Shown here: positions 1 to 40,766 of the stretch, piece after piece | How the letters are laid out: every line of letters begins with the position of its first letter | How positions within the stretch are numbered: the first letter of the stretch is position 1 | Source: a virus | Lineage: Duplodnaviria > Caudoviricetes | Direction: 5' to 3' (one strand) | IMG/VR virus record: IMGVR_UViG_3300044820_000046 | Location: 1 to 40,766 of that record | DNA: 40,766 nucleotides | Notes under the pieces: generated by a model | Seen by the model: the letters and a program-made list of their open reading frames with translations, nothing else | Told to the model about the DNA's origin: nothing | The model's database searches: none | Made by a program: the position numbers and the translations under genes

Positions 1-1
1 T

Positions 2-112
2 TTGAAAGCGCCTAAATACAACAAAGAAGCGCTCCATAACCTCATGACCAGTCTCGGTTTCGATCACACGCTATTTAACGCTGGCTGGCTAGTGGTCAGC
101 CATTACCGATGA
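2..112 (+). CDS. 3' end of a possible gene running in from the left edge (hypothetical)
   Basis: Open frame LKAPKYNKEALHNLMTSLGFDHTLFNAGWLVVSHYR* from base 2 to TGA 110-112; no recognisable motif. Confidence 0.3.
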   Translation: MKAPKYNKEALHNLMTSLGFDHTLFNAGWLVVSHYR

Positions 113-116
113 GGCG

Positions 117-166
117 CGAATCAAAATCCGGCTGACAGGATTCTCCGAATGCGTATAAATCGGAGG
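117..166 (+). promoter_or_regulatory. Putative sigma70 promoter and RBS of the FtsK-like gene, with GANTC sites
   Basis: CGAATCA 117-123, CTGACA 132-137, GATTC 139-143, TATAAA 154-159, GGAGG just before ATG 168. Confidence 0.4.
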
Positions 167-167
167 T

Positions 168-2147
168 ATGTGGTTCATGCGCCCGAAGATCGACACAACC
201 GACGCGATGACATGGCTCAACTGGCTGGTGCCGGGTGGGCCGTGGACGCTGGTCGCATGCAAGGGCCACGATCCCATCGAAGCGCGGCTTTGCAGCGCCG
301 CTGACGCCCCTTCCTTCCTCGCCAGCCACACACAGCGGGGCCGCATTGTCCGCGTGCTCCTGGGCCAGCCTGCGCCGGGATGGCGCACTTCCAAAGATGC
401 CCCACCCATCGTGCAGTCGCGCTATGTCGGGCTGGCCACATCGATCGCGCGCTTCAAGGAGTTGGACGAGGCCGCGCGCCCGTCGATATGGATCACGGCG
501 CAGGATCACGCAATTGCGGTGTGGCGGCTGAGTTTGCCGATCTCGGGAGATGAATCGCTCGCCGCAATCAGGAAGTTTGGCGCGGAGTTTGGCGGAAAGA
601 TATTGCCGGATATGATCCCGGTCCCGGATCTCGGGAATGGGTTCGCCCGGCACTCATTCCGGTTCGACCGGGACGCGATTGTGTGGCGTGGGCAGTTGCA
701 GTTCTCGCGCGGGCCACAGAAGGCGGCGCCGACCGCAACCCAGCAGCGCAAGCTCGAAGAGACGTTGCGACAGTTCAAGATTGGCGCGACCGTGACCGGC
801 ATGCATGTCGGGCCGGTTGTGACCTTGCTTGATGTGAAGCTCGCGCCAGGCACGAAGGCTTCTCAGGTCGTTACCATCGCAAAAGACATCGCTCGCGACA
901 TGGGTTGCACCTCGGCGCGCATCAATGAGGCCACGGGAGACGGCACAATCGGCATCGAACTTCCGAACAAGAAACGGGAGACGGTTACGTGGCGGCAGAT
1001 GATCGAAAGTGACGCCTTTCAAAACACAAAGGCCGCGCTCCCGATTGCGCTTGGCAAAGCTATCGACGGCACGCCAACCGTTGTCGATCTCGCAACGATG
1101 CCGCACGTCCTTATCGCGGGCACCACGGGCAGCGGAAAATCGGTTGGCATGAACGCAATGATCATGTCGCTGATCCTCAAACTTTCGCCTGTCGATGTGA
1201 ACTTCGTGATGATTGACCCGAAAGAGTTGGAGCTTGCGCCCTATGCGCGCATTCCGCATATGCTCGCGCCTGTTATCACCGAGCCGCAGAAAGCCGTCAT
1301 CGCCTTGACATGGGTCGTTTCCGAGATGGAGCGCCGATACAAGCGGCTGGCTGGCGCGGGCGTGCGCGACCTGGCGAGCTTCAACGCCAAGCGCCCCGGC
1401 GAACGCATGGCCCGCATTGTCGTCGTGATCGATGAGTTTGCGGATTTGATGATGACCTCGGAAAAAGAGGTTGAGCATGCGGTTCAGCGTCTTTCGCAAA
1501 AGGCGCGGGCGGCAGGCATTCATATCATCATGGCGACGCAGCGCCCGAGCGTTGACGTTGTGACCGGCGTGATTAAGGCAAATATGCCTGCTCGAATTTC
1601 CTTCTACCTGAAGTCACGGCATGACAGCGATACGATCCTCGGCTTGCCTGATGCAACGCAACTGCTTGGCCAGGGCGACATGCTGTATTTGTCGAGCAAG
1701 GGCGATTACGGCCGGTATCATGGCCCGTTCGTTTCGGATGATGACGTGGAGGCTGCGACGCGGCGGCTAAGTGGCGGCAACGCGCCTGTTTATGACGAGG
1801 GGCTTATGTCATCCCTGGATGGTGAGGACGGCCCCACCTTCGACAGCGACCGCCGCACGACGCGCATGGACGCCGCGCTTGATGTTTACGCCACACTCAC
1901 CGGCCCCATGCAAAACGCCGTGCGGTTTTTGATGACGTTTTTTCAATCTCGATTGCCGGCGACAACTGATCGTATTTTTGAGGCAGGAGCCCCGCACGGC
2001 ATCCGAGACGGCGGAACCTTTTATCGGGCGTGCAAGATGCTTCAGATCGAAAGCCGCTCCAACGGCAGCAATAAGCCCGCAACACTCATTCCTCCTGCCG
2101 AATGGCCCCTGGGCTTCGAATCCGTGCCTGTCGCGATGATGGCTTAG
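168..2147 (+). CDS. ftsK: FtsK-motor DNA translocase with degenerate RepB'-primase-like N-terminus and C-terminal winged helix
   Basis: FtsK alpha domain (GPVVTLLDVKLAPGTKASQV...IGIELPN), Walker A AGTTGSGKS, IDPKELEL, Walker B VVVIDEFADL, KARAAGIH, ATQRPSVDV. No N-terminal TM segments and no gamma-domain IGYNRAA motif. Confidence 0.9.
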   Translation: MWFMRPKIDTTDAMTWLNWLVPGGPWTLVACKGHDPIEARLCSAADAPSFLASHTQRGRIVRVLLGQPAPGWRTSKDAPPIVQSRYVGLATSIARFKELDEAARPSIWITAQDHAIAVWRLSLPISGDESLAAIRKFGAEFGGKILPDMIPVPDLGNGFARHSFRFDRDAIVWRGQLQFSRGPQKAAPTATQQRKLEETLRQFKIGATVTGMHVGPVVTLLDVKLAPGTKASQVVTIAKDIARDMGCTSARINEATGDGTIGIELPNKKRETVTWRQMIESDAFQNTKAALPIALGKAIDGTPTVVDLATMPHVLIAGTTGSGKSVGMNAMIMSLILKLSPVDVNFVMIDPKELELAPYARIPHMLAPVITEPQKAVIALTWVVSEMERRYKRLAGAGVRDLASFNAKRPGERMARIVVVIDEFADLMMTSEKEVEHAVQRLSQKARAAGIHIIMATQRPSVDVVTGVIKANMPARISFYLKSRHDSDTILGLPDATQLLGQGDMLYLSSKGDYGRYHGPFVSDDDVEAATRRLSGGNAPVYDEGLMSSLDGEDGPTFDSDRRTTRMDAALDVYATLTGPMQNAVRFLMTFFQSRLPATTDRIFEAGAPHGIRDGGTFYRACKMLQIESRSNGSNKPATLIPPAEWPLGFESVPVAMMA

Positions 2148-2149
2148 GG

Positions 2150-2578
2150 TTACGCCTTCCAGTCTTCCGTGATCTCGGTCATTTTTTCCGGCAGGCTTTC
2201 CGAATAGCCACTCAACCACCCGCCGTAATATCCGTTGCTGCTGTTTCGGAACACGATATCGCAAATGCCCTTATCGGTCGTGATCTTGTAACCATACGCC
2301 GCATCTTCTTCCTGTCGTCCGCGTCCATCATCGACATTGTATCCGTCCATGCTGATTTCTTCCGCCGCAGATACGGTGCCTCCGATCAGCGCCGGAACAC
2401 CGACGATATCCGCAAACCACGACTCCGAACAGCAGTCTCCGAAAACGGCAAAAGCGACAATTCCCGCGTCGGTATCAAACGCCAAAACGGACTGATCGTC
2501 GTTGATGGAAATTCGGCTTGTCTTTTTACCGACAAGCGCTGTCATTCCAGGTTCATCGCTACACATATTGTCCTTCAC
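2150..2578 (-). CDS. Conserved-looking acidic phage hypothetical protein
   Basis: Motifs GDCCSESWFADI and YKITTDKG..DIVFRNSSNGYYGG resemble a small phage protein family; converges on ftsK with a 2-nt gap. Start uncertain. Confidence 0.7.
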   Translation of the reverse strand: MKDNMCSDEPGMTALVGKKTSRISINDDQSVLAFDTDAGIVAFAVFGDCCSESWFADIVGVPALIGGTVSAAEEISMDGYNVDDGRGRQEEDAAYGYKITTDKGICDIVFRNSSNGYYGGWLSGYSESLPEKMTEITEDWKA

Positions 2579-2685
2579 CTTCTGCCGTTCATTTTACCGT
2601 AATTCGTTAAGCTCTCCTCCTCCGCCAGCCGTTTTGGACGGGGTTTTGATCGATTTTCCTGGAGATACCAGGGCAACCCGCCTGA

Positions 2686-2859
2686 TTTGCGGGGTGAGCG
2701 CGGTTTGCGGGGTAGGCTGACGCGGGGTAGCGCGGGGTAGGCGCTAACATGCACACTCCCACGCCACGCCGCAGCCACCCAAAAACCAACACTCCCACGC
2801 CAACACCGCACGTTCTTTCGCGGGCACCCCGCAGCCAATCCCGCACCTACCCCGCAAAC
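2686..2859. repeat. Iteron-like repeat cluster (GCGGGGTAG family, direct and inverted)
   Basis: TTTGCGGGGTGAG 2686, TTTGCGGGGTAGG 2704, CGCGGGGTAG x2 at 2721 and 2731. Perfect 14-bp inverted pair 2703-2716/2846-2859. ACACTCCCACGCCA x2 at 2753 and 2789. CCGCAGCCA x2. Confidence 0.85.
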
Positions 2860-4224
2860 TCATTCGCCGTGAACCACGGCCAGTACCGGACGCAACATAA
2901 ACCCCTGGTAATAGGTGTACTTTCGGCGCGTCTCGATGCGGTCGCTGCCGAGCTTATTTTTCATCGCCGTGCCGAAGTCTTTCGGAGAAAGCGCCTTCAG
3001 ATTGCGCGGCTCGCACCATGCAATATAGGCATCCCGGCATTGCCCTGCGGCGGCTTCTGTCCCGGCTTTTTCGATGATGGTCCCGCGCTGCATAGCGTCC
3101 TCGTACCATTCATCAACATCCCCCACATCTCGCATGTCCTCCAGGGCAGCCGCCTTCTTCGCCGCTGCCCCGGATGAACGCGGGACGGATTTACGCGGGA
3201 CCGGAGCCTTACCCTTGCGCTGCTTCGGTTGCGGTTTCGTTAATTGCTCTACCTGTGCGGATGTTTTGAGCGCGGCATCAACCTGTTCGGCTGGCGACGG
3301 CGCTTCCTCTATGCGGATCGGCGCGACTGGCGCGGACACGGTGAGGCGTTTTGACTCAGGTCGCGTCGTGGGGACGTATTCCTCAAAGCGGCGGACGGAG
3401 ACGCTTTCCGGTTCACGCGCCCCAAGCAGCATCAGGAGCGTGAACGGGCCGAACATGGCGACACCTTCGATTGCAAGCGCCGTCAAGATTGGCCGCGTTT
3501 CTGTGATCTGCTCATCGTCGGGCTGGTAGCCTGCGATCGAAAGAAGGCGCACAACCTTGGCTGCGGTCCCATCCGCATGCTGCGGAACGGCGCCGAGCAG
3601 TTTCAGGTCCGCGTTCTTGGTGTCGATCTGCGCCTGGATGTCGTCCGCACGGCGCGTCAATTCACGGTCGGCGGCAATGGTCGGAACCGCGTCAGCCGCT
3701 TCCCTGGAAACCTTCTCGGCGTCTATGCAGCGCTGCGCATAGGGGCGGTCGCATTGCGTCTGCGCTGTTTCCTTGGCGGTAGCCGCCTTGGTGAGCGCGG
3801 CTTTCAGTTTGTCTTCGCTCGTGAAGGTATGGGCCGGCACAGCCTTGAGCCGCGCTTCGAGATCCTTGATTTCCGCCCTCAATGCCTTGTCCTGCGAAAT
3901 CGTCTCGCGCGGCTTTTGCGTCGCCTGCTCCTGCCGGTGCGACGAGTTGTCGAGCGCGTTGAAGAAACTCAGCACAAAGCACAGCGCGCCGATTGCACCG
4001 AAGCAGATTTGCGCGAACAGGTTCTTGCTTTCGCGGATCGCGAACGGCGTCGCTGCGAGGATGATCACGCACACAGTTTGGAACGTCAGCGCCGTCACTG
4101 CGGAACTGTCTGATCCGCCCGTCCGGTAAACGTCCAGCGCATGCGGCCAGATGTTCGCGACCGCGCTCGGCGATAGGCAAAGCGCAGTGATTGCGGCGGC
4201 TGTGATTGTGCGACCTGACGGCAT
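2860..4224 (-). CDS. Membrane-anchored coiled-coil protein with C-terminal P4/D5-primase-type winged helix
   Basis: Three N-terminal hydrophobic segments, a coiled coil with a Cys pair, a fourth TM, a Pro/Lys linker, then DVDEWY...CRDAYIAWCEPRNLKALSPKDFGTAMKNKLG...YYQGFMLRP. GGGAG RBS. Confidence 0.8.
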   Translation of the reverse strand: MPSGRTITAAAITALCLSPSAVANIWPHALDVYRTGGSDSSAVTALTFQTVCVIILAATPFAIRESKNLFAQICFGAIGALCFVLSFFNALDNSSHRQEQATQKPRETISQDKALRAEIKDLEARLKAVPAHTFTSEDKLKAALTKAATAKETAQTQCDRPYAQRCIDAEKVSREAADAVPTIAADRELTRRADDIQAQIDTKNADLKLLGAVPQHADGTAAKVVRLLSIAGYQPDDEQITETRPILTALAIEGVAMFGPFTLLMLLGAREPESVSVRRFEEYVPTTRPESKRLTVSAPVAPIRIEEAPSPAEQVDAALKTSAQVEQLTKPQPKQRKGKAPVPRKSVPRSSGAAAKKAAALEDMRDVGDVDEWYEDAMQRGTIIEKAGTEAAAGQCRDAYIAWCEPRNLKALSPKDFGTAMKNKLGSDRIETRRKYTYYQGFMLRPVLAVVHGE

Positions 4225-4250
4225 GACGAAGGCTCCCCGTTTTCACGCTT

Positions 4251-4330
4251 CAAAGCGTCTTTCTGTCACAGCATCTAGTGCAAAAGATGTCGAGCCATCT
4301 AGCACGCTTGACACATAGACGAAAAGCTGC
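4251..4330. repeat. 8-bp-periodic degenerate array upstream of parA (operator/centromere candidate)
   Basis: In-phase octamers CAAAGCGT CTTTCTGT CACAGCAT CTAGTGCA AAAGATGT CGAGCCAT CTAGCACG CTTGACAC ATAGACGA AAAGCTGC; overlaps TTGACA at 4308. Confidence 0.6.
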
Positions 4331-4408
4331 CTTACCATTTTGTAAGCGAGGTGACTCCAGAAGGCAACGCACTTATGGTTAAGTGCGCATTGCCAAGGAG
4401 CGGGGACC

Positions 4409-5038
4409 ATGAAAATCATTACGTTAGCGCAGCAAAAAGGTGGCGTGGGAAAGACCACTGTTTGCGTTAACCTCGCTTGCCAAGCCCGAAGGCGTAAAAA
4501 GCGGGCAGTGATTCTCGATATGGACACCGAGCAAGGCTCGGCTTTTTTTTGGGGGGAGAGACGGCAGGAGGCGGGATTGCCGCCGATACCTGTTGTGCGC
4601 GTGAGGTCGCATGAATTGCCGACCGTTCTGGAACGGCTGCGCACCGAAAAAGCGGATTGGGTTTTAATCGATTTGCCGGGCCGGAATGTGCCGAGCGCCG
4701 GGCTAAGCATTGCCGATCTTGTTTTGCTGCCGTGTCGCCCTGTCGAGGACGATGTTAGGCCATCCTTAGCAACGGCCAAGGTATTGCGGACGGGCGGCGC
4801 GCGGTATGCCTACCTGATGAATATAGCGCCGTCAGCATCGGACAAATCGAGGGCGCGCAAGGTGGCTGCGGTTTTGAGCGATGCCGGGCACATCGTCGCC
4901 GGGGCGATCATCACGGAAAGGATGGGCGTCCCGGACGCGAACGCCCGAGGGATGGGCATCAACGAGCGCGAGCCAAAGAGCGAGAGCGCGCGCGAATACA
5001 GCGATCTTTACAAGTGGATAGAGGACCAACTTAAGTGA
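4409..5038 (+). CDS. parA: Short (type Ib, ParF-like) ParA partition ATPase
   Basis: Deviant Walker A QQKGGVGKTT, ILDMDTEQGS, Walker B VLIDLPG, ADLVLLPCRP; 209 aa with no N-terminal HTH. Confidence 0.92.
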   Translation: MKIITLAQQKGGVGKTTVCVNLACQARRRKKRAVILDMDTEQGSAFFWGERRQEAGLPPIPVVRVRSHELPTVLERLRTEKADWVLIDLPGRNVPSAGLSIADLVLLPCRPVEDDVRPSLATAKVLRTGGARYAYLMNIAPSASDKSRARKVAAVLSDAGHIVAGAIITERMGVPDANARGMGINEREPKSESAREYSDLYKWIEDQLK

Positions 5039-5328
5039 CAGTGAAAGGTGAAAAGAAAATGACACTCATGAACGCCGCGAAAGATGCGGCGACCCCGCCA
5101 GAGCCGTACAAGCCAGCAGAGGTCAGACCGACGTCTAACAAAAACCATGCGATGACATTTCGCATGTCTATGGAGACAAGGGACTTGCTTGAGAAGGTAG
5201 CCTTTGAGCAACGGACAACGGTTCAGGATGTCGTGGCGGTCGCCCTAGACGAGTGGCTTCGCAAAAAAAACATCGGCAGTTTCACGTATTACAAAAAGGT
5301 CAAGTCGTCTGAAAAACAAGACAGCTAG
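5035..5328 (+). CDS. Ribbon-helix-helix ParG-like centromere-binding partner
   Basis: GTGA overlap with the parA stop; flexible N-terminus then HAMTFRMSMETRDLLEKVAFEQRTTVQDVVAVALDEWLRK (beta-alpha-alpha RHH pattern). Alternative ATG at 5059. Confidence 0.82.
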   Translation: MTVKGEKKMTLMNAAKDAATPPEPYKPAEVRPTSNKNHAMTFRMSMETRDLLEKVAFEQRTTVQDVVAVALDEWLRKKNIGSFTYYKKVKSSEKQDS

Positions 5329-5388
5329 GCAGTGAGCGGCTTTGACCGCTAGACGTCTAGATGGCAAGATGTTGCGATAGCTAGAGGG
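5301..5388. repeat. 8-bp-periodic CTAGA array downstream of the RHH gene (parS/centromere candidate)
   Basis: In-phase octamers CAAGTCGT CTGAAAAA CAAGACAG CTAGGCAG TGAGCGGC TTTGACCG CTAGACGT CTAGATGG CAAGATGT TGCGATAG CTAGAGGG; perfect palindrome CTAGACGTCTAG 5349-5360. Confidence 0.75.
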
Positions 5389-5397
5389 AATCGCATC

Positions 5398-6159
5398 ATG
5401 ATTTATTTCGTCCATTCAGACCAGTACATCAAAATAGGCTTCTCTGGTGTGCAAAGCCGGGTGTTTGGGGACGACACTTACAATCCGCACGCCATGACGT
5501 TGATCGGGTCAATCCCTGGCGACGTCGAGCGCGAAAGGGAACTACACCAAGAATTTTCACACCTTAGGCACAGAGGGGAATGGTTCCGAGCTCATTACAG
5601 CCTTGTCTTTTTCATAGAAGAAAAACTCAAGGAAGAGGGGGCAATTTACGTTAACAGTAAGTTCTTGGCCACATTGAAAGGGAAGGCTAACCCCGTCAGG
5701 ATAGCTGAAGACATGGCTAAGCGCGCATTGAGCCACAAGAAGGACTTCGACGAGTGGGTAGAAAGAAACGACCCGGAGCGATTGGCTGAGTACGAACTTG
5801 AGTCTGCCTTAGAGGCTCTTAGCAACTATGCATTCTACATATACGAAGACGACAAAGACGGGGATGCCATTATTCAATGGGTCTTGAACCTTGTCATGGC
5901 CGTAAGAGAGTTCAACAAAGCAAGACCGATTGAGTTTGCAACCGACCGCAGCATAACGTGGTCAAGACTGCGTGCCGAAAGGTATTTCAGGCTGTTCAAC
6001 CCGTTTATCGGGGAAACAGGCTTGACAGCGCCAATCCACTACGACCCGTTTGATGTTCAGAAGTATGTGAAACCTGAAATTAAGAAAAAGATCAGGTGTG
6101 TTCAGGAGATTGTAAAAACCGCTGCCGAAGACGCTAAAAACAAGCCAAAAGCAGCATAA
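5398..6159 (+). CDS. GIY-YIG superfamily (T5orf172/MUG113-like) domain protein
   Basis: MIYFV...YIKIGFS...NPH..TLIGSIPG...ERELHQEFSHLRHRGEWF; more AT-rich than its neighbours. Confidence 0.85.
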   Translation: MIYFVHSDQYIKIGFSGVQSRVFGDDTYNPHAMTLIGSIPGDVERERELHQEFSHLRHRGEWFRAHYSLVFFIEEKLKEEGAIYVNSKFLATLKGKANPVRIAEDMAKRALSHKKDFDEWVERNDPERLAEYELESALEALSNYAFYIYEDDKDGDAIIQWVLNLVMAVREFNKARPIEFATDRSITWSRLRAERYFRLFNPFIGETGLTAPIHYDPFDVQKYVKPEIKKKIRCVQEIVKTAAEDAKNKPKAA

Positions 6160-6168
6160 GGAGGCCCC

Positions 6169-6492
6169 ATGTCCGAATCTAACTCTGAAATCAACCGCAT
6201 AGCCGCCGAGGCACACGAACTCCTAAAGGACATTCCGCCCGAGCGTCTACTCTCGATCATGGCCAAGAAAGCCCGCTCTTTCGGTTTCAAGGAGCAGGAG
6301 CGGGCGTTTAAGTCTGCCTTGCGTCGTTTGTGGCTGCGTCGTCTATGGGAGGAGGTTCTGGCGTGGGGCTCCTGGATGGCATTCGATAGCCCGGCCCCTG
6401 GCTCATGGGGAATGCAGCTTGCTCGCATCTTTGTGTGGATGGACATCCTGCATACGGCTCTCAGCTATCTTCCGAACCCGCCAGTGCATTGA
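6169..6492 (+). CDS. Hypothetical protein
   Basis: AGGAGG RBS directly after the previous stop; operonic position. Confidence 0.6.
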   Translation: MSESNSEINRIAAEAHELLKDIPPERLLSIMAKKARSFGFKEQERAFKSALRRLWLRRLWEEVLAWGSWMAFDSPAPGSWGMQLARIFVWMDILHTALSYLPNPPVH

Positions 6493-6502
6493 AGGCCGCC
6501 CA

Positions 6503-6715
6503 ATGATCACCCTCCCAGACCCAAAGGTGCCCGACCTCTGCCTGACCCTCGCAACAAAACCCGCCACAAATGACATCGACGCGGCCCGCAACATCGCCGC
6601 AACGATCCGCGAGGCATGTGGCCCGAGCGAGTTGACGCGGTTGCTTGATCGGATGGCTGAGGAGGTTGAATGGCTTCGGGCAGGGGCAGGAGGCAACGCA
6701 AGGAGGATCGCATGA
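6503..6715 (+). CDS. Hypothetical protein (70 aa)
   Basis: ATG 6503 after GAAGG; ATGA overlap with the next gene. Confidence 0.6.
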   Translation: MITLPDPKVPDLCLTLATKPATNDIDAARNIAATIREACGPSELTRLLDRMAEEVEWLRAGAGGNARRIA

Positions 6716-6963
6716 GCAACCACATCTCAACCCTAAAAGCCGCCGTAATGAACGAAGCCGCCTACACAGCCGCCGTCGCCGAACTCCGCGCCAGCAACCC
6801 AGCGCGAACCGAGTTGGCGCACATCTGCCGGGCTTTGACGCAATACAATCCGGGGCCGCGCGACACGATTGTGAATATTTACGAACGGATTGAGCGATAC
6901 GGCCATTGCGAGCGCAGACATGCGGCGCGGGCGGCTGTTTCGCGGCGAGTGATGCCGATTTAA
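6712..6963 (+). CDS. Hypothetical protein (83 aa)
   Basis: AAGGAGG RBS; ATGA coupling to the upstream gene. Confidence 0.7.
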   Translation: MSNHISTLKAAVMNEAAYTAAVAELRASNPARTELAHICRALTQYNPGPRDTIVNIYERIERYGHCERRHAARAAVSRRVMPI

Positions 6964-6977
6964 AGAAGGAGGGAAAC

Positions 6978-7214
6978 ATGCTTTTGCAGGTCGAAGACCC
7001 AAAAACCAGCGAAGACTTCGTGAGGATACTTCACGACCACGCTACGCCGCTTCCGTGGCAAGAAGCAAAGCTGCACTCGGGACAATGGTGCATCATCGAC
7101 GCCGAAGGGCAGGAGGTGTGCAGGCTTTCTTGCGGGGCTCGGAGTGAGGTTGTTGCCGCAATGCTTGTCGTTGCAGTGAACACCTGCGGCAGCTTCAAGG
7201 CTGTGCGCGAATGA
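6978..7214 (+). CDS. Hypothetical phage protein (78 aa)
   Basis: AAGGAGG RBS; TPLPW...IIDAEGQEVC...VAVN pattern typical of small phage early proteins. Confidence 0.75.
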   Translation: MLLQVEDPKTSEDFVRILHDHATPLPWQEAKLHSGQWCIIDAEGQEVCRLSCGARSEVVAAMLVVAVNTCGSFKAVRE

Positions 7215-7483
7215 CCGCAACCCTGGACAAGATCGAGCGTCATCTCCGCAAGCTCGGCCGCACAGAAGATGCGGCGGCCATTGTGCGGCTGCGAGTGGAG
7301 AACCAGACGCTTTCGCAGCAAGTTTCGGAAATGCGCGGGATTATCGAGGCATTTCTTGGCGGCGATCCGAAAATGACGCCCATGATCGGAGGAAATCCGA
7401 ATTACGTTGAGGCGTTTTTGGAGCGGGCAAGGAGCGCGACAATCCTTCCGCTTGACGATCCTCACAAAGCACTGCATCTGTGA
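7211..7483 (+). CDS. Hypothetical coiled-coil phage protein
   Basis: ATGA overlap with the upstream gene; last gene before the terminator. Confidence 0.7.
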   Translation: MTATLDKIERHLRKLGRTEDAAAIVRLRVENQTLSQQVSEMRGIIEAFLGGDPKMTPMIGGNPNYVEAFLERARSATILPLDDPHKALHL

Positions 7484-7587
7484 GCAACGTCCTGCGGCGT
7501 TCGGCTCGCAGGGCGTCACCGTCGAGGCTCTGATACAGCCCATGTCTCCAACGCGCTCGGCGAAGGTTGCACTTGACCGCAACATAG

Positions 7588-7625
7588 AACCCCGTCCTCG
7601 ATGCGGTACCGAGGGCGGGGTTTTT
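7588..7625 (+). terminator. Rho-independent terminator between the convergent early and late arms
   Basis: Stem AACCCCGTCCTCG/CGAGGGCGGGGTT followed by a T run. Confidence 0.85.
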
Positions 7626-7630
7626 GCGTT

Positions 7631-7969
7631 TCAGGTCTTTCGATGTTTTTGCGTTTCATTCTCGTCCTCGCGCGCCTTTGCATCCAATTTATGCGTCTGG
7701 ATCAAAAAGCACCGATCCTCCATCGTCCGCACACGAGCGCTCAACCCGTCATAGCTGGTCTTTAGCTCGGCCTGATTGATAAAAACATCGGTCAGCTTAT
7801 GAAGATCGGCTTCGATCTTGGCCACTCGGTCGAGCATCATTTGCAAATTTGCCTTCAGAGTTACCGATTGGTAGATGATCGCGATCACGAAACCTAAAAC
7901 CGTGATCACTTCCCCTATGGTTATGCCTAAGCTATTCATGTCTGCATTTGGCGTTATCGGTATGCTCAC
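7631..7969 (-). CDS. Single-TM coiled-coil protein, lysis-associated (holin/antiholin-like)
   Basis: GAGAGGGA RBS before GTG 7969; TM ITVLGFVIAIIY followed by a coiled coil; downstream of the endolysin. Confidence 0.65.
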   Translation of the reverse strand: MSIPITPNADMNSLGITIGEVITVLGFVIAIIYQSVTLKANLQMMLDRVAKIEADLHKLTDVFINQAELKTSYDGLSARVRTMEDRCFLIQTHKLDAKAREDENETQKHRKT

Positions 7970-7996
7970 GCCATCCCTCTCGTTGTTTGCATGCAC

Positions 7997-8022
7997 AAAA
8001 AAAGGGCCGCAAAGCGCGGCCC
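7997..8022 (-). terminator. Rho-independent terminator
   Basis: GGGCCGC/GCGGCCC stem with A7 on the plus strand (U7 on the minus transcript). Confidence 0.85.
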
Positions 8023-8053
8023 ATCGTAATATTCACATAGGAATGAATTGCGG

Positions 8054-8410
8054 TTATGCCGCAGGAGCGGGCGCAGGGGCCGGCGAGACGGGCGGCGTCG
8101 GAATAGCAGCCTGTGCGGCAGCAGCGGCGGCGTTGAGGTTCGCGGCGATCGCCTGGAGTTTTGCGACCGAAGCAGGAACATCAGCGCCGTCCGCAACTTC
8201 CTGAGCAAGCAGCGTGATTGCCGCGGCTTCATTCTGCGAGGCGGTGACGAGGGATTGTGCGCCAGCTTCGACGGCTGCAACGACATCGCTAAGAGCTGTC
8301 ATGAGTGTTTTCCCTTGCTGAGAGATGGTTTGGGTTAGCAGGCTGATTGCAGATGTGTTTCGATCAATCGTCGCCTGAGTCGTTTGATCAAAGCGGATCG
8401 TCCAGGCCAT
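8054..8410 (-). CDS. Ala-rich coiled-coil protein in the lysis cassette
   Basis: TAATG-coupled to the endolysin stop; helical Ala-rich with a Pro-rich tail. Confidence 0.7.
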   Translation of the reverse strand: MAWTIRFDQTTQATIDRNTSAISLLTQTISQQGKTLMTALSDVVAAVEAGAQSLVTASQNEAAAITLLAQEVADGADVPASVAKLQAIAANLNAAAAAAQAAIPTPPVSPAPAPAPAA

Positions 8411-8670
8411 TACGCAGCCTGTGGCGTAGGGCTTATCAAGGTGGGATTCGAGATGTTTTCAGAAGCGGCCTGTGCTGACAAATAAAGTCCAGCTCCAGCC
8501 GAGACGATGCCGCCAACCGCATCAAGGATTGGCGCGAGCACGGAATTTGCGGTCGGCGCATCAAGGCCGAATTTGATCAGCAAGCCGGTTCCGACCATCT
8601 TGAGTGCGGATCGCACAAGGGACTGGATCTGCGCATTACCGAGAAACGTGAGTAAGAGCCTGGCGAGCAT
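8410..8670 (-). CDS. Putative nested in-frame holin (86 aa) translated from an internal start
   Basis: GGAGG-TTTCC-ATG inside the endolysin frame; product has two to three hydrophobic helices. Confidence 0.55.
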   Translation of the reverse strand: MLARLLLTFLGNAQIQSLVRSALKMVGTGLLIKFGLDAPTANSVLAPILDAVGGIVSAGAGLYLSAQAASENISNPTLISPTPQAA

Positions 8671-9498
8671 GGAAACCTCCGGTTTTACAGGCGACAAGGG
8701 GGATAGCGCTTGCTTGAGCGCCGCGAGTGTGTTCGGCCCAGCGATGCCGTCCACGGTCAAATTGTGTTCCTGCTGGAACGTCATAACTGCGGTTTGAGTT
8801 TGCGGGCCGTCGAAGCCGTCAACCGTGAGATTGAAGCCGAGCTTGTTCAGGGACTCCTGCACGGCCTTGATTTCCGCAGACGGCTCAGGAGCAAGGTTTT
8901 CGCCCTGGCTCCATTTCGCATAGGACGCAGCCAGCTTTTCGTCGTAGCGGTTTCGGCGATACCCGGCCCCGTTGTAACCCTTGGCAAAGGCGGCCCACCG
9001 ATGCGCGGCCAGGTCGTCATCGATCTTCGAGTATTTGATCTCGCCGACCATCGCTTCGATCTGGGCGTCGATATTGCCCCGCATCGCATTGACCATGCTC
9101 GATGCGCTGTCGTAGCCCAAATGCTCGGCCTGGAAGCCCATTGTTTGCCCGACCCCCCATGATGCCGCGCGGTAGGCGCAATCGGCGTCTACGGCCACCG
9201 CCCGCCCGAGAAGGGCGAGCCGTCCTTTGCTCGTCCCCTGGTCCTTGTATTGTGTGGCGGGCTGCCAACTGGCGTTTGCCAGCCCATCGGTTATCGCTTC
9301 GTTGAGTTTTCCCGGCGCGCGGGCGTGGAGCTGCTGGTAGAAAATATGCCGCTCGAACAAGAATTGCGGCGTCGTGCCATCAGCAATCTCGAACGGCGCC
9401 CCGGCGCTTTCGATATCGACTACAGCAAGGAGCGCCGCAGCTTCGATGCCGTGAGCGTCCGCAGCCTTGCGAACAGCCGTTTCAACGTCCGCTCTCAT
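8410..9498 (-). CDS. Endolysin: N-acetylmuramidase (DUF3380-type) + PG-binding domain + C-terminal holin-like segment
   Basis: AVVDIESAG, FLFERHIF, ASWGVGQTMGF, WAAFAKGYNG..Y..NRYDEKL; PG_binding_1 VDGFDGPQT...FQQEHNLTVDGIAGPNT; hydrophobic tail. Confidence 0.92.
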   Translation of the reverse strand: MRADVETAVRKAADAHGIEAAALLAVVDIESAGAPFEIADGTTPQFLFERHIFYQQLHARAPGKLNEAITDGLANASWQPATQYKDQGTSKGRLALLGRAVAVDADCAYRAASWGVGQTMGFQAEHLGYDSASSMVNAMRGNIDAQIEAMVGEIKYSKIDDDLAAHRWAAFAKGYNGAGYRRNRYDEKLAASYAKWSQGENLAPEPSAEIKAVQESLNKLGFNLTVDGFDGPQTQTAVMTFQQEHNLTVDGIAGPNTLAALKQALSPLSPVKPEVSMLARLLLTFLGNAQIQSLVRSALKMVGTGLLIKFGLDAPTANSVLAPILDAVGGIVSAGAGLYLSAQAASENISNPTLISPTPQAA

Positions 9499-9597
9499 TT
9501 GCGGGTCACTCCAAAATTTATCGGATATACACCCGCAGAGAATCCCACAACGGCAGAGGAAACGCCAACGAAAGCAAGGAGTGTGGTTGCGGGCAGG

Positions 9598-11805
9598 TTA
9601 AGCCGAGCAAGTTACGTTCGCCCACGTTGTCGCGCCGTCCGTATTGATATAAAGGCGGCTCGTCGCGCCGGCCGGATCGTCGCGGATGTAAAGCGATCCT
9701 TTGGCTGCCGAGCCAGCGGGCGCGCCGGTCCCGTGAGAAATGCCGAGCGTGGCCCCAAGCATGAATTTCGTGGCATAGGCCGCAGAAAAGAGGTGCGTCG
9801 TGTCCCCGATGGGCGTTGCATTCGTGGCCGCAGGGTAAATTCCCGTCGATCCACTCAAATAAAGCCCGTCAATCAGCGGATTGTCGCTCGTATTGAACCG
9901 CGTGCCGCCGTTGTTTGTGAACGAACCGAACTGGCCGCCGATTACAATGAAATTGCCCGGCGTGACGTTTAAATTGAAGGCGTTTACGACGCCTGTATTT
10001 GCTGAATTGAACTTCGGGTGGAACACGATGAGCAGATTGCATCCCGTGTCCGTCTGGACGGGATATGCGTTTTGGGCACCGGGGGAGACAAGAACCATTC
10101 CGCCCCTCGCACATCGGTAGTTTGAGAGATAGACGGCATTGTTCGACGCGAACCCGACAGGGCTATCAAATGTCGCCGGGCCATAGGTTAGCGCCGTTCC
10201 TGCCGAGTCGTAGAGATCGACAAAATAGTTGTCGGCATTGGCTGCGGAGATAAGCCCAGACCCGTAGAAAAACGGCGACGATCCCTCGATGACAAAGCCA
10301 CGTTTCGACGTGAAAACGGTCGTCACACTGCCATCGCCATCGGCATGACATCCAAACAAGCGAACGCGCGCAGCATCACGGACCCAAAAATCAGGACTAT
10401 GCCCGAGAGAAAAACAGTCGTGGACCTGAATATCGACGCAGGCGTACATGAGATAAATGCCGGGGCCGCCGCGATACGTCCGATGAGCCAAATCGCCACC
10501 CGTGGCCGTGTAGGCGTAAAATGACCAGAGGTGATTGCCTTTCACGCGCGGGAGATCACCCGAAGACCCCAATTGAATACCGCACCAGCAGTCGATATTG
10601 TTGTTTTCAATGTGCTGACGATCGACGCGAAGCACCGAAACGCCACAATAGAACCCGAGAAGGGCGCAGCGCTCGACCTTTGACCCGTAGCCGCCGCCTG
10701 AGACACAAAGCGCGCCGTTCGCCCATGTCGCAACCTCTGCCACAAAAGTCGCATCAGCAGAATCCGGCTCGGGCATGCCAAATTTCATCACGATGAGGTC
10801 TTCAAGCCCGGCGCTGTTGCCGAGCGTGATGCAAGGGTTATGGATCGTGAGCGAGGTCGCGTCGGGGACGATGGCTGACAGATTGACGCTAAGCGTAATG
10901 GTTGACGCGCCCGGATTAACGCCGCTGACGATACTGCCGAAATAGATGCCGGTCGCCGCGGAACTGACGATCGAGCCGACTTTGATGCCTGTCGTTGAAC
11001 CGACGTGGATAACATTTTGCGCCGCCGCCGATGAGCCGGACGAAGTGACAGTCAGCGACGTGGACGGCATGACGATCTTGCCGACCGTATCGTAGTGGTA
11101 ATTGAACGCTGAGCCGCGCGCCTGATCGGGGCGAGGGCAGCCGCCCCGGAGCGTGACATAATCCGGCACAGTGAACGGCGTGGCGTAATAAGTCTTGTTT
11201 GGGTCAAGCATGACAACGCCGCCAGCAGGAAGCACCGCAAACGCCTTTCCAAAAGCCGCCGTGTCGTCGGTGCCATAAGCAACGGTTTGATTTACAAGAA
11301 ACAACGCCGTCCCTGCGTTGTCCGCAAGCGTGACCTGTGTTGCACTCGTGAAACCCGTGATTGTCGTGTAGAGCGTTGCGCTTGCTGCGTCGGCACCTGT
11401 TATCGAGATCGCATTTCCGACATCTGCCGCAGTAAATGCAGCTCCCGCGACAGTCAGAGCCGCATCCCCGCTGGCGATCGTTACCGCCGCCGTGATCGTC
11501 GTGACATCGCCCAGCGCACCGAACCAACCGACTTGGACGTTGGCCGAAGTGTCGATTTGCCACCAAGCCCCAAGCGAGTCCTGCGTGGCCATCGGGCCGG
11601 CTGACGCGCCAGGAATCCAAGGAGCGCCGTCGCTCGTGATAAACCGCCCGTTGACGGGCGCATAAGACGAGATCTGGGCGCGCGTGATCCCTGTATAGGG
11701 CATGAGCGCGGCATTGTTCGCGTTGATCTTGCCGCCAGCCACGCGCATGTTGTCGCCGGTCCCATCGTTTGCGACGGAGCCGATGTTGATCGTCTGGAAA
11801 GCCAT
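9598..11805 (-). CDS. Tail spike/fibre with a beta-helix (pectate-lyase-like) domain
   Basis: N-terminal INIGSVANDGTGDNMRVAGGKINAN, WFGALGD...GTDDTAAF tailspike motif, beta-helix-like repeats, C-terminal GSLYIR module. Confidence 0.85.
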   Translation of the reverse strand: MAFQTINIGSVANDGTGDNMRVAGGKINANNAALMPYTGITRAQISSYAPVNGRFITSDGAPWIPGASAGPMATQDSLGAWWQIDTSANVQVGWFGALGDVTTITAAVTIASGDAALTVAGAAFTAADVGNAISITGADAASATLYTTITGFTSATQVTLADNAGTALFLVNQTVAYGTDDTAAFGKAFAVLPAGGVVMLDPNKTYYATPFTVPDYVTLRGGCPRPDQARGSAFNYHYDTVGKIVMPSTSLTVTSSGSSAAAQNVIHVGSTTGIKVGSIVSSAATGIYFGSIVSGVNPGASTITLSVNLSAIVPDATSLTIHNPCITLGNSAGLEDLIVMKFGMPEPDSADATFVAEVATWANGALCVSGGGYGSKVERCALLGFYCGVSVLRVDRQHIENNNIDCWCGIQLGSSGDLPRVKGNHLWSFYAYTATGGDLAHRTYRGGPGIYLMYACVDIQVHDCFSLGHSPDFWVRDAARVRLFGCHADGDGSVTTVFTSKRGFVIEGSSPFFYGSGLISAANADNYFVDLYDSAGTALTYGPATFDSPVGFASNNAVYLSNYRCARGGMVLVSPGAQNAYPVQTDTGCNLLIVFHPKFNSANTGVVNAFNLNVTPGNFIVIGGQFGSFTNNGGTRFNTSDNPLIDGLYLSGSTGIYPAATNATPIGDTTHLFSAAYATKFMLGATLGISHGTGAPAGSAAKGSLYIRDDPAGATSRLYINTDGATTWANVTCSA

Positions 11806-11827
11806 GATTTTCCTTGATTATGCGGGC

Positions 11828-14224
11828 TCAACCCCCGAAGCACACCCAATTAACCTGCGCCGTATCGGAACCCGTTGAGGACGTTGGCGTGACCGTTGTG
11901 GTTGAAGAAGTGATCTTGATCTGACCGGCCAGGGTGCCCGTCCCGGTCCATGTTGCTTGGCAGTTCGGCGCCGAAGTATAGGTCGATGCTAGGCCCTGCG
12001 CGGAGCACGCGCCCGACGACATCGTGCATTGCCCTTTATCGGTTGGGTTTAGACGCGATGCTTTCAGAGCGCCGTCAACCTGCGTGTTGCCTGTCGTGTT
12101 CCGCGTTGGCAACGCGCCGCTCGGCGTAAGTGAGCCGTCATCCGTCCAAGACAAAGGACTCGTTGCGCGAACGCCCACGGCGCCAAAAAGGCTATCCCAT
12201 GTCACCGTCGCGAGGAGGAGTTCCGAGCCTGCTGATCGCCCATAAATTTTATACGCATAAGCTCCAAGCTCGGCGTTCCATGAGATTTTATTTGTTGCTA
12301 CGCCTGCCGACAGAGAGGATGCATTCGCGATTGTCGCCTCGGTCGAGGCAAGCGTCTCGCCATCGTAAGTCAGTGCAGAGACACGGTAGCCGTATGTCGT
12401 CGCGCCCGATCCGAGAGACGCCGTGGCCGAAACGTTGACGGGCGCCGACAGTTGGCGCACATAAAGCGGGCCGCCGAAATGATTGAACTTTCCGGCGAAG
12501 TCGTTCCGCCATGTCTGCCATGCGCCATCGCTGGCTCCGTTCGCGGTGTTCCAGTTTCCGAGAATGGTTTGATGCGGGGCGACAACGGTGCCGGGGATGT
12601 TTTTGGGGCTGTATTCGATGTTCCGTTGGTCATTAGTCCAGACCATCGAACCAAAATTAAAATTGCTCGGCCAAAGATAAATGCAGCCGACACAACGAAA
12701 ACGGCCCTGGTTGACAGAGGGATAATTTGTAAGATTGAGCGTTATGGTTGCGGGGTCGGTGCCATTGTTGTATTGAACGCCGCTGTTCTCTAGGTCGATA
12801 TCCCATTGCTGCTGGCCGTTTACGTCAACAATCACGCCATCCGCTCGAACGTCCCCGTTCTGAATTTGGAATATACTATTCCGCATCATGAACGCAGTGC
12901 CGGACCCCGTGAGTTGCAACAACCCAGAGCCTTTTTCCGAGAAAACATCGTAGGCATCCACCTTCGCCGAGGTGCCAAGCTTGAAGTTATAGTCGAAGGT
13001 GTTGGAGCAAAACGCCGTGTGAATTTCCATCGACGCCGTTGTGTTGATGCAACTCTTCGCCGTTTGGACATTAAACCTTTCGATATAAAGGTTTGAAGCA
13101 TTTGGATTGGCGTCGTGGATGCCGTCGCCGTTAATGCCTACAATCGTTACGTTTTTGAAGTAATTGCTGTCGCCGTTGATCGTGCCAGAAAATGAGATTC
13201 CGTGATTGAATTGCCCTGAACCGGAGAGAGTGCCGGATTGCACCATAGCTCCGGTTGTCGTGTTGGCGCATGTAACGCTGCCCGCCGATGAGGCTGTCAC
13301 GGTGCATTGGCCGTTATACCCAAGGGGTATCGCGCCGAGGACCGTCATCAGGCTCCCGACAGGCAAAACGGTCGAACCGGAAAATGTAAAAGTCGCGCTC
13401 GATCCTGTGCCGGAAGTGCCGGTCAAAGCCGCCTGGAACTGGCTCCCCGCGTCGTACCCATAGATGCTGCCGATCCAGACATCCTCGACCACGTTGTAAA
13501 TGACCGTGCCAGGGGTGCCGGATGTCGAAAAGTCGATCGCGCTCAAAGGCGGATTTACCGTTGACCCTACGAGGCGGATTTTTTTGATCGTGGCCCCCCA
13601 ATAGTCCGTGATTTTGATCATATCCACGCCGGCCGATCCGACCCAGGTCAGGACGGATTGCGGAGTGCCTGTCGCGAGAGTTGACCCCCAGCCCGTGCCC
13701 TCCAGCATCACGCCACCGGAAACCGTCAATGTCGAATTGATCGCGAATTGAGACAGAAGCACCTTGCCGGATGATATGCCTGAATTTTGCGACGTAAAAT
13801 AATTGACCGCCGCCTGGATGGCTGATGTGTTGGCCGTGGCGTTGGTGGAGTCCGTTGCCGTGTGATTGGTAGGCCCGCACATTTCCGGCCTGATTATATC
13901 GCCCGTCAGCGCATAGTAAGCAGTAGATCCGCCCGCGAGCGTGAGGGAAAAGCCGCAATAAGACGCAGGCGAGCCGACATTGACATAAAGCGCCGCCCCG
14001 AGGTCGCCGTCTGTAGCATAGCCTGTTGTTTGTATGGAACTTGGTGCCGACGAAGGATGATATCCAGAAACAAGGCCCGTGACTGTCGTTGGCCCTGAGC
14101 TTGGCGGAACCGGCCCCACCGTGCCATTGTCGAGAAGGACGCACGACCCTGTTCCCGTGCAAGCAGCCGAAACAGGCGCGCAAAAGGCTACAAGCGCGAC
14201 AAAAAACGCTAAAAGTCTAGTCAT
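11828..14224 (-). CDS. Beta-helix spike-like protein with an N-terminal signal peptide
   Basis: MTRLLAFFVALVAFCAPVSAA (Sec-type), TGYATDGDLGAALY, NTSAIQAAV, G/S/T-rich beta repeats, Cys pairs at both ends. Confidence 0.8.
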   Translation of the reverse strand: MTRLLAFFVALVAFCAPVSAACTGTGSCVLLDNGTVGPVPPSSGPTTVTGLVSGYHPSSAPSSIQTTGYATDGDLGAALYVNVGSPASYCGFSLTLAGGSTAYYALTGDIIRPEMCGPTNHTATDSTNATANTSAIQAAVNYFTSQNSGISSGKVLLSQFAINSTLTVSGGVMLEGTGWGSTLATGTPQSVLTWVGSAGVDMIKITDYWGATIKKIRLVGSTVNPPLSAIDFSTSGTPGTVIYNVVEDVWIGSIYGYDAGSQFQAALTGTSGTGSSATFTFSGSTVLPVGSLMTVLGAIPLGYNGQCTVTASSAGSVTCANTTTGAMVQSGTLSGSGQFNHGISFSGTINGDSNYFKNVTIVGINGDGIHDANPNASNLYIERFNVQTAKSCINTTASMEIHTAFCSNTFDYNFKLGTSAKVDAYDVFSEKGSGLLQLTGSGTAFMMRNSIFQIQNGDVRADGVIVDVNGQQQWDIDLENSGVQYNNGTDPATITLNLTNYPSVNQGRFRCVGCIYLWPSNFNFGSMVWTNDQRNIEYSPKNIPGTVVAPHQTILGNWNTANGASDGAWQTWRNDFAGKFNHFGGPLYVRQLSAPVNVSATASLGSGATTYGYRVSALTYDGETLASTEATIANASSLSAGVATNKISWNAELGAYAYKIYGRSAGSELLLATVTWDSLFGAVGVRATSPLSWTDDGSLTPSGALPTRNTTGNTQVDGALKASRLNPTDKGQCTMSSGACSAQGLASTYTSAPNCQATWTGTGTLAGQIKITSSTTTVTPTSSTGSDTAQVNWVCFGG

Positions 14225-14233
14225 GGATGGCCC

Positions 14234-14563
14234 TCAGAAAAGGAAGACAAGGGAATCGAACGTGCAATCGGCGTTCCCATTGTTTGGGTATGTGATGGTG
14301 ATCGATCCTGCCGTTTTCGTTATTGTCAAAAACGGGTATATATTTCTGGCGTTTGCTGTCTGACCTTCGAGGAACAACTTGCTATTCGTAGTAATTGCAA
14401 CGTTTGAAATGGTATATGTTGTTGCCCCGCCCGCCATAGAGAGCGTAAATGCGCCAAACAAGAACATCGCAAAATTCGCGTTGATCTTGCTGCCTGCAAT
14501 GCGCAGCGTGTCCCCGGTCCCGTCGTTCGCGACGGAGCCGAGCCCGATGGACTGGAAAGCCAT
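14234..14563 (-). CDS. Small fibre/adaptor protein with a T4 gp9/gp10-like N-terminal motif
   Basis: IGLGSVANDGTGDTLRIAGSKINANF; AAGGA RBS. Confidence 0.8.
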   Translation of the reverse strand: MAFQSIGLGSVANDGTGDTLRIAGSKINANFAMFLFGAFTLSMAGGATTYTISNVAITTNSKLFLEGQTANARNIYPFLTITKTAGSITITYPNNGNADCTFDSLVFLF

Positions 14564-14589
14564 GTTTTTCCTTGAGTTGTGTTAGCCGG

Positions 14590-16425
14590 TCAGGCTGCCG
14601 AGACGAAGTTCGTCCAGCCGGTGCTTCCGTTCGTATTCACATAAAGCCGGGTGGACGTGCTGTTTCCGTCTGCTCTGATATACAAAGACCCTACGCCGGC
14701 CGTCAAAGATCCCGCTGGCGATCCAGAGCCGATAAATATGCCGACATTGGAATTGAGCCGATAGGAGGCGGCATAAACGCACCGCCATCGTACCGAACCA
14801 GACCCCCAATCTGTCGCGTTGTCTGACGTTGGCGTGGCCGGAAGCCGGGCTGCCGCAAGTGTTCCAGATGATATATTTGCAGCGTCCGTTGTGTCGGTGG
14901 TTGCGCTCGCCGCAAGACCGGAAATATCACCAGCAGCCGGCTGCGCGGATGCAGGAACACCGCTCGTGCTGATCGAGGTCAGGAATTGATGCGTTGTGGC
15001 TGTTTTTGATTGCACGCCGCCAAGTGTCGATGCTGAGGGATTTGGAAGCTGTGCGGCAGGCAGAGTTCCAGAGCTGATGTTTGAGGCGATTGTTGTGTCC
15101 GTTGTCGCGCTTGCCGCAAGCCCCGTAATATCGCCGGCAGCGGGTTGCGCGGATGCAGGGACACCGCTTGTCGATATGGATGTTAGGAATTGATGAGAAA
15201 CAGCGGCTTTTGACTGAATACCGCCCAGCGTCGATGCGGATGGATTCGGAAGGCGTGCAGCAGGTAGCGTGCCGCTCGCTATGTTCGAGGCGTTCGTTGC
15301 GTCTGTGGTTGCTGATGCCGCAAGGCCCGAAACATCACTTGCAGATGGCTGCGCAGACGCGGGCACGCCGCTTGTGCTGATCGAGGTCAGAAATTGGTGA
15401 GAAACCGCAGCCTTGCTTTGTACACCGCCAAGCGTCGATGCTGAGGGATTTGGAAGCTGTGCGGCAGGCAGAGTTCCAGAGCTGATGTTTGAGGCGATTG
15501 TTGTGTCAGTTGTCGCGCTGGGAGCGAATGCCGTTCCACCTGTTTTTGTGATAGAGAGAACGCCAGTCGCACCCAAAGTCCCATCACCGGAAACCGTATA
15601 TCCAGCCACAACGGTTGACGTAAGCCATATTGGGATTTGTCCCGCTGTTGGCGTTCCGAGAATTGAGACGCCCCCGCTTCCTGCGGCCCATGTGCCATCA
15701 GCCTTGAGAAACTTCCCGGCCGCCGCATCCCCCGCAGCGGGGGCCGGGACAAGCCCCTTAGTTCCGCCGCTCCCGCTATCGCCCACAACGGGGCTGAGCA
15801 ATGCCGTCTGGGCTGCGACGCTGGCCGCTGTCGCCATGTTCGCGCCAGCCGTGGAAATGGATACCCCGTTGATCTTCGTGATGGTTAGCGCGCCCGTGCT
15901 CGTGTTCAGCGTTGCGTCACCGCTAACTGTGAACCCAGCGAAAGAGCCGGTGTTGTTCCATTGGATTTGCCCAGAAGTTCCGCCTGGCGGTGTGCCTCCG
16001 GTCCCGCCGCCCGGTGGCGTTGGGAATGTGCCGTCCGTGTCAAAGGTGACATTCGGCTTCGCCCAAATCCCCGCGGCGCTGAGGTATTTATTTGTCGCTG
16101 TGTCGCCAGCAGCCGGGGCTGGCGCAAGTCCTTTTGTGCCGCCAGATCCCGCATCGCCAGCCACATTCGAGAGGAGCGCCGTTTGTGCGCCTGCATTCGC
16201 AGCCGTGAGCATCGATCGACCGGCAGCCGTCGCATCGGAAACCTGAGACGCCGATATCGAAACCGCATCACTTCCACCCGCTGCGTGCGTCGGTGCGTGC
16301 GGCGTAACGCCTGATGAGGAACTTGCCGCATCGAACAGCCCCGATAATTTCTGCCACCAGTCATGGGTCAGCATCCCGGTCGCTTGATCTACGATCCGGC
16401 GTGATATCGGTTTGGTGACGGTCAT
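14590..16425 (-). CDS. Long tail fibre with internal repeats
   Basis: G/A/S/T-rich; HAPTHAAGGSD, GLVPAPAAGD...FLKADGTW fibre motifs; 68-aa repeats; GSLYIR C-terminal module. Confidence 0.85.
   Translation of the reverse strand: MTVTKPISRRIVDQATGMLTHDWWQKLSGLFDAASSSSGVTPHAPTHAAGGSDAVSISASQVSDATAAGRSMLTAANAGAQTALLSNVAGDAGSGGTKGLAPAPAAGDTATNKYLSAAGIWAKPNVTFDTDGTFPTPPGGGTGGTPPGGTSGQIQWNNTGSFAGFTVSGDATLNTSTGALTITKINGVSISTAGANMATAASVAAQTALLSPVVGDSGSGGTKGLVPAPAAGDAAAGKFLKADGTWAAGSGGVSILGTPTAGQIPIWLTSTVVAGYTVSGDGTLGATGVLSITKTGGTAFAPSATTDTTIASNISSGTLPAAQLPNPSASTLGGVQSKAAVSHQFLTSISTSGVPASAQPSASDVSGLAASATTDATNASNIASGTLPAARLPNPSASTLGGIQSKAAVSHQFLTSISTSGVPASAQPAAGDITGLAASATTDTTIASNISSGTLPAAQLPNPSASTLGGVQSKTATTHQFLTSISTSGVPASAQPAAGDISGLAASATTDTTDAANISSGTLAAARLPATPTSDNATDWGSGSVRWRCVYAASYRLNSNVGIFIGSGSPAGSLTAGVGSLYIRADGNSTSTRLYVNTNGSTGWTNFVSAA
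14840..15520 (-). repeat. About 3.3 tandem 204-bp (68-aa) repeats in the fibre gene
   Basis: Unit SATTDTTIASNISSGTLPAAQLPNPSASTLGGVQSK...GLAA; 74-bp identity 15026-15099 = 15434-15507 (offset 408). Confidence 0.9.
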
Positions 16426-16748
16426 TCGGGCGCGGAGATTTGAGGGATATCGACAACGTGGGCGCGTTCAAGGCGCGGCGCCGAAGAAGGTCGATCGGCA
16501 CGGCGCACCATTTCCTCACGAAAACTTTCAGTAGCGGCGGCACCAGACCTTGCCGCGTTGGCAACCTCGACCTGCATCAGCGGAAACCACGCGACGGCGC
16601 AATGCCAATCACACACATCGACCCCCGTGTTCGGATTTTTCCCATTAAGTCCAACCCACCACTCGCATTCATGGCAGACCTTGCTCATTGGCTTATGCCA
16701 AAGCGGGCACTTCATTGTGCTCGTGGCGATGGGTTTTCCGGTTGTCAT
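16422..16748 (-). CDS. Cys-rich conserved protein usually found next to phage fibre genes
   Basis: CPL...CHECEWW..L.GKNPNTG..V.DW.CAVAW.P....E......GAAATESFREEMV; 4-nt overlaps at both ends. Confidence 0.8.
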   Translation of the reverse strand: MTTGKPIATSTMKCPLWHKPMSKVCHECEWWVGLNGKNPNTGVDVCDWHCAVAWFPLMQVEVANAARSGAAATESFREEMVRRADRPSSAPRLERAHVVDIPQISAPE

Positions 16749-17473
16749 GATTTTTGGCAGAGGATGACGTTGGCATAATTGACGTTTATCGCCGAGCCAG
16801 AGAATGTGTGGCCGTGCGTCGTCCCAGAGCCGCCAGAATTGACGCTGATGCCGGTAGTGTTGGGGTTAGTTGTGTCGGTCGAAGTTCCTGGCTGGACAAA
16901 ATATCCGCTCCCTCCCGACCCCCCTGTAAACGCTGTAGCATGATAATCCGTGTAAGTGTGCGTATGCCCTGGATCGCTTACGCTAAAATTTACGTTCGGC
17001 AAGTTCGCTTGCGTGATCGCCGTTCCCGAGATCGTGCCCGCCGCCGCCGCCGACGAAAATGCCTGCCCTGACGTGTACGCCGTGCCGCCCGTGCCGCCGT
17101 TGACGATCCGCAACGCGACATCGTTCAGCGTCGTGACCTGCGTCCAGCCGGTGGGCGCTGCGGCTTGGTAGAAGACCGTTTTTGTGCCAGAAGGGAAGAC
17201 TGACGCTTGCCATTGCGCATATTCGACGGCGTTTCCCGCTGTTGAACCGGCAGTAAGGTTCGTTAGCTTGTGCGAACCCATAGACATATCGGCGGTCGGG
17301 GCGTTGCTCCCGTCGCGGTTCCAGCAGGCGTTCACGCCTCCTGCGATGTCTTGATCATGAAGATCCTGCATCGTAGAGAGGATGCCGATGCCGGCCGACT
17401 GTGTTTGCGCCCAAAGGTTCGAGCCCGTATATGTGCCGTTCGTCCGCGTAAAATTTCCGTTGAGCCATCCCAT
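16745..17473 (-). CDS. Proximal tail fibre protein
   Basis: Start MGWLNGNFTR; RDGSNAPTADMSMGSHKLTNL; collar-like FPSGTKTVFYQAAAPTGWTQ; DPGHTH/HGHT fibre motifs; YANVILCQK end. Confidence 0.85.
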   Translation of the reverse strand: MGWLNGNFTRTNGTYTGSNLWAQTQSAGIGILSTMQDLHDQDIAGGVNACWNRDGSNAPTADMSMGSHKLTNLTAGSTAGNAVEYAQWQASVFPSGTKTVFYQAAAPTGWTQVTTLNDVALRIVNGGTGGTAYTSGQAFSSAAAAGTISGTAITQANLPNVNFSVSDPGHTHTYTDYHATAFTGGSGGSGYFVQPGTSTDTTNPNTTGISVNSGGSGTTHGHTFSGSAINVNYANVILCQKS

Positions 17474-17474
17474 A

Positions 17475-17921
17475 TCAAGCCACCGTTCCGTTACTCGCCG
17501 GACCCATCGTCTGCGTATCCCAGCCGCCATTCTGCCGCTGAGCAAGCGCCTGTGCGAGAAGCGGGCCGAGTTGGCTTCCAATCTTCGGCAACGAAGCAAT
17601 TGCGCCATTCCCGACGCCGCGAGATAGGGCAGGAGCCGCAGCCTGTGCCGTTGCCTGCGTGGGTGCCGGTGCCATACCGCCGCCGCGGAGTTTCGCGAGG
17701 TAGGACATGGCCTGTTCCATAGGCGAGCCTTGCGGGGCGTTCACGAGTGGCCCGGCTGCATTCGTGCCTGCCGTGGTGTTCGCGCCGACAGGTTGCCCGG
17801 TGTTCGCGCCGACCCACTGCCCGTCTTTGTAAACGAGGTTTTCAGGCTGCTTGTATGCCGGGACGCCGGTATTCCCGTTCGGGAAGCCGGAATTTACGTC
17901 TTGGCTGGAGCTACTGCCCAT
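17475..17921 (-). CDS. Small internal virion/ejection-region protein
   Basis: AAGGA RBS, start MGSSSSQ; low complexity; operonic. Confidence 0.65.
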   Translation of the reverse strand: MGSSSSQDVNSGFPNGNTGVPAYKQPENLVYKDGQWVGANTGQPVGANTTAGTNAAGPLVNAPQGSPMEQAMSYLAKLRGGGMAPAPTQATAQAAAPALSRGVGNGAIASLPKIGSQLGPLLAQALAQRQNGGWDTQTMGPASNGTVA

Positions 17922-18702
17922 TTTGGTTTCCTTGATCTGTAAGAGCATTTGCGAGTGCGCGCTGCGTGCCCCATTGCGTTGCGGTCGGGGCGATGGCGTT
18001 CGTCATGGGGCCGGATGCGAAATCCTGCGCGGCGGTGTTTTTGAGCCAGGGCTTGAACGCGCCTTTGAAGACATCCTCGCCCATCAGAAGCCCCATGAGT
18101 GCAGGCTCCGAGGCTCCAAACGGAGCGCCTATTGCGTGACCAACGCCAGCGGACGCACCTCGACTTAATGCCCCCGCAACGTTGTTTGCAGCCGTATCCG
18201 ACAGGCCAGGACTAATAAGCTTCGAGCCGACCGTCTGCCCGCCATGCAAAGCCGCCGCAAGGAGAACGGCCATGCCTGCGTCATCATTCGAGGCCCCGCG
18301 CGCCTTGGCGTCAGCCGCCGCAACGCCAGCGTTTCCGGTGATGCCTCCAAATGCACGAGCAGCCCACGGCAAGCCTTCAACAAGCGCCGTTCCTGCTCGC
18401 GAGATCGGAGCCATCCCGGCAAGCGTTCCGGCTGCATTGGCCGCGCCCGCGACATAAGGGTGCCGGTTCTCGAAATCCGTCATGTCCGGCGTCTGTGTGA
18501 CCGCGCCGCCTGCAATCGGAACGCCTTTTGCGACTTCCATGCCGAACGGATCGACGTTTCGCGCGTAGAAGCTGCGATCAGCCGGAAGCGGCGCGGCTGG
18601 CTGTTTATTGACGACAGAGCCTTCAAGCCTGCTTTTTTGGCCAAGCAGTTCTTGCCGCCGAGCTTCAAGTTGCTCGTCGGTCCATTTCGAAAAGTCGGTC
18701 AT
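17911..18702 (-). CDS. Ala/Gly-rich internal virion (ejection) protein
   Basis: AGGA RBS, start MTDFSKWTDEQL; FENRHPYVAGAANAAG pattern of podophage ejection proteins. Confidence 0.75.
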   Translation of the reverse strand: MTDFSKWTDEQLEARRQELLGQKSRLEGSVVNKQPAAPLPADRSFYARNVDPFGMEVAKGVPIAGGAVTQTPDMTDFENRHPYVAGAANAAGTLAGMAPISRAGTALVEGLPWAARAFGGITGNAGVAAADAKARGASNDDAGMAVLLAAALHGGQTVGSKLISPGLSDTAANNVAGALSRGASAGVGHAIGAPFGASEPALMGLLMGEDVFKGAFKPWLKNTAAQDFASGPMTNAIAPTATQWGTQRALANALTDQGNQNGQ

Positions 18703-18709
18703 GGTGTTC

Positions 18710-21700
18710 CTATCGAGCCAGAGCGCGCGCCAGATCACCCAGCCGCAGCTTTTCGCGCCGCCCGGTGAGTGCGTGTGCGAGTTTGTCGTTTGGCCGCTCG
18801 GGTGGTGCAGGAGGGGCGGGGAGGGGCTTTGCGGGGTGCGGCGCGGCGCGGCGTGCGTAGGTTATGCGGGGGTCGTTGGGGTCGAAGGTGCCACGGTTTC
18901 CGATGGCGCTTTTGATTTGCGTCGGGTCAATGACGGCGATTTCATTGATTTTTCCGTTTTCGTGAAAAATAAGGGCGTCCGGGGTGCGATTTGGATCGGT
19001 CCCTTTCCACCTCGGCCATTCCTCCGTCGCGCTCTTGCTTTGGTTGTAGTAAGCGGGATTTTCGGCCTTTATGTAGGCGGGATACATCAATCCTGTATTC
19101 TCGGCCGTGTAATGACCTGCATACTCGGGGTGAGGGCTGAAAAACGATCCGTCCCTAAATTGCATAAGGCCGAACGGTTCGTTGTTCTCTTTCGCTTTCC
19201 TGAATCGTTCCAAAGTGTTCTGTGGGTCGCCGCGTTTCCCGCCGCCTTCTGGCAAAAAAGCTTCGATGTCCGGCGACGTGGTGCCGTGGTAAACAACAAG
19301 CGGCTTACCGTTCTTGTCTACGATCTTGCTTTTCCCGAACCACTTGCGAAAAGCTGGCGTATCCGTCTGCAAAGTCGGCTTCGTCGCTTCTTTCGCCGCC
19401 TTCGAATAATCCCCCCGCAAAATCCCTTCGAGCGCATCCTTAACCGGCGCAATCTGCTCATCCGTCAGCGCGCCGTGCTTGTAAAGCTCCATCATGTGAG
19501 ACGCGGCTTCTTCATCCATCGCGCTTTTCATGGCGCGCGGGGAGCGATCGCTGTATGCGTCTTCATAAGCTTCGCGCCAAGTTCCAGGCAGCGCTTCTTT
19601 CCAACTTGGATCGCCGATCTCTTTCAGGTAATCTTTCGCTTGACGATCCATAATTCCGAGGGAATCAGAATGTCTGACAAGAGCTTGCCTGATGGGCGCG
19701 GGGATATTCCGCCAGTTGGCGTGAACAACCTCGTGAGCGATAGCGCCGCCAGTAAGCCGCGCCGCCACATCACTTTGAACGTTGCCGGATTTAACGCCCA
19801 CATCACCAGACGGCGCGAAAGAGCCGAGGCGGAAGCTGACAAGGCTTCGGGTGTCGGGGTCGTAAAAAGCCCGAGCATGGGAGATGGCGTTGCTATCGAC
19901 GGGCAGCATAAAGGTTGAGCCGTCAGGGTGCTTGAATGTCGCCTTGTACTCGCCGGGACCAGAAGACTCAAGCGATGCCAGCGCGCCGAGTTTCGTCCCT
20001 TCTGGGATCGCCGCGACGTAGGGCTTCATCGCTTCGTGCGCGGCTGTGATGATCTCATGCGGCGCTTCGACGGCGCGTCCTGCCGCGAGTTGAGACATGG
20101 CGTGGGTGCGGGCTTCGGAGTCGCCTTTCAGCGCATAAGCCTGTCCGGGGCCACCTTCCGAAAGCGCCTCGTGCATTTCTGGCGTGATGCGCAGGATCAG
20201 ATGACCGTTTTCCGAGTCAGAATCTGGCAGCCATTCCTTCTCAAGCTTGCCGCCCCACTGCTTGGCGTAATCACCGAGCCAGCGCGGAAGCTTCTGATCG
20301 TAGAATACCTTCAGAGAGCCAGATTTAGCGCTGTTAGCGGCCTCAACCTGTTCGGCGTCTGGAAGCACAAGAGCATCATAACCGCCCTCCACGGCCTTCC
20401 TGAGAGCCACCTTGGCCGCCATCTGCCAAGTACGATCTTTTTGATAGGCGTAGGACGGCACATTCTCGCCGGGCCGCGCCGCGTCGGCACTGAAGCGGCT
20501 TTGAATGTGGTTTAGAAGTAGCCCTGTGCCGCCGTCTGGCATCGGGATATCGGAATGCGTGACGTGCGCGACCACAGGGCCATGCTGCGCTTTGCTGCCC
20601 TCTTCCTGATTCCAATGCGGCTCGGAGTATTTGCCTTCGAGGTCGTTTGCGCGGATCAGCGTCTCTTGATAATTCGTGCCGCCAGCAAGCCGCGTGCCGG
20701 GGTATTGCGTCTCGTCGTCCTTGATTTGCGCAAGCCGCTCGTCGGCAGCCTTTTTCGCCTGCTGTGCTTCAATCACATCGTCGCGTTTGACCGAGCGCGC
20801 TTCGTCGGGAAGCTGATAAAAGCTTTCCGTGCGGTATTTCGCGGCGAGGCGTTCGAATTTGTCGGTTGCGGCGTCAGCCTCGGCGCGGGCGTCTTCCGCT
20901 GCGTCGCGGCTTAGCGTGCGCTCTTCGAGATCCGGCGCATTGCCGCGCAGATGGTTGAGGAGTTCGGTTTTCGTGACCGATTTCTTGCCTGCCAGCCAAT
21001 CTTCGGTGCCCGTATGCGCGAGATAATCTTTCGCGCCGGGGAGCTTGTTCAGCGCCGCGAGCCATTGTTGCGGGGCGGCTTTGTCTTGCGGGAAAGTTTC
21101 GACGGCGCGTTCAAAGGGGGAATGGAAGCCGCGAAGGGCAAACATTTTGCCTTCGTTCGGCTGCGCATCGGGGTGCTCGGCGTGGATCTCACGAATGGCC
21201 GTCTGCGCGCCCGACATATTCGGAAGCGTCCCCCACTCGGTATCTGATGGCTTCAGGTTCTCGATCTGGTCGATGTCGAAATGGCGCGGAGCAAAAGACT
21301 TGACCGGACCTTTCGACGTACTGCCGCCAGTCTGCACGCCATGAACGCGAGCGCGGCTTCCTTCAACGTCATTCACAAGTCCGATGCGGTGCGGGGAAAA
21401 CTCCCGAGGTGCGCCTTGGTACTCAAAAGCAAGAGGCTGACTCGCCTCCATTGCCTTGTAAACTTGGTCGTAAAGATCGGGGCGAGTGCCTTTTTCTTTG
21501 TGCGGCACTTGCTCAAGTGTCGGGTAGCGGCCTCTTAAGCCGTTTTCGTGTGCAGCCTCGGCAGGACCGGGCCGCGCGGCGGTAGCTCCAAAAAGTTCTT
21601 TCTGATTTTGTGCGTCACCGAACAGCCCTTCATGCTGCAACTCAGCGTTCCCGCCTCGCAACGGCTTGTTGGCCTGCGCTTGCAAGCGCTCTCGATCTGT

Positions 21701-23911
21701 TACGGGGGCGACGCCAGGAATAAGCTGTTGAGGCTTCCCTTCGGCCCCAGCCTCAAATTGAGGTTCCGGTTTCGCGGACTGCGACGCGGCTCGGAATGCT
21801 TCCGGGCTTGGTTCGCCGCCGCCGTTCTCTTTAACGAGGCGATTATACCGCGAAAGCCATTGGTGCGCCGTCAGGACTTCGTATTTATCCTGATTTATGG
21901 CTTCAGCGGTCTTTCTTTCAAAGGTTTCAAGAGCGGGCTTGCCAGTTTCTTTTGAAACGACAACCCAACTGCCAGACATGCCATCGTTTAGTTCTGGGAT
22001 TGGCCTTGCGTTGGGGTTGGGGTTGACGGTTGCGGCTGCGTTGCCTGCTGGAGCGCGGCCTGCGCCTTCTCCGCTTGCGACTGGCGCAACTTCGCCATGT
22101 TCTCCGCCGCGCTCGCGATTGCTGAGATCTGCGCTTTCGCGTGCGGCACGGTCGAGAGTTCCGCCCGGCGCCGCAACATCGCTGCGGCTTGGTGATAGTG
22201 TTCCGCTGGGTGTTTCATTGGCCTCCCATCCTGGAAAATAATCATGATGCGCAATGGTTTGGATATGCTGTTCAGGCGACAACGTATCACTAACCTCGCG
22301 CACGATCAAATCGTGGATCACATCGTCGGGATTCTCTCCCCGCGAAATGCGCGTCGCGGCCTCGTCCTTAAACGCTTCGGGGAATGCATCGAAGTCTTGA
22401 GCGAATGTCGTGCCGTGCTCGGCGTCGATCTCGCCAAGCTTCCGGCCCGCTTCGGCGTGAAGCCGCTGCTGCTCGGCAAATTGCTGATCGTTGACTTGCT
22501 TGGTGACGTGGGTTTGGTCGTTACCGTAGGGCGTGACGCGTTGCTTTGCGATCAGGTCGCGAGCGAGCGTATCGTAAAAATCGGGGAGAGCATGCGGCGA
22601 TTCGGCATTTGGGTCGGTGTAACCCATGTAGCCGTGTTCTATCATCGAGCCGAGGGCTGTATCGTGAGGCTTGCCCTTATTGCTGATCAGGCCAGGGAAC
22701 TTCTGCGGCGTGATGCCGAGGTTCGTCAATTCCGTGCTCGGCTTGATGCCGCCGTTTGCCTTCAGGAAGCCGAGAAGCGACAACGGCTCGCCGTTGGCTT
22801 TATGCGTTTTGAACCCGGCGCTTGGAGGGGCCGCAGGAGCGCGCGAGACTGGCGCAGCAGGCTCGACGTTGGGCGCTACGGCAGGAGCGGGCGGCGCTTC
22901 CGGGGCTGTGCGAGCTTCTGTGGGCGTCTCAGGCGGAAGGCCAATATCGGCGGGAAGGCGTTCGCGCGGCGGCTCGGCGAGGCGTGCGGACCATAGGCTT
23001 TCATCCGGCGCGTTCGCGGGCTGTTCGACATTCGTTGCCGCTTCGGGCTTCGGTTGCAAATCAGCGGAACGCAATTCTGTCGCAGGCTGCTCGGTCGGCG
23101 CTGGCTTCGGCGCTTCCGGCGAAGGCACAACGCCGTCAGGATAGAGATCGCGACGCGGGCCGGTGCCGAAGACATCGTGTTGGACCGGCTTCGGGTTGTT
23201 CCAGTCGTAGAGGTCAACGAAATAGGGCGGCGCGGAAGGTGCGGTCGGTGCGGCAGGCTTCGATTCCGGTGCCGGGGCCGGACCCTTTGGCCCTTCAAGC
23301 CCAAGCGGCGCGTGATCCACCCAATCGTTGACGCCGCGCATGCGGTCGATGAATGCGGCGTTTTCGGCTGGCGTTGAAAGCTTCGGCCCTTTGATGCCGG
23401 TTTCGCGCCCGTAAGCGATGCCATAAGGGTGCGCGAGTCCGGCTTCCATCGTCGCGCCAAGCGTCTGTGCTGTTTCCGGGTATCGCGCAACGGCTTGTGC
23501 CTGCGCTTCCTGTTCGGCGCGCTGGTATCTTTCAGGCTCGACGCCAGCGGGAAGGTCGCGCGTTCCAAAGCGAGAATAATACATCGTCCGCGCGGCGTCT
23601 GCGGCGGTCCCGAGGTTCGCTTGCCCGGCAGTCAGGCCGGGGATCGGGTCCAGCATGGAAGCAATGCCGCCCGCGTCGGAGGCGGACGGGTTTGCGTAAA
23701 ACTCGCTCGCTTCCTGGCCTAAGCGCTTGCCGCGCTCCTCGATGCCGTGGCGCAGGCTTTCAGGCACATAGCTCCACGCTTTCGACAAGATGCCGGGTTG
23801 CTCGACGGGCGCATGATCAATCCAGTCGCCGGGGTCGGTATTTGGAGCGGCCGCAACAGGGGCGTGCTCGATCCAGTCGCCAGGATCGACGGAAGGCGTC
23901 CAGTCGGCCAT
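18710..23911 (-). CDS. Large polyvalent ejection protein (WYL-like, LPD-like, HExxH and ADP-ribosyltransferase domains)
   Basis: 1733 aa; C-terminal TPAFRKWFGKSKIVDKNGKPLVVYHGT...FFS...YIKAENP...EIAV..PTQIKSAIGNRGTFD (ART-PolyVal pattern); AHEVVH; WYL-like segment. Confidence 0.85.
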   Translation of the reverse strand: MADWTPSVDPGDWIEHAPVAAAPNTDPGDWIDHAPVEQPGILSKAWSYVPESLRHGIEERGKRLGQEASEFYANPSASDAGGIASMLDPIPGLTAGQANLGTAADAARTMYYSRFGTRDLPAGVEPERYQRAEQEAQAQAVARYPETAQTLGATMEAGLAHPYGIAYGRETGIKGPKLSTPAENAAFIDRMRGVNDWVDHAPLGLEGPKGPAPAPESKPAAPTAPSAPPYFVDLYDWNNPKPVQHDVFGTGPRRDLYPDGVVPSPEAPKPAPTEQPATELRSADLQPKPEAATNVEQPANAPDESLWSARLAEPPRERLPADIGLPPETPTEARTAPEAPPAPAVAPNVEPAAPVSRAPAAPPSAGFKTHKANGEPLSLLGFLKANGGIKPSTELTNLGITPQKFPGLISNKGKPHDTALGSMIEHGYMGYTDPNAESPHALPDFYDTLARDLIAKQRVTPYGNDQTHVTKQVNDQQFAEQQRLHAEAGRKLGEIDAEHGTTFAQDFDAFPEAFKDEAATRISRGENPDDVIHDLIVREVSDTLSPEQHIQTIAHHDYFPGWEANETPSGTLSPSRSDVAAPGGTLDRAARESADLSNRERGGEHGEVAPVASGEGAGRAPAGNAAATVNPNPNARPIPELNDGMSGSWVVVSKETGKPALETFERKTAEAINQDKYEVLTAHQWLSRYNRLVKENGGGEPSPEAFRAASQSAKPEPQFEAGAEGKPQQLIPGVAPVTDRERLQAQANKPLRGGNAELQHEGLFGDAQNQKELFGATAARPGPAEAAHENGLRGRYPTLEQVPHKEKGTRPDLYDQVYKAMEASQPLAFEYQGAPREFSPHRIGLVNDVEGSRARVHGVQTGGSTSKGPVKSFAPRHFDIDQIENLKPSDTEWGTLPNMSGAQTAIREIHAEHPDAQPNEGKMFALRGFHSPFERAVETFPQDKAAPQQWLAALNKLPGAKDYLAHTGTEDWLAGKKSVTKTELLNHLRGNAPDLEERTLSRDAAEDARAEADAATDKFERLAAKYRTESFYQLPDEARSVKRDDVIEAQQAKKAADERLAQIKDDETQYPGTRLAGGTNYQETLIRANDLEGKYSEPHWNQEEGSKAQHGPVVAHVTHSDIPMPDGGTGLLLNHIQSRFSADAARPGENVPSYAYQKDRTWQMAAKVALRKAVEGGYDALVLPDAEQVEAANSAKSGSLKVFYDQKLPRWLGDYAKQWGGKLEKEWLPDSDSENGHLILRITPEMHEALSEGGPGQAYALKGDSEARTHAMSQLAAGRAVEAPHEIITAAHEAMKPYVAAIPEGTKLGALASLESSGPGEYKATFKHPDGSTFMLPVDSNAISHARAFYDPDTRSLVSFRLGSFAPSGDVGVKSGNVQSDVAARLTGGAIAHEVVHANWRNIPAPIRQALVRHSDSLGIMDRQAKDYLKEIGDPSWKEALPGTWREAYEDAYSDRSPRAMKSAMDEEAASHMMELYKHGALTDEQIAPVKDALEGILRGDYSKAAKEATKPTLQTDTPAFRKWFGKSKIVDKNGKPLVVYHGTTSPDIEAFLPEGGGKRGDPQNTLERFRKAKENNEPFGLMQFRDGSFFSPHPEYAGHYTAENTGLMYPAYIKAENPAYYNQSKSATEEWPRWKGTDPNRTPDALIFHENGKINEIAVIDPTQIKSAIGNRGTFDPNDPRITYARRAAPHPAKPLPAPPAPPERPNDKLAHALTGRREKLRLGDLARALAR

Positions 23912-23912
23912 G

Positions 23913-26381
23913 TTACTGCGCCTGCGGCATTGCGGGAGCGGCGGCGGTCATAGGCTGGCCGTTTGCCGAATAGAAGCGGCCAGCGGGGTCTTGCCATATT
24001 TTTTGCGATGGGCTGAAGCGAGAGCCGACCGGGACGCCTTGCGGAAGTGCTGGCTTGACGGGAGCGGCGGGAGCACCTTGCGCAGCCTGTGCGGGCGCTG
24101 GCGCTGCGGCCTTCTGCCGGTTTGCGCGCTCGGCATCAATGCCAGCCAACTCCGAGTGGACAGCGGCCAATTCAGGCGGCGCAGCAGGAGCGGCCGGCGC
24201 ATTCCCGACTGGCTTCGTCGGTGCCGCCGAGTTTTCCGCGCCGGATTCGATCATCTTGCGGCGCTGTTCAGTCCAATGCGCGGGAAAATGCGTCCAGATG
24301 TCAGGGCGATCCTTGTTGTCCTGTCGGAACTTTTCCCACGCCGAAAGCTTGTCGAGCGGTTCGTTCGCGATTTTCTCAAGGCGATCCATGACGCGCGCCG
24401 CGCCTTGCGGGGTCATGAAGATGTTCGGGTTGTTTTCGAGGAACTTCTGAAATTCCATTTGTGTGCCACGCGGCGACATCTGCTTGACCGCCTGCACGGC
24501 AAGATATGCCGTCTGCTTTTTGAACGCCTCGACATCGGCGACGTTCGTATTGAGCCATTTGTTGACGGTTTCCGGGGCGACGCCAGCAGTGATGAAGAGA
24601 TTGCCGAGGCGTTGCCGCGTTTCGCTCGTCGCGCCAGGCGTGAAGCCCTGCATAAGATTGCGCATCTCGGAAATCGTGCTTTTGACGCCAAGCCCGGCCT
24701 CGGCCTGCTGGTTGATTTCCTTGTCGAGCGCCTGGACGCCTTTGCCGGCGTCCTTCAGGGCCTCTTTCTTCGCATCCTGACGACGCGCCCAATCGGCCAT
24801 TTGGCCGGGCGTACCGTTCAAGGGCGGCTCTTCGATGGCATCCGGGGCCGATGCGGGCGCTGGCGCTGCGGCGGACGGTTGGCCAGTCGCGGCGTCCTGC
24901 GCTGGTTTCGCAGGTTGCGCTTGCGGCTGGTCGCCCTGCAAGATCGGGACGCGGCGAATACCGGCGACGTTGCCTTTTTCATCGTAAACAGGCTGGCCGT
25001 AGCCAGGGTATTTGACGCCGCCACCGGCATCGAAGGGCATGTTTTCGAGTTCCGGCTTGGCTGTAAGCCCGGTTTGTCGCCATCCGGTGAAATCGTTGCC
25101 AGCCCACACGCGACCGTCCGGCGTGGACTTTTGCGACGGCAAAAGCGCTTTCTGGCGTTCCTGCAAAAGTTGCATGCCTTGCGCGTAAGTCGTCGGGTTC
25201 ATCAGGAGCGCGCGAATTGTGCGCTGCGGGTAGACCGATTCAATGTCTTGCGTCGGCGGATGGAACGCGCCGGATGGTGTGATCGGGGCCGCGCCACCAG
25301 CCGAAGCGGCGGCTGTAAATGGGTTTGGCGCCGTGGGAGCCGCGCCTATTGCGCCGCCGCCCGATGAAGCAGGGGCTTGCATTGGCGCGGAATGTGGAGA
25401 ACCGGAGCCGCCGCCGAGCAAAGAATCCGCGATTTGAGACTGATATGCCTGCTGCGCGCCGGCATAGTCGTTCATCATCTTATTGCCGGCCAAGAGCATT
25501 CCAAGCTTGCCGAGCGTCGTCCCCATACCCGGTGCCTTCGTGCCAGCAAGAGCCTCCTGCAAAAACGCCTTGCCCATCTCGGCATTGTACGGATTTGGAT
25601 ATGCGTTGCCGTTGCTGTCCGATTGTCCGCCACCGAGAAACGTCTGCGGCACACGGGCGAGCGCATGAGTGAGATACGAGATCGGGCCGCCGCTGTCGTC
25701 GGATTGAGCGGCGTCAGGGGCGGGAGCAGGTTGATAAGGCACGCGGCCTCCATCTACGAGAGCTTGTGTCAGTTGATCTTTTGTGTCCGCAGGGACCGCA
25801 GGCGAAGCGGAGTCGAAATTGTTCCGCCAGTCCCAATATCGGTCATGCCCGCGCGCATCGGTGCGGCTCGGGTAAGAAAACGTCTCCCCGCCGTAGTTCG
25901 CGACGGGCGTGTACATGCCGTTCGTGTTTCGGCGCGCGGCAAAGTCTCCCGAGGCGTTGTCGGTCGCGTAGTTCGAGATGTTCGAGCCGTCGAGCGCCGC
26001 GCCGAGATTGTACTCGATCATGCTGCGCGTTCTGGGGTTATTCAGCGCGCTCGGATTGTACCCGGCATAATAACCGCCATAGGGAGAGAGCCTGCTTTCC
26101 TGCGCGAGTGTCGTCCCCATCATGGACGCGCGGTTCATCATGCTTTCGAGGACCGAAAGATTTGAGCGCGGATCGAGGTTTTCGCCAGCCGAAACGGCCA
26201 TGATGTGAGCGCGCAGTTGCGGGTTGTCCTGCAACTCCTTCGCAAAGCGAGCGCGATCGATCTCCGAGCCGTGCTTGTCGGTAAACGGCGCAACGTCGCC
26301 AGCGCCAGCGTCAGGAAGCGCGGTCGGCGAATAATCAGGCGGGAGCGCTGTACCCGGCGTGAATGGGTCGAGATCGGCCAT
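23913..26381 (-). CDS. Ejection protein with an N-terminal cell-wall-hydrolase-like domain
   Basis: AVSAGEN...VLESMMNRA...YY...GSNISNYATDNAS (SleB/lysozyme-like), then long helical Q/A-rich segments. Confidence 0.75.
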   Translation of the reverse strand: MADLDPFTPGTALPPDYSPTALPDAGAGDVAPFTDKHGSEIDRARFAKELQDNPQLRAHIMAVSAGENLDPRSNLSVLESMMNRASMMGTTLAQESRLSPYGGYYAGYNPSALNNPRTRSMIEYNLGAALDGSNISNYATDNASGDFAARRNTNGMYTPVANYGGETFSYPSRTDARGHDRYWDWRNNFDSASPAVPADTKDQLTQALVDGGRVPYQPAPAPDAAQSDDSGGPISYLTHALARVPQTFLGGGQSDSNGNAYPNPYNAEMGKAFLQEALAGTKAPGMGTTLGKLGMLLAGNKMMNDYAGAQQAYQSQIADSLLGGGSGSPHSAPMQAPASSGGGAIGAAPTAPNPFTAAASAGGAAPITPSGAFHPPTQDIESVYPQRTIRALLMNPTTYAQGMQLLQERQKALLPSQKSTPDGRVWAGNDFTGWRQTGLTAKPELENMPFDAGGGVKYPGYGQPVYDEKGNVAGIRRVPILQGDQPQAQPAKPAQDAATGQPSAAAPAPASAPDAIEEPPLNGTPGQMADWARRQDAKKEALKDAGKGVQALDKEINQQAEAGLGVKSTISEMRNLMQGFTPGATSETRQRLGNLFITAGVAPETVNKWLNTNVADVEAFKKQTAYLAVQAVKQMSPRGTQMEFQKFLENNPNIFMTPQGAARVMDRLEKIANEPLDKLSAWEKFRQDNKDRPDIWTHFPAHWTEQRRKMIESGAENSAAPTKPVGNAPAAPAAPPELAAVHSELAGIDAERANRQKAAAPAPAQAAQGAPAAPVKPALPQGVPVGSRFSPSQKIWQDPAGRFYSANGQPMTAAAPAMPQAQ

Positions 26382-27535
26382 TACAGGCGAACGCGCTTGG
26401 TTTCCGCATAGGACGTTGATCGCCGCGCCGCGTCGCCAAGCGGGACCGATTCCGTTTCCTCGTGGTCGGGGTCGTCGTGCGGCTCGTCGGCGAGGTGTTT
26501 GGTGCGCTCGTTCAAGCCCTGCACCGCAGCGAGAAGACGGCCAGCAAGATCGGCGAGGTCGATTTCATGTCCGTTCGAGCCTTCAGGAAAGATACTTTTA
26601 TAGTCCTGAGCCATCGGCCCCGTTCGCTGTTCCGGTAGCCCAAACTTCGCCTGCGCATCATCCTTGTATCGGTAATGATCGACGGGGAGCTTCGACAGTT
26701 CGAGCAAAATCTGCTCGTGATCAACGGGCTCGCGGTCTTCTTTCAGGTTCTTATCGGATTTGTACATCGCCGTGCCCAACGACGCGCCGCCCAGAATCAT
26801 GTTCATCGTGTTCTGTTGCTGCTGGTTGTACGCGTTAAGCTGATCCTGATACGAGTTCTGGACGTTCTGGCTGACGTTCGTCGGCGTGATCGAGGTCGGC
26901 GAAGTCGCAATCGCACCGGGAGCCGCGCCGAGCAGCGAGTTTGTCGGTGACATGGCGAGGACACTTTGCAACGTTTGATAGGGAAGGTTGTACTGCTGCA
27001 ATCCCTGATTAAAGAGCGTGTTCTGTTCGCCCGCGCCGGTCACTTGCGCCTGATTTGCGAGCGAGCCCCATGCCTGATTTTGGTTCTGCTGAATGGGGTT
27101 CATGGTGTTGTTCCATGCTTCCCCGCCCATCGGCACGCCGCGATTTGTCAGAAGCGTTTCGGCGTTCGTCGTCTGCCGGTCGAACTGCGGCTGCAAATAG
27201 CCCGCCATCGAGTCGAAAGCGTTCTGGCCGACTTGATTGACTGTCTGCGGGTTGAAACTCGTCGGCAGTTGATTGACAAGGCTGCCCGCTGTCCCGGTCA
27301 AACCGCCCGCGATGCCTTCCTGTCCCTGTTCGAGCGCTTGGAGCGTCGGGCTGAGCGTCGAGACTTGCCCGGTCGGGACGCCGTTTGCGTCGCGCAGGAA
27401 TTGCGTTGAGCCGTAAGGATTATACTGGCTGACTGCGTTCATGCCCGCTTGGGCTTGAGCCGTGTCGATATTGCTTTTTGTGGACGCCGCGCTAGTCGCG
27501 TATGGATCTGGCGTCGAGGGTGCGCTTCCGCCCAT
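26381..27535 (-). CDS. DNA pilot/ejection protein with a C-terminal S74-like domain
   Basis: MGGSAPSTPDPYAT, QYNPYGS N-terminus; SDKNLKED...YRYK...GPMAQD...IDL autocleavage-chaperone pattern. Confidence 0.82.
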   Translation of the reverse strand: MGGSAPSTPDPYATSAASTKSNIDTAQAQAGMNAVSQYNPYGSTQFLRDANGVPTGQVSTLSPTLQALEQGQEGIAGGLTGTAGSLVNQLPTSFNPQTVNQVGQNAFDSMAGYLQPQFDRQTTNAETLLTNRGVPMGGEAWNNTMNPIQQNQNQAWGSLANQAQVTGAGEQNTLFNQGLQQYNLPYQTLQSVLAMSPTNSLLGAAPGAIATSPTSITPTNVSQNVQNSYQDQLNAYNQQQQNTMNMILGGASLGTAMYKSDKNLKEDREPVDHEQILLELSKLPVDHYRYKDDAQAKFGLPEQRTGPMAQDYKSIFPEGSNGHEIDLADLAGRLLAAVQGLNERTKHLADEPHDDPDHEETESVPLGDAARRSTSYAETKRVRL

Positions 27536-27982
27536 CTATTTACTTTCCTTTATCCACCGGCATGCCTCGCGAGACATTCCGTAAAGAATGGCATCACGGC
27601 CGCGCGCAACGCCGCCGATCTTGACGCCCTCAAGTTTGAAGCCCACACGCTCAAGAAACTGCCGTGAACGCGCGTTTGATTTCGCCGCCTGCGCAGAGAC
27701 GCGGGAGCAGCGCAAATTTACGAACGGATACGAAAATATTACGCCCAGCAAGCGCCGACTGCTTTTGCCTCGGTCGGATGCGGCGTGCATCGTTATGTCA
27801 AAGGTGCCGTCACGGAGTTGGCGATAATCCGTATACATGACAGCCCCGACGAGGTGCCCGTTCTCCGCAAAACCAATGGCTTCGTAAAGCGACGGATCGC
27901 GCGGAACGGAGCCAATATCGCGGACTTTTCGAGCGAGGTATTCTGCGCAAATCTCTTTGCAGCCAGAAACGACGCTGATCAA
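27536..27982 (-). CDS. GNAT-family acetyltransferase of the podophage tail module
   Basis: IFSYPFVNLRCSRV...SNARSRQFLERVGFKLEG...DAILYGM. Confidence 0.88.
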   Translation of the reverse strand: MISVVSGCKEICAEYLARKVRDIGSVPRDPSLYEAIGFAENGHLVGAVMYTDYRQLRDGTFDITMHAASDRGKSSRRLLGVIFSYPFVNLRCSRVSAQAAKSNARSRQFLERVGFKLEGVKIGGVARGRDAILYGMSREACRWIKESK

Positions 27983-29583
27983 AGCGCCCCTGCTCCAGAA
28001 ACTAAGACGTCGGTGCTATACCACGCCACATCATTCCCGCTGCTCTGCGTCTGAATGACCGCGGAGAGCGCGTGGCCTTGTCCGTAGCAGCCAAACACTT
28101 TCGGCGTGCTCAATGTCGTCGTGGACCATGCCGAGCCCCATGCGCTGCCCCACGGCGTACTCGTGCCGGGGCTGGCTGCTGTGAGCGAGATCGACGGGTC
28201 GAACGGCGCGGCGTTGAAATCTACATCGATCTGGAATTGCCCGGTCAGGCTGTACGCGGTGTAGATTTCAGGCTTGATCGCGGTCGCGGTTTTCTTCGTG
28301 CCAGGGTTGCCCATGTACGAGAAACCGGGCCGCGCCTGCGCGATGATCTGCGCGCCGTTGTCGAGGCCGCCGCCGACTTCATAAATCGCGCCATCGTTGA
28401 GCGACGAGCCCATATAGAGGACGTTGCCCATGTAGGCGAGCGAGGCGCATGGCCAATAATTGTATGTCGTCCAGGCCGGCTGTTTCGTGTTCCATACGTA
28501 TTGCTTCGAGGTAGCATTCACGCCGAGCGGGACGAGGAGATAAACGAAACCATCGAAAAAATACCCGCGCCAGCCGAGATTGCCGCCATAGGTCACGTAG
28601 TCGGTCTTCCAGCTTGGCGCGATCTTTCCCCAATCGCCGAGCGCGGCCAGGTTGAAGGCGTTGCCGGACGCAATGACATCCATCGAGATCGGGCCGGCAG
28701 TCGTGATCGCGATCAACTCACCGCCCATTTTCACGCAACTGTCCGGCTCGATGAGCGGCGGCGCGTAATATTTTGTCGCCAGCGTGATATCGGTCGTGGG
28801 GTCGCCGGAATAGACGAGAACTTGCCCGGTGGACATGAAAAAGCAGGTGTAATTCTGCCAGGGGAACACGGCGAGGCAGTTCCCGCCGTCTGCAATTTGG
28901 GAGATTTGGAAGAGGGAGAGCGCGCCGGTCACGCCGAGCTGCGGGCCATAATAGACATCGCCCGAGTTGTTCTGGGTGAACCATGCGCGGAAGCCTGAGA
29001 CTTTGACCGTGCGCAAATTCGCGAGCGTTGCGCCCGTGAATGTCTGGTTCGTGACGGTCGTTCCGTCGAAGCGCCACGGCGTATCAATGCCGTTGACGGC
29101 GAAAATATAGCCGTTGAGGTAATCGGTGGACCAGTAATCGCTTGCATACCCAGCCCCAGGAAGCGCCAGAGCCGTTGCCGTTCCGCCTGACATATTCCAG
29201 AGTTTGCCGTTGCAAGCGCCGATCAGGACGCCCGTTGCGCCGTTTTGGTAGGCTACCAGCGTTTTGACGGCTGGACCCGTTGCGGTCGTTAAGGTGCTGT
29301 CGAAGGTGATTTTCGTTGAGTCAAATGTCGCAACTGTTGAGTCGAATGTCGGGACGGGAAATATGACCTTCGAATAGCCGCTGTATCCGGGGCGAACGCG
29401 GCAGCAGCCTTGATCGGGAAGCCAATTAACAAGAACGCGCGCCTCGTCCGGCTGGAGCGCTTGCACGCTGTCGCGCGTGTTGAGGCCCTTGACCGGAGCG
29501 GGAAAGGGCGCGAACTGGCCAGCCGATGCGCCCTTGTTTGGGGGAAGCATGGAGGCCGAAGGGAAGATTTTGCGGCTGACCAT
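27979..29583 (-). CDS. Tail nozzle / DNA stabilisation protein (P22 gp10-like)
   Basis: PAPVKGLNTRD...NW.P....RVRPGY start; beta-propeller-like body; position after the adaptor. Confidence 0.82.
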   Translation of the reverse strand: MVSRKIFPSASMLPPNKGASAGQFAPFPAPVKGLNTRDSVQALQPDEARVLVNWLPDQGCCRVRPGYSGYSKVIFPVPTFDSTVATFDSTKITFDSTLTTATGPAVKTLVAYQNGATGVLIGACNGKLWNMSGGTATALALPGAGYASDYWSTDYLNGYIFAVNGIDTPWRFDGTTVTNQTFTGATLANLRTVKVSGFRAWFTQNNSGDVYYGPQLGVTGALSLFQISQIADGGNCLAVFPWQNYTCFFMSTGQVLVYSGDPTTDITLATKYYAPPLIEPDSCVKMGGELIAITTAGPISMDVIASGNAFNLAALGDWGKIAPSWKTDYVTYGGNLGWRGYFFDGFVYLLVPLGVNATSKQYVWNTKQPAWTTYNYWPCASLAYMGNVLYMGSSLNDGAIYEVGGGLDNGAQIIAQARPGFSYMGNPGTKKTATAIKPEIYTAYSLTGQFQIDVDFNAAPFDPSISLTAASPGTSTPWGSAWGSAWSTTTLSTPKVFGCYGQGHALSAVIQTQSSGNDVAWYSTDVLVSGAGAL

Positions 29584-29586
29584 CGG

Positions 29587-30321
29587 CTAATGGCCAAAAT
29601 TTGTATCTGGAATCAGCCCTTTAGTCAGGACATTCCTCGGTATACCCGTAACATCAATCAATGGAGGCGGCGAAGCATCAAACGATTCTGCTTGAATAGC
29701 GTCGAGGTAATTGGCCTTGTCGTCGTCGTAAGGAAGGCCGTTACTTGCCTTCCACTTATACATAAGGCCGAGCTTCATCAAATCTTCGGCGTCGGACACA
29801 TTCCCGGCTGCGGTGATCGTAAATCGCACCGTGTCCGTATCGGCGAGGAAGGTGCTCTGCGGCGTGCCATCGGCAGCAGCGGCCCATGTGTTGGAATAAT
29901 AATCAAACGCCAGCGTGCGAATATCGGTCGGCGTCGGAGCAATCGCGAGTTGCCCGTTTTCGATGCGGAACCAGAACCGCATGCCGAACGTCACGAAGCC
30001 CGACTTGAGCAAGCCCCAAAATGCGTCGGTCGCGGCACCCATCAGCGGCCAATGCGATGTCCGGTCCCAATGCGTCATGGGCGAGAAGCGGCGGAAATCG
30101 GGCGGGCAGGCGTAATATTCTTGGTTCGGAACCGTCTGGAAGGCGTAATTTTGCTTCAGCGTCGGCCATTGGTACGACCGCATGAGGTCTTTGCCGATGC
30201 TGCGGCACATGGCCAGCGCTTTGACGGCGGTCGGGTCCGAGTTGCCGACGATGGACGAGGGGATGGAGACGCCGCCGCCGATCTCTGAGAGTGCGTCGGA
30301 GATAATCGAAGCGAGACTCAA
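29587..30321 (-). CDS. Head-tail adaptor (tail tubular protein A-like)
   Basis: MSLASII..A..E.G...P, YQWPTL, YACPPDF, WDRT..WPL.G, GL.Y...IPDTNFG; TTG start. Confidence 0.85.
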   Translation of the reverse strand: MSLASIISDALSEIGGGVSIPSSIVGNSDPTAVKALAMCRSIGKDLMRSYQWPTLKQNYAFQTVPNQEYYACPPDFRRFSPMTHWDRTSHWPLMGAATDAFWGLLKSGFVTFGMRFWFRIENGQLAIAPTPTDIRTLAFDYYSNTWAAAADGTPQSTFLADTDTVRFTITAAGNVSDAEDLMKLGLMYKWKASNGLPYDDDKANYLDAIQAESFDASPPPLIDVTGIPRNVLTKGLIPDTNFGH

Positions 30322-30357
30322 TGAACCAATCCCTTCAAATCATGGCATAGTGGCGTC

Positions 30358-30612
30358 ATGTTTGACCCAATCCCCGCCGACATCTGGCAGCGTCTTCTCT
30401 GGTTCGATCCCGCGAAATTGCCGCGCATTGGTAGGCCGGTTCTCGTGCTCGACGCTCGCAAGGGGTTCTGCATCGGCATTTATCGCGGTCGTCGTCTGAT
30501 CGAGGTGCTTCATGGCAACGTCCCGGTTGAGCCTGAGAGGCTTCCGAAACGTTGCCGAGAGAGGTATCAGGCGGCAACGTCAGGCTTCGGAACTGGCGTG
30601 AAATCGACATAG
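30358..30612 (+). CDS. Small antisense hypothetical protein
   Basis: Fills an otherwise empty gap; W....LPRIGRPVLVLD...CIGIY pattern reminiscent of DUF551-like proteins. Confidence 0.45.
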   Translation: MFDPIPADIWQRLLWFDPAKLPRIGRPVLVLDARKGFCIGIYRGRRLIEVLHGNVPVEPERLPKRCRERYQAATSGFGTGVKST

Positions 30613-30812
30613 TAATAGTCGCCGATCACAAGCTGTTCGGCCGCCTTCGGATTGTCGATCTGAAACTCGGCAAATCCGCTCGGCGTGGCCTTCTGAAAGC
30701 CAGCATCCTCTTTGCAAATCTCGGGGTCATAGATGCAGCGAAAGATCGCCTTTGATCCATTCCAAGACTGCGCGAACACGTTCTCAAGCTGCATTTTGCA
30801 ACGAATACCCAT
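30567..30812 (-). CDS. Conserved small phage protein
   Basis: RCKM...F.KATPSG..E..IDNP.A.EQ...GDYYYVDFTP, a pattern common in phages. Confidence 0.8.
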   Translation of the reverse strand: MGIRCKMQLENVFAQSWNGSKAIFRCIYDPEICKEDAGFQKATPSGFAEFQIDNPKAAEQLVIGDYYYVDFTPVPKPDVAA

Positions 30813-30821
30813 GATAGCCCC

Positions 30822-31583
30822 CTAAGCCGCAATCTCGTCATAAGCCACGCCGTCCGCGCGCTCATTCCGCTTGAGCCAAGCCTTCGCCTTCGCGCGATAC
30901 CCGTCCCAATTCGCCGGCCCAAGCTGCGGGATGATGAAATCCGACAGGTTCGCCAGCGCCTCGATGGTCACGACGCCGTTCGCGTTCAGCGTTTCAAGCG
31001 AGCGCTTCGGAATGCCGCGGAGTTCGGCGAGCGGTGTGCCGTCAACGTGATATTCCTCGTCTTCGTACAGATCCGGCCCCGGCTCATGATCGACGGGGTG
31101 GCCCTGCGCTTCGACGGCTTCGATACGCTTCAGTTCGTTCAGGAGCGCGGCCTTCTTCTCGGCCATACTCGAACCTTTCGCGACGCGCGGCTTGTACTCG
31201 CCGATCAGCGACGGGTGAATGCCAGCGGTCCCGCCGAAATACTGATCCGGCAAGTCCTCATCGCCATACTTCGAGATGTATTCGGCGAACGCCTCGGGAA
31301 AGCGCGCCTTGTACGCCATGATGTTGACCGACTTGATTGGATCGATCGTCGTGCCCGGCACCGTTGACATAGCGCAGCGCGTTTCCATGCACGGCGTCCA
31401 TTTCAAGATTTCCTCGCCGAAATGATGCGACGCGACAAGATCAAGCTCGGCGCTTTTGACGATGGCGCCATGCACCATCGGCTGGCGATTGCCCTGCGTA
31501 TCGACAATATAACTGTCGGTCGCGGGATACATCTTCGTTAATACATGGCGTTCGCCAAGTACTGATGGATTTTCGTAACTCAA
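30822..31583 (-). CDS. Head-module protein with a C-terminal helix-hairpin-helix
   Basis: YKARFPEAF..Y and GTPLAELRGI....ETL...GVVTIEALANLSD; TTG start after GGGAG. Confidence 0.78.
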   Translation of the reverse strand: MSYENPSVLGERHVLTKMYPATDSYIVDTQGNRQPMVHGAIVKSAELDLVASHHFGEEILKWTPCMETRCAMSTVPGTTIDPIKSVNIMAYKARFPEAFAEYISKYGDEDLPDQYFGGTAGIHPSLIGEYKPRVAKGSSMAEKKAALLNELKRIEAVEAQGHPVDHEPGPDLYEDEEYHVDGTPLAELRGIPKRSLETLNANGVVTIEALANLSDFIIPQLGPANWDGYRAKAKAWLKRNERADGVAYDEIAA

Positions 31584-31605
31584 GACTTAAAACTCCCTGT
31601 AGATA

Positions 31606-31971
31606 TCAAGAATAGACTGTGCCCCAATTGGTGCCGTTATCCATCAAGCGCAGGAACGCGCCTTTGTTTGCGCCGACCGTGATGGCTGCGTTTGCAGACC
31701 CGCCGTTGATTTTCCCACTGGAACCGACAGGCGGATAAACGGTGATGGTCGAGCCGGTTGCGTTGAATACCCAATAGCCGTCGCCCGTGCTTGCCCAGGT
31801 CGGCAGAGAAACGCCGCCCGTGCCGGATGTGACGAGGCTGTTGCATGTCGTGATAACAGTCGCGCCAGCCTGCGTTGAGCCCGCAGCGGCGACGGCGGCA
31901 TTGATGGAGCCTTGCAGCGCGTTGGATTGGCCAGCCGGAAAGCTTCCGCCGATGAGTTCTGAATCAAGCAT
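31606..31971 (-). CDS. Small virion structural (decoration-like) protein
   Basis: AAGSTQAGAT, GVSLP, VFNATGSTITVYPPVG..GKING; AAGGA RBS. Confidence 0.78.
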   Translation of the reverse strand: MLDSELIGGSFPAGQSNALQGSINAAVAAAGSTQAGATVITTCNSLVTSGTGGVSLPTWASTGDGYWVFNATGSTITVYPPVGSSGKINGGSANAAITVGANKGAFLRLMDNGTNWGTVYS

Positions 31972-31981
31972 GTGATTTCCT

Positions 31982-34072
31982 TCAGTGTTGTTCTTTGGGA
32001 ATCAAGAGGATGTCCATGCGATACCGCTCGGCTACGCGGTAGCCGAACGTCTCGCAGATCCAGTCCGGCGTTTCGCCGTGGGCGACGCCGTATCGTGTCG
32101 AAAGCCCGTTGTCCTCGATGGTGATCACGGGCCGGAATTTGCGGATCGTGTCCGCAGCGCCTTCGAGGGCGCGCTTTTCGTAGCCTTCAACGTCGAGGCA
32201 GATCGCGTCGCAGGCGGCGAGGTTGAGGCTGTCGATGGTGACGATTGCGACCGCTTCGCCTTGCGCGAGATAGCGACCGGACGAGTTTTGAAATCCGTCA
32301 ACCGCAATGCCTGCGTATCCCGGCTTATCGCCGAGCGCATTGTTGTAGGCGACGACAGGTGAGGCATCGATGCAGTTCCGCATCAGAGCCTCATAGTTGA
32401 GCGGGTCCGCCTCGAACGTCACGACGCGGGCAAAGTGCTTGGCCAACTCTTTCGGCCATATGCCAACGTGTCCGCCCGCCTGGACAACGGTCCCGCGTCG
32501 GCCGCAGTATTTGAGCACTTCCTGCACGTCGAGCGCGGTATTGTCGTTCAGGATGTAGACCGAAGTCGCGTCGCCGTATGGCGTCAAAAACCCTTCCACC
32601 TCGATGAACTTGCCGTCGATGATTTCAACTGGCGTCGCCTTCTTCGCGACGATCCAGGCTAGAAGCCCTTCGCCGGCCGCCGAGATCGAGCAGCCGTTTT
32701 CGATGAGCGTATCAACGAGCGTGTTGAACTCGTTCGCCTGTGTCGCCATCCACGGCGCGCATTGAAAAACGCGGTGCTCGCAGATAACCGTGAGCGCCTT
32801 TTCGCCCTCGTTCAAAGGCTGCGGATAGGAATGGTGCTGCCCGTCGATATAGCAGCCATCCATGCCGTAGAGATGCAGCTTGCGATACCCGGACAGGTAG
32901 GCCAGCAGCATCGCCTTCAAGCCGACCGTGGAGCCGCCACCGAGCAAATGCGTGGGCTGTTCGCCCGGCATCGCTTCAAGAAGCTCCTGCACGCCTTCCG
33001 TGGCGTTGTGGTAGAGCGTCACCTTCGCGTCATGCGGCACCGTCTCAAACACGCCAGGATGGCACTGTGAGGCGATGAGAAAATCAAGCTCCCAATGAGG
33101 CAGAGACACGAATGCGGCGTTCTCGGGCCGCGCATCGAGGATCACAACGGCATCAGGGCGAATGGAGTGGTCGCAGAGATATTTCGCGGCGCCGTTCAGC
33201 GCCCAAATCTTGCCGCCAGCCGCTTTCGCCGCGCGGATTTGGCTGATATTCGCGCCGAGCGAGGGACCGCCGCCGCAGATAAGCACGAAGCCGTCATGCT
33301 CGGGTTGAATGTCGAACCACGGAACGTCGCGCGCACAGGCTGAATGGAAGTTCGCCAGGATGCGCTCGTTTTCCGTGTTGCAGATCACGTCAAGTTCGGC
33401 GTGCGAGATGCCGCCCAGCTTCCAGACTTCCGGCACCCAGCCACCGTCGATGAGGTGCGGCTTGTTCTCGGGGCCGTGGAAACAGACGACGCTTGCGCCT
33501 TCCGGCATGCGACGCCCGAGCTTGCGAAATGAAACGAACCGCTTCGGAAACATATCCTGCCAGAAATCGACAGGCTTGGTGCCCATGCAGCGCTGAATCC
33601 ACTCTTGGTCGCCTTCCTCGCAATGAGGGAAGCAGGCACGTTCGAACGAGGTCCAGATGTCGGTCAGGCCAGGAGCGCCGACACGCCAGCCCATGAAAGC
33701 GCTTCCGAAGCCGTGCGCGCGGTCCATGACGTTGTGCAGGATTGCGAAATCACCGCGGTAGGCCAGAATTTCATCGAGCCGCCCGGTGATCAAGTTGTCG
33801 AGATCCGAGAAGAAGACGTGATCGCCATCCTCGAAGACGCCCGACTTGAAAAGGGCCAGCTTGTTATACCAGCCCGATAGACCGGGATGGGGCAGGGGGC
33901 GAACGCGGACGCCTGGAATGTACCCGGCGTCAGGTTGATCGGTGAAGACGACGAACTTTCCTTGATAGCCTTCGGCTAGGTTGCGCGAGATCGAGTCGAA
34001 CAGGTTGTTGACGTACTCAGCGCCGCGAGATTGGTAATTGCCTGCGTTTACGCAGCAGATGGTGATAGACAA
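31982..34072 (-). CDS. Triple fusion: GT-A glycosyltransferase + MptE/DUF115-like + FkbM methyltransferase
   Basis: GWYNKL, FSDLD, GDQEWI, VCFHG..KPH; ICGGGPSL, GGSTVG, LYGMD; VVQAGGHVGIW, LDVEGYE..ALEGA..I.KFRPVI.IE. Confidence 0.88.
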   Translation of the reverse strand: MSITICCVNAGNYQSRGAEYVNNLFDSISRNLAEGYQGKFVVFTDQPDAGYIPGVRVRPLPHPGLSGWYNKLALFKSGVFEDGDHVFFSDLDNLITGRLDEILAYRGDFAILHNVMDRAHGFGSAFMGWRVGAPGLTDIWTSFERACFPHCEEGDQEWIQRCMGTKPVDFWQDMFPKRFVSFRKLGRRMPEGASVVCFHGPENKPHLIDGGWVPEVWKLGGISHAELDVICNTENERILANFHSACARDVPWFDIQPEHDGFVLICGGGPSLGANISQIRAAKAAGGKIWALNGAAKYLCDHSIRPDAVVILDARPENAAFVSLPHWELDFLIASQCHPGVFETVPHDAKVTLYHNATEGVQELLEAMPGEQPTHLLGGGSTVGLKAMLLAYLSGYRKLHLYGMDGCYIDGQHHSYPQPLNEGEKALTVICEHRVFQCAPWMATQANEFNTLVDTLIENGCSISAAGEGLLAWIVAKKATPVEIIDGKFIEVEGFLTPYGDATSVYILNDNTALDVQEVLKYCGRRGTVVQAGGHVGIWPKELAKHFARVVTFEADPLNYEALMRNCIDASPVVAYNNALGDKPGYAGIAVDGFQNSSGRYLAQGEAVAIVTIDSLNLAACDAICLDVEGYEKRALEGAADTIRKFRPVITIEDNGLSTRYGVAHGETPDWICETFGYRVAERYRMDILLIPKEQH

Positions 34073-34089
34073 AAGGGCTCCCCCAAATG

Positions 34090-34115
34090 AAAACCGCGCA
34101 GCCGAAGCCGCGCGG
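34090..34115 (-). terminator. Rho-independent terminator after the capsid/HNH block
   Basis: CCGCGCGGC-UUCG-GCUGCGCGG-UUUU on the minus strand. Confidence 0.85.
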
Positions 34116-34153
34116 GGTAGTAGTGTAAGAAGTGTAAAGTTGTGTAGGTTAGG

Positions 34154-34774
34154 TTATTTACGTGCGTTCGGCCCGTTCCAGGCGTTCGCACGCTTGATGG
34201 TCAAGGCGTCCTTCAGGGGCCAGCCCATACGAATGCGCTCATAAACGCGACGCCATTTCATGCCGTGCATTTCGGAAAGCTCGGCTAGAGACTTCATCTC
34301 GCCGTTCCATTCGAAATGAGGGGAAACCTCCCGATTTCTGATCTGCTCTTTTCGTGTTGCCCAGTAGCAATTCCCGGGTTCGTAATTGCCGTTGTTGTCT
34401 CTGCGTTCAATGCTTTTCCCGCCAGGTTTGACACCCATATCCTCAAAGAAATTAATAAAAGAGTGCCAACGCTCGCAGACCACAATCCCTCGACCACCAT
34501 AGCGATGATACCAACGGTTATTTTTGTTGTAGCATCGCCCTTTCATTTGCGCCCAAGACATATAAGTTGGCGTCTTTTCCATTCCGTGCTCGCGGCACCA
34601 ATCCTTACCCTTACACCCGCAGGATGTGCTCGTGCCATGAACAAGTGTTGCAGAAAGAACAGGTTTTATTTCACCACAAGAACATTTACAGACATATCTT
34701 ATAGGCGTCCCGAGGCATCTTTCTAAAACAAACCAATCTCCAAACTGTTTTCCAGAAATATCTTCATGTTTCAT
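34154..34774 (-). CDS. Free-standing HNH-type homing endonuclease
   Basis: CKCSCG, STSCGC, HGM..TPTY.SW..MK.RC, YGGRGI.VCERW..F.NF..DMG, SIERRDNNGNYEPGNCYWAT; AT-rich; GGAGG RBS before ATG 34774. Confidence 0.88.
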   Translation of the reverse strand: MKHEDISGKQFGDWFVLERCLGTPIRYVCKCSCGEIKPVLSATLVHGTSTSCGCKGKDWCREHGMEKTPTYMSWAQMKGRCYNKNNRWYHRYGGRGIVVCERWHSFINFFEDMGVKPGGKSIERRDNNGNYEPGNCYWATRKEQIRNREVSPHFEWNGEMKSLAELSEMHGMKWRRVYERIRMGWPLKDALTIKRANAWNGPNARK

Positions 34775-34831
34775 GTATTGGCCTCCATGTTCTGAGGCCA
34801 ATACATTACACCAATGCTAGAACAAGGTCAA
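34773..34831 (-). promoter_or_regulatory. Promoter plus RBS-sequestering hairpin of the HNH gene
   Basis: TTGACC-17-TAATGT; perfect 13-bp inverted repeat 34773-34785/34794-34806 covering most of GGAGG and the start codon. Confidence 0.75.
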
Positions 34832-35338
34832 CTATGTTATCTGACCTTGGAGGTGGGGCCTCGAAATTGTGACCACGATGGTTGAGGTCGTAGATGTCAC
34901 AGAAGACAAGTTCGCAGAGCGAGCGCCGAGAATTTGAGTTCCAGACGAAGCGACGGCTTTCACTCGCCCGGCGTTTGCGCCAAGATAAAGTGAAACCTGC
35001 TTTAGAATCTGGACCGCATCCTTTTTGGCGACGGCATTGCCCTCGATGATGTACCAGCCGTAGCTCGACGCCACGTTGGCCGACATCGCCCAGGCGACAG
35101 GAGCCCCCGTGTTGCCCGCGGTCCTCAGAGGAATCGCGGTCTGGTAGGTTGTCGCGTTGTACGTGACCATCGTCCCAACGGTCGTGTTGGCCACGCCGAG
35201 CAGATAGATGAACTCGCCGTGTCCATAGGTTGGGTCCCAGCCCGAAACAATCGTGCCGAGCGGGTGAAGTGCAGTCGTTGAGGTGTCGGCGATTGCCTGA
35301 GCACCAATGCCCCCAGAGGAGGATACAGTATAAGCCAT
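34832..35338 (-). CDS. Capsid decoration/cement protein
   Basis: PLGTIV..WDPTYGHGEFIYL.GVA.T.VG, PVAWAMSANVA..YGWY; follows the MCP. Confidence 0.78.
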   Translation of the reverse strand: MAYTVSSSGGIGAQAIADTSTTALHPLGTIVSGWDPTYGHGEFIYLLGVANTTVGTMVTYNATTYQTAIPLRTAGNTGAPVAWAMSANVASSYGWYIIEGNAVAKKDAVQILKQVSLYLGANAGRVKAVASSGTQILGARSANLSSVTSTTSTIVVTISRPHLQGQIT

Positions 35339-35344
35339 GTTAAG

Positions 35345-35989
35345 TTATTCCTGATGAGGTTTTGGACCGCGATTGATCTTTGGCGTGCGAAGCGCCCGAT
35401 CCAAATCCCAGCCCGTTTTCAGCCTGTTTCTTAAGATTGCAGGCTTGATGCCGAAGCGCTCAGCCAACGTAAGCAGCGGAACTTTTTCGCCATCAAAAAC
35501 GACATATGTCGTGCAGTCTCTATTTCTTTGCTGCTGCGTTGGCGTCGCCCATCGGCAATTATTTGGGCTATACCCCTCATCATTGCGCTCGCGATCCAAG
35601 CTTGTCCCAGCAGGACGCTCGCCCATGTCTTGAAGGAAGCTTTCAAAGCTGTGCAGCCACCGATCGCAAACTGTTATCCCTTTCGCTCCATATCTTTGAA
35701 ACGATGGATCAGATGGATTTGTGCAGCGCTGACGCATTGAGTCCCAACTTTTAAAAGTTGGAGTTCCTGTCATGCCATGCGTGCTGATGGCTTCTCTATG
35801 GAGACAGCCACAGGACCGACTTTTCCCAGAAGTAAGGAGGCCGGTCCTTATGGGCTTTATGGTTCCGCATTTGCATTGACAAATCCAGAGCCAATATCCC
35901 TGTTCATCCCTATGAGATCTAGAGAGAACCTTTAGATAACCAAAGGTTTCCCCAGAAACGTCCAGTCTTCGCGGCTTTCTCTTTTGCAT
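35345..35989 (-). CDS. Second free-standing HNH-type homing endonuclease
   Basis: WICQCKCG, SRSCGC, HGMTGTPTF.SW..MR.RC, YGAKGITVCDRW, SLDRERNDEGYSPNNCRWAT; paralogue of 34154-34774. Confidence 0.88.
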   Translation of the reverse strand: MQKRKPRRLDVSGETFGYLKVLSRSHRDEQGYWLWICQCKCGTIKPIRTGLLTSGKSRSCGCLHREAISTHGMTGTPTFKSWDSMRQRCTNPSDPSFQRYGAKGITVCDRWLHSFESFLQDMGERPAGTSLDRERNDEGYSPNNCRWATPTQQQRNRDCTTYVVFDGEKVPLLTLAERFGIKPAILRNRLKTGWDLDRALRTPKINRGPKPHQE

Positions 35990-36026
35990 AACAAAAGAGA
36001 ATATGTGATTCGCCGATTTTTTGCAA
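35990..36026 (-). promoter_or_regulatory. Putative leaderless sigma70 promoter with a GANTC site
   Basis: TTGCAA-17-TATTCT, 8 nt before ATG, no SD; CGAATCAC in the spacer. Confidence 0.6.
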
Positions 36027-36054
36027 AGATTAGAGCCTTAAAGTCTGTTCAAAA

Positions 36055-37029
36055 TTACGAACAGACCACCCCTTGCAAACTTCTGTTGCTTGAGGTCAAG
36101 TTCCCACCCCAATATACAGGGATAACAACAGCGTCCTGATTGACCGCCGTTTTCTCGGGATCAACTACGAAGTTGCGTTCGCGGTGAGGTCTATAGTGGA
36201 AGTAGTCGGTGTTAAGCAGATAAATACGTGTCCCGGTCGTCTCGTTGGGATCATAATACATATCTGCCGTATTGTACTTGATGCCGCCAGGGAAGCCAGC
36301 GCCCGCATTACCTTGTCCGTCGCCCGTAAAGCGCTGCTGAGATTGCAGGCTTTCGAGGTAGTAGAGGTAATAGGTCAGGCCACCCACAACGAGGTCAGGC
36401 TTGTCGGTCCCACGGAGGGTCTTGTGCCAGACGAGGTTGAGAGCGTGCTGGATGGTGGTTGCAGAAGCGGTGACGCTGTTCCCGCTGAAAGAGTAATATT
36501 GGCTCTGCCACCAGGCGTTGCTGTCTTGGGCGATGCCACCAACGGTTGAAGCCGCAGTCGGCAGGTCCGGGACAAGGTACTGCAAGCCGCCAATCGAAAG
36601 GCCGCTGTTTTCGGTGTTGCTGTAGAACAGAGCCGCCGCGACGTTGTTCTGCAACGTCTTCTCGGTGGCCAGGATGCGCGACTTGATCAGGCTGAACTTG
36701 CGTTCACGCCCGTCATTCTGCATCTGTTCGAGGCCGGAGATCGTGACGTTCGCGTTCGCCTGTTTCCAGTCGAACTGAGCGGACGTGATGGTATTGGATG
36801 CAGCAATGTTAAGTTGCTGATAGCCGTTATACCACAAAAATGTACCATTTGTATTGTAAAGCAAATTTTCCAGCAGAGTATATCCGCCGTCTGCCTCGTC
36901 GGTATTCCCCTTCTCCTGAAGTCTCTTCAGTAAAGGGACGTGCTTGAGGACGTTATCAGCGAGGGTTTCCCGATAGTCAGCGAGAGTTGTACTCGTGATT
37001 TCAGTCCATGTACTATTTGGGATAGCCAC
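36055..37029 (-). CDS. Major capsid protein
   Basis: TTL..Y...LADNV....PLL..L, WYNGY..LNI, AQFDWKQ, ISGLE..QN.G, PDL, QRFT, YLLNT.Y, NQDA.V....WGGNLT.SNRSLQG; follows the scaffold. Confidence 0.92.
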   Translation of the reverse strand: MAIPNSTWTEITSTTLADYRETLADNVLKHVPLLKRLQEKGNTDEADGGYTLLENLLYNTNGTFLWYNGYQQLNIAASNTITSAQFDWKQANANVTISGLEQMQNDGRERKFSLIKSRILATEKTLQNNVAAALFYSNTENSGLSIGGLQYLVPDLPTAASTVGGIAQDSNAWWQSQYYSFSGNSVTASATTIQHALNLVWHKTLRGTDKPDLVVGGLTYYLYYLESLQSQQRFTGDGQGNAGAGFPGGIKYNTADMYYDPNETTGTRIYLLNTDYFHYRPHRERNFVVDPEKTAVNQDAVVIPVYWGGNLTSSNRSLQGVVCS

Positions 37030-37041
37030 GGGCTATTTTCC

Positions 37042-38415
37042 TTACATTCCGCGTTGTTGGAATGCGTCCCTAAGTGCTTCATCGAGCGATTTCTTCTGCA
37101 TCACCTGGGCCGGCGCGCTTCCGCTGTGTCGCGGTTTCACGCTGACGGCGCTCTTGGCGCGGGTCTTCTCAAGTTCGGCTTCTGCGGCTTTCCTAGCCTC
37201 TTCGGCGGCAGCTTTGATCTGCGCCTGGATGCTCGCCTTTGTCGTCGCCTGATGCTGCTGGCGATACTCAGGATTGGCCCACACCGCGTCTTCGTAGGCG
37301 CGCTGAAGCTTGTCCGAATAGGTCAGCTTGGCGTGTTCAGGGTTGACATTCAAATCGTTGATGATCGGCAGCATGTGCATCCACACCTTGTCGAGGTGTG
37401 GGTGTGCGAGATTGCCGCTTTCATCGACCGCGTTGCCAAAACTCTGTATGGCCGTTTGCGCGTCATTGAGGCGCGCTTGTTCGCTCTGTGCCTGACGCTG
37501 CTGCGCGCTTTGCGTGGCAGCCTGCCAGACGCCCTCTAGGGCCGCGAGTTTTTGTTGAAGCTTGGCCACTGTGGGATCGACTTGCGGCTGCCCTGCCGGG
37601 TCCGCGTCGGCCGCCTGTGGGTCTCCGAATCCTAATTGATCGGGAGAGATGCGAGCCTGCTGGATGATGTTCTTCGCGAACCCAACCGGGTCCGAAAGGT
37701 AGGCATCTTCGAGGTTCAGCAACTCCGCAAACTTCTTGCCTTCGGTGACGCCGGTCTGCTGCATCCGTTGCCGATGGTGCGGCTGGATGACGGCTTTAAC
37801 GTCCTCGGCAAGCTTTGCGTCTTCCGCGAGCTTCATCGTCTTCTTGGTGAAGCCTCCGGTAAGGTTCTTAACGAGCTTGCTTAGAGCTTTTCGAACCTCA
37901 ACAGGAGCCTCATCGAACGCTTTCCGCTCGTCGTCGTCCCATGTTTTCGGCGCAAAGGGGCCTTCCTTGTCGAGATCGACTTCGGGGGTTGCCTTCTTTG
38001 CCTGGTCGGCTTCGGCCTCTGGCTCGTCCTTGTCGGATTTATCCGTCTTTTGTGGTTTGTCGGATATTTCCGGATCGGTTTTTTCGACATCTTCCGAAGT
38101 TTCAGCCTTTTTCGCAGATTTCCCGCGTTTTTCGGCTTTATTTTCGGTGTCTTCCGGCTTTTCGGCCTTGTCGGGCGTGTCTTTTGGCCGAGCAGCCTTG
38201 GCCTCGTCCTCGCCCTTTGGTTCAGGCTTGGATTTGGCGGGCTTGCTGGCCGGAGTCTCGTCCGTTTCGCTGTGTGAACTTCTTCTATCTTTGCGTCGGT
38301 CGATAGACTTGGTTTCTGCTGATTCAATATTGGAGCGCAAGATACTGTTAAGGTCTGCGCTTGCGTCCCGAGTTTTTGGCTCGGTGCTAACGGCGTCAGA
38401 GGAAGGCTGCATCAT
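37042..38415 (-). CDS. Capsid scaffolding protein
   Basis: Charged disordered N-terminus, APKTW, GFTKK, helical core, AYEDAVWANP, C-terminal SLDEALRDAF helix; directly upstream of the MCP. Confidence 0.85.
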   Translation of the reverse strand: MMQPSSDAVSTEPKTRDASADLNSILRSNIESAETKSIDRRKDRRSSHSETDETPASKPAKSKPEPKGEDEAKAARPKDTPDKAEKPEDTENKAEKRGKSAKKAETSEDVEKTDPEISDKPQKTDKSDKDEPEAEADQAKKATPEVDLDKEGPFAPKTWDDDERKAFDEAPVEVRKALSKLVKNLTGGFTKKTMKLAEDAKLAEDVKAVIQPHHRQRMQQTGVTEGKKFAELLNLEDAYLSDPVGFAKNIIQQARISPDQLGFGDPQAADADPAGQPQVDPTVAKLQQKLAALEGVWQAATQSAQQRQAQSEQARLNDAQTAIQSFGNAVDESGNLAHPHLDKVWMHMLPIINDLNVNPEHAKLTYSDKLQRAYEDAVWANPEYRQQHQATTKASIQAQIKAAAEEARKAAEAELEKTRAKSAVSVKPRHSGSAPAQVMQKKSLDEALRDAFQQRGM

Positions 38416-38458
38416 TCTGTTTGCTCTGTTTTATTCCTGAATTATCAAGTGATTACGC

Positions 38459-38493
38459 TTCAAGCATCAGAACGAATCACGTACATTCATCGC
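38459..38493 (+). promoter_or_regulatory. Putative leaderless promoter of tnpB with a GANTC site
   Basis: TTCAAG-17-TACATT, 6 nt before ATG 38494, no SD; CGAATCAC in the spacer. Confidence 0.55.
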
Positions 38494-39681
38494 ATGATTT
38501 TGAATCGCGGATACTCTTTCCGGCTTTACGCCACCGAAGACCAGGAGCGGACTTTCGCTCAATGGACCGGAGTGTGCCGCGCGGTTTACAACGCTGCGCT
38601 GTTTCAGCGTGAGCACTTTAGCCGCAAGGGACGGTTCGTTGGTTTCCACGAGAACGCCGCAGACCTAAAGCTTTTGCGCCGAGAGTTCGATTGGATAGGG
38701 TCCGTCTCACAAACAGCAGAGATAAATGCCATTAGAGACTTGGACATTGCTTTTAAAAACTTTTTTTCTGGCCGATGCGGCTTCCCGAAGCCGCGCCGGA
38801 AGTTTCGGGACGAGAGCTTTCGCATCGAGGCGCGCGAATGCCCAGTGCGCCGGTTGAATGCGAGTTGGGGCGAAGTCCGGTTGCCGAAGATCGGCTGGAT
38901 ACGTTTCAGACAGTCCCGCGAGTTCCCCAATGGGGCAGACTTTCGCACCGTGACGGTAATCAAAATTGGCATTCACTGGCACGCATCTTTTGCTGTTCGT
39001 TTTAAGGTAAATTCCGAACCAAATTTGAAGCCTGCTATTGGGGTAGATCGCGGTGTCGCCAACTCCATCGCCCTTTCGACGGGTGAACTTGCCTCTGTGC
39101 CGATTGAGCGTCTTCGCATTTTCGACAGGCGGAACCGAAAAGCGCAACAGGAAGCCGCTCGCCGCAAGCGTGGATCGAAGCGCTATGCCAAGTCCCGCCG
39201 CCGCGCCGCCGCGTGCAAGTCCAAGGCCGCACGTATCCGCAAGCATTGGAACCACCAAGCCACCACGGCCCTTGTGAGCCGGTTTGGCGTGGTCTGCATA
39301 GAAGACCTGAAGACCTCGAACATGACCGCCAGCGCGCGCGGAACGGTCGAGGAACCGGGCCGGAACGTCCGGCAAAAAGCTGGCCTCAATCGTTCGATCT
39401 TGGAGCATGGCTGGTATCAGTTTGAAACTTTTTTGACCTACAAACTCGCCGCGTCAGGCGGCACTCTCGTCAAGGTTAACCCGCGAAACACATCACGGAC
39501 CTGTCCTATCTGCGGCTCAATCGATGCGCGCAACCGCGAAAACCAAGCTCACTTTCGCTGCATCGAATGCGGTCACGAAGCCCACGCTGACGTGAACGCG
39601 GCCATCAACATACTTCGGGCCGGAACGCGGCCCTCGGAACGGGCGAAAGTCCGATGCCGAGAATCTCGGATCGCGGCTTAG
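38494..39681 (+). CDS. tnpB: TnpB RNA-guided endonuclease (IS200/IS605 family)
   Basis: YSFRLY.T..Q, CRAVYN.AL, FPKPR, LPKIGWI; RuvC IGVDRG / CIEDL / HADVNAA; zinc finger CPICG...CIECG. Confidence 0.95.
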   Translation: MILNRGYSFRLYATEDQERTFAQWTGVCRAVYNAALFQREHFSRKGRFVGFHENAADLKLLRREFDWIGSVSQTAEINAIRDLDIAFKNFFSGRCGFPKPRRKFRDESFRIEARECPVRRLNASWGEVRLPKIGWIRFRQSREFPNGADFRTVTVIKIGIHWHASFAVRFKVNSEPNLKPAIGVDRGVANSIALSTGELASVPIERLRIFDRRNRKAQQEAARRKRGSKRYAKSRRRAAACKSKAARIRKHWNHQATTALVSRFGVVCIEDLKTSNMTASARGTVEEPGRNVRQKAGLNRSILEHGWYQFETFLTYKLAASGGTLVKVNPRNTSRTCPICGSIDARNRENQAHFRCIECGHEAHADVNAAINILRAGTRPSERAKVRCRESRIAA

Positions 39682-39744
39682 CAATTCGAAAAAATCCCAT
39701 CTTAAAATCATGGGAAGACGTTAACCGTTTCGCTTGGTTTATCT
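39560..39744 (+). ncRNA. Putative omega/reRNA of TnpB with a 3' guide starting near 39725
   Basis: Hairpins GGGCCG/CGGCCC, GGGCGAAAGTCC, CCGAGAATCTCGG and TCCCAT/ATGGGA overlap the tnpB 3' end; 5' boundary is a guess. Confidence 0.55.
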
Positions 39745-39771
39745 TCGAGCTATTCACCAAACTTCGACCGC

Positions 39772-40011
39772 TCAGCGCGGAATACTCCAGCGCTCATCGA
39801 GCGGATTCCAGTCCTTACGCGCCTGGTTCAAAAGCGTCTGTCGCGCCGCCTTGATGCGGGCTTCGACGGTGATTTCGTCGTCGCTCTCGAATGTGATAAA
39901 GGCGTCGTGATCGCCGAGCCGCACCGGAACGCGGCCCTTGAACACGCCGCCAACCTGCCTACGGATCTCGTCTTCGATCGCCGCGTTACTTAGTCGCCAA
40001 ACTTCGACCAT
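39772..40011 (-). CDS. Hypothetical protein (79 aa)
   Basis: Globular-looking ORF filling the gap; flanked by a 13-bp direct repeat. Confidence 0.6.
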   Translation of the reverse strand: MVEVWRLSNAAIEDEIRRQVGGVFKGRVPVRLGDHDAFITFESDDEITVEARIKAARQTLLNQARKDWNPLDERWSIPR

Positions 40012-40364
40012 TCAAAATTTACCCCCGGCGTCGGCTCAGCCAAACGCTTCTGATGCTCCTTGGTGATATGATCCGTCCACGCCTTCGGATCGCACTCGCC
40101 GCACTGCCGAACGCCGTGCCTGCGGTTGTGCGCGGCGAGTTGGCTGCGGCTCGTGATGAACGTGCCATCGACCGGCGACTTGAATCCGCCCTCGGGGTAT
40201 ACGCTAGACAGGTCGCCCATCACGCGCGGCGAGGGGAGATCGGAGCGCTGGCCCTGGAAGTGTTGCTTCTGTGCGCTGTGCAAATCGCGCCAACGGCGCA
40301 AATGGGCTTGGCTGTCTTTCGATTTCAAGAAGGACAGGTCAAGGCCGGACATTGAAATAGCCAT
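39990..40364 (-). CDS. Conserved head-module protein found upstream of scaffold genes
   Basis: P.VMGDL......FKSPVDGTFITSRSQLAAHNRRHG..QCGE; start at ATG 40364 is my choice. Confidence 0.78.
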   Translation of the reverse strand: MAISMSGLDLSFLKSKDSQAHLRRWRDLHSAQKQHFQGQRSDLPSPRVMGDLSSVYPEGGFKSPVDGTFITSRSQLAAHNRRHGVRQCGECDPKAWTDHITKEHQKRLAEPTPGVNFEWSKFGD

Positions 40365-40532
40365 TATTGTTGAGCCACAAGCTGTTGCTGTCGCGCCAAG
40401 TTTTTCGCGCGCCCTGCTTCGCAAAAAAGTTTGAAATCCTCTTCGGTGCAGAAAACTTCAATTAAGCGCGGTCGGCCATTCTCGATTACATTCACAGCGC
40501 GCCACGCTTTCATTATTGCATCACGCCTGCGC

Positions 40533-40766
40533 CTATGCGGCAAGTCGTGTTAATGTCCTAGCCACTATCTGCATCAACGCAGTTCTACCCGCGTCGATGG
40601 GATGTGTCTTGTCACCGCTAGCGTAAAATCCATTTGCGACATAGGCTGCGGCTGTAGCGTCAGTGTAATCCGATGTATGCCACGGAGATCCCGAAACCCG
40701 GATATCAGCGCACGCCACGCACCCCATAGATCGATATTCTGTGGAGTGATAGGCGTTTACTGTGTC
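40533..40766 (-). CDS. C-terminal part of an SGNH/GDSL hydrolase-domain protein (partial)
   Basis: Frame open to the right edge; VNAY...ADI...GDKTHPIDAG (DxxHP block V). Confidence 0.65.
   Translation of the reverse strand, partial: DTVNAYHSTEYRSMGCVACADIRVSGSPWHTSDYTDATAAAYVANGFYASGDKTHPIDAGRTALMQIVARTLTRLAA

Follow-up and report, generated by a model that had tools for sequence, protein, structure and literature searches.

A candidate membrane tether with a ParA/RHH pair and an FtsK chimera in one region of a Caudoviricetes genome: one device or two?

Does an FtsK-type motor that lacks a membrane anchor work together with the membrane protein encoded close by, or are the two separable? This question is raised by positions 168-5388 of a virus record (Duplodnaviria; Caudoviricetes; IMGVR_UViG_3300044820_000046), which was analysed over positions 1 to 40,766 (the window, 40,766 nucleotides in length). 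The record is linear, and a Pfam and open reading frame (ORF) scan found both virion genes and partition genes in the window, with no integrase or Rep among the 39 ORFs scanned; promoter and terminator scans remained at chance level. The initial annotation had joined the motor, the membrane protein, the repeats and the partition genes of this region into one split machine. Its observation was partly confirmed and its interpretation is partly supported, and the evidence points to two units, a membrane tether cassette and an FtsK chimera; that the region holds two separable devices, namely the tether with its ParA/RHH cassette and the rare chimera, is a proposal to which we give an even chance. 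The features of the region are as follows:

168-2147, + strand: FtsK chimera ORF (659 aa)
168-722, + strand: N-domain of the chimera (residues 1-185), RepB'-primase-like fold
723-1800, + strand: FtsK alpha and beta motor (Pfam E 7.9e-62 and 1.2e-20)
1860-2147, + strand: C-terminal domain at the gamma position, predicted winged helix, common to AAA_25 helicase proteins
2150-2578, - strand: DUF7448 protein (Pfam E 4.5e-17), between the FtsK gene and the repeats
2686-2859, four copies on + and two on -: convergent GCGGGGT(AG) array flanking a C/A-rich spacer that has two ACACTCCCACGCCA copies
2860-4224, - strand: 454-aa membrane protein ORF (TM1-3, coiled-coil hairpin with C158/C166, TM4, basic Pro-rich linker, D5/RFX-type winged helix)
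3080-3200: linker-coding part of the 454-aa gene with three CGCGGGAC copies, at the place of the third repeat cluster of relatives and not significant alone
4256-4321: MWAGAYG/CTAG heptads clustered between the two divergent genes, candidate RHH operator or centromere
4409-5038, + strand: ParA ORF (209 aa), short ParA ATPase without an N-terminal HTH
5035-5328, + strand: RHH ORF (97 aa), overlapping parA
5324-5388: second CTAG/MWAGAYG cluster, 3' of the RHH gene

Domain make-up of the FtsK chimera

The 659-aa protein is a motor swap, in which, judging by sequence, an AAA_25 helicase was exchanged for an intact cellular-type FtsK motor. Pfam matched FtsK_alpha at residues 187-267 and FtsK_SpoIIIE at residues 277-462, and the motifs that we take to be Walker A (GTTGSGKS), Walker B and ATQRPS are all intact. 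The closest PDB chains to the motor are 2IUS/2IUU, and alphaproteobacterial FtsK proteins are 50-56% identical to it. The FtsK_gamma and 4TM families are absent from the best 5 of the 7 Pfam families of this protein, and hydropathy revealed no hydrophobic window in residues 1-200. The FtsK without TM anchor and gamma domain described in the initial annotation was hence recovered, but its C-terminus is not bare, as the gamma position is filled, after a short acidic linker, by a conserved 90-aa domain, though one without an FtsK_gamma match.

The N-domain has no Pfam sequence match and is 62% identical to P0004, an AAA_25 helicase protein. Its structural look-alikes include RepB_primase clusters (TM 0.69-0.77 in the Atlas, with predicted models on both sides), and no invariant Asp or His was found in it across 15 AAA_25 relatives, the catalytic Asp/His motif positions being those of what we assume to be the RepB'/AEP primase consensus. 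The modelled fold is thus likely to be that of a catalytically dead RepB' primase. For the C-terminal 105 aa no Pfam family was found at E<=1, and residues 566-655 share 71% identity with P0004; a single-sequence AF2 model of the chimera (pLDDT 39) was too low in confidence to be used for the fold of this domain. The C-terminal domain probably reads DNA, and since the chimera keeps this domain of its own, sequence reading need not sit in a separate protein. Profile comparison detected no kinship between it and the winged helix of the 454-aa protein.

In trees, the N- and C-domains of the chimera nest among AAA_25 proteins (99/98 and 100/98), the C-domain in a clade with P0003, P0004 and P0159 at 100/98. 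A second chimera (P0003/P0005) is 61% identical to the 659-aa protein, and the motors of both cluster (92/84), adjoining cellular-type FtsKs, in a tree of 17 rows that holds 15 of the 23 loci first chosen. The independent second chimera rules out an assembly artefact as the origin of the fusion. The chimera was found in two clusters only, and no loci with its N- or C-domains were found in viral, GTDB or metagenome contigs. We propose that a protein composed of dead primase, helicase and C-domain had its AAA_25 helicase exchanged, in one lineage, for a cellular FtsK motor. The retained C-domain would likely stand in for gamma and load a hexamer whose task would be clearing or remodelling the phage DNA. 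The chimera would likely be a self-loading double-stranded DNA motor with no need for the membrane protein. The DUF7448 gene that follows, on which the initial annotation was silent, has no homolog in 19 loci of relatives of the 454-aa protein and is likely an unrelated insertion.

The membrane protein, its partition genes and its repeats

Hydropathy alone gives the 454-aa protein four hydrophobic segments (7-25, 45-63, 69-87 and 249-267), and its AF2 model (pLDDT 85.9) contains a long helical hairpin between TM3 and TM4 and a C-terminal alpha/beta domain modelled at pLDDT >90. The two cysteines are kept in 78 (C158) and 79 (C166) of 79 family members. The winged helix is best seen at the family level, with a Pox_D5 match in 14/79 and an RFX match in 12/79 members; the C-terminus of the 454-aa protein itself matches the winged-helix profile weakly (E 0.057). 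The D5/RFX winged helix matches PDB 1DP7 at E 0.0016, and that of the family has a match in the C-terminal end of D5-type primases from phages (phrog_1829). A regulator-type HTH replaces it in 5/79 members, and TM-only members exist. The architecture given by the initial annotation, with four TMs, a coiled coil and a winged helix, is therefore upheld, as is its view that both proteins use primase-helicase parts, these being the AAA_25 flanks in the chimera and the D5/RFX winged helix in the 454-aa family.

The protein heads an unnamed family with 147 representatives, which was recovered only by exhaustive phmmer search: word-index and tblastn searches returned the protein itself or nothing, two relatives used as queries had no match in plasmids or phages, and the family pattern had none in GTDB genomes. 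Foldseek with the model found no PDB match at E<=0.001 and eight matches in BFVD, all uncharacterised or unnamed. Complex prediction with three copies of residues 1-272 reached a score of 0.32, below the mark of 0.42, and counts neither for nor against a complex.

The parA and RHH genes are co-directional and overlapping; the 'divergent' pair with repeat arrays of the initial annotation is thus present, with divergence holding only relative to the 454-aa gene. The 209-aa ParA is classed on its features as type Ib-like and is 45% identical to the ParA of L066, a related locus; used as a query, it found no close viral locus. The 97-aa protein is likely to be the partner that binds the centromere, its Antitox_RHH match lying below the cut-off that is exceeded in four of the seven parA-linked relatives described below (L066, L074, L076 and L077). 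A 100-nt stretch upstream of parA has five MWAGAYG heptads and one downstream of the RHH gene has four, and these are the densest such clusters of the window; random placements reached four heptads in 5/2000 cases and five in none, the heptad, like the family motif below, having been picked post hoc, after data inspection. The cluster at 4256-4321 is a likely RHH operator or centromere.

As had been stated, a repeat cluster abuts the 454-aa gene: six GCGGGGT copies lie at 2689-2855, the last touching its stop codon. The family motif is densest here within the window (8 in 200 nt, equalled by 1/1000 random placements), and the array at 2686-2859 is likely to be bound by the 454-aa protein. Inside the window's own 454-aa gene the motif is not enriched (6 versus 5.4 in shuffles).

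Nineteen loci of relatives were compared, several of them short or truncated (at least 2 kb of downstream DNA in 9/15 measured), and the search pattern behind them was biased towards one part of the family. In seven of them (L066, L069, L072, L074, L075, L076 and L077), which represent five lineages, L069 and L072 being one, the gene is directly preceded by a divergent parA. GCGG(G/C)R arrays lie inside the gene in most parA-linked relatives, and related TGCGG(G/C)A arrays lie inside genes homologous to the 454-aa gene. Counted against protein-preserving shuffles, the in-gene motif occurs 16 times versus 8.2 in L066 (where the array is partly a tandem duplication), 20 versus 5.9 in L069, 22 versus 8.4 in L072 and 17 versus 6.5 in L074; these 4 of the 12 genes tested exceed all 300 synonymous shuffles, and their copies lie on both strands and in several frames. 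The frameshifted gene of L077 has 12 copies. A basic wing is common to the proteins of the same four loci, while the wing is acidic in L068 and L071 and no winged-helix match was obtained for L067, L073, L079 and L080, and the family-motif array is missing from all six. L076 combines parA linkage with a winged helix, yet has no family motif in the gene; five CGTCCT lie upstream. The in-gene repeat of L080 differs (CCGTGACG, 1/300 shuffles), so that arrays can occur without a winged helix. No parA was found in the remaining 12/19 loci, several of these truncated, and members without parA follow a primase/helicase gene (PolA phages) or tandem integrases, which indicates that the membrane module has other uses. 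Integrases in L066 and L076 mean that a stable plasmid state is not a given.

That the 454-aa protein could tether DNA to the membrane, as had been suggested, is plausible in that it travels with parA(-RHH) and repeat arrays in relatives, and it likely serves as a membrane tether for phage DNA, coupled to type Ib partition. It would insert N-in, with its coiled coil, tipped by a disulfide, on the periplasmic side and its winged helix on the cytoplasmic side, and tie phage DNA to the inner membrane via GCGG(G/C)R repeats situated within its own gene or next to it. We think it fairly probable that the winged helix, which would stem from the end of D5/P4-type primases that binds the origin, recognises these adjacent repeats, and binding in cis is favoured because the gene carries its own sites. 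RHH would bind the CTAG-type heptads and ParA would move the DNA, as in type Ib systems, while the tether may hold or position an extrachromosomal copy at the membrane. Tethering alone does not account for the conserved predicted periplasmic hairpin.

Alternative readings of the locus

Unlikely, in our estimate, is a membrane-anchored replication origin with a repABC-like layout, in which the 454-aa protein would be a membrane-bound initiator or origin organiser, the chimera a replication motor in the place of a lost helicase and the repeats iterons, a term that is an interpretation of the repeats, not an observation. In repABC systems, partition genes accompany an initiator with the origin inside its own gene, and the convergent repeats in or next to the 454-aa gene, the kinship of its winged helix to the D5-type primase C-end, the primase-helicase scaffold of the chimera and the family members directly behind a primase/helicase gene all fit such a layout. 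No further helicase or primase was seen among the 39 window ORFs, although in a record only ~80% complete. The spacer of the array is not AT-rich, L066 has helicase, RecA and SSB genes of its own, and FtsK motors translocate along duplex DNA rather than unwinding it.

It is quite improbable that the 454-aa protein is a transmembrane transcription regulator or an exclusion protein, its hairpin sensing the envelope or blocking incoming DNA and its winged helix acting via the repeats to repress either the gene that encodes it or the par operon on the other side. The conserved predicted periplasmic domain with its Cys pair, the members with a regulator-type HTH and the TM-only members would suit this role, but the repeats lie mostly deep in coding sequence or 3' of it, away from any promoter position, and the domain stems from an origin-binding module, not from a regulator family.

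Very doubtful is a split TraB/Spd-like pump, in which the anchor-less FtsK docks on the 454-aa protein, loads at the array between the convergent genes and moves the phage's DNA through a septum or bud neck, or between cells. In its favour, nothing but a membrane anchor is missing from an otherwise intact motor, the array sits between both 3' ends, and PMC4447253 describes TraB as interacting with Spd proteins and four-TM SpdB2 as forming pores. Against it, two chimera clusters face 147 representatives of the membrane family, and none of the genes recognised in the window encodes an outer-membrane channel. Co-occurrence of the genes, followed from the membrane-protein side, failed, with FtsK beside 0/19 loci of 454-aa relatives and in 0/2 whole virus records, which together with the C-domain kept by the motor speaks against the single TraB-like machine of the initial annotation. 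The membrane protein was likewise found in 0/64 viral FtsK loci, a weak test as these hold ordinary, non-chimeric FtsKs. It is similarly doubtful that this phage lineage recruited the chimera onto an older tether cassette to give a two-protein, sequence-loaded dsDNA pump in a Gram-negative host, and that such a pump, a TraB/Spd analogue made from primase-helicase parts, drives DNA through the division neck or into a neighbour cell.

Comparison with known systems

A literature search, in which subscription journals were thinly covered, found no description of this cassette or this chimera. If the tether proposal is true, a sequence-specific DNA-membrane tether with sites in its own gene, recurring next to ParA-RHH, would be an undescribed partition accessory, and three small genes plus a pair of repeat arrays would suffice to test the long-standing notion that mobile DNA is segregated by attachment to the membrane. 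The chimera, in which a helicase has naturally and cleanly been exchanged for an FtsK motor between 62-71% identical flanks, offers a system for DNA motor retargeting; if both work together, they would be a TraB-like pump outside Actinobacteria. With cellular FtsK/SpoIIIE (2IUS, 2IUU), the chimera shares the intact alpha and beta motor and a C-terminal domain after a short acidic linker, but it has AAA_25 primase-helicase flanks instead of the 4TM anchor and a gamma match.

In the Streptomyces TraB/clt/SpdB2 system, too, a motor of the FtsK type and short repeats lie close to a membrane protein with four TMs and a coiled coil. TraB has its own membrane part, whereas the chimera has none, and SpdB2, also present on some actinophages, has four predicted TMs, an N-terminal coiled coil (aa 1-99) and non-specific DNA binding (PMC4447253). 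The 454-aa protein resembles SpdB2 in its four TMs and differs in the coil between TM3 and TM4 and in the terminal winged helix. The clt repeats of TraB are direct 8-bp repeats read by the C-terminus of the translocase. The array here is convergent and, in relatives, tracks the membrane protein, not FtsK. In contrast to Streptomyces, the host here is likely Gram-negative, and relatives were not found to combine the motor gene with the membrane gene.

Type Ib partition combines a short ParA, an RHH adaptor and short repeats, to which the 209-aa ParA without HTH, the overlapping RHH gene and, as a candidate centromere, the heptad clusters flanking the operon on both sides correspond. What differs is that a membrane protein gene with a repeat array of its own recurs in divergent orientation next to the operon. 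The origin layout of P4 has repeats in both orientations, as found near the gene here, and the D5/P4-type primase winged helix (Pox_D5, RFX fold) is matched at the family level, but here it is joined to a module of membrane segments and coiled coil, with no primase or helicase. For the 454-aa protein over its whole length, no match in sequence or fold was found among solved structures. Phi29 p16.7 and Bacillus subtilis RacA are DNA-to-membrane tethers, and the 454-aa protein would link DNA to the membrane like them, while differing from both as a predicted polytopic protein with a periplasmic hairpin.

A putative membrane tether and its repeats

The window does contain the four genes and the two sets of repeats that the initial annotation had joined into one split TraB/Spd-like DNA pump:

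168–2147, + strand: 659-aa FtsK chimera
2689–2855: GCGGGGT array
2860–4224, − strand: 454-aa membrane protein
4409–5038, + strand: parA
5035–5328, + strand: RHH gene, with heptad repeats around the parA-RHH pair

The ParA-RHH pair is ordinary, and FtsK is separated from the GCGGGGT array by a DUF7448 gene. An exhaustive phmmer search (E<=0.001) gave 147 representatives of the membrane-protein family, and the model of the 454-aa protein, built on a 79-member alignment, is confident (pLDDT 85.9): three TM helices at the N-terminus lead into a long hairpin, a fourth TM helix, a basic, disordered linker and finally a compact C-domain. The hairpin tip carries two nearly invariant cysteines (78/79 and 79/79), and from this pair and the helix order the hairpin would be periplasmic and the winged helix cytoplasmic. 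The C-domain has Pox_D5 and RFX matches at family level and also matches the C-terminal end of phage primases; among 100 representatives above 330 aa in length its profile matches 84, a partly circular test, while 5 of the 79 aligned members have a different HTH in its place. Pfam holds no entry specific to the family, and no solved structural look-alike was found. Another protein, P0042, combines this D5-type winged helix (45% identical to that of the 454-aa protein) with a MUG113/T5orf172 domain, and the window gene after RHH (5398–6159) encodes a domain of that kind.

Nowhere in the window is the motif of the GCGGGGT array denser than in the array itself (8 copies per 200 nt, a value reached in 1 of 1000 random placements). 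The heptads near parA-RHH likewise form the densest clusters of their motif, both motifs having been picked after the data were seen. Three array copies (2710–2742, 2846–2853) read GGGTAGG(C/T), a match to 7 of the 8 letters of the KOPS consensus. Arrays of related repeats accompany the membrane-protein gene in several relatives. When YGCGG(G/C)R(C/G/T) was counted in 12 intact membrane-protein genes against 300 synonymous shuffles per gene, the count exceeded every shuffle in four homologous loci (L066, L069, L072 and L074). The copies there, on either strand and in multiple frames, form similarly placed clusters near the 5′ end, at the coil start and, in all but L066, in the linker; 12 copies are listed for the frameshifted gene of L077. 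The window's own gene has no enrichment (6 vs 5.4 in shuffles), and the 250 nt that follow it hold 8 copies vs 2.7 per kb elsewhere. The wing is basic in array-bearing members, and this array is missing from six members whose wing is acidic or that have no winged-helix match. Three loci count against a link between array and tether: L076 combines parA with a winged helix, yet its sole repeat differs and sits upstream; L080 has an in-gene repeat but lacks the winged helix; and part of the array in L066 is a tandem duplication.

Several loci carry further repeats. L066 has an in-frame array expansion in the coiled-coil linker (8525–8700; 12-nt units within a 60-nt duplication) and a separate TCTGATC array in the parA intergenic region. 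The members without winged helix in L079 (2213–3226) and L080 (2992–4026) come after integrase genes and contain CCGTGAC repeats in both orientations. ATTGCCACCGG repeats lie 3′ of the membrane-protein gene in L069 (3680–3900) and L072 (after 11078), together with what by eye resembles part of a tRNA-Thr, which suggests an integration end.

Neighbors of the membrane-protein gene

Among 19 fetched loci with a membrane-protein homolog, parA is divergent and directly upstream in 7, representing five lineages after merging L069, L072 and L075; L066 has exactly the layout of the window, with a ParA 45% identical. The remaining 12 loci include PolA-type phages, one integrase-linked lineage and short pieces; the gene follows a primase/helicase gene in the PolA-type phages L067, L068 and L071, and integrases in the single lineage of L078–L080, L083 and L084.

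The expected co-occurrence of FtsK and membrane protein was not borne out from the membrane-protein side (0/19 loci, 0/2 records). No match to either chimera or to P0004, an AAA_25 protein, was found in the 19 loci at E<=0.01, Pfam detected no FtsK among 120 ORFs of 14 of the 17 metagenome loci, and FtsK is absent from the whole virus records G001 (52% complete) and G002 (77% complete). The FtsK 3′ end lies 0.7 kb from the membrane-protein gene in the window; downstream DNA, measured in 15 loci, reaches at least 1 kb in 11 and at least 2 kb in 9. Conversely, the membrane-protein family profile matched 0 of 64 viral FtsK loci, whose FtsKs are all non-chimeric. The reading that we favor overall, at about an even chance, is that the membrane protein would act as a tether in the membrane, binding sites at its own gene in concert with type Ib partition, and that the FtsK chimera would be a separate, self-loading motor.

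Origin of the FtsK chimera

A search with chimera residues 1–200 (1298 candidates) yielded three proteins: the chimera, P0003 (a second FtsK chimera) and P0004. The last is 62% identical to the chimera over residues 3–188 and 71% over 566–655, with no match in between. P0004 as query found 22 proteins, 20 with AAA_25 and two with FtsK. In trees of 16 rows for the N-domain and 9 rows for the C-domain, both chimeras fall inside the AAA_25 set, with P0004 or with P0004 and P0159, another AAA_25 protein (99/98 and 100/98); judged from this nesting of both domains, the FtsK form is a derived state relative to the AAA_25 form. The two motors share 55% identity and form one group (92/84; 17 rows) next to three cellular-type FtsKs, a tree that fits one capture of the motor from a host.

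The predicted structure of the N-domain resembles RepB′ primase, and it is likely catalytically inactive, as no invariant acidic or His residue was found across 15 relatives. The C-domain occupies the gamma position and is predicted from helix pattern and family context to be a winged helix. An origin anchored in the membrane, where the chimera would serve as the replication motor, is unlikely.

In sequencing run X1, which may be where this DNA came from, the FtsK part of a short contig connects at 722, exactly the N-domain/motor boundary, to 30 different letters in front that are absent from the window; depth is about 5 on the left and 15 on the right, and the join may reflect strain variation, an insertion or the end of a genome. 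Parts of the N-domain gene (177–655) also have matches, with differing letters, in three X1 contigs of low depth, so related phages with this N-domain seem to be present in the same sample. The cut gene upstream (2–109) by eye resembles the tail of a 5′-3′ exonuclease, without a Pfam match.

Host, virion genes and comparison with TraB/Spd

The window spans an entire virus record, linear and estimated to be 80% complete, and its head and tail genes are podophage-type; the best named relative of the capsid is that of Bradyrhizobium phage ppBjS10J-1 (44.6%). The host is likely an alphaproteobacterium, since the motor is closest to alphaproteobacterial FtsK and the related locus L077 adjoins a gltA that shares 78% identity with rhizobial genes. 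FtsK has been raised as a candidate, still to be tested, for stalk transit in Hyphomonas (PMC6650430). The virion gene block also encodes a 696-aa protein that fuses glycosyltransferase-like, MptE-like and FkbM methyltransferase domains (31982–34072, −) and a 1733-aa protein with a C-terminal ART-PolyVal domain (18710–23911, −), and the stretches 34154–35989 (−) and 38449–39681 (+) account for two HNH endonuclease genes close to the capsid gene and an IS605-type TnpB.

Neither the cassette nor the chimera was found described in the literature searched, an incomplete set. That the membrane protein is a transmembrane regulator or exclusion protein is improbable. The split pump is the least probable reading. 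Its precedent is the set of TraB, clt repeats and SpdB2, in which TraB recognizes direct repeats of 8 bp within clt and interacts with SpdB2, a four-TM protein (PMC4447253). The window region would work somewhat like the TraB/Spd kit, but differs from it in the anchor, in the position of the coil and in the co-occurrence of both genes.

Follow-up and report, generated by a model that had tools for sequence, protein, structure and literature searches.

A gene on the minus strand of a virus genome (2860..4224) raises the question of why a predicted DNA-binding domain of the primase-helicase type should be carried by a membrane protein, and what such a protein might do for its element. The gene is an intact ORF with an ATG start and an upstream ribosome-binding-like site (GGGGAG), and codes for a 454-aa membrane winged-helix protein, hereafter P0001. 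The window, by which we mean the whole stretch of 40,766 nucleotides analyzed here, is an IMG/VR virus record with a completeness estimate of 80%. Its 37 scanned ORFs include head, tail and endolysin genes together with an FtsK-type ATPase, a short ParA and a small ribbon-helix-helix (RHH) gene, and none of them matched an integrase or replicase. Judging from the gene family only, the host of this phage would be a bacterium of the Hyphomicrobium/Rhodomicrobium type.

Several other products of the minus strand deserve mention in their own right. A 1733-aa protein encoded amid the virion genes (18710-23911) ends, close to the C-terminus, in a domain matching the ART-PolyVal ADP-ribosyltransferases (E 1e-14) and is likely to be injected and to act on the bacterial host. 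A pair of HNH endonuclease paralogues (34154-34801 and 35345-35989) lies on either side of a virion gene adjoining the major head gene, glycosyltransferase-like, MptE-like and FkbM methyltransferase domains are fused in a protein of 696 aa (31982-34072), and the endolysin (8410-9498) combines muramidase and PG-binding domains with a hydrophobic C-terminal tail that is weakly holin-like (E 0.027).

Anatomy and fold of P0001

Hydropathy peaks of P0001 at aa 7-25, 40-61, 70-91 and 247-268 correspond to four hydrophobic segments that are also kept across 70 mobile-type and 22 core chromosomal sequences of the family. Based on hydropathy, family comparison and an AlphaFold2 model built from a 70-row alignment (mean pLDDT 85), the chain begins with three predicted membrane helices (aa 7-90; 3955..4206), the first of which could be a cleaved signal. 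The alignment and the model then delineate an antiparallel coiled coil (aa 91-243; 3496..3954), predicted to be periplasmic, with the invariant C158/C166 at its tip. This is followed by a fourth predicted membrane helix with a conserved E253 and G-P (aa 244-268; 3421..3495; hydropathy and alignment), a disordered Pro/Ala/Lys-rich linker (aa 269-364; 3133..3420; pLDDT about 43-56), and an RFX/P4-origin-binding-type winged helix (aa about 365-446; 2887..3132) recovered by both profile matches and the model. In the model itself the helical membrane part and the coil are joined through a low-confidence linker (~275-355) to the winged helix (~366-446), which reaches a pLDDT of 88 when modelled alone. 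The loop between helices 2 and 3 has 1.7-2.3 K+R versus 0-0.6 D+E, and the coil side adjoining helix 4 is net acidic; from this charge bias alone we predict a topology with the N-terminus inside, the coil outside and the winged helix inside.

The closest fold to the winged-helix model is that of RFX1 (1dp7; Z 8.8, rmsd 2.6 over 72 aa), followed by RFX5 (8zjr; Z 8.5), the P4 origin-binding domain (1ka8; Z 6.2, rmsd 3.2 over 78 aa) and ASFV PrimPol (Z 5.9). Likewise, at the sequence level the family profile matches RFX1 (E 0.0013), P0001 matches PHROG 1829, the DNA primase C-terminus, at E 0.013 (31 of 70 members do so at E<=0.01), and Pfam at E<=0.05 recovers RFX_DNA_binding in 21/70 and Pox_D5 in 19/70 members. 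Foldseek returned nothing at E<=0.001, its best match being RFX5 (E 0.009); with the whole P0001 model it gave generic coil matches only against the PDB, and nine uncharacterized proteins at E<=0.001 among viral models. Searches of the ESM Atlas found unnamed look-alike clusters, with Pox_D5 in 14% of the members of one. The winged helices of P4, RFX and pRN1 are described as kin in passages of PMC2777425. Pfam, PHROGs and NCBIfam find no SF3 helicase (D5_N, DUF5906) in P0001, with matches confined to the last 70 aa, and the model contains none. Thus, the layout given in the initial annotation (three membrane helices, coiled coil, membrane helix, disordered linker and winged helix) is borne out by hydropathy and the model; its assignment of the C-terminus to the P4-alpha/D5 primase-tail type agrees with PHROG 1829, Pox_D5 and 1ka8, with RFX1 as the closest fold; and its view that a membrane part stands where a helicase would be expected holds in both the profile matches and the model. 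Based on the modelled fold, we infer that P0001 would bind DNA through this winged helix.

A Rad50 zinc hook was considered for the coil (Z 9.2) and rejected. The cysteine spacing is 6-7 residues in 59/70 members, and since this differs from CxxC and helical matches with Z below ~13 are uninformative, we read the match as a generic hairpin.

The joining of the two parts is not a chimera, because in 62 of 70 relatives the membrane part and these winged-helix residues are likewise found together in a single chain. The probable source run yielded two exact contigs of similar depth (14.7 and 16.4) sharing just 30 letters at 3122-3151, so that the junction between linker and winged helix is not spanned by this run taken by itself. 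The small-share sequencing runs X2 and X3 hold just scattered short pieces of the window, and no RNA data set containing the window sequence is listed.

Word-index protein searches with P0001 and with our alignment A1 recovered the query and one relative only, and an exhaustive search was required; this found 147 relatives among 50%-identity representatives, 71 of them at E<=1e-10. A1 comprises 70 of the 148 proteins, picked for length and score, and C158 and C166 alone are invariant across its 70 rows. Three of the 70 members have a classical HTH in the place of the winged helix, suggesting that the DNA-binding end is swappable. Tblastn searches of 72,556 plasmids, with P0001, a core copy and a further two mobile copies as queries, gave no match; the same was true of 50,697 phages, for which the queries were P0001, the core copy and a single mobile copy. 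Among four viral-contig sets scanned, the locus occurs in one (record G004) and in none of the other three. A quick tree, unrooted and with long branches, places P0001 within an 18-row mobile-type set, with 20 core rows opposite (support 85). Few genomes contain the subclade to which P0001 belongs, with strong scores in 2 of 301.

The parA-RHH cassette and the cis repeats

The finding is wider than the initial annotation saw: the unit to which P0001 belongs includes a parA-RHH cassette, and, beyond the mobile elements, the Hyphomicrobium/Rhodomicrobium lineage has a core chromosomal orthologue. In the window the P0001 gene lies head-to-head with a plus-strand gene pair. The first codes for a short ParA-family ATPase (4409..5038; PHROG 164, E 2.7e-30; NF041546, E 9e-34 with 116.8 bits, below the cut-off of 180) of 209 aa, with a Walker A motif at residue 9 and without an N-terminal HTH. 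The second (5035..5328) codes for a ribbon-helix-helix protein, ParG-like by position, with weak matches to Antitox_RHH (E 0.008) and an Arc-like repressor (E 0.0013). The divergent intergenic region (4225..4408), which has one weak promoter-like match towards parA and in relatives contains short element-specific repeats, is a candidate operator/centromere for the RHH protein.

Related loci were collected from contigs (five of metagenomes, three of genomes), from one virus record and through further genome searches; merging two duplicate pairs and dropping the three fragments L006, L007 and L009, as well as L013, which has no upstream DNA, left 24 distinct non-core loci. A parA gene is directly upstream in 21 of these, window included, divergently in 16 and on the same strand in five, with one of the 21 being a partial parA read at a contig end. 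It is absent from this position at L034, L066 and L068, and from all 74 core loci (about 1.5 kb flanks). Three genomes (G001-G003) account for thirteen of these 21 loci, which are nonetheless mutually divergent. A small RHH-like gene comes next after parA, as judged by eye, in the window and in L002, L005, L008, L010-L012, L020, L097-L099, L102-L104 and L107, and none is evident at L101, L105 and L106; these calls were Pfam-checked for the window and L011 only (L011 homologue, E 2.4e-7). Repeats upstream of parA are clear in L002, L003, L011 and L098 and weak in the window. L002 is a second phage, with a serine recombinase, and the other mobile elements are small islands, some of them by integrase remnants or tRNA ends (L005, L099, L105). 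The integrated copies at L008, L099, L101 and L106 are split over two frames, reflecting either decay or assembly error. Adjoining the cassette, L011 (3738-4196) and L010 (4009-4170) have small genes in which an RHH-like part or a short leader is combined with a stand-alone winged helix of the family.

The divergent arrangement at 16 of the 21 parA-linked loci is what would be expected of a membrane-bound transcription regulator comparable to ToxR or CadC, wherein the Cys-paired coil, in the periplasm, would respond to a signal from the envelope, with the winged helix regulating either the divergent parA operon or the gene that encodes it. That the best fold match, RFX1, is a transcription factor points the same way. 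However, parA is on the same strand at five loci and the intergenic repeats vary with the RHH protein; furthermore, the main text of a survey of transmembrane regulators (PMC10269533) names no RFX or Pox_D5 domain, a term search of it also being negative for "Hyphomicrob-". On these grounds, together with the position of the repeats described below, we regard a regulator as unlikely.

The second conserved feature is a set of repeats in or beside the gene itself. In the window, directly downstream of the P0001 gene, GCGGGGT repeats (four on the plus and two on the minus strand) surround a C/A-rich spacer containing ACACTCCCACGCCA twice (2686..2859). Six of the 13 copies in the window fall within these 174 bp, as against 7.6 copies expected in the entire window (Poisson about 1e-9, position allowed for), and the cluster is a candidate binding site for P0001. 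The closest relatives are without a downstream cluster; in L002-L005 and L011 the motif TGCGGGAST(T) instead occurs inside the gene in 11-19 copies, which fall in all three frames and are grouped in convergent clusters. The number drops to 0.6-2.1 copies in synonymous shuffles, with 0/2000 reaching the observed count, and the rest of each locus has 0-1. One intragenic cluster is close to the start of the gene and another is at codons of about 95-180; a third, at 300-360, is present in all but L002. Further copies of TGCGGGAST number 13 in L008, 8 in L097 and 11 in L098, versus 0-2 per core locus (74 loci). The conserved K-S-R and V-P residues of the repeat-bearing relatives are encoded by the repeats, and P0001, whose gene is without intragenic repeats, has lost the K-S-R. 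The winged helices of the repeat-bearing loci share the wing E(R/K)(S/N)(K/R)RG(F/Y)Y. As this wing and the motif are constant while the RHH beta-strands and the intergenic repeats vary, the repeats track the winged helix and not the RHH protein. Their location inside or downstream of the gene, outside the promoter, is a further argument against the regulator.

The correspondence has its limits. The window repeat GCGGGGT is similar but not identical to the GCGGGAST of the relatives, and a matrix from 97 sites of the relatives finds one good copy in the window (10.9 bits at 2846) and fails to single out 2686-2859, where its three hits per 200 bp are equalled at five other places. Most of the distant mobile copies have no over-represented 7-mer (window 18/100 shuffles, L097 66/100). 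For the related winged helix of pRN1, passages of PMC2777425 report no clear footprint 3' of its gene. An RNA hairpin signal at 2670-2870 (z -2.9) was set aside as a consequence of the inverted repeats.

Two variants of the repeats stand apart. In L002 (8300-8510) a tandem duplication of TGCGGGAST put an in-frame PQVPPQVPQGAGVQV repeat into the coil of the homologue, indicating that the DNA repeats drive the protein sequence. At L068 (1490-2208) a homologue carries the variant repeat TGCGGCA in 11 copies (0/100 shuffles); it lies directly by a tRNA gene, without parA, and its winged helix is lost at the contig end.

Alternatively, the repeats might be origin iterons, with the helicase-derived winged helix marking the replication origin or anchoring it at the membrane. 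The domain is similar to the tail with which P4-type primase-helicases bind their origins, and two loci (L103, L107) have primase-like genes nearby. The origins of such enzymes are also resembled by the arrangement immediately 3' of the gene, where inverted repeats flank a skewed spacer. Nevertheless, the repeats of close relatives form three clusters inside coding sequence, the spacer is not A+T rich and the core orthologue has no repeats, making this explanation very improbable.

The FtsK-type ATPase of the window (168-2147, plus strand) lies 540 bp from the GCGGGGT cluster and has neither membrane helices nor a gamma domain. No Pfam family matches its N-terminal 190 or C-terminal 105 residues at E<=1; by eye, the former may resemble a RepB-type primase in degenerate form, and the latter a winged helix. 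The proximity of this gene fits a spreading channel, in which P0001, as an oligomeric four-helix DNA-binding membrane protein akin to SpdB2, would act with an FtsK-type motor to move the element between hypha-joined cells. Passages of PMC4447253 attribute to SpdB2 of pSVH1 four predicted helices, a coiled coil, dsDNA binding and pores, and place such proteins in some actinophages; Rhodomicrobium forms connected multicellular arrays (PMC10259793). However, no FtsK was found in the related loci compared (several of 10-21 kb) or in the incomplete 50-kb virus record G004 (52% complete), and an obligate role for FtsK as reader of the repeats was rejected. The constant partner is ParA. Moreover, DUF2637, the family of SpdB2, has no Pfam match to P0001 and none among the top 25 of 33 Pfam families for the 70 members, and the SpdB2 coil is N-terminal as opposed to lying between helices 3 and 4. 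We accordingly consider a channel quite unlikely.

A core orthologue in the Hyphomicrobium/Rhodomicrobium lineage

The family profile matches 68 of 401 genomes of the order, mostly through a conserved copy of the same layout (60% mean identity) without parA. In a second sample of the order 49/301 genomes match, 47 of them at E < 1e-130, and 252 have nothing at 1e-15; each weaker extra copy sits in a genome that also matches as a carrier. This core orthologue is present in 148/151 genomes of the Hyphomicrobium family (around G152) and 72/75 of the Rhodomicrobium family (around G003, a Rhodomicrobium record), both of them families that bud via thin hyphae. Exact look-ups place it in Rhodomicrobium vannielii (Rvan_3311), R. 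udaipurense, R. lacus, Hyphomicrobium album, H. sulfonivorans and Dichotomicrobium thermohalophilum, the genus of the last also budding via hyphae. Across 400 other Alphaproteobacteria there is no full-length match, the sole four matches being primase tails. In an RpoB tree 12 carriers fall on one side of a branch and 15 non-carriers on the other with support of 99 (3 of 30 genomes gave no RpoB). The core gene thus marks one lineage of the order. Rhodomicrobium and its family bud via hyphae according to passages of PMC10259793; since the carriers form one branch of the tree, the tie to hyphae counts as one event only. Many of the carriers are known from uncultured genomes.

The neighborhood of the core gene again brings up the regulator, whose core version would control a divergent peptidoglycan-binding gene. 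In its favor, the core gene is often divergent from the gene of an uncharacterized membrane protein that weakly matches PG_binding (7-8 of the 12 tested; upstream genes of L016, L017, L019, L021, L026, L027, L031 and L038). Against it, the TGCGGGAST-type motif is seen once in core upstream regions versus 2.6 expected. CtrA-like sites lie upstream of 28/67 core genes versus 9.4 in shuffles, and downstream of 7/67. As a lead, these sites could point to cell-cycle control of the core gene, a suggestion weakened by the relatedness of the genomes and the shared divergent promoter.

Many carrier genomes also have a further paralogue, which is core-like but has a degenerate winged helix; at the single locus read (L066, on G152:C1) it is without parA.

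A proposed membrane tether in partition, compared with known systems

The ParA-RHH pair as a steady partner, the repeats that track the winged helix and the DNA-binding end hung from a linker together favor a role for P0001 as a tether. The initial annotation had left the choice between a DNA-to-membrane tether and a membrane sensor; of these the tether gains and the sensor is less favored, because of the parA upstream at 21/24 non-core loci and the cis repeats in close relatives. What was observed comprises the predicted anatomy, the linkage between the genes, the repeats and a core orthologue confined to one lineage. From there we propose that P0001 is a third partition component, which in hosts that bud via hyphae would tether the DNA of its element to the inner membrane, a proposal to which we would give an even chance of being right. 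The phage would persist as a plasmid-like prophage in a Hyphomicrobium/Rhodomicrobium-type host, with ParA and the RHH protein positioning its copies via the intergenic repeats. P0001, in the inner membrane as predicted, would use its presumably cytoplasmic winged helix to grip the GCGGG repeats situated within or next to the gene that encodes it, and the long flexible linker would hang this DNA-binding end from the membrane anchor, so that phage DNA is tethered. Capture in cis during co-translational insertion would explain why the repeats are in or beside the gene itself. Such a tether might help a copy to reach or enter the hypha and bud, and the core orthologue may do the same job for the host chromosome. 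Weighing against the tether are the differing repeat of the window, the lack of an enriched 7-mer in most of the distant mobile copies and the three non-core loci without parA.

We offer more tentatively, and with some doubt, the broader idea that the family provides the missing membrane anchor for the travel of DNA through hyphae: the core copy (e.g. Rvan_3311) would bring the chromosome into the bud, and phages and integrative elements would carry private versions, with gene-embedded winged-helix sites, on a ParA-RHH cassette, making up a three-component partition system. Passages of PMC10259793 describe the hyphae as reproductive and as carrying cargo up to a chromosome by means given as unknown, as are the factors moving DNA through the Rhodomicrobium hypha. 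Similarly, PMC6650430 describes, for Hyphomonas, a second segregation step, through the stalk, that is ParA-independent and proceeds by "an unknown mechanism". Rvan_3311 is a concrete candidate for DNA passage via a thin hypha to the bud, as the near-universal gene of a lineage coding for a membrane protein with predicted DNA-binding capacity, in a species now having deletion tools, and the mobile elements of the lineage pair the same type of protein with ParA. Our literature searches, of main texts largely outside subscription journals, found neither the P0001 family, which supplementary tables could mention, nor a paper on Rvan_3311, nor, within the same scope, a partition cassette with a membrane-bound third component. 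Even without the link to hyphae, such a cassette, with candidate sites in the reading frame of its own third component, had no counterpart in these searches.

Several known systems share parts of this design. As in P4 alpha, D5, pRN1 and RFX1, P0001 has the winged-helix fold with the Y-x-x-W-C / F-G / Y-x-G-I-x-L pattern; unlike the primase-helicases among these, it has neither primase nor helicase, and its winged helix is joined to a membrane module. DUF4407 (PF14362), mentioned only in unrelated papers and without a function in the literature portions searched, gives weak matches in 11/70 members (best E 2.5e-6) and likely has the same membrane/coil/membrane layout, although P0001 itself has no match. 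ToxR and CadC combine a cytoplasmic winged helix with a membrane anchor and, as in CadC, a periplasmic part with cysteines, features that are predicted for P0001 as well. They differ in having an N-terminal OmpR-type domain and a single membrane helix, versus a C-terminal RFX-type domain, four helices, a long flexible linker and sites outside promoters in P0001. SpdB2 of Streptomyces pSVH1, as described in PMC4447253, is comparable in its four predicted membrane helices, coiled coil, DNA-binding end and occurrence in mobile elements of hypha-forming bacteria. It shows no sequence match, however, and its coil is elsewhere; the partner here is ParA and not TraB/FtsK, and the P0001 family is set apart by its core chromosomal orthologue as well as by a winged helix of the RFX/P4 type. 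The cassette finds its counterpart elsewhere. Type Ib plasmid partition cassettes consist of a short ParA and a ribbon-helix-helix adaptor, e.g. ParF-ParG. The window likewise has a short ParA gene followed by an RHH gene, with short repeats upstream of parA that are clear in some relatives and weak in the window itself; unlike those cassettes, the loci described here add, at 21 of 24, a third gene for a membrane-bound, predicted DNA-binding protein with repeats of its own.

Follow-up and report, generated by a model that had tools for sequence, protein, structure and literature searches.

How holins bring folded endolysins across the membrane is under debate, with holes and direct carriage both in discussion (PMC9527704). 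The window considered here, which is the whole stretch of DNA analysed (40,766 nucleotides) and corresponds to an entire 40.8-kb viral record that is ~80% complete, raises this question in a particular form. A minus-strand gene at 8410..9498 encodes a 362-aa protein in which a muramidase and a peptidoglycan-binding domain are followed by a putative holin tail, and this tail is preceded by a Shine-Dalgarno (SD) sequence and a start codon of its own. Is the fusion real, does the internal start give a second product, and what might that product do?

Domains and reading frame of the fused lysin gene

The open reading frame contains 362 codons and no internal stop. Residues 19-196 (8911..9444, minus strand) match the N-acetylmuramidase domain PF11860 (Pfam E 4e-45) with 154.5 bits, which is over the cut-off of 22.3, and the protein is similar to the solved endolysins 7RUM (E 1e-34) and 5NM7 (E 4e-31). 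Glu30, located in an ES motif, aligns with the 7RUM endolysin and is presumably the catalytic residue. The protein fits the N-acetylmuramidase endolysin class (PF11860, AP3gp15/7RUM type) and is predicted to hydrolyse peptidoglycan. A peptidoglycan-binding domain (PF01471, PG_binding_1, E 9e-19) follows at residues 208-261 (8716..8877, minus strand), and a Pro/Ser-rich linker leads from there to the internal start. The catalytic domain begins at residue 19 according to Pfam and no SAR helix was found at the N-terminus, where the 19-residue Kyte-Doolittle mean is at most 1.33 and falls inside the helix carrying the ES motif. The predicted fold of the full-length protein (pLDDT 33) is unusable.

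The first-pass annotation, made from the letters alone, had described a GGAGG placed five nucleotides before an ATG, following the peptidoglycan-binding domain and preceding an 86-aa domain, and this is what is read directly on the minus strand. The GGAGG lies at 8676..8680 (minus strand), in frame over Pro273-Glu274-Val275 and with an A-rich stretch directly upstream, and the ATG at 8670 is codon 277. From this codon to the TAA common to both frames there are exactly 86 aa, so that the nested in-frame ORF, a PF23987-like putative holin, occupies 8410..8670 (minus strand).

The in-frame fusion itself is borne out as well, since the frame is open and 9 other fused proteins read across the joint. 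These come from JGI, ENA, NCBI and Logan sources. A missed stop near 8680 had been named as something to check, and none is present: a Logan contig of depth 16, from a run that may itself be the source of the window, spans the fused stretch with 0 differences, and the 9 other fused proteins are continuous. An assembly error or a one-off stop-loss could have merged two ordinary genes, as the window is a metagenomic contig and one relative (P0004, a frame-shifted P0002) does run into the next gene. We consider such a merge highly improbable given the identical Logan contig and the further fused proteins; it is in fact already refuted by the existence of fused homologues, which together with the Logan contig also rule out sequencing error as the cause of the fusion.

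The start codon at the joint

Among the 336 internal in-frame ATG/GTG codons of 25 chosen genes of the window, the ATG at 8670 pairs best with the anti-SD, and of their 193 internal ATGs it alone has a GGAGG 4-10 nt upstream. Its pairing also beats all 25 gene starts scored, with -10.2 kcal/mol compared to -5.9 kcal/mol for the lysin gene's own start, and the 70-nt mRNA window at this codon is the 8th weakest in folding among 338 along the gene. The internal SD/ATG is more than chance.

Ten fused proteins, including that of the window, were found via homologue searches and counted. Three of them are PF11860 fusions (window, P0002, P0003), five are GH108 fusions (P0005, P0010, P0016-P0018), and in the remaining two (P0006, P0007) the catalytic part has no Pfam match, although it has relatives in 12 viral loci (L005-L016). 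Three sequences were left out of the count: the frame-shifted P0004, P0009, which starts within the domain, and P0011, where the extension is not an enzyme and the joint has no Met. Three catalytic types are joined to the tail, which appears to be a module taking at least three unrelated enzymes. The fused family is small, and a word-index search for stand-alone forms, which is a weak search, gave none among 4 candidates.

The residue at the joint is Met in 9 of the 10 fused proteins and Val in the other one, and its distance to the Arg conserved in the domain is 18-22 residues; P0008 and P0012, two short homologues, start 21 residues ahead of this Arg. All ten carry a Glu 3-4 residues upstream of the joint Met/Val, whereas such a Glu is missing at all 22 other Mets that nine of the enzyme parts contain in their 2033 positions. 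Tail identity between lineages is 31-62%, and the linkers contain indels. The DNA at the joint could be seen for three of the ten, and reads GGAGG-5-ATG in the window, GGAG-9-ATG in L002 and GGAG-9-GTG in L003, with the upstream Glu codon contributing to the GGAG in each case. Because the L003 DNA reads GGAG-9-GTG, the joint Val corresponds to a GTG start codon. Between L002 and L003 the joint changes from ATG to GTG and stays a start codon, while the other two internal Mets are replaced by Leu and Asp. Internal ATG/GTG sites with a GGAG 4-10 nt ahead of them are rare, at 3 of 294 in the L002 genome and 5 of 375 in that of L003. Ranked by pairing energy, the joint start is 2nd of 5 (L002) and 3rd of 11 (L003) within its gene, and 18 of 294 and 28 of 375, respectively, genome-wide. 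Synonymous-site conservation before the start (5/8 versus 76/188, P 0.19) is not significant.

In the tree with all 16 rows, the fused and short forms interleave. When P0008 and P0012, which are on short contigs, are removed, a single fusion origin is not rejected (p-AU 0.24). As a single fusion event with later swapping of enzymes is not rejected, the ten fused proteins are not independent and represent about five lineages. Judging from these alignments, the internal start is kept across divergent fused relatives.

The tail, its relatives and the lysis region

The window tail matches PF23987 (Phage_holin_10) over model positions 1-42 with E 0.0033 and 17.9-18.5 bits, below the curated cut-off of 27, and the other fused tails score 17.5-21.1 bits where they match. 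The short homologue P0012, with 29.3 bits, passes the cut-off. A profile built from three tails and run over 1.84 billion proteins gave 10 matches (4 enzyme fusions and 6 short or non-enzyme proteins) and retrieved P0012 at E 1.5e-4. By this comparison the window tail is homologous to PF23987 through P0012 as intermediate member. The nearest named Atlas clusters of P0012 are PF23987 proteins of 69-79 aa; the Atlas matches of the window tail itself (0.82) are leads only. The holin function of PF23987 (Pam3 gp28 family) is a putative database label, and no experimental test of it was found in the open-access literature.

The domain also occurs without an enzyme. It stands alone in L004, where it is seen in DNA with no enzyme or lysin upstream, and in P0013 and P0014. 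The contigs of P0008 and P0012 are short (1404 and 512 nt), which makes the stand-alone state of these two proteins unsure. In P0011, the same putative holin domain lies behind a different, hydrophobic non-enzyme segment of 132 aa, and there is no Met at the joint.

The tail had been called hydrophobic, which holds only moderately, as its best 19-residue Kyte-Doolittle means are 1.23 and 1.72, giving one weak and one moderate segment. Its first third (tail residues 1-24) looks amphipathic, and the model has three helices (pLDDT 67). Compared to holins as a class, which are small and have at least one transmembrane helix, the tail is small (86 aa) and marginal in hydrophobicity. Fold searches with the tail gave no informative match, and the homodimer prediction score (0.01) speaks neither for nor against pairing.

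Searches of 50,697 phage records with the tail, P0012 and P0014 gave 0 matches. No match to the tail family was found in GTDB genome contigs, no match covering the P0005 tail in plasmids, and no viral locus in the search with P0013; the phage-record and genome searches returned no cultured member of the fused-lysin family. Several apparent carriers of the same tail were rejected: the lysin tails of BDU-MI-1 and 7-7-1, with hhalign probabilities of 0.2 and 0.1, are unrelated to it, L001 has a different tail, and L021 and L030 were chance pattern matches.

The best phage matches of both the lysin and the major capsid protein are from Bradyrhizobium phages (44% identity for both), from which an alphaproteobacterial host is inferred. 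The fused lysin gene is located downstream of tail-fibre-like genes, in a late-region lysis position, and the tail is joined to an endolysin, next to which holin genes are usually located. Its stop codon overlaps (TAATG) an Ala-rich gene with a predicted coiled coil (8054..8410, minus strand), and a similar Ala-rich gene follows the fused lysin in L002 (3231-3521), in L003 and in the P0002/P0004 contig. In the window gene, a further Met at 8302 is preceded by AAGGGA at a distance of 8 nt, and in L003 the frame opens at a stop-overlapping CTG, with an ATG preceded by AGGTG further in. It is possible that the Ala-rich gene, too, comes in a long and a short form and belongs to the cassette. In P0004, the 501-aa frame-shifted variant of P0002, the tail runs into the Ala-rich gene, probably because of an assembly error.

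A terminator-like hairpin with a T run (8004..8022, minus strand) closes the two-gene unit formed by the lysin and the Ala-rich gene; the hairpin scan alone is not significant because 3 were found in the region against 3.1 expected in shuffles. Beyond it, a gene at 7631..7969 (minus strand) encodes a protein of 112 aa that combines a coiled coil with a single, strongly hydrophobic helix and is an alternative holin candidate (phrog_10340 holin/anti-holin, E 0.074, a weak match). In G002, a 63-aa one-helix membrane gene directly precedes the fused lysin, while in G001 (61% complete) no small membrane gene was found beside it. A simple scan of the small ORFs with an SD in the window, whose record is ~80% complete, gave no credible candidate for a spanin-like lipoprotein, although a Gram-negative host is likely. 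A 798-aa fibre-like ORF lacking family matches (11828-14224, minus strand) starts with a signal-peptide-like, Cys-containing segment. Further notable genes of the window, at 38449-39681 (plus), 34154-35989 (minus), 31982-34072 (minus), 18710-23911 (minus) and 168-2147 (plus), include an IS605/TnpB-like gene in the head region together with a pair of related HNH genes, an FtsK gene, an ART-PolyVal domain within a 1733-aa protein and a glycosyltransferase-MptE-like-FkbM methyltransferase fusion.

Probable products of the frame and their precedents

Since the tail is related to putative holins, occurs enzyme-free and has a conserved internal start, we consider it probable that the frame makes two products, the 362-aa endolysin and the 86-aa tail. 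If so, the short one would somewhat more probably than not be a true hole-former, because the domain exists enzyme-free, is in lysis position, and in G001 has no neighbouring membrane gene. Taken as a whole, the reading in which a fused endolysin-holin gene has two products and the free tail is the holin is the best explanation, with roughly even chances. What speaks against it is the score of the tail below the PF23987 cut-off, its marginal hydrophobicity, and the one-helix genes nearby in the window and G002. The earlier proposal that one gene could give both a membrane-anchored endolysin and a free holin is partly supported, more for the two products than for the hole-forming role.

The tail of the 362-aa endolysin, a predicted anchor, would hold it at the inner membrane, and the 86-aa tail in its free form, probably the commoner product, would act as the holin. 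Both would gather in this membrane; the enzyme part, which has no recognisable N-terminal signal, would stay cytoplasmic until the free tails trigger. It may be speculated that fused copies co-assemble with free tails and ride in their membrane patches, and that upon triggering the enzyme crosses, is flipped or is released at the lesion, which would follow in spirit the model outlined in PMC9527704, with the cargo at the opposite end. The purpose could be a fixed holin-to-enzyme ratio, with the enzyme delivered at the hole. We can propose only tentatively a distinct lysis scheme in phages of Gram-negative hosts where one frame gives a holin and a holin-tagged endolysin, in a ratio set by the SD, the enzyme being carried within the holin assembly.

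Two other readings with a working gene have to be weighed against the fused endolysin-holin. Instead of forming holes, the short product could serve the anchored endolysin as a partner or a brake, either scaffolding its oligomers, as happens in two-polypeptide endolysins, or acting as an antiholin-like timer, with a separate gene such as 7631-7969 as the holin. Every point favouring the internal start counts equally here, the known internal-start products described in PMC9430671 are assembly subunits, and the putative standing of PF23987, the marginal hydrophobicity with an amphipathic first third and the separate one-helix membrane genes of the window and G002 all fit. The enzyme-free occurrence of the domain sets it apart from the cell-wall-binding products of known cases, however, G001 has no adjacent membrane gene, and 7631-7969 sits beyond the terminator-like hairpin, which leaves the partner or brake rather unlikely. 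Alternatively, only the full-length protein would matter, as a self-exporting, C-terminally anchored endolysin like LysAP, for which PMC8879335 indicates that such an anchor is enough for lysis, and the SD/ATG would be the relic of a once-separate holin gene. Related lysins of alphaproteobacterial phages commonly end in a hydrophobic tail (BDU-MI-1, 7-7-1, L001), a fused former gene keeps its start for some time, Met-to-Val is also an ordinary substitution, and the synonymous test was not significant. Against a relic, the start residue and the Glu are kept in all ten proteins despite the divergence of the tails and the swapping of enzymes, the internal SD ranks first among 336 in the window genes, and the BDU-MI-1 and 7-7-1 tails are dissimilar to the PF23987-like domain; we find this reading improbable.

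Should the fused endolysin-holin be confirmed, it would be a natural gene in which part of the holin copies carry the cargo in covalent linkage and the rest are free, with ratio and linkage tunable by single synonymous changes. The PF23987 family would gain its first functional test, internal-start endolysins would extend to likely Gram-negative hosts and to membrane products, and one reason why phage genomes can seem to be without a holin would be that annotation calls just the long product.

Two starts in one lysis frame, with different roles, are known from the lambda S105/S107 dual start and from the phage 21 pinholin/SAR endolysin. The window gene would resemble them in this, and possibly in a first helix leaving the membrane, but a 276-aa enzyme forms the extension here, compared to two residues in S107, and the window lysin lacks the N-terminal SAR segment of the phage 21 endolysin. 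Short homologues of 62-90 aa are shared with PF23987, whereas the tail here is fused behind an enzyme and scores under the curated cut-off. Attai and co-workers are said to have described in 2017 the hydrolase of Agrobacterium phages Atu_ph02/03 as a muramidase with a C-terminal helix. It is cited as C-terminally anchored in PMC8541568, PMC5872128 and PMC8614784. LysAP of Acidovorax phage AP1 is likewise a C-terminally anchored endolysin whose tail is needed for lysis (PMC8879335), with the catalytic domain first, the hydrophobic tail last and a Gram-negative host; that account gives it a single-helix tail and a separate holin gene, and describes neither an internal start nor a stand-alone tail family. 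A natural holin-endolysin fusion of the TpeE/BhlA family from Clostridium sporogenes (Brueser and Mehner-Breitfeld 2022, PMC9527704) also joins both functions in one chain, with cargo export proposed via flipping of the holin segment. There, the holin is N-terminal and of another family, the host is Gram-positive, and the function of the protein, found by BLAST, is putative; because the holin is N-terminal, no free holin is proposed in that source.

In gene organisation there is a likeness to two-polypeptide endolysins (Lys170, LysIME-EF1, CTP1L, CD27L, CS74L, Ply2638A and Ms6 LysA; Pinto et al. 2022, PMC9430671), where one gene has two in-frame starts with their own ribosome-binding sites, a common stop and a start at the domain boundary. 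As in these, a strong in-frame ribosome-binding site and start between domains are found in the window lysin. Internal-start endolysins are reported there as common in phages of Gram-positive hosts, giving cell-wall-binding subunits; phages infecting Gram-negative hosts were excluded from the survey, whose main text never uses 'transmembrane'. The short product of the known cases is a cell-wall-binding domain, with or without the catalytic domain. In the window lysin the binding domain (208-261) precedes the start (277), so the short product is not this domain but a putative membrane protein; the phage is likely alphaproteobacterial and not one of a Gram-positive host. No endolysin with a C-terminal holin keeping its own start was found in the main texts of the open-access literature (the endolysin tables of PMC9430671 may include membrane-tailed cases). 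Each element has been described before, the internal start of endolysins as well as the C-terminal anchor and the fusion of holin and endolysin, so that the difference from the canonical, SAR and lambda schemes, as first claimed, concerns the combination and not its parts. On the sequence evidence, the fused lysin-tail gene is real and conserved, and brings known elements into a new combination with a putative function.
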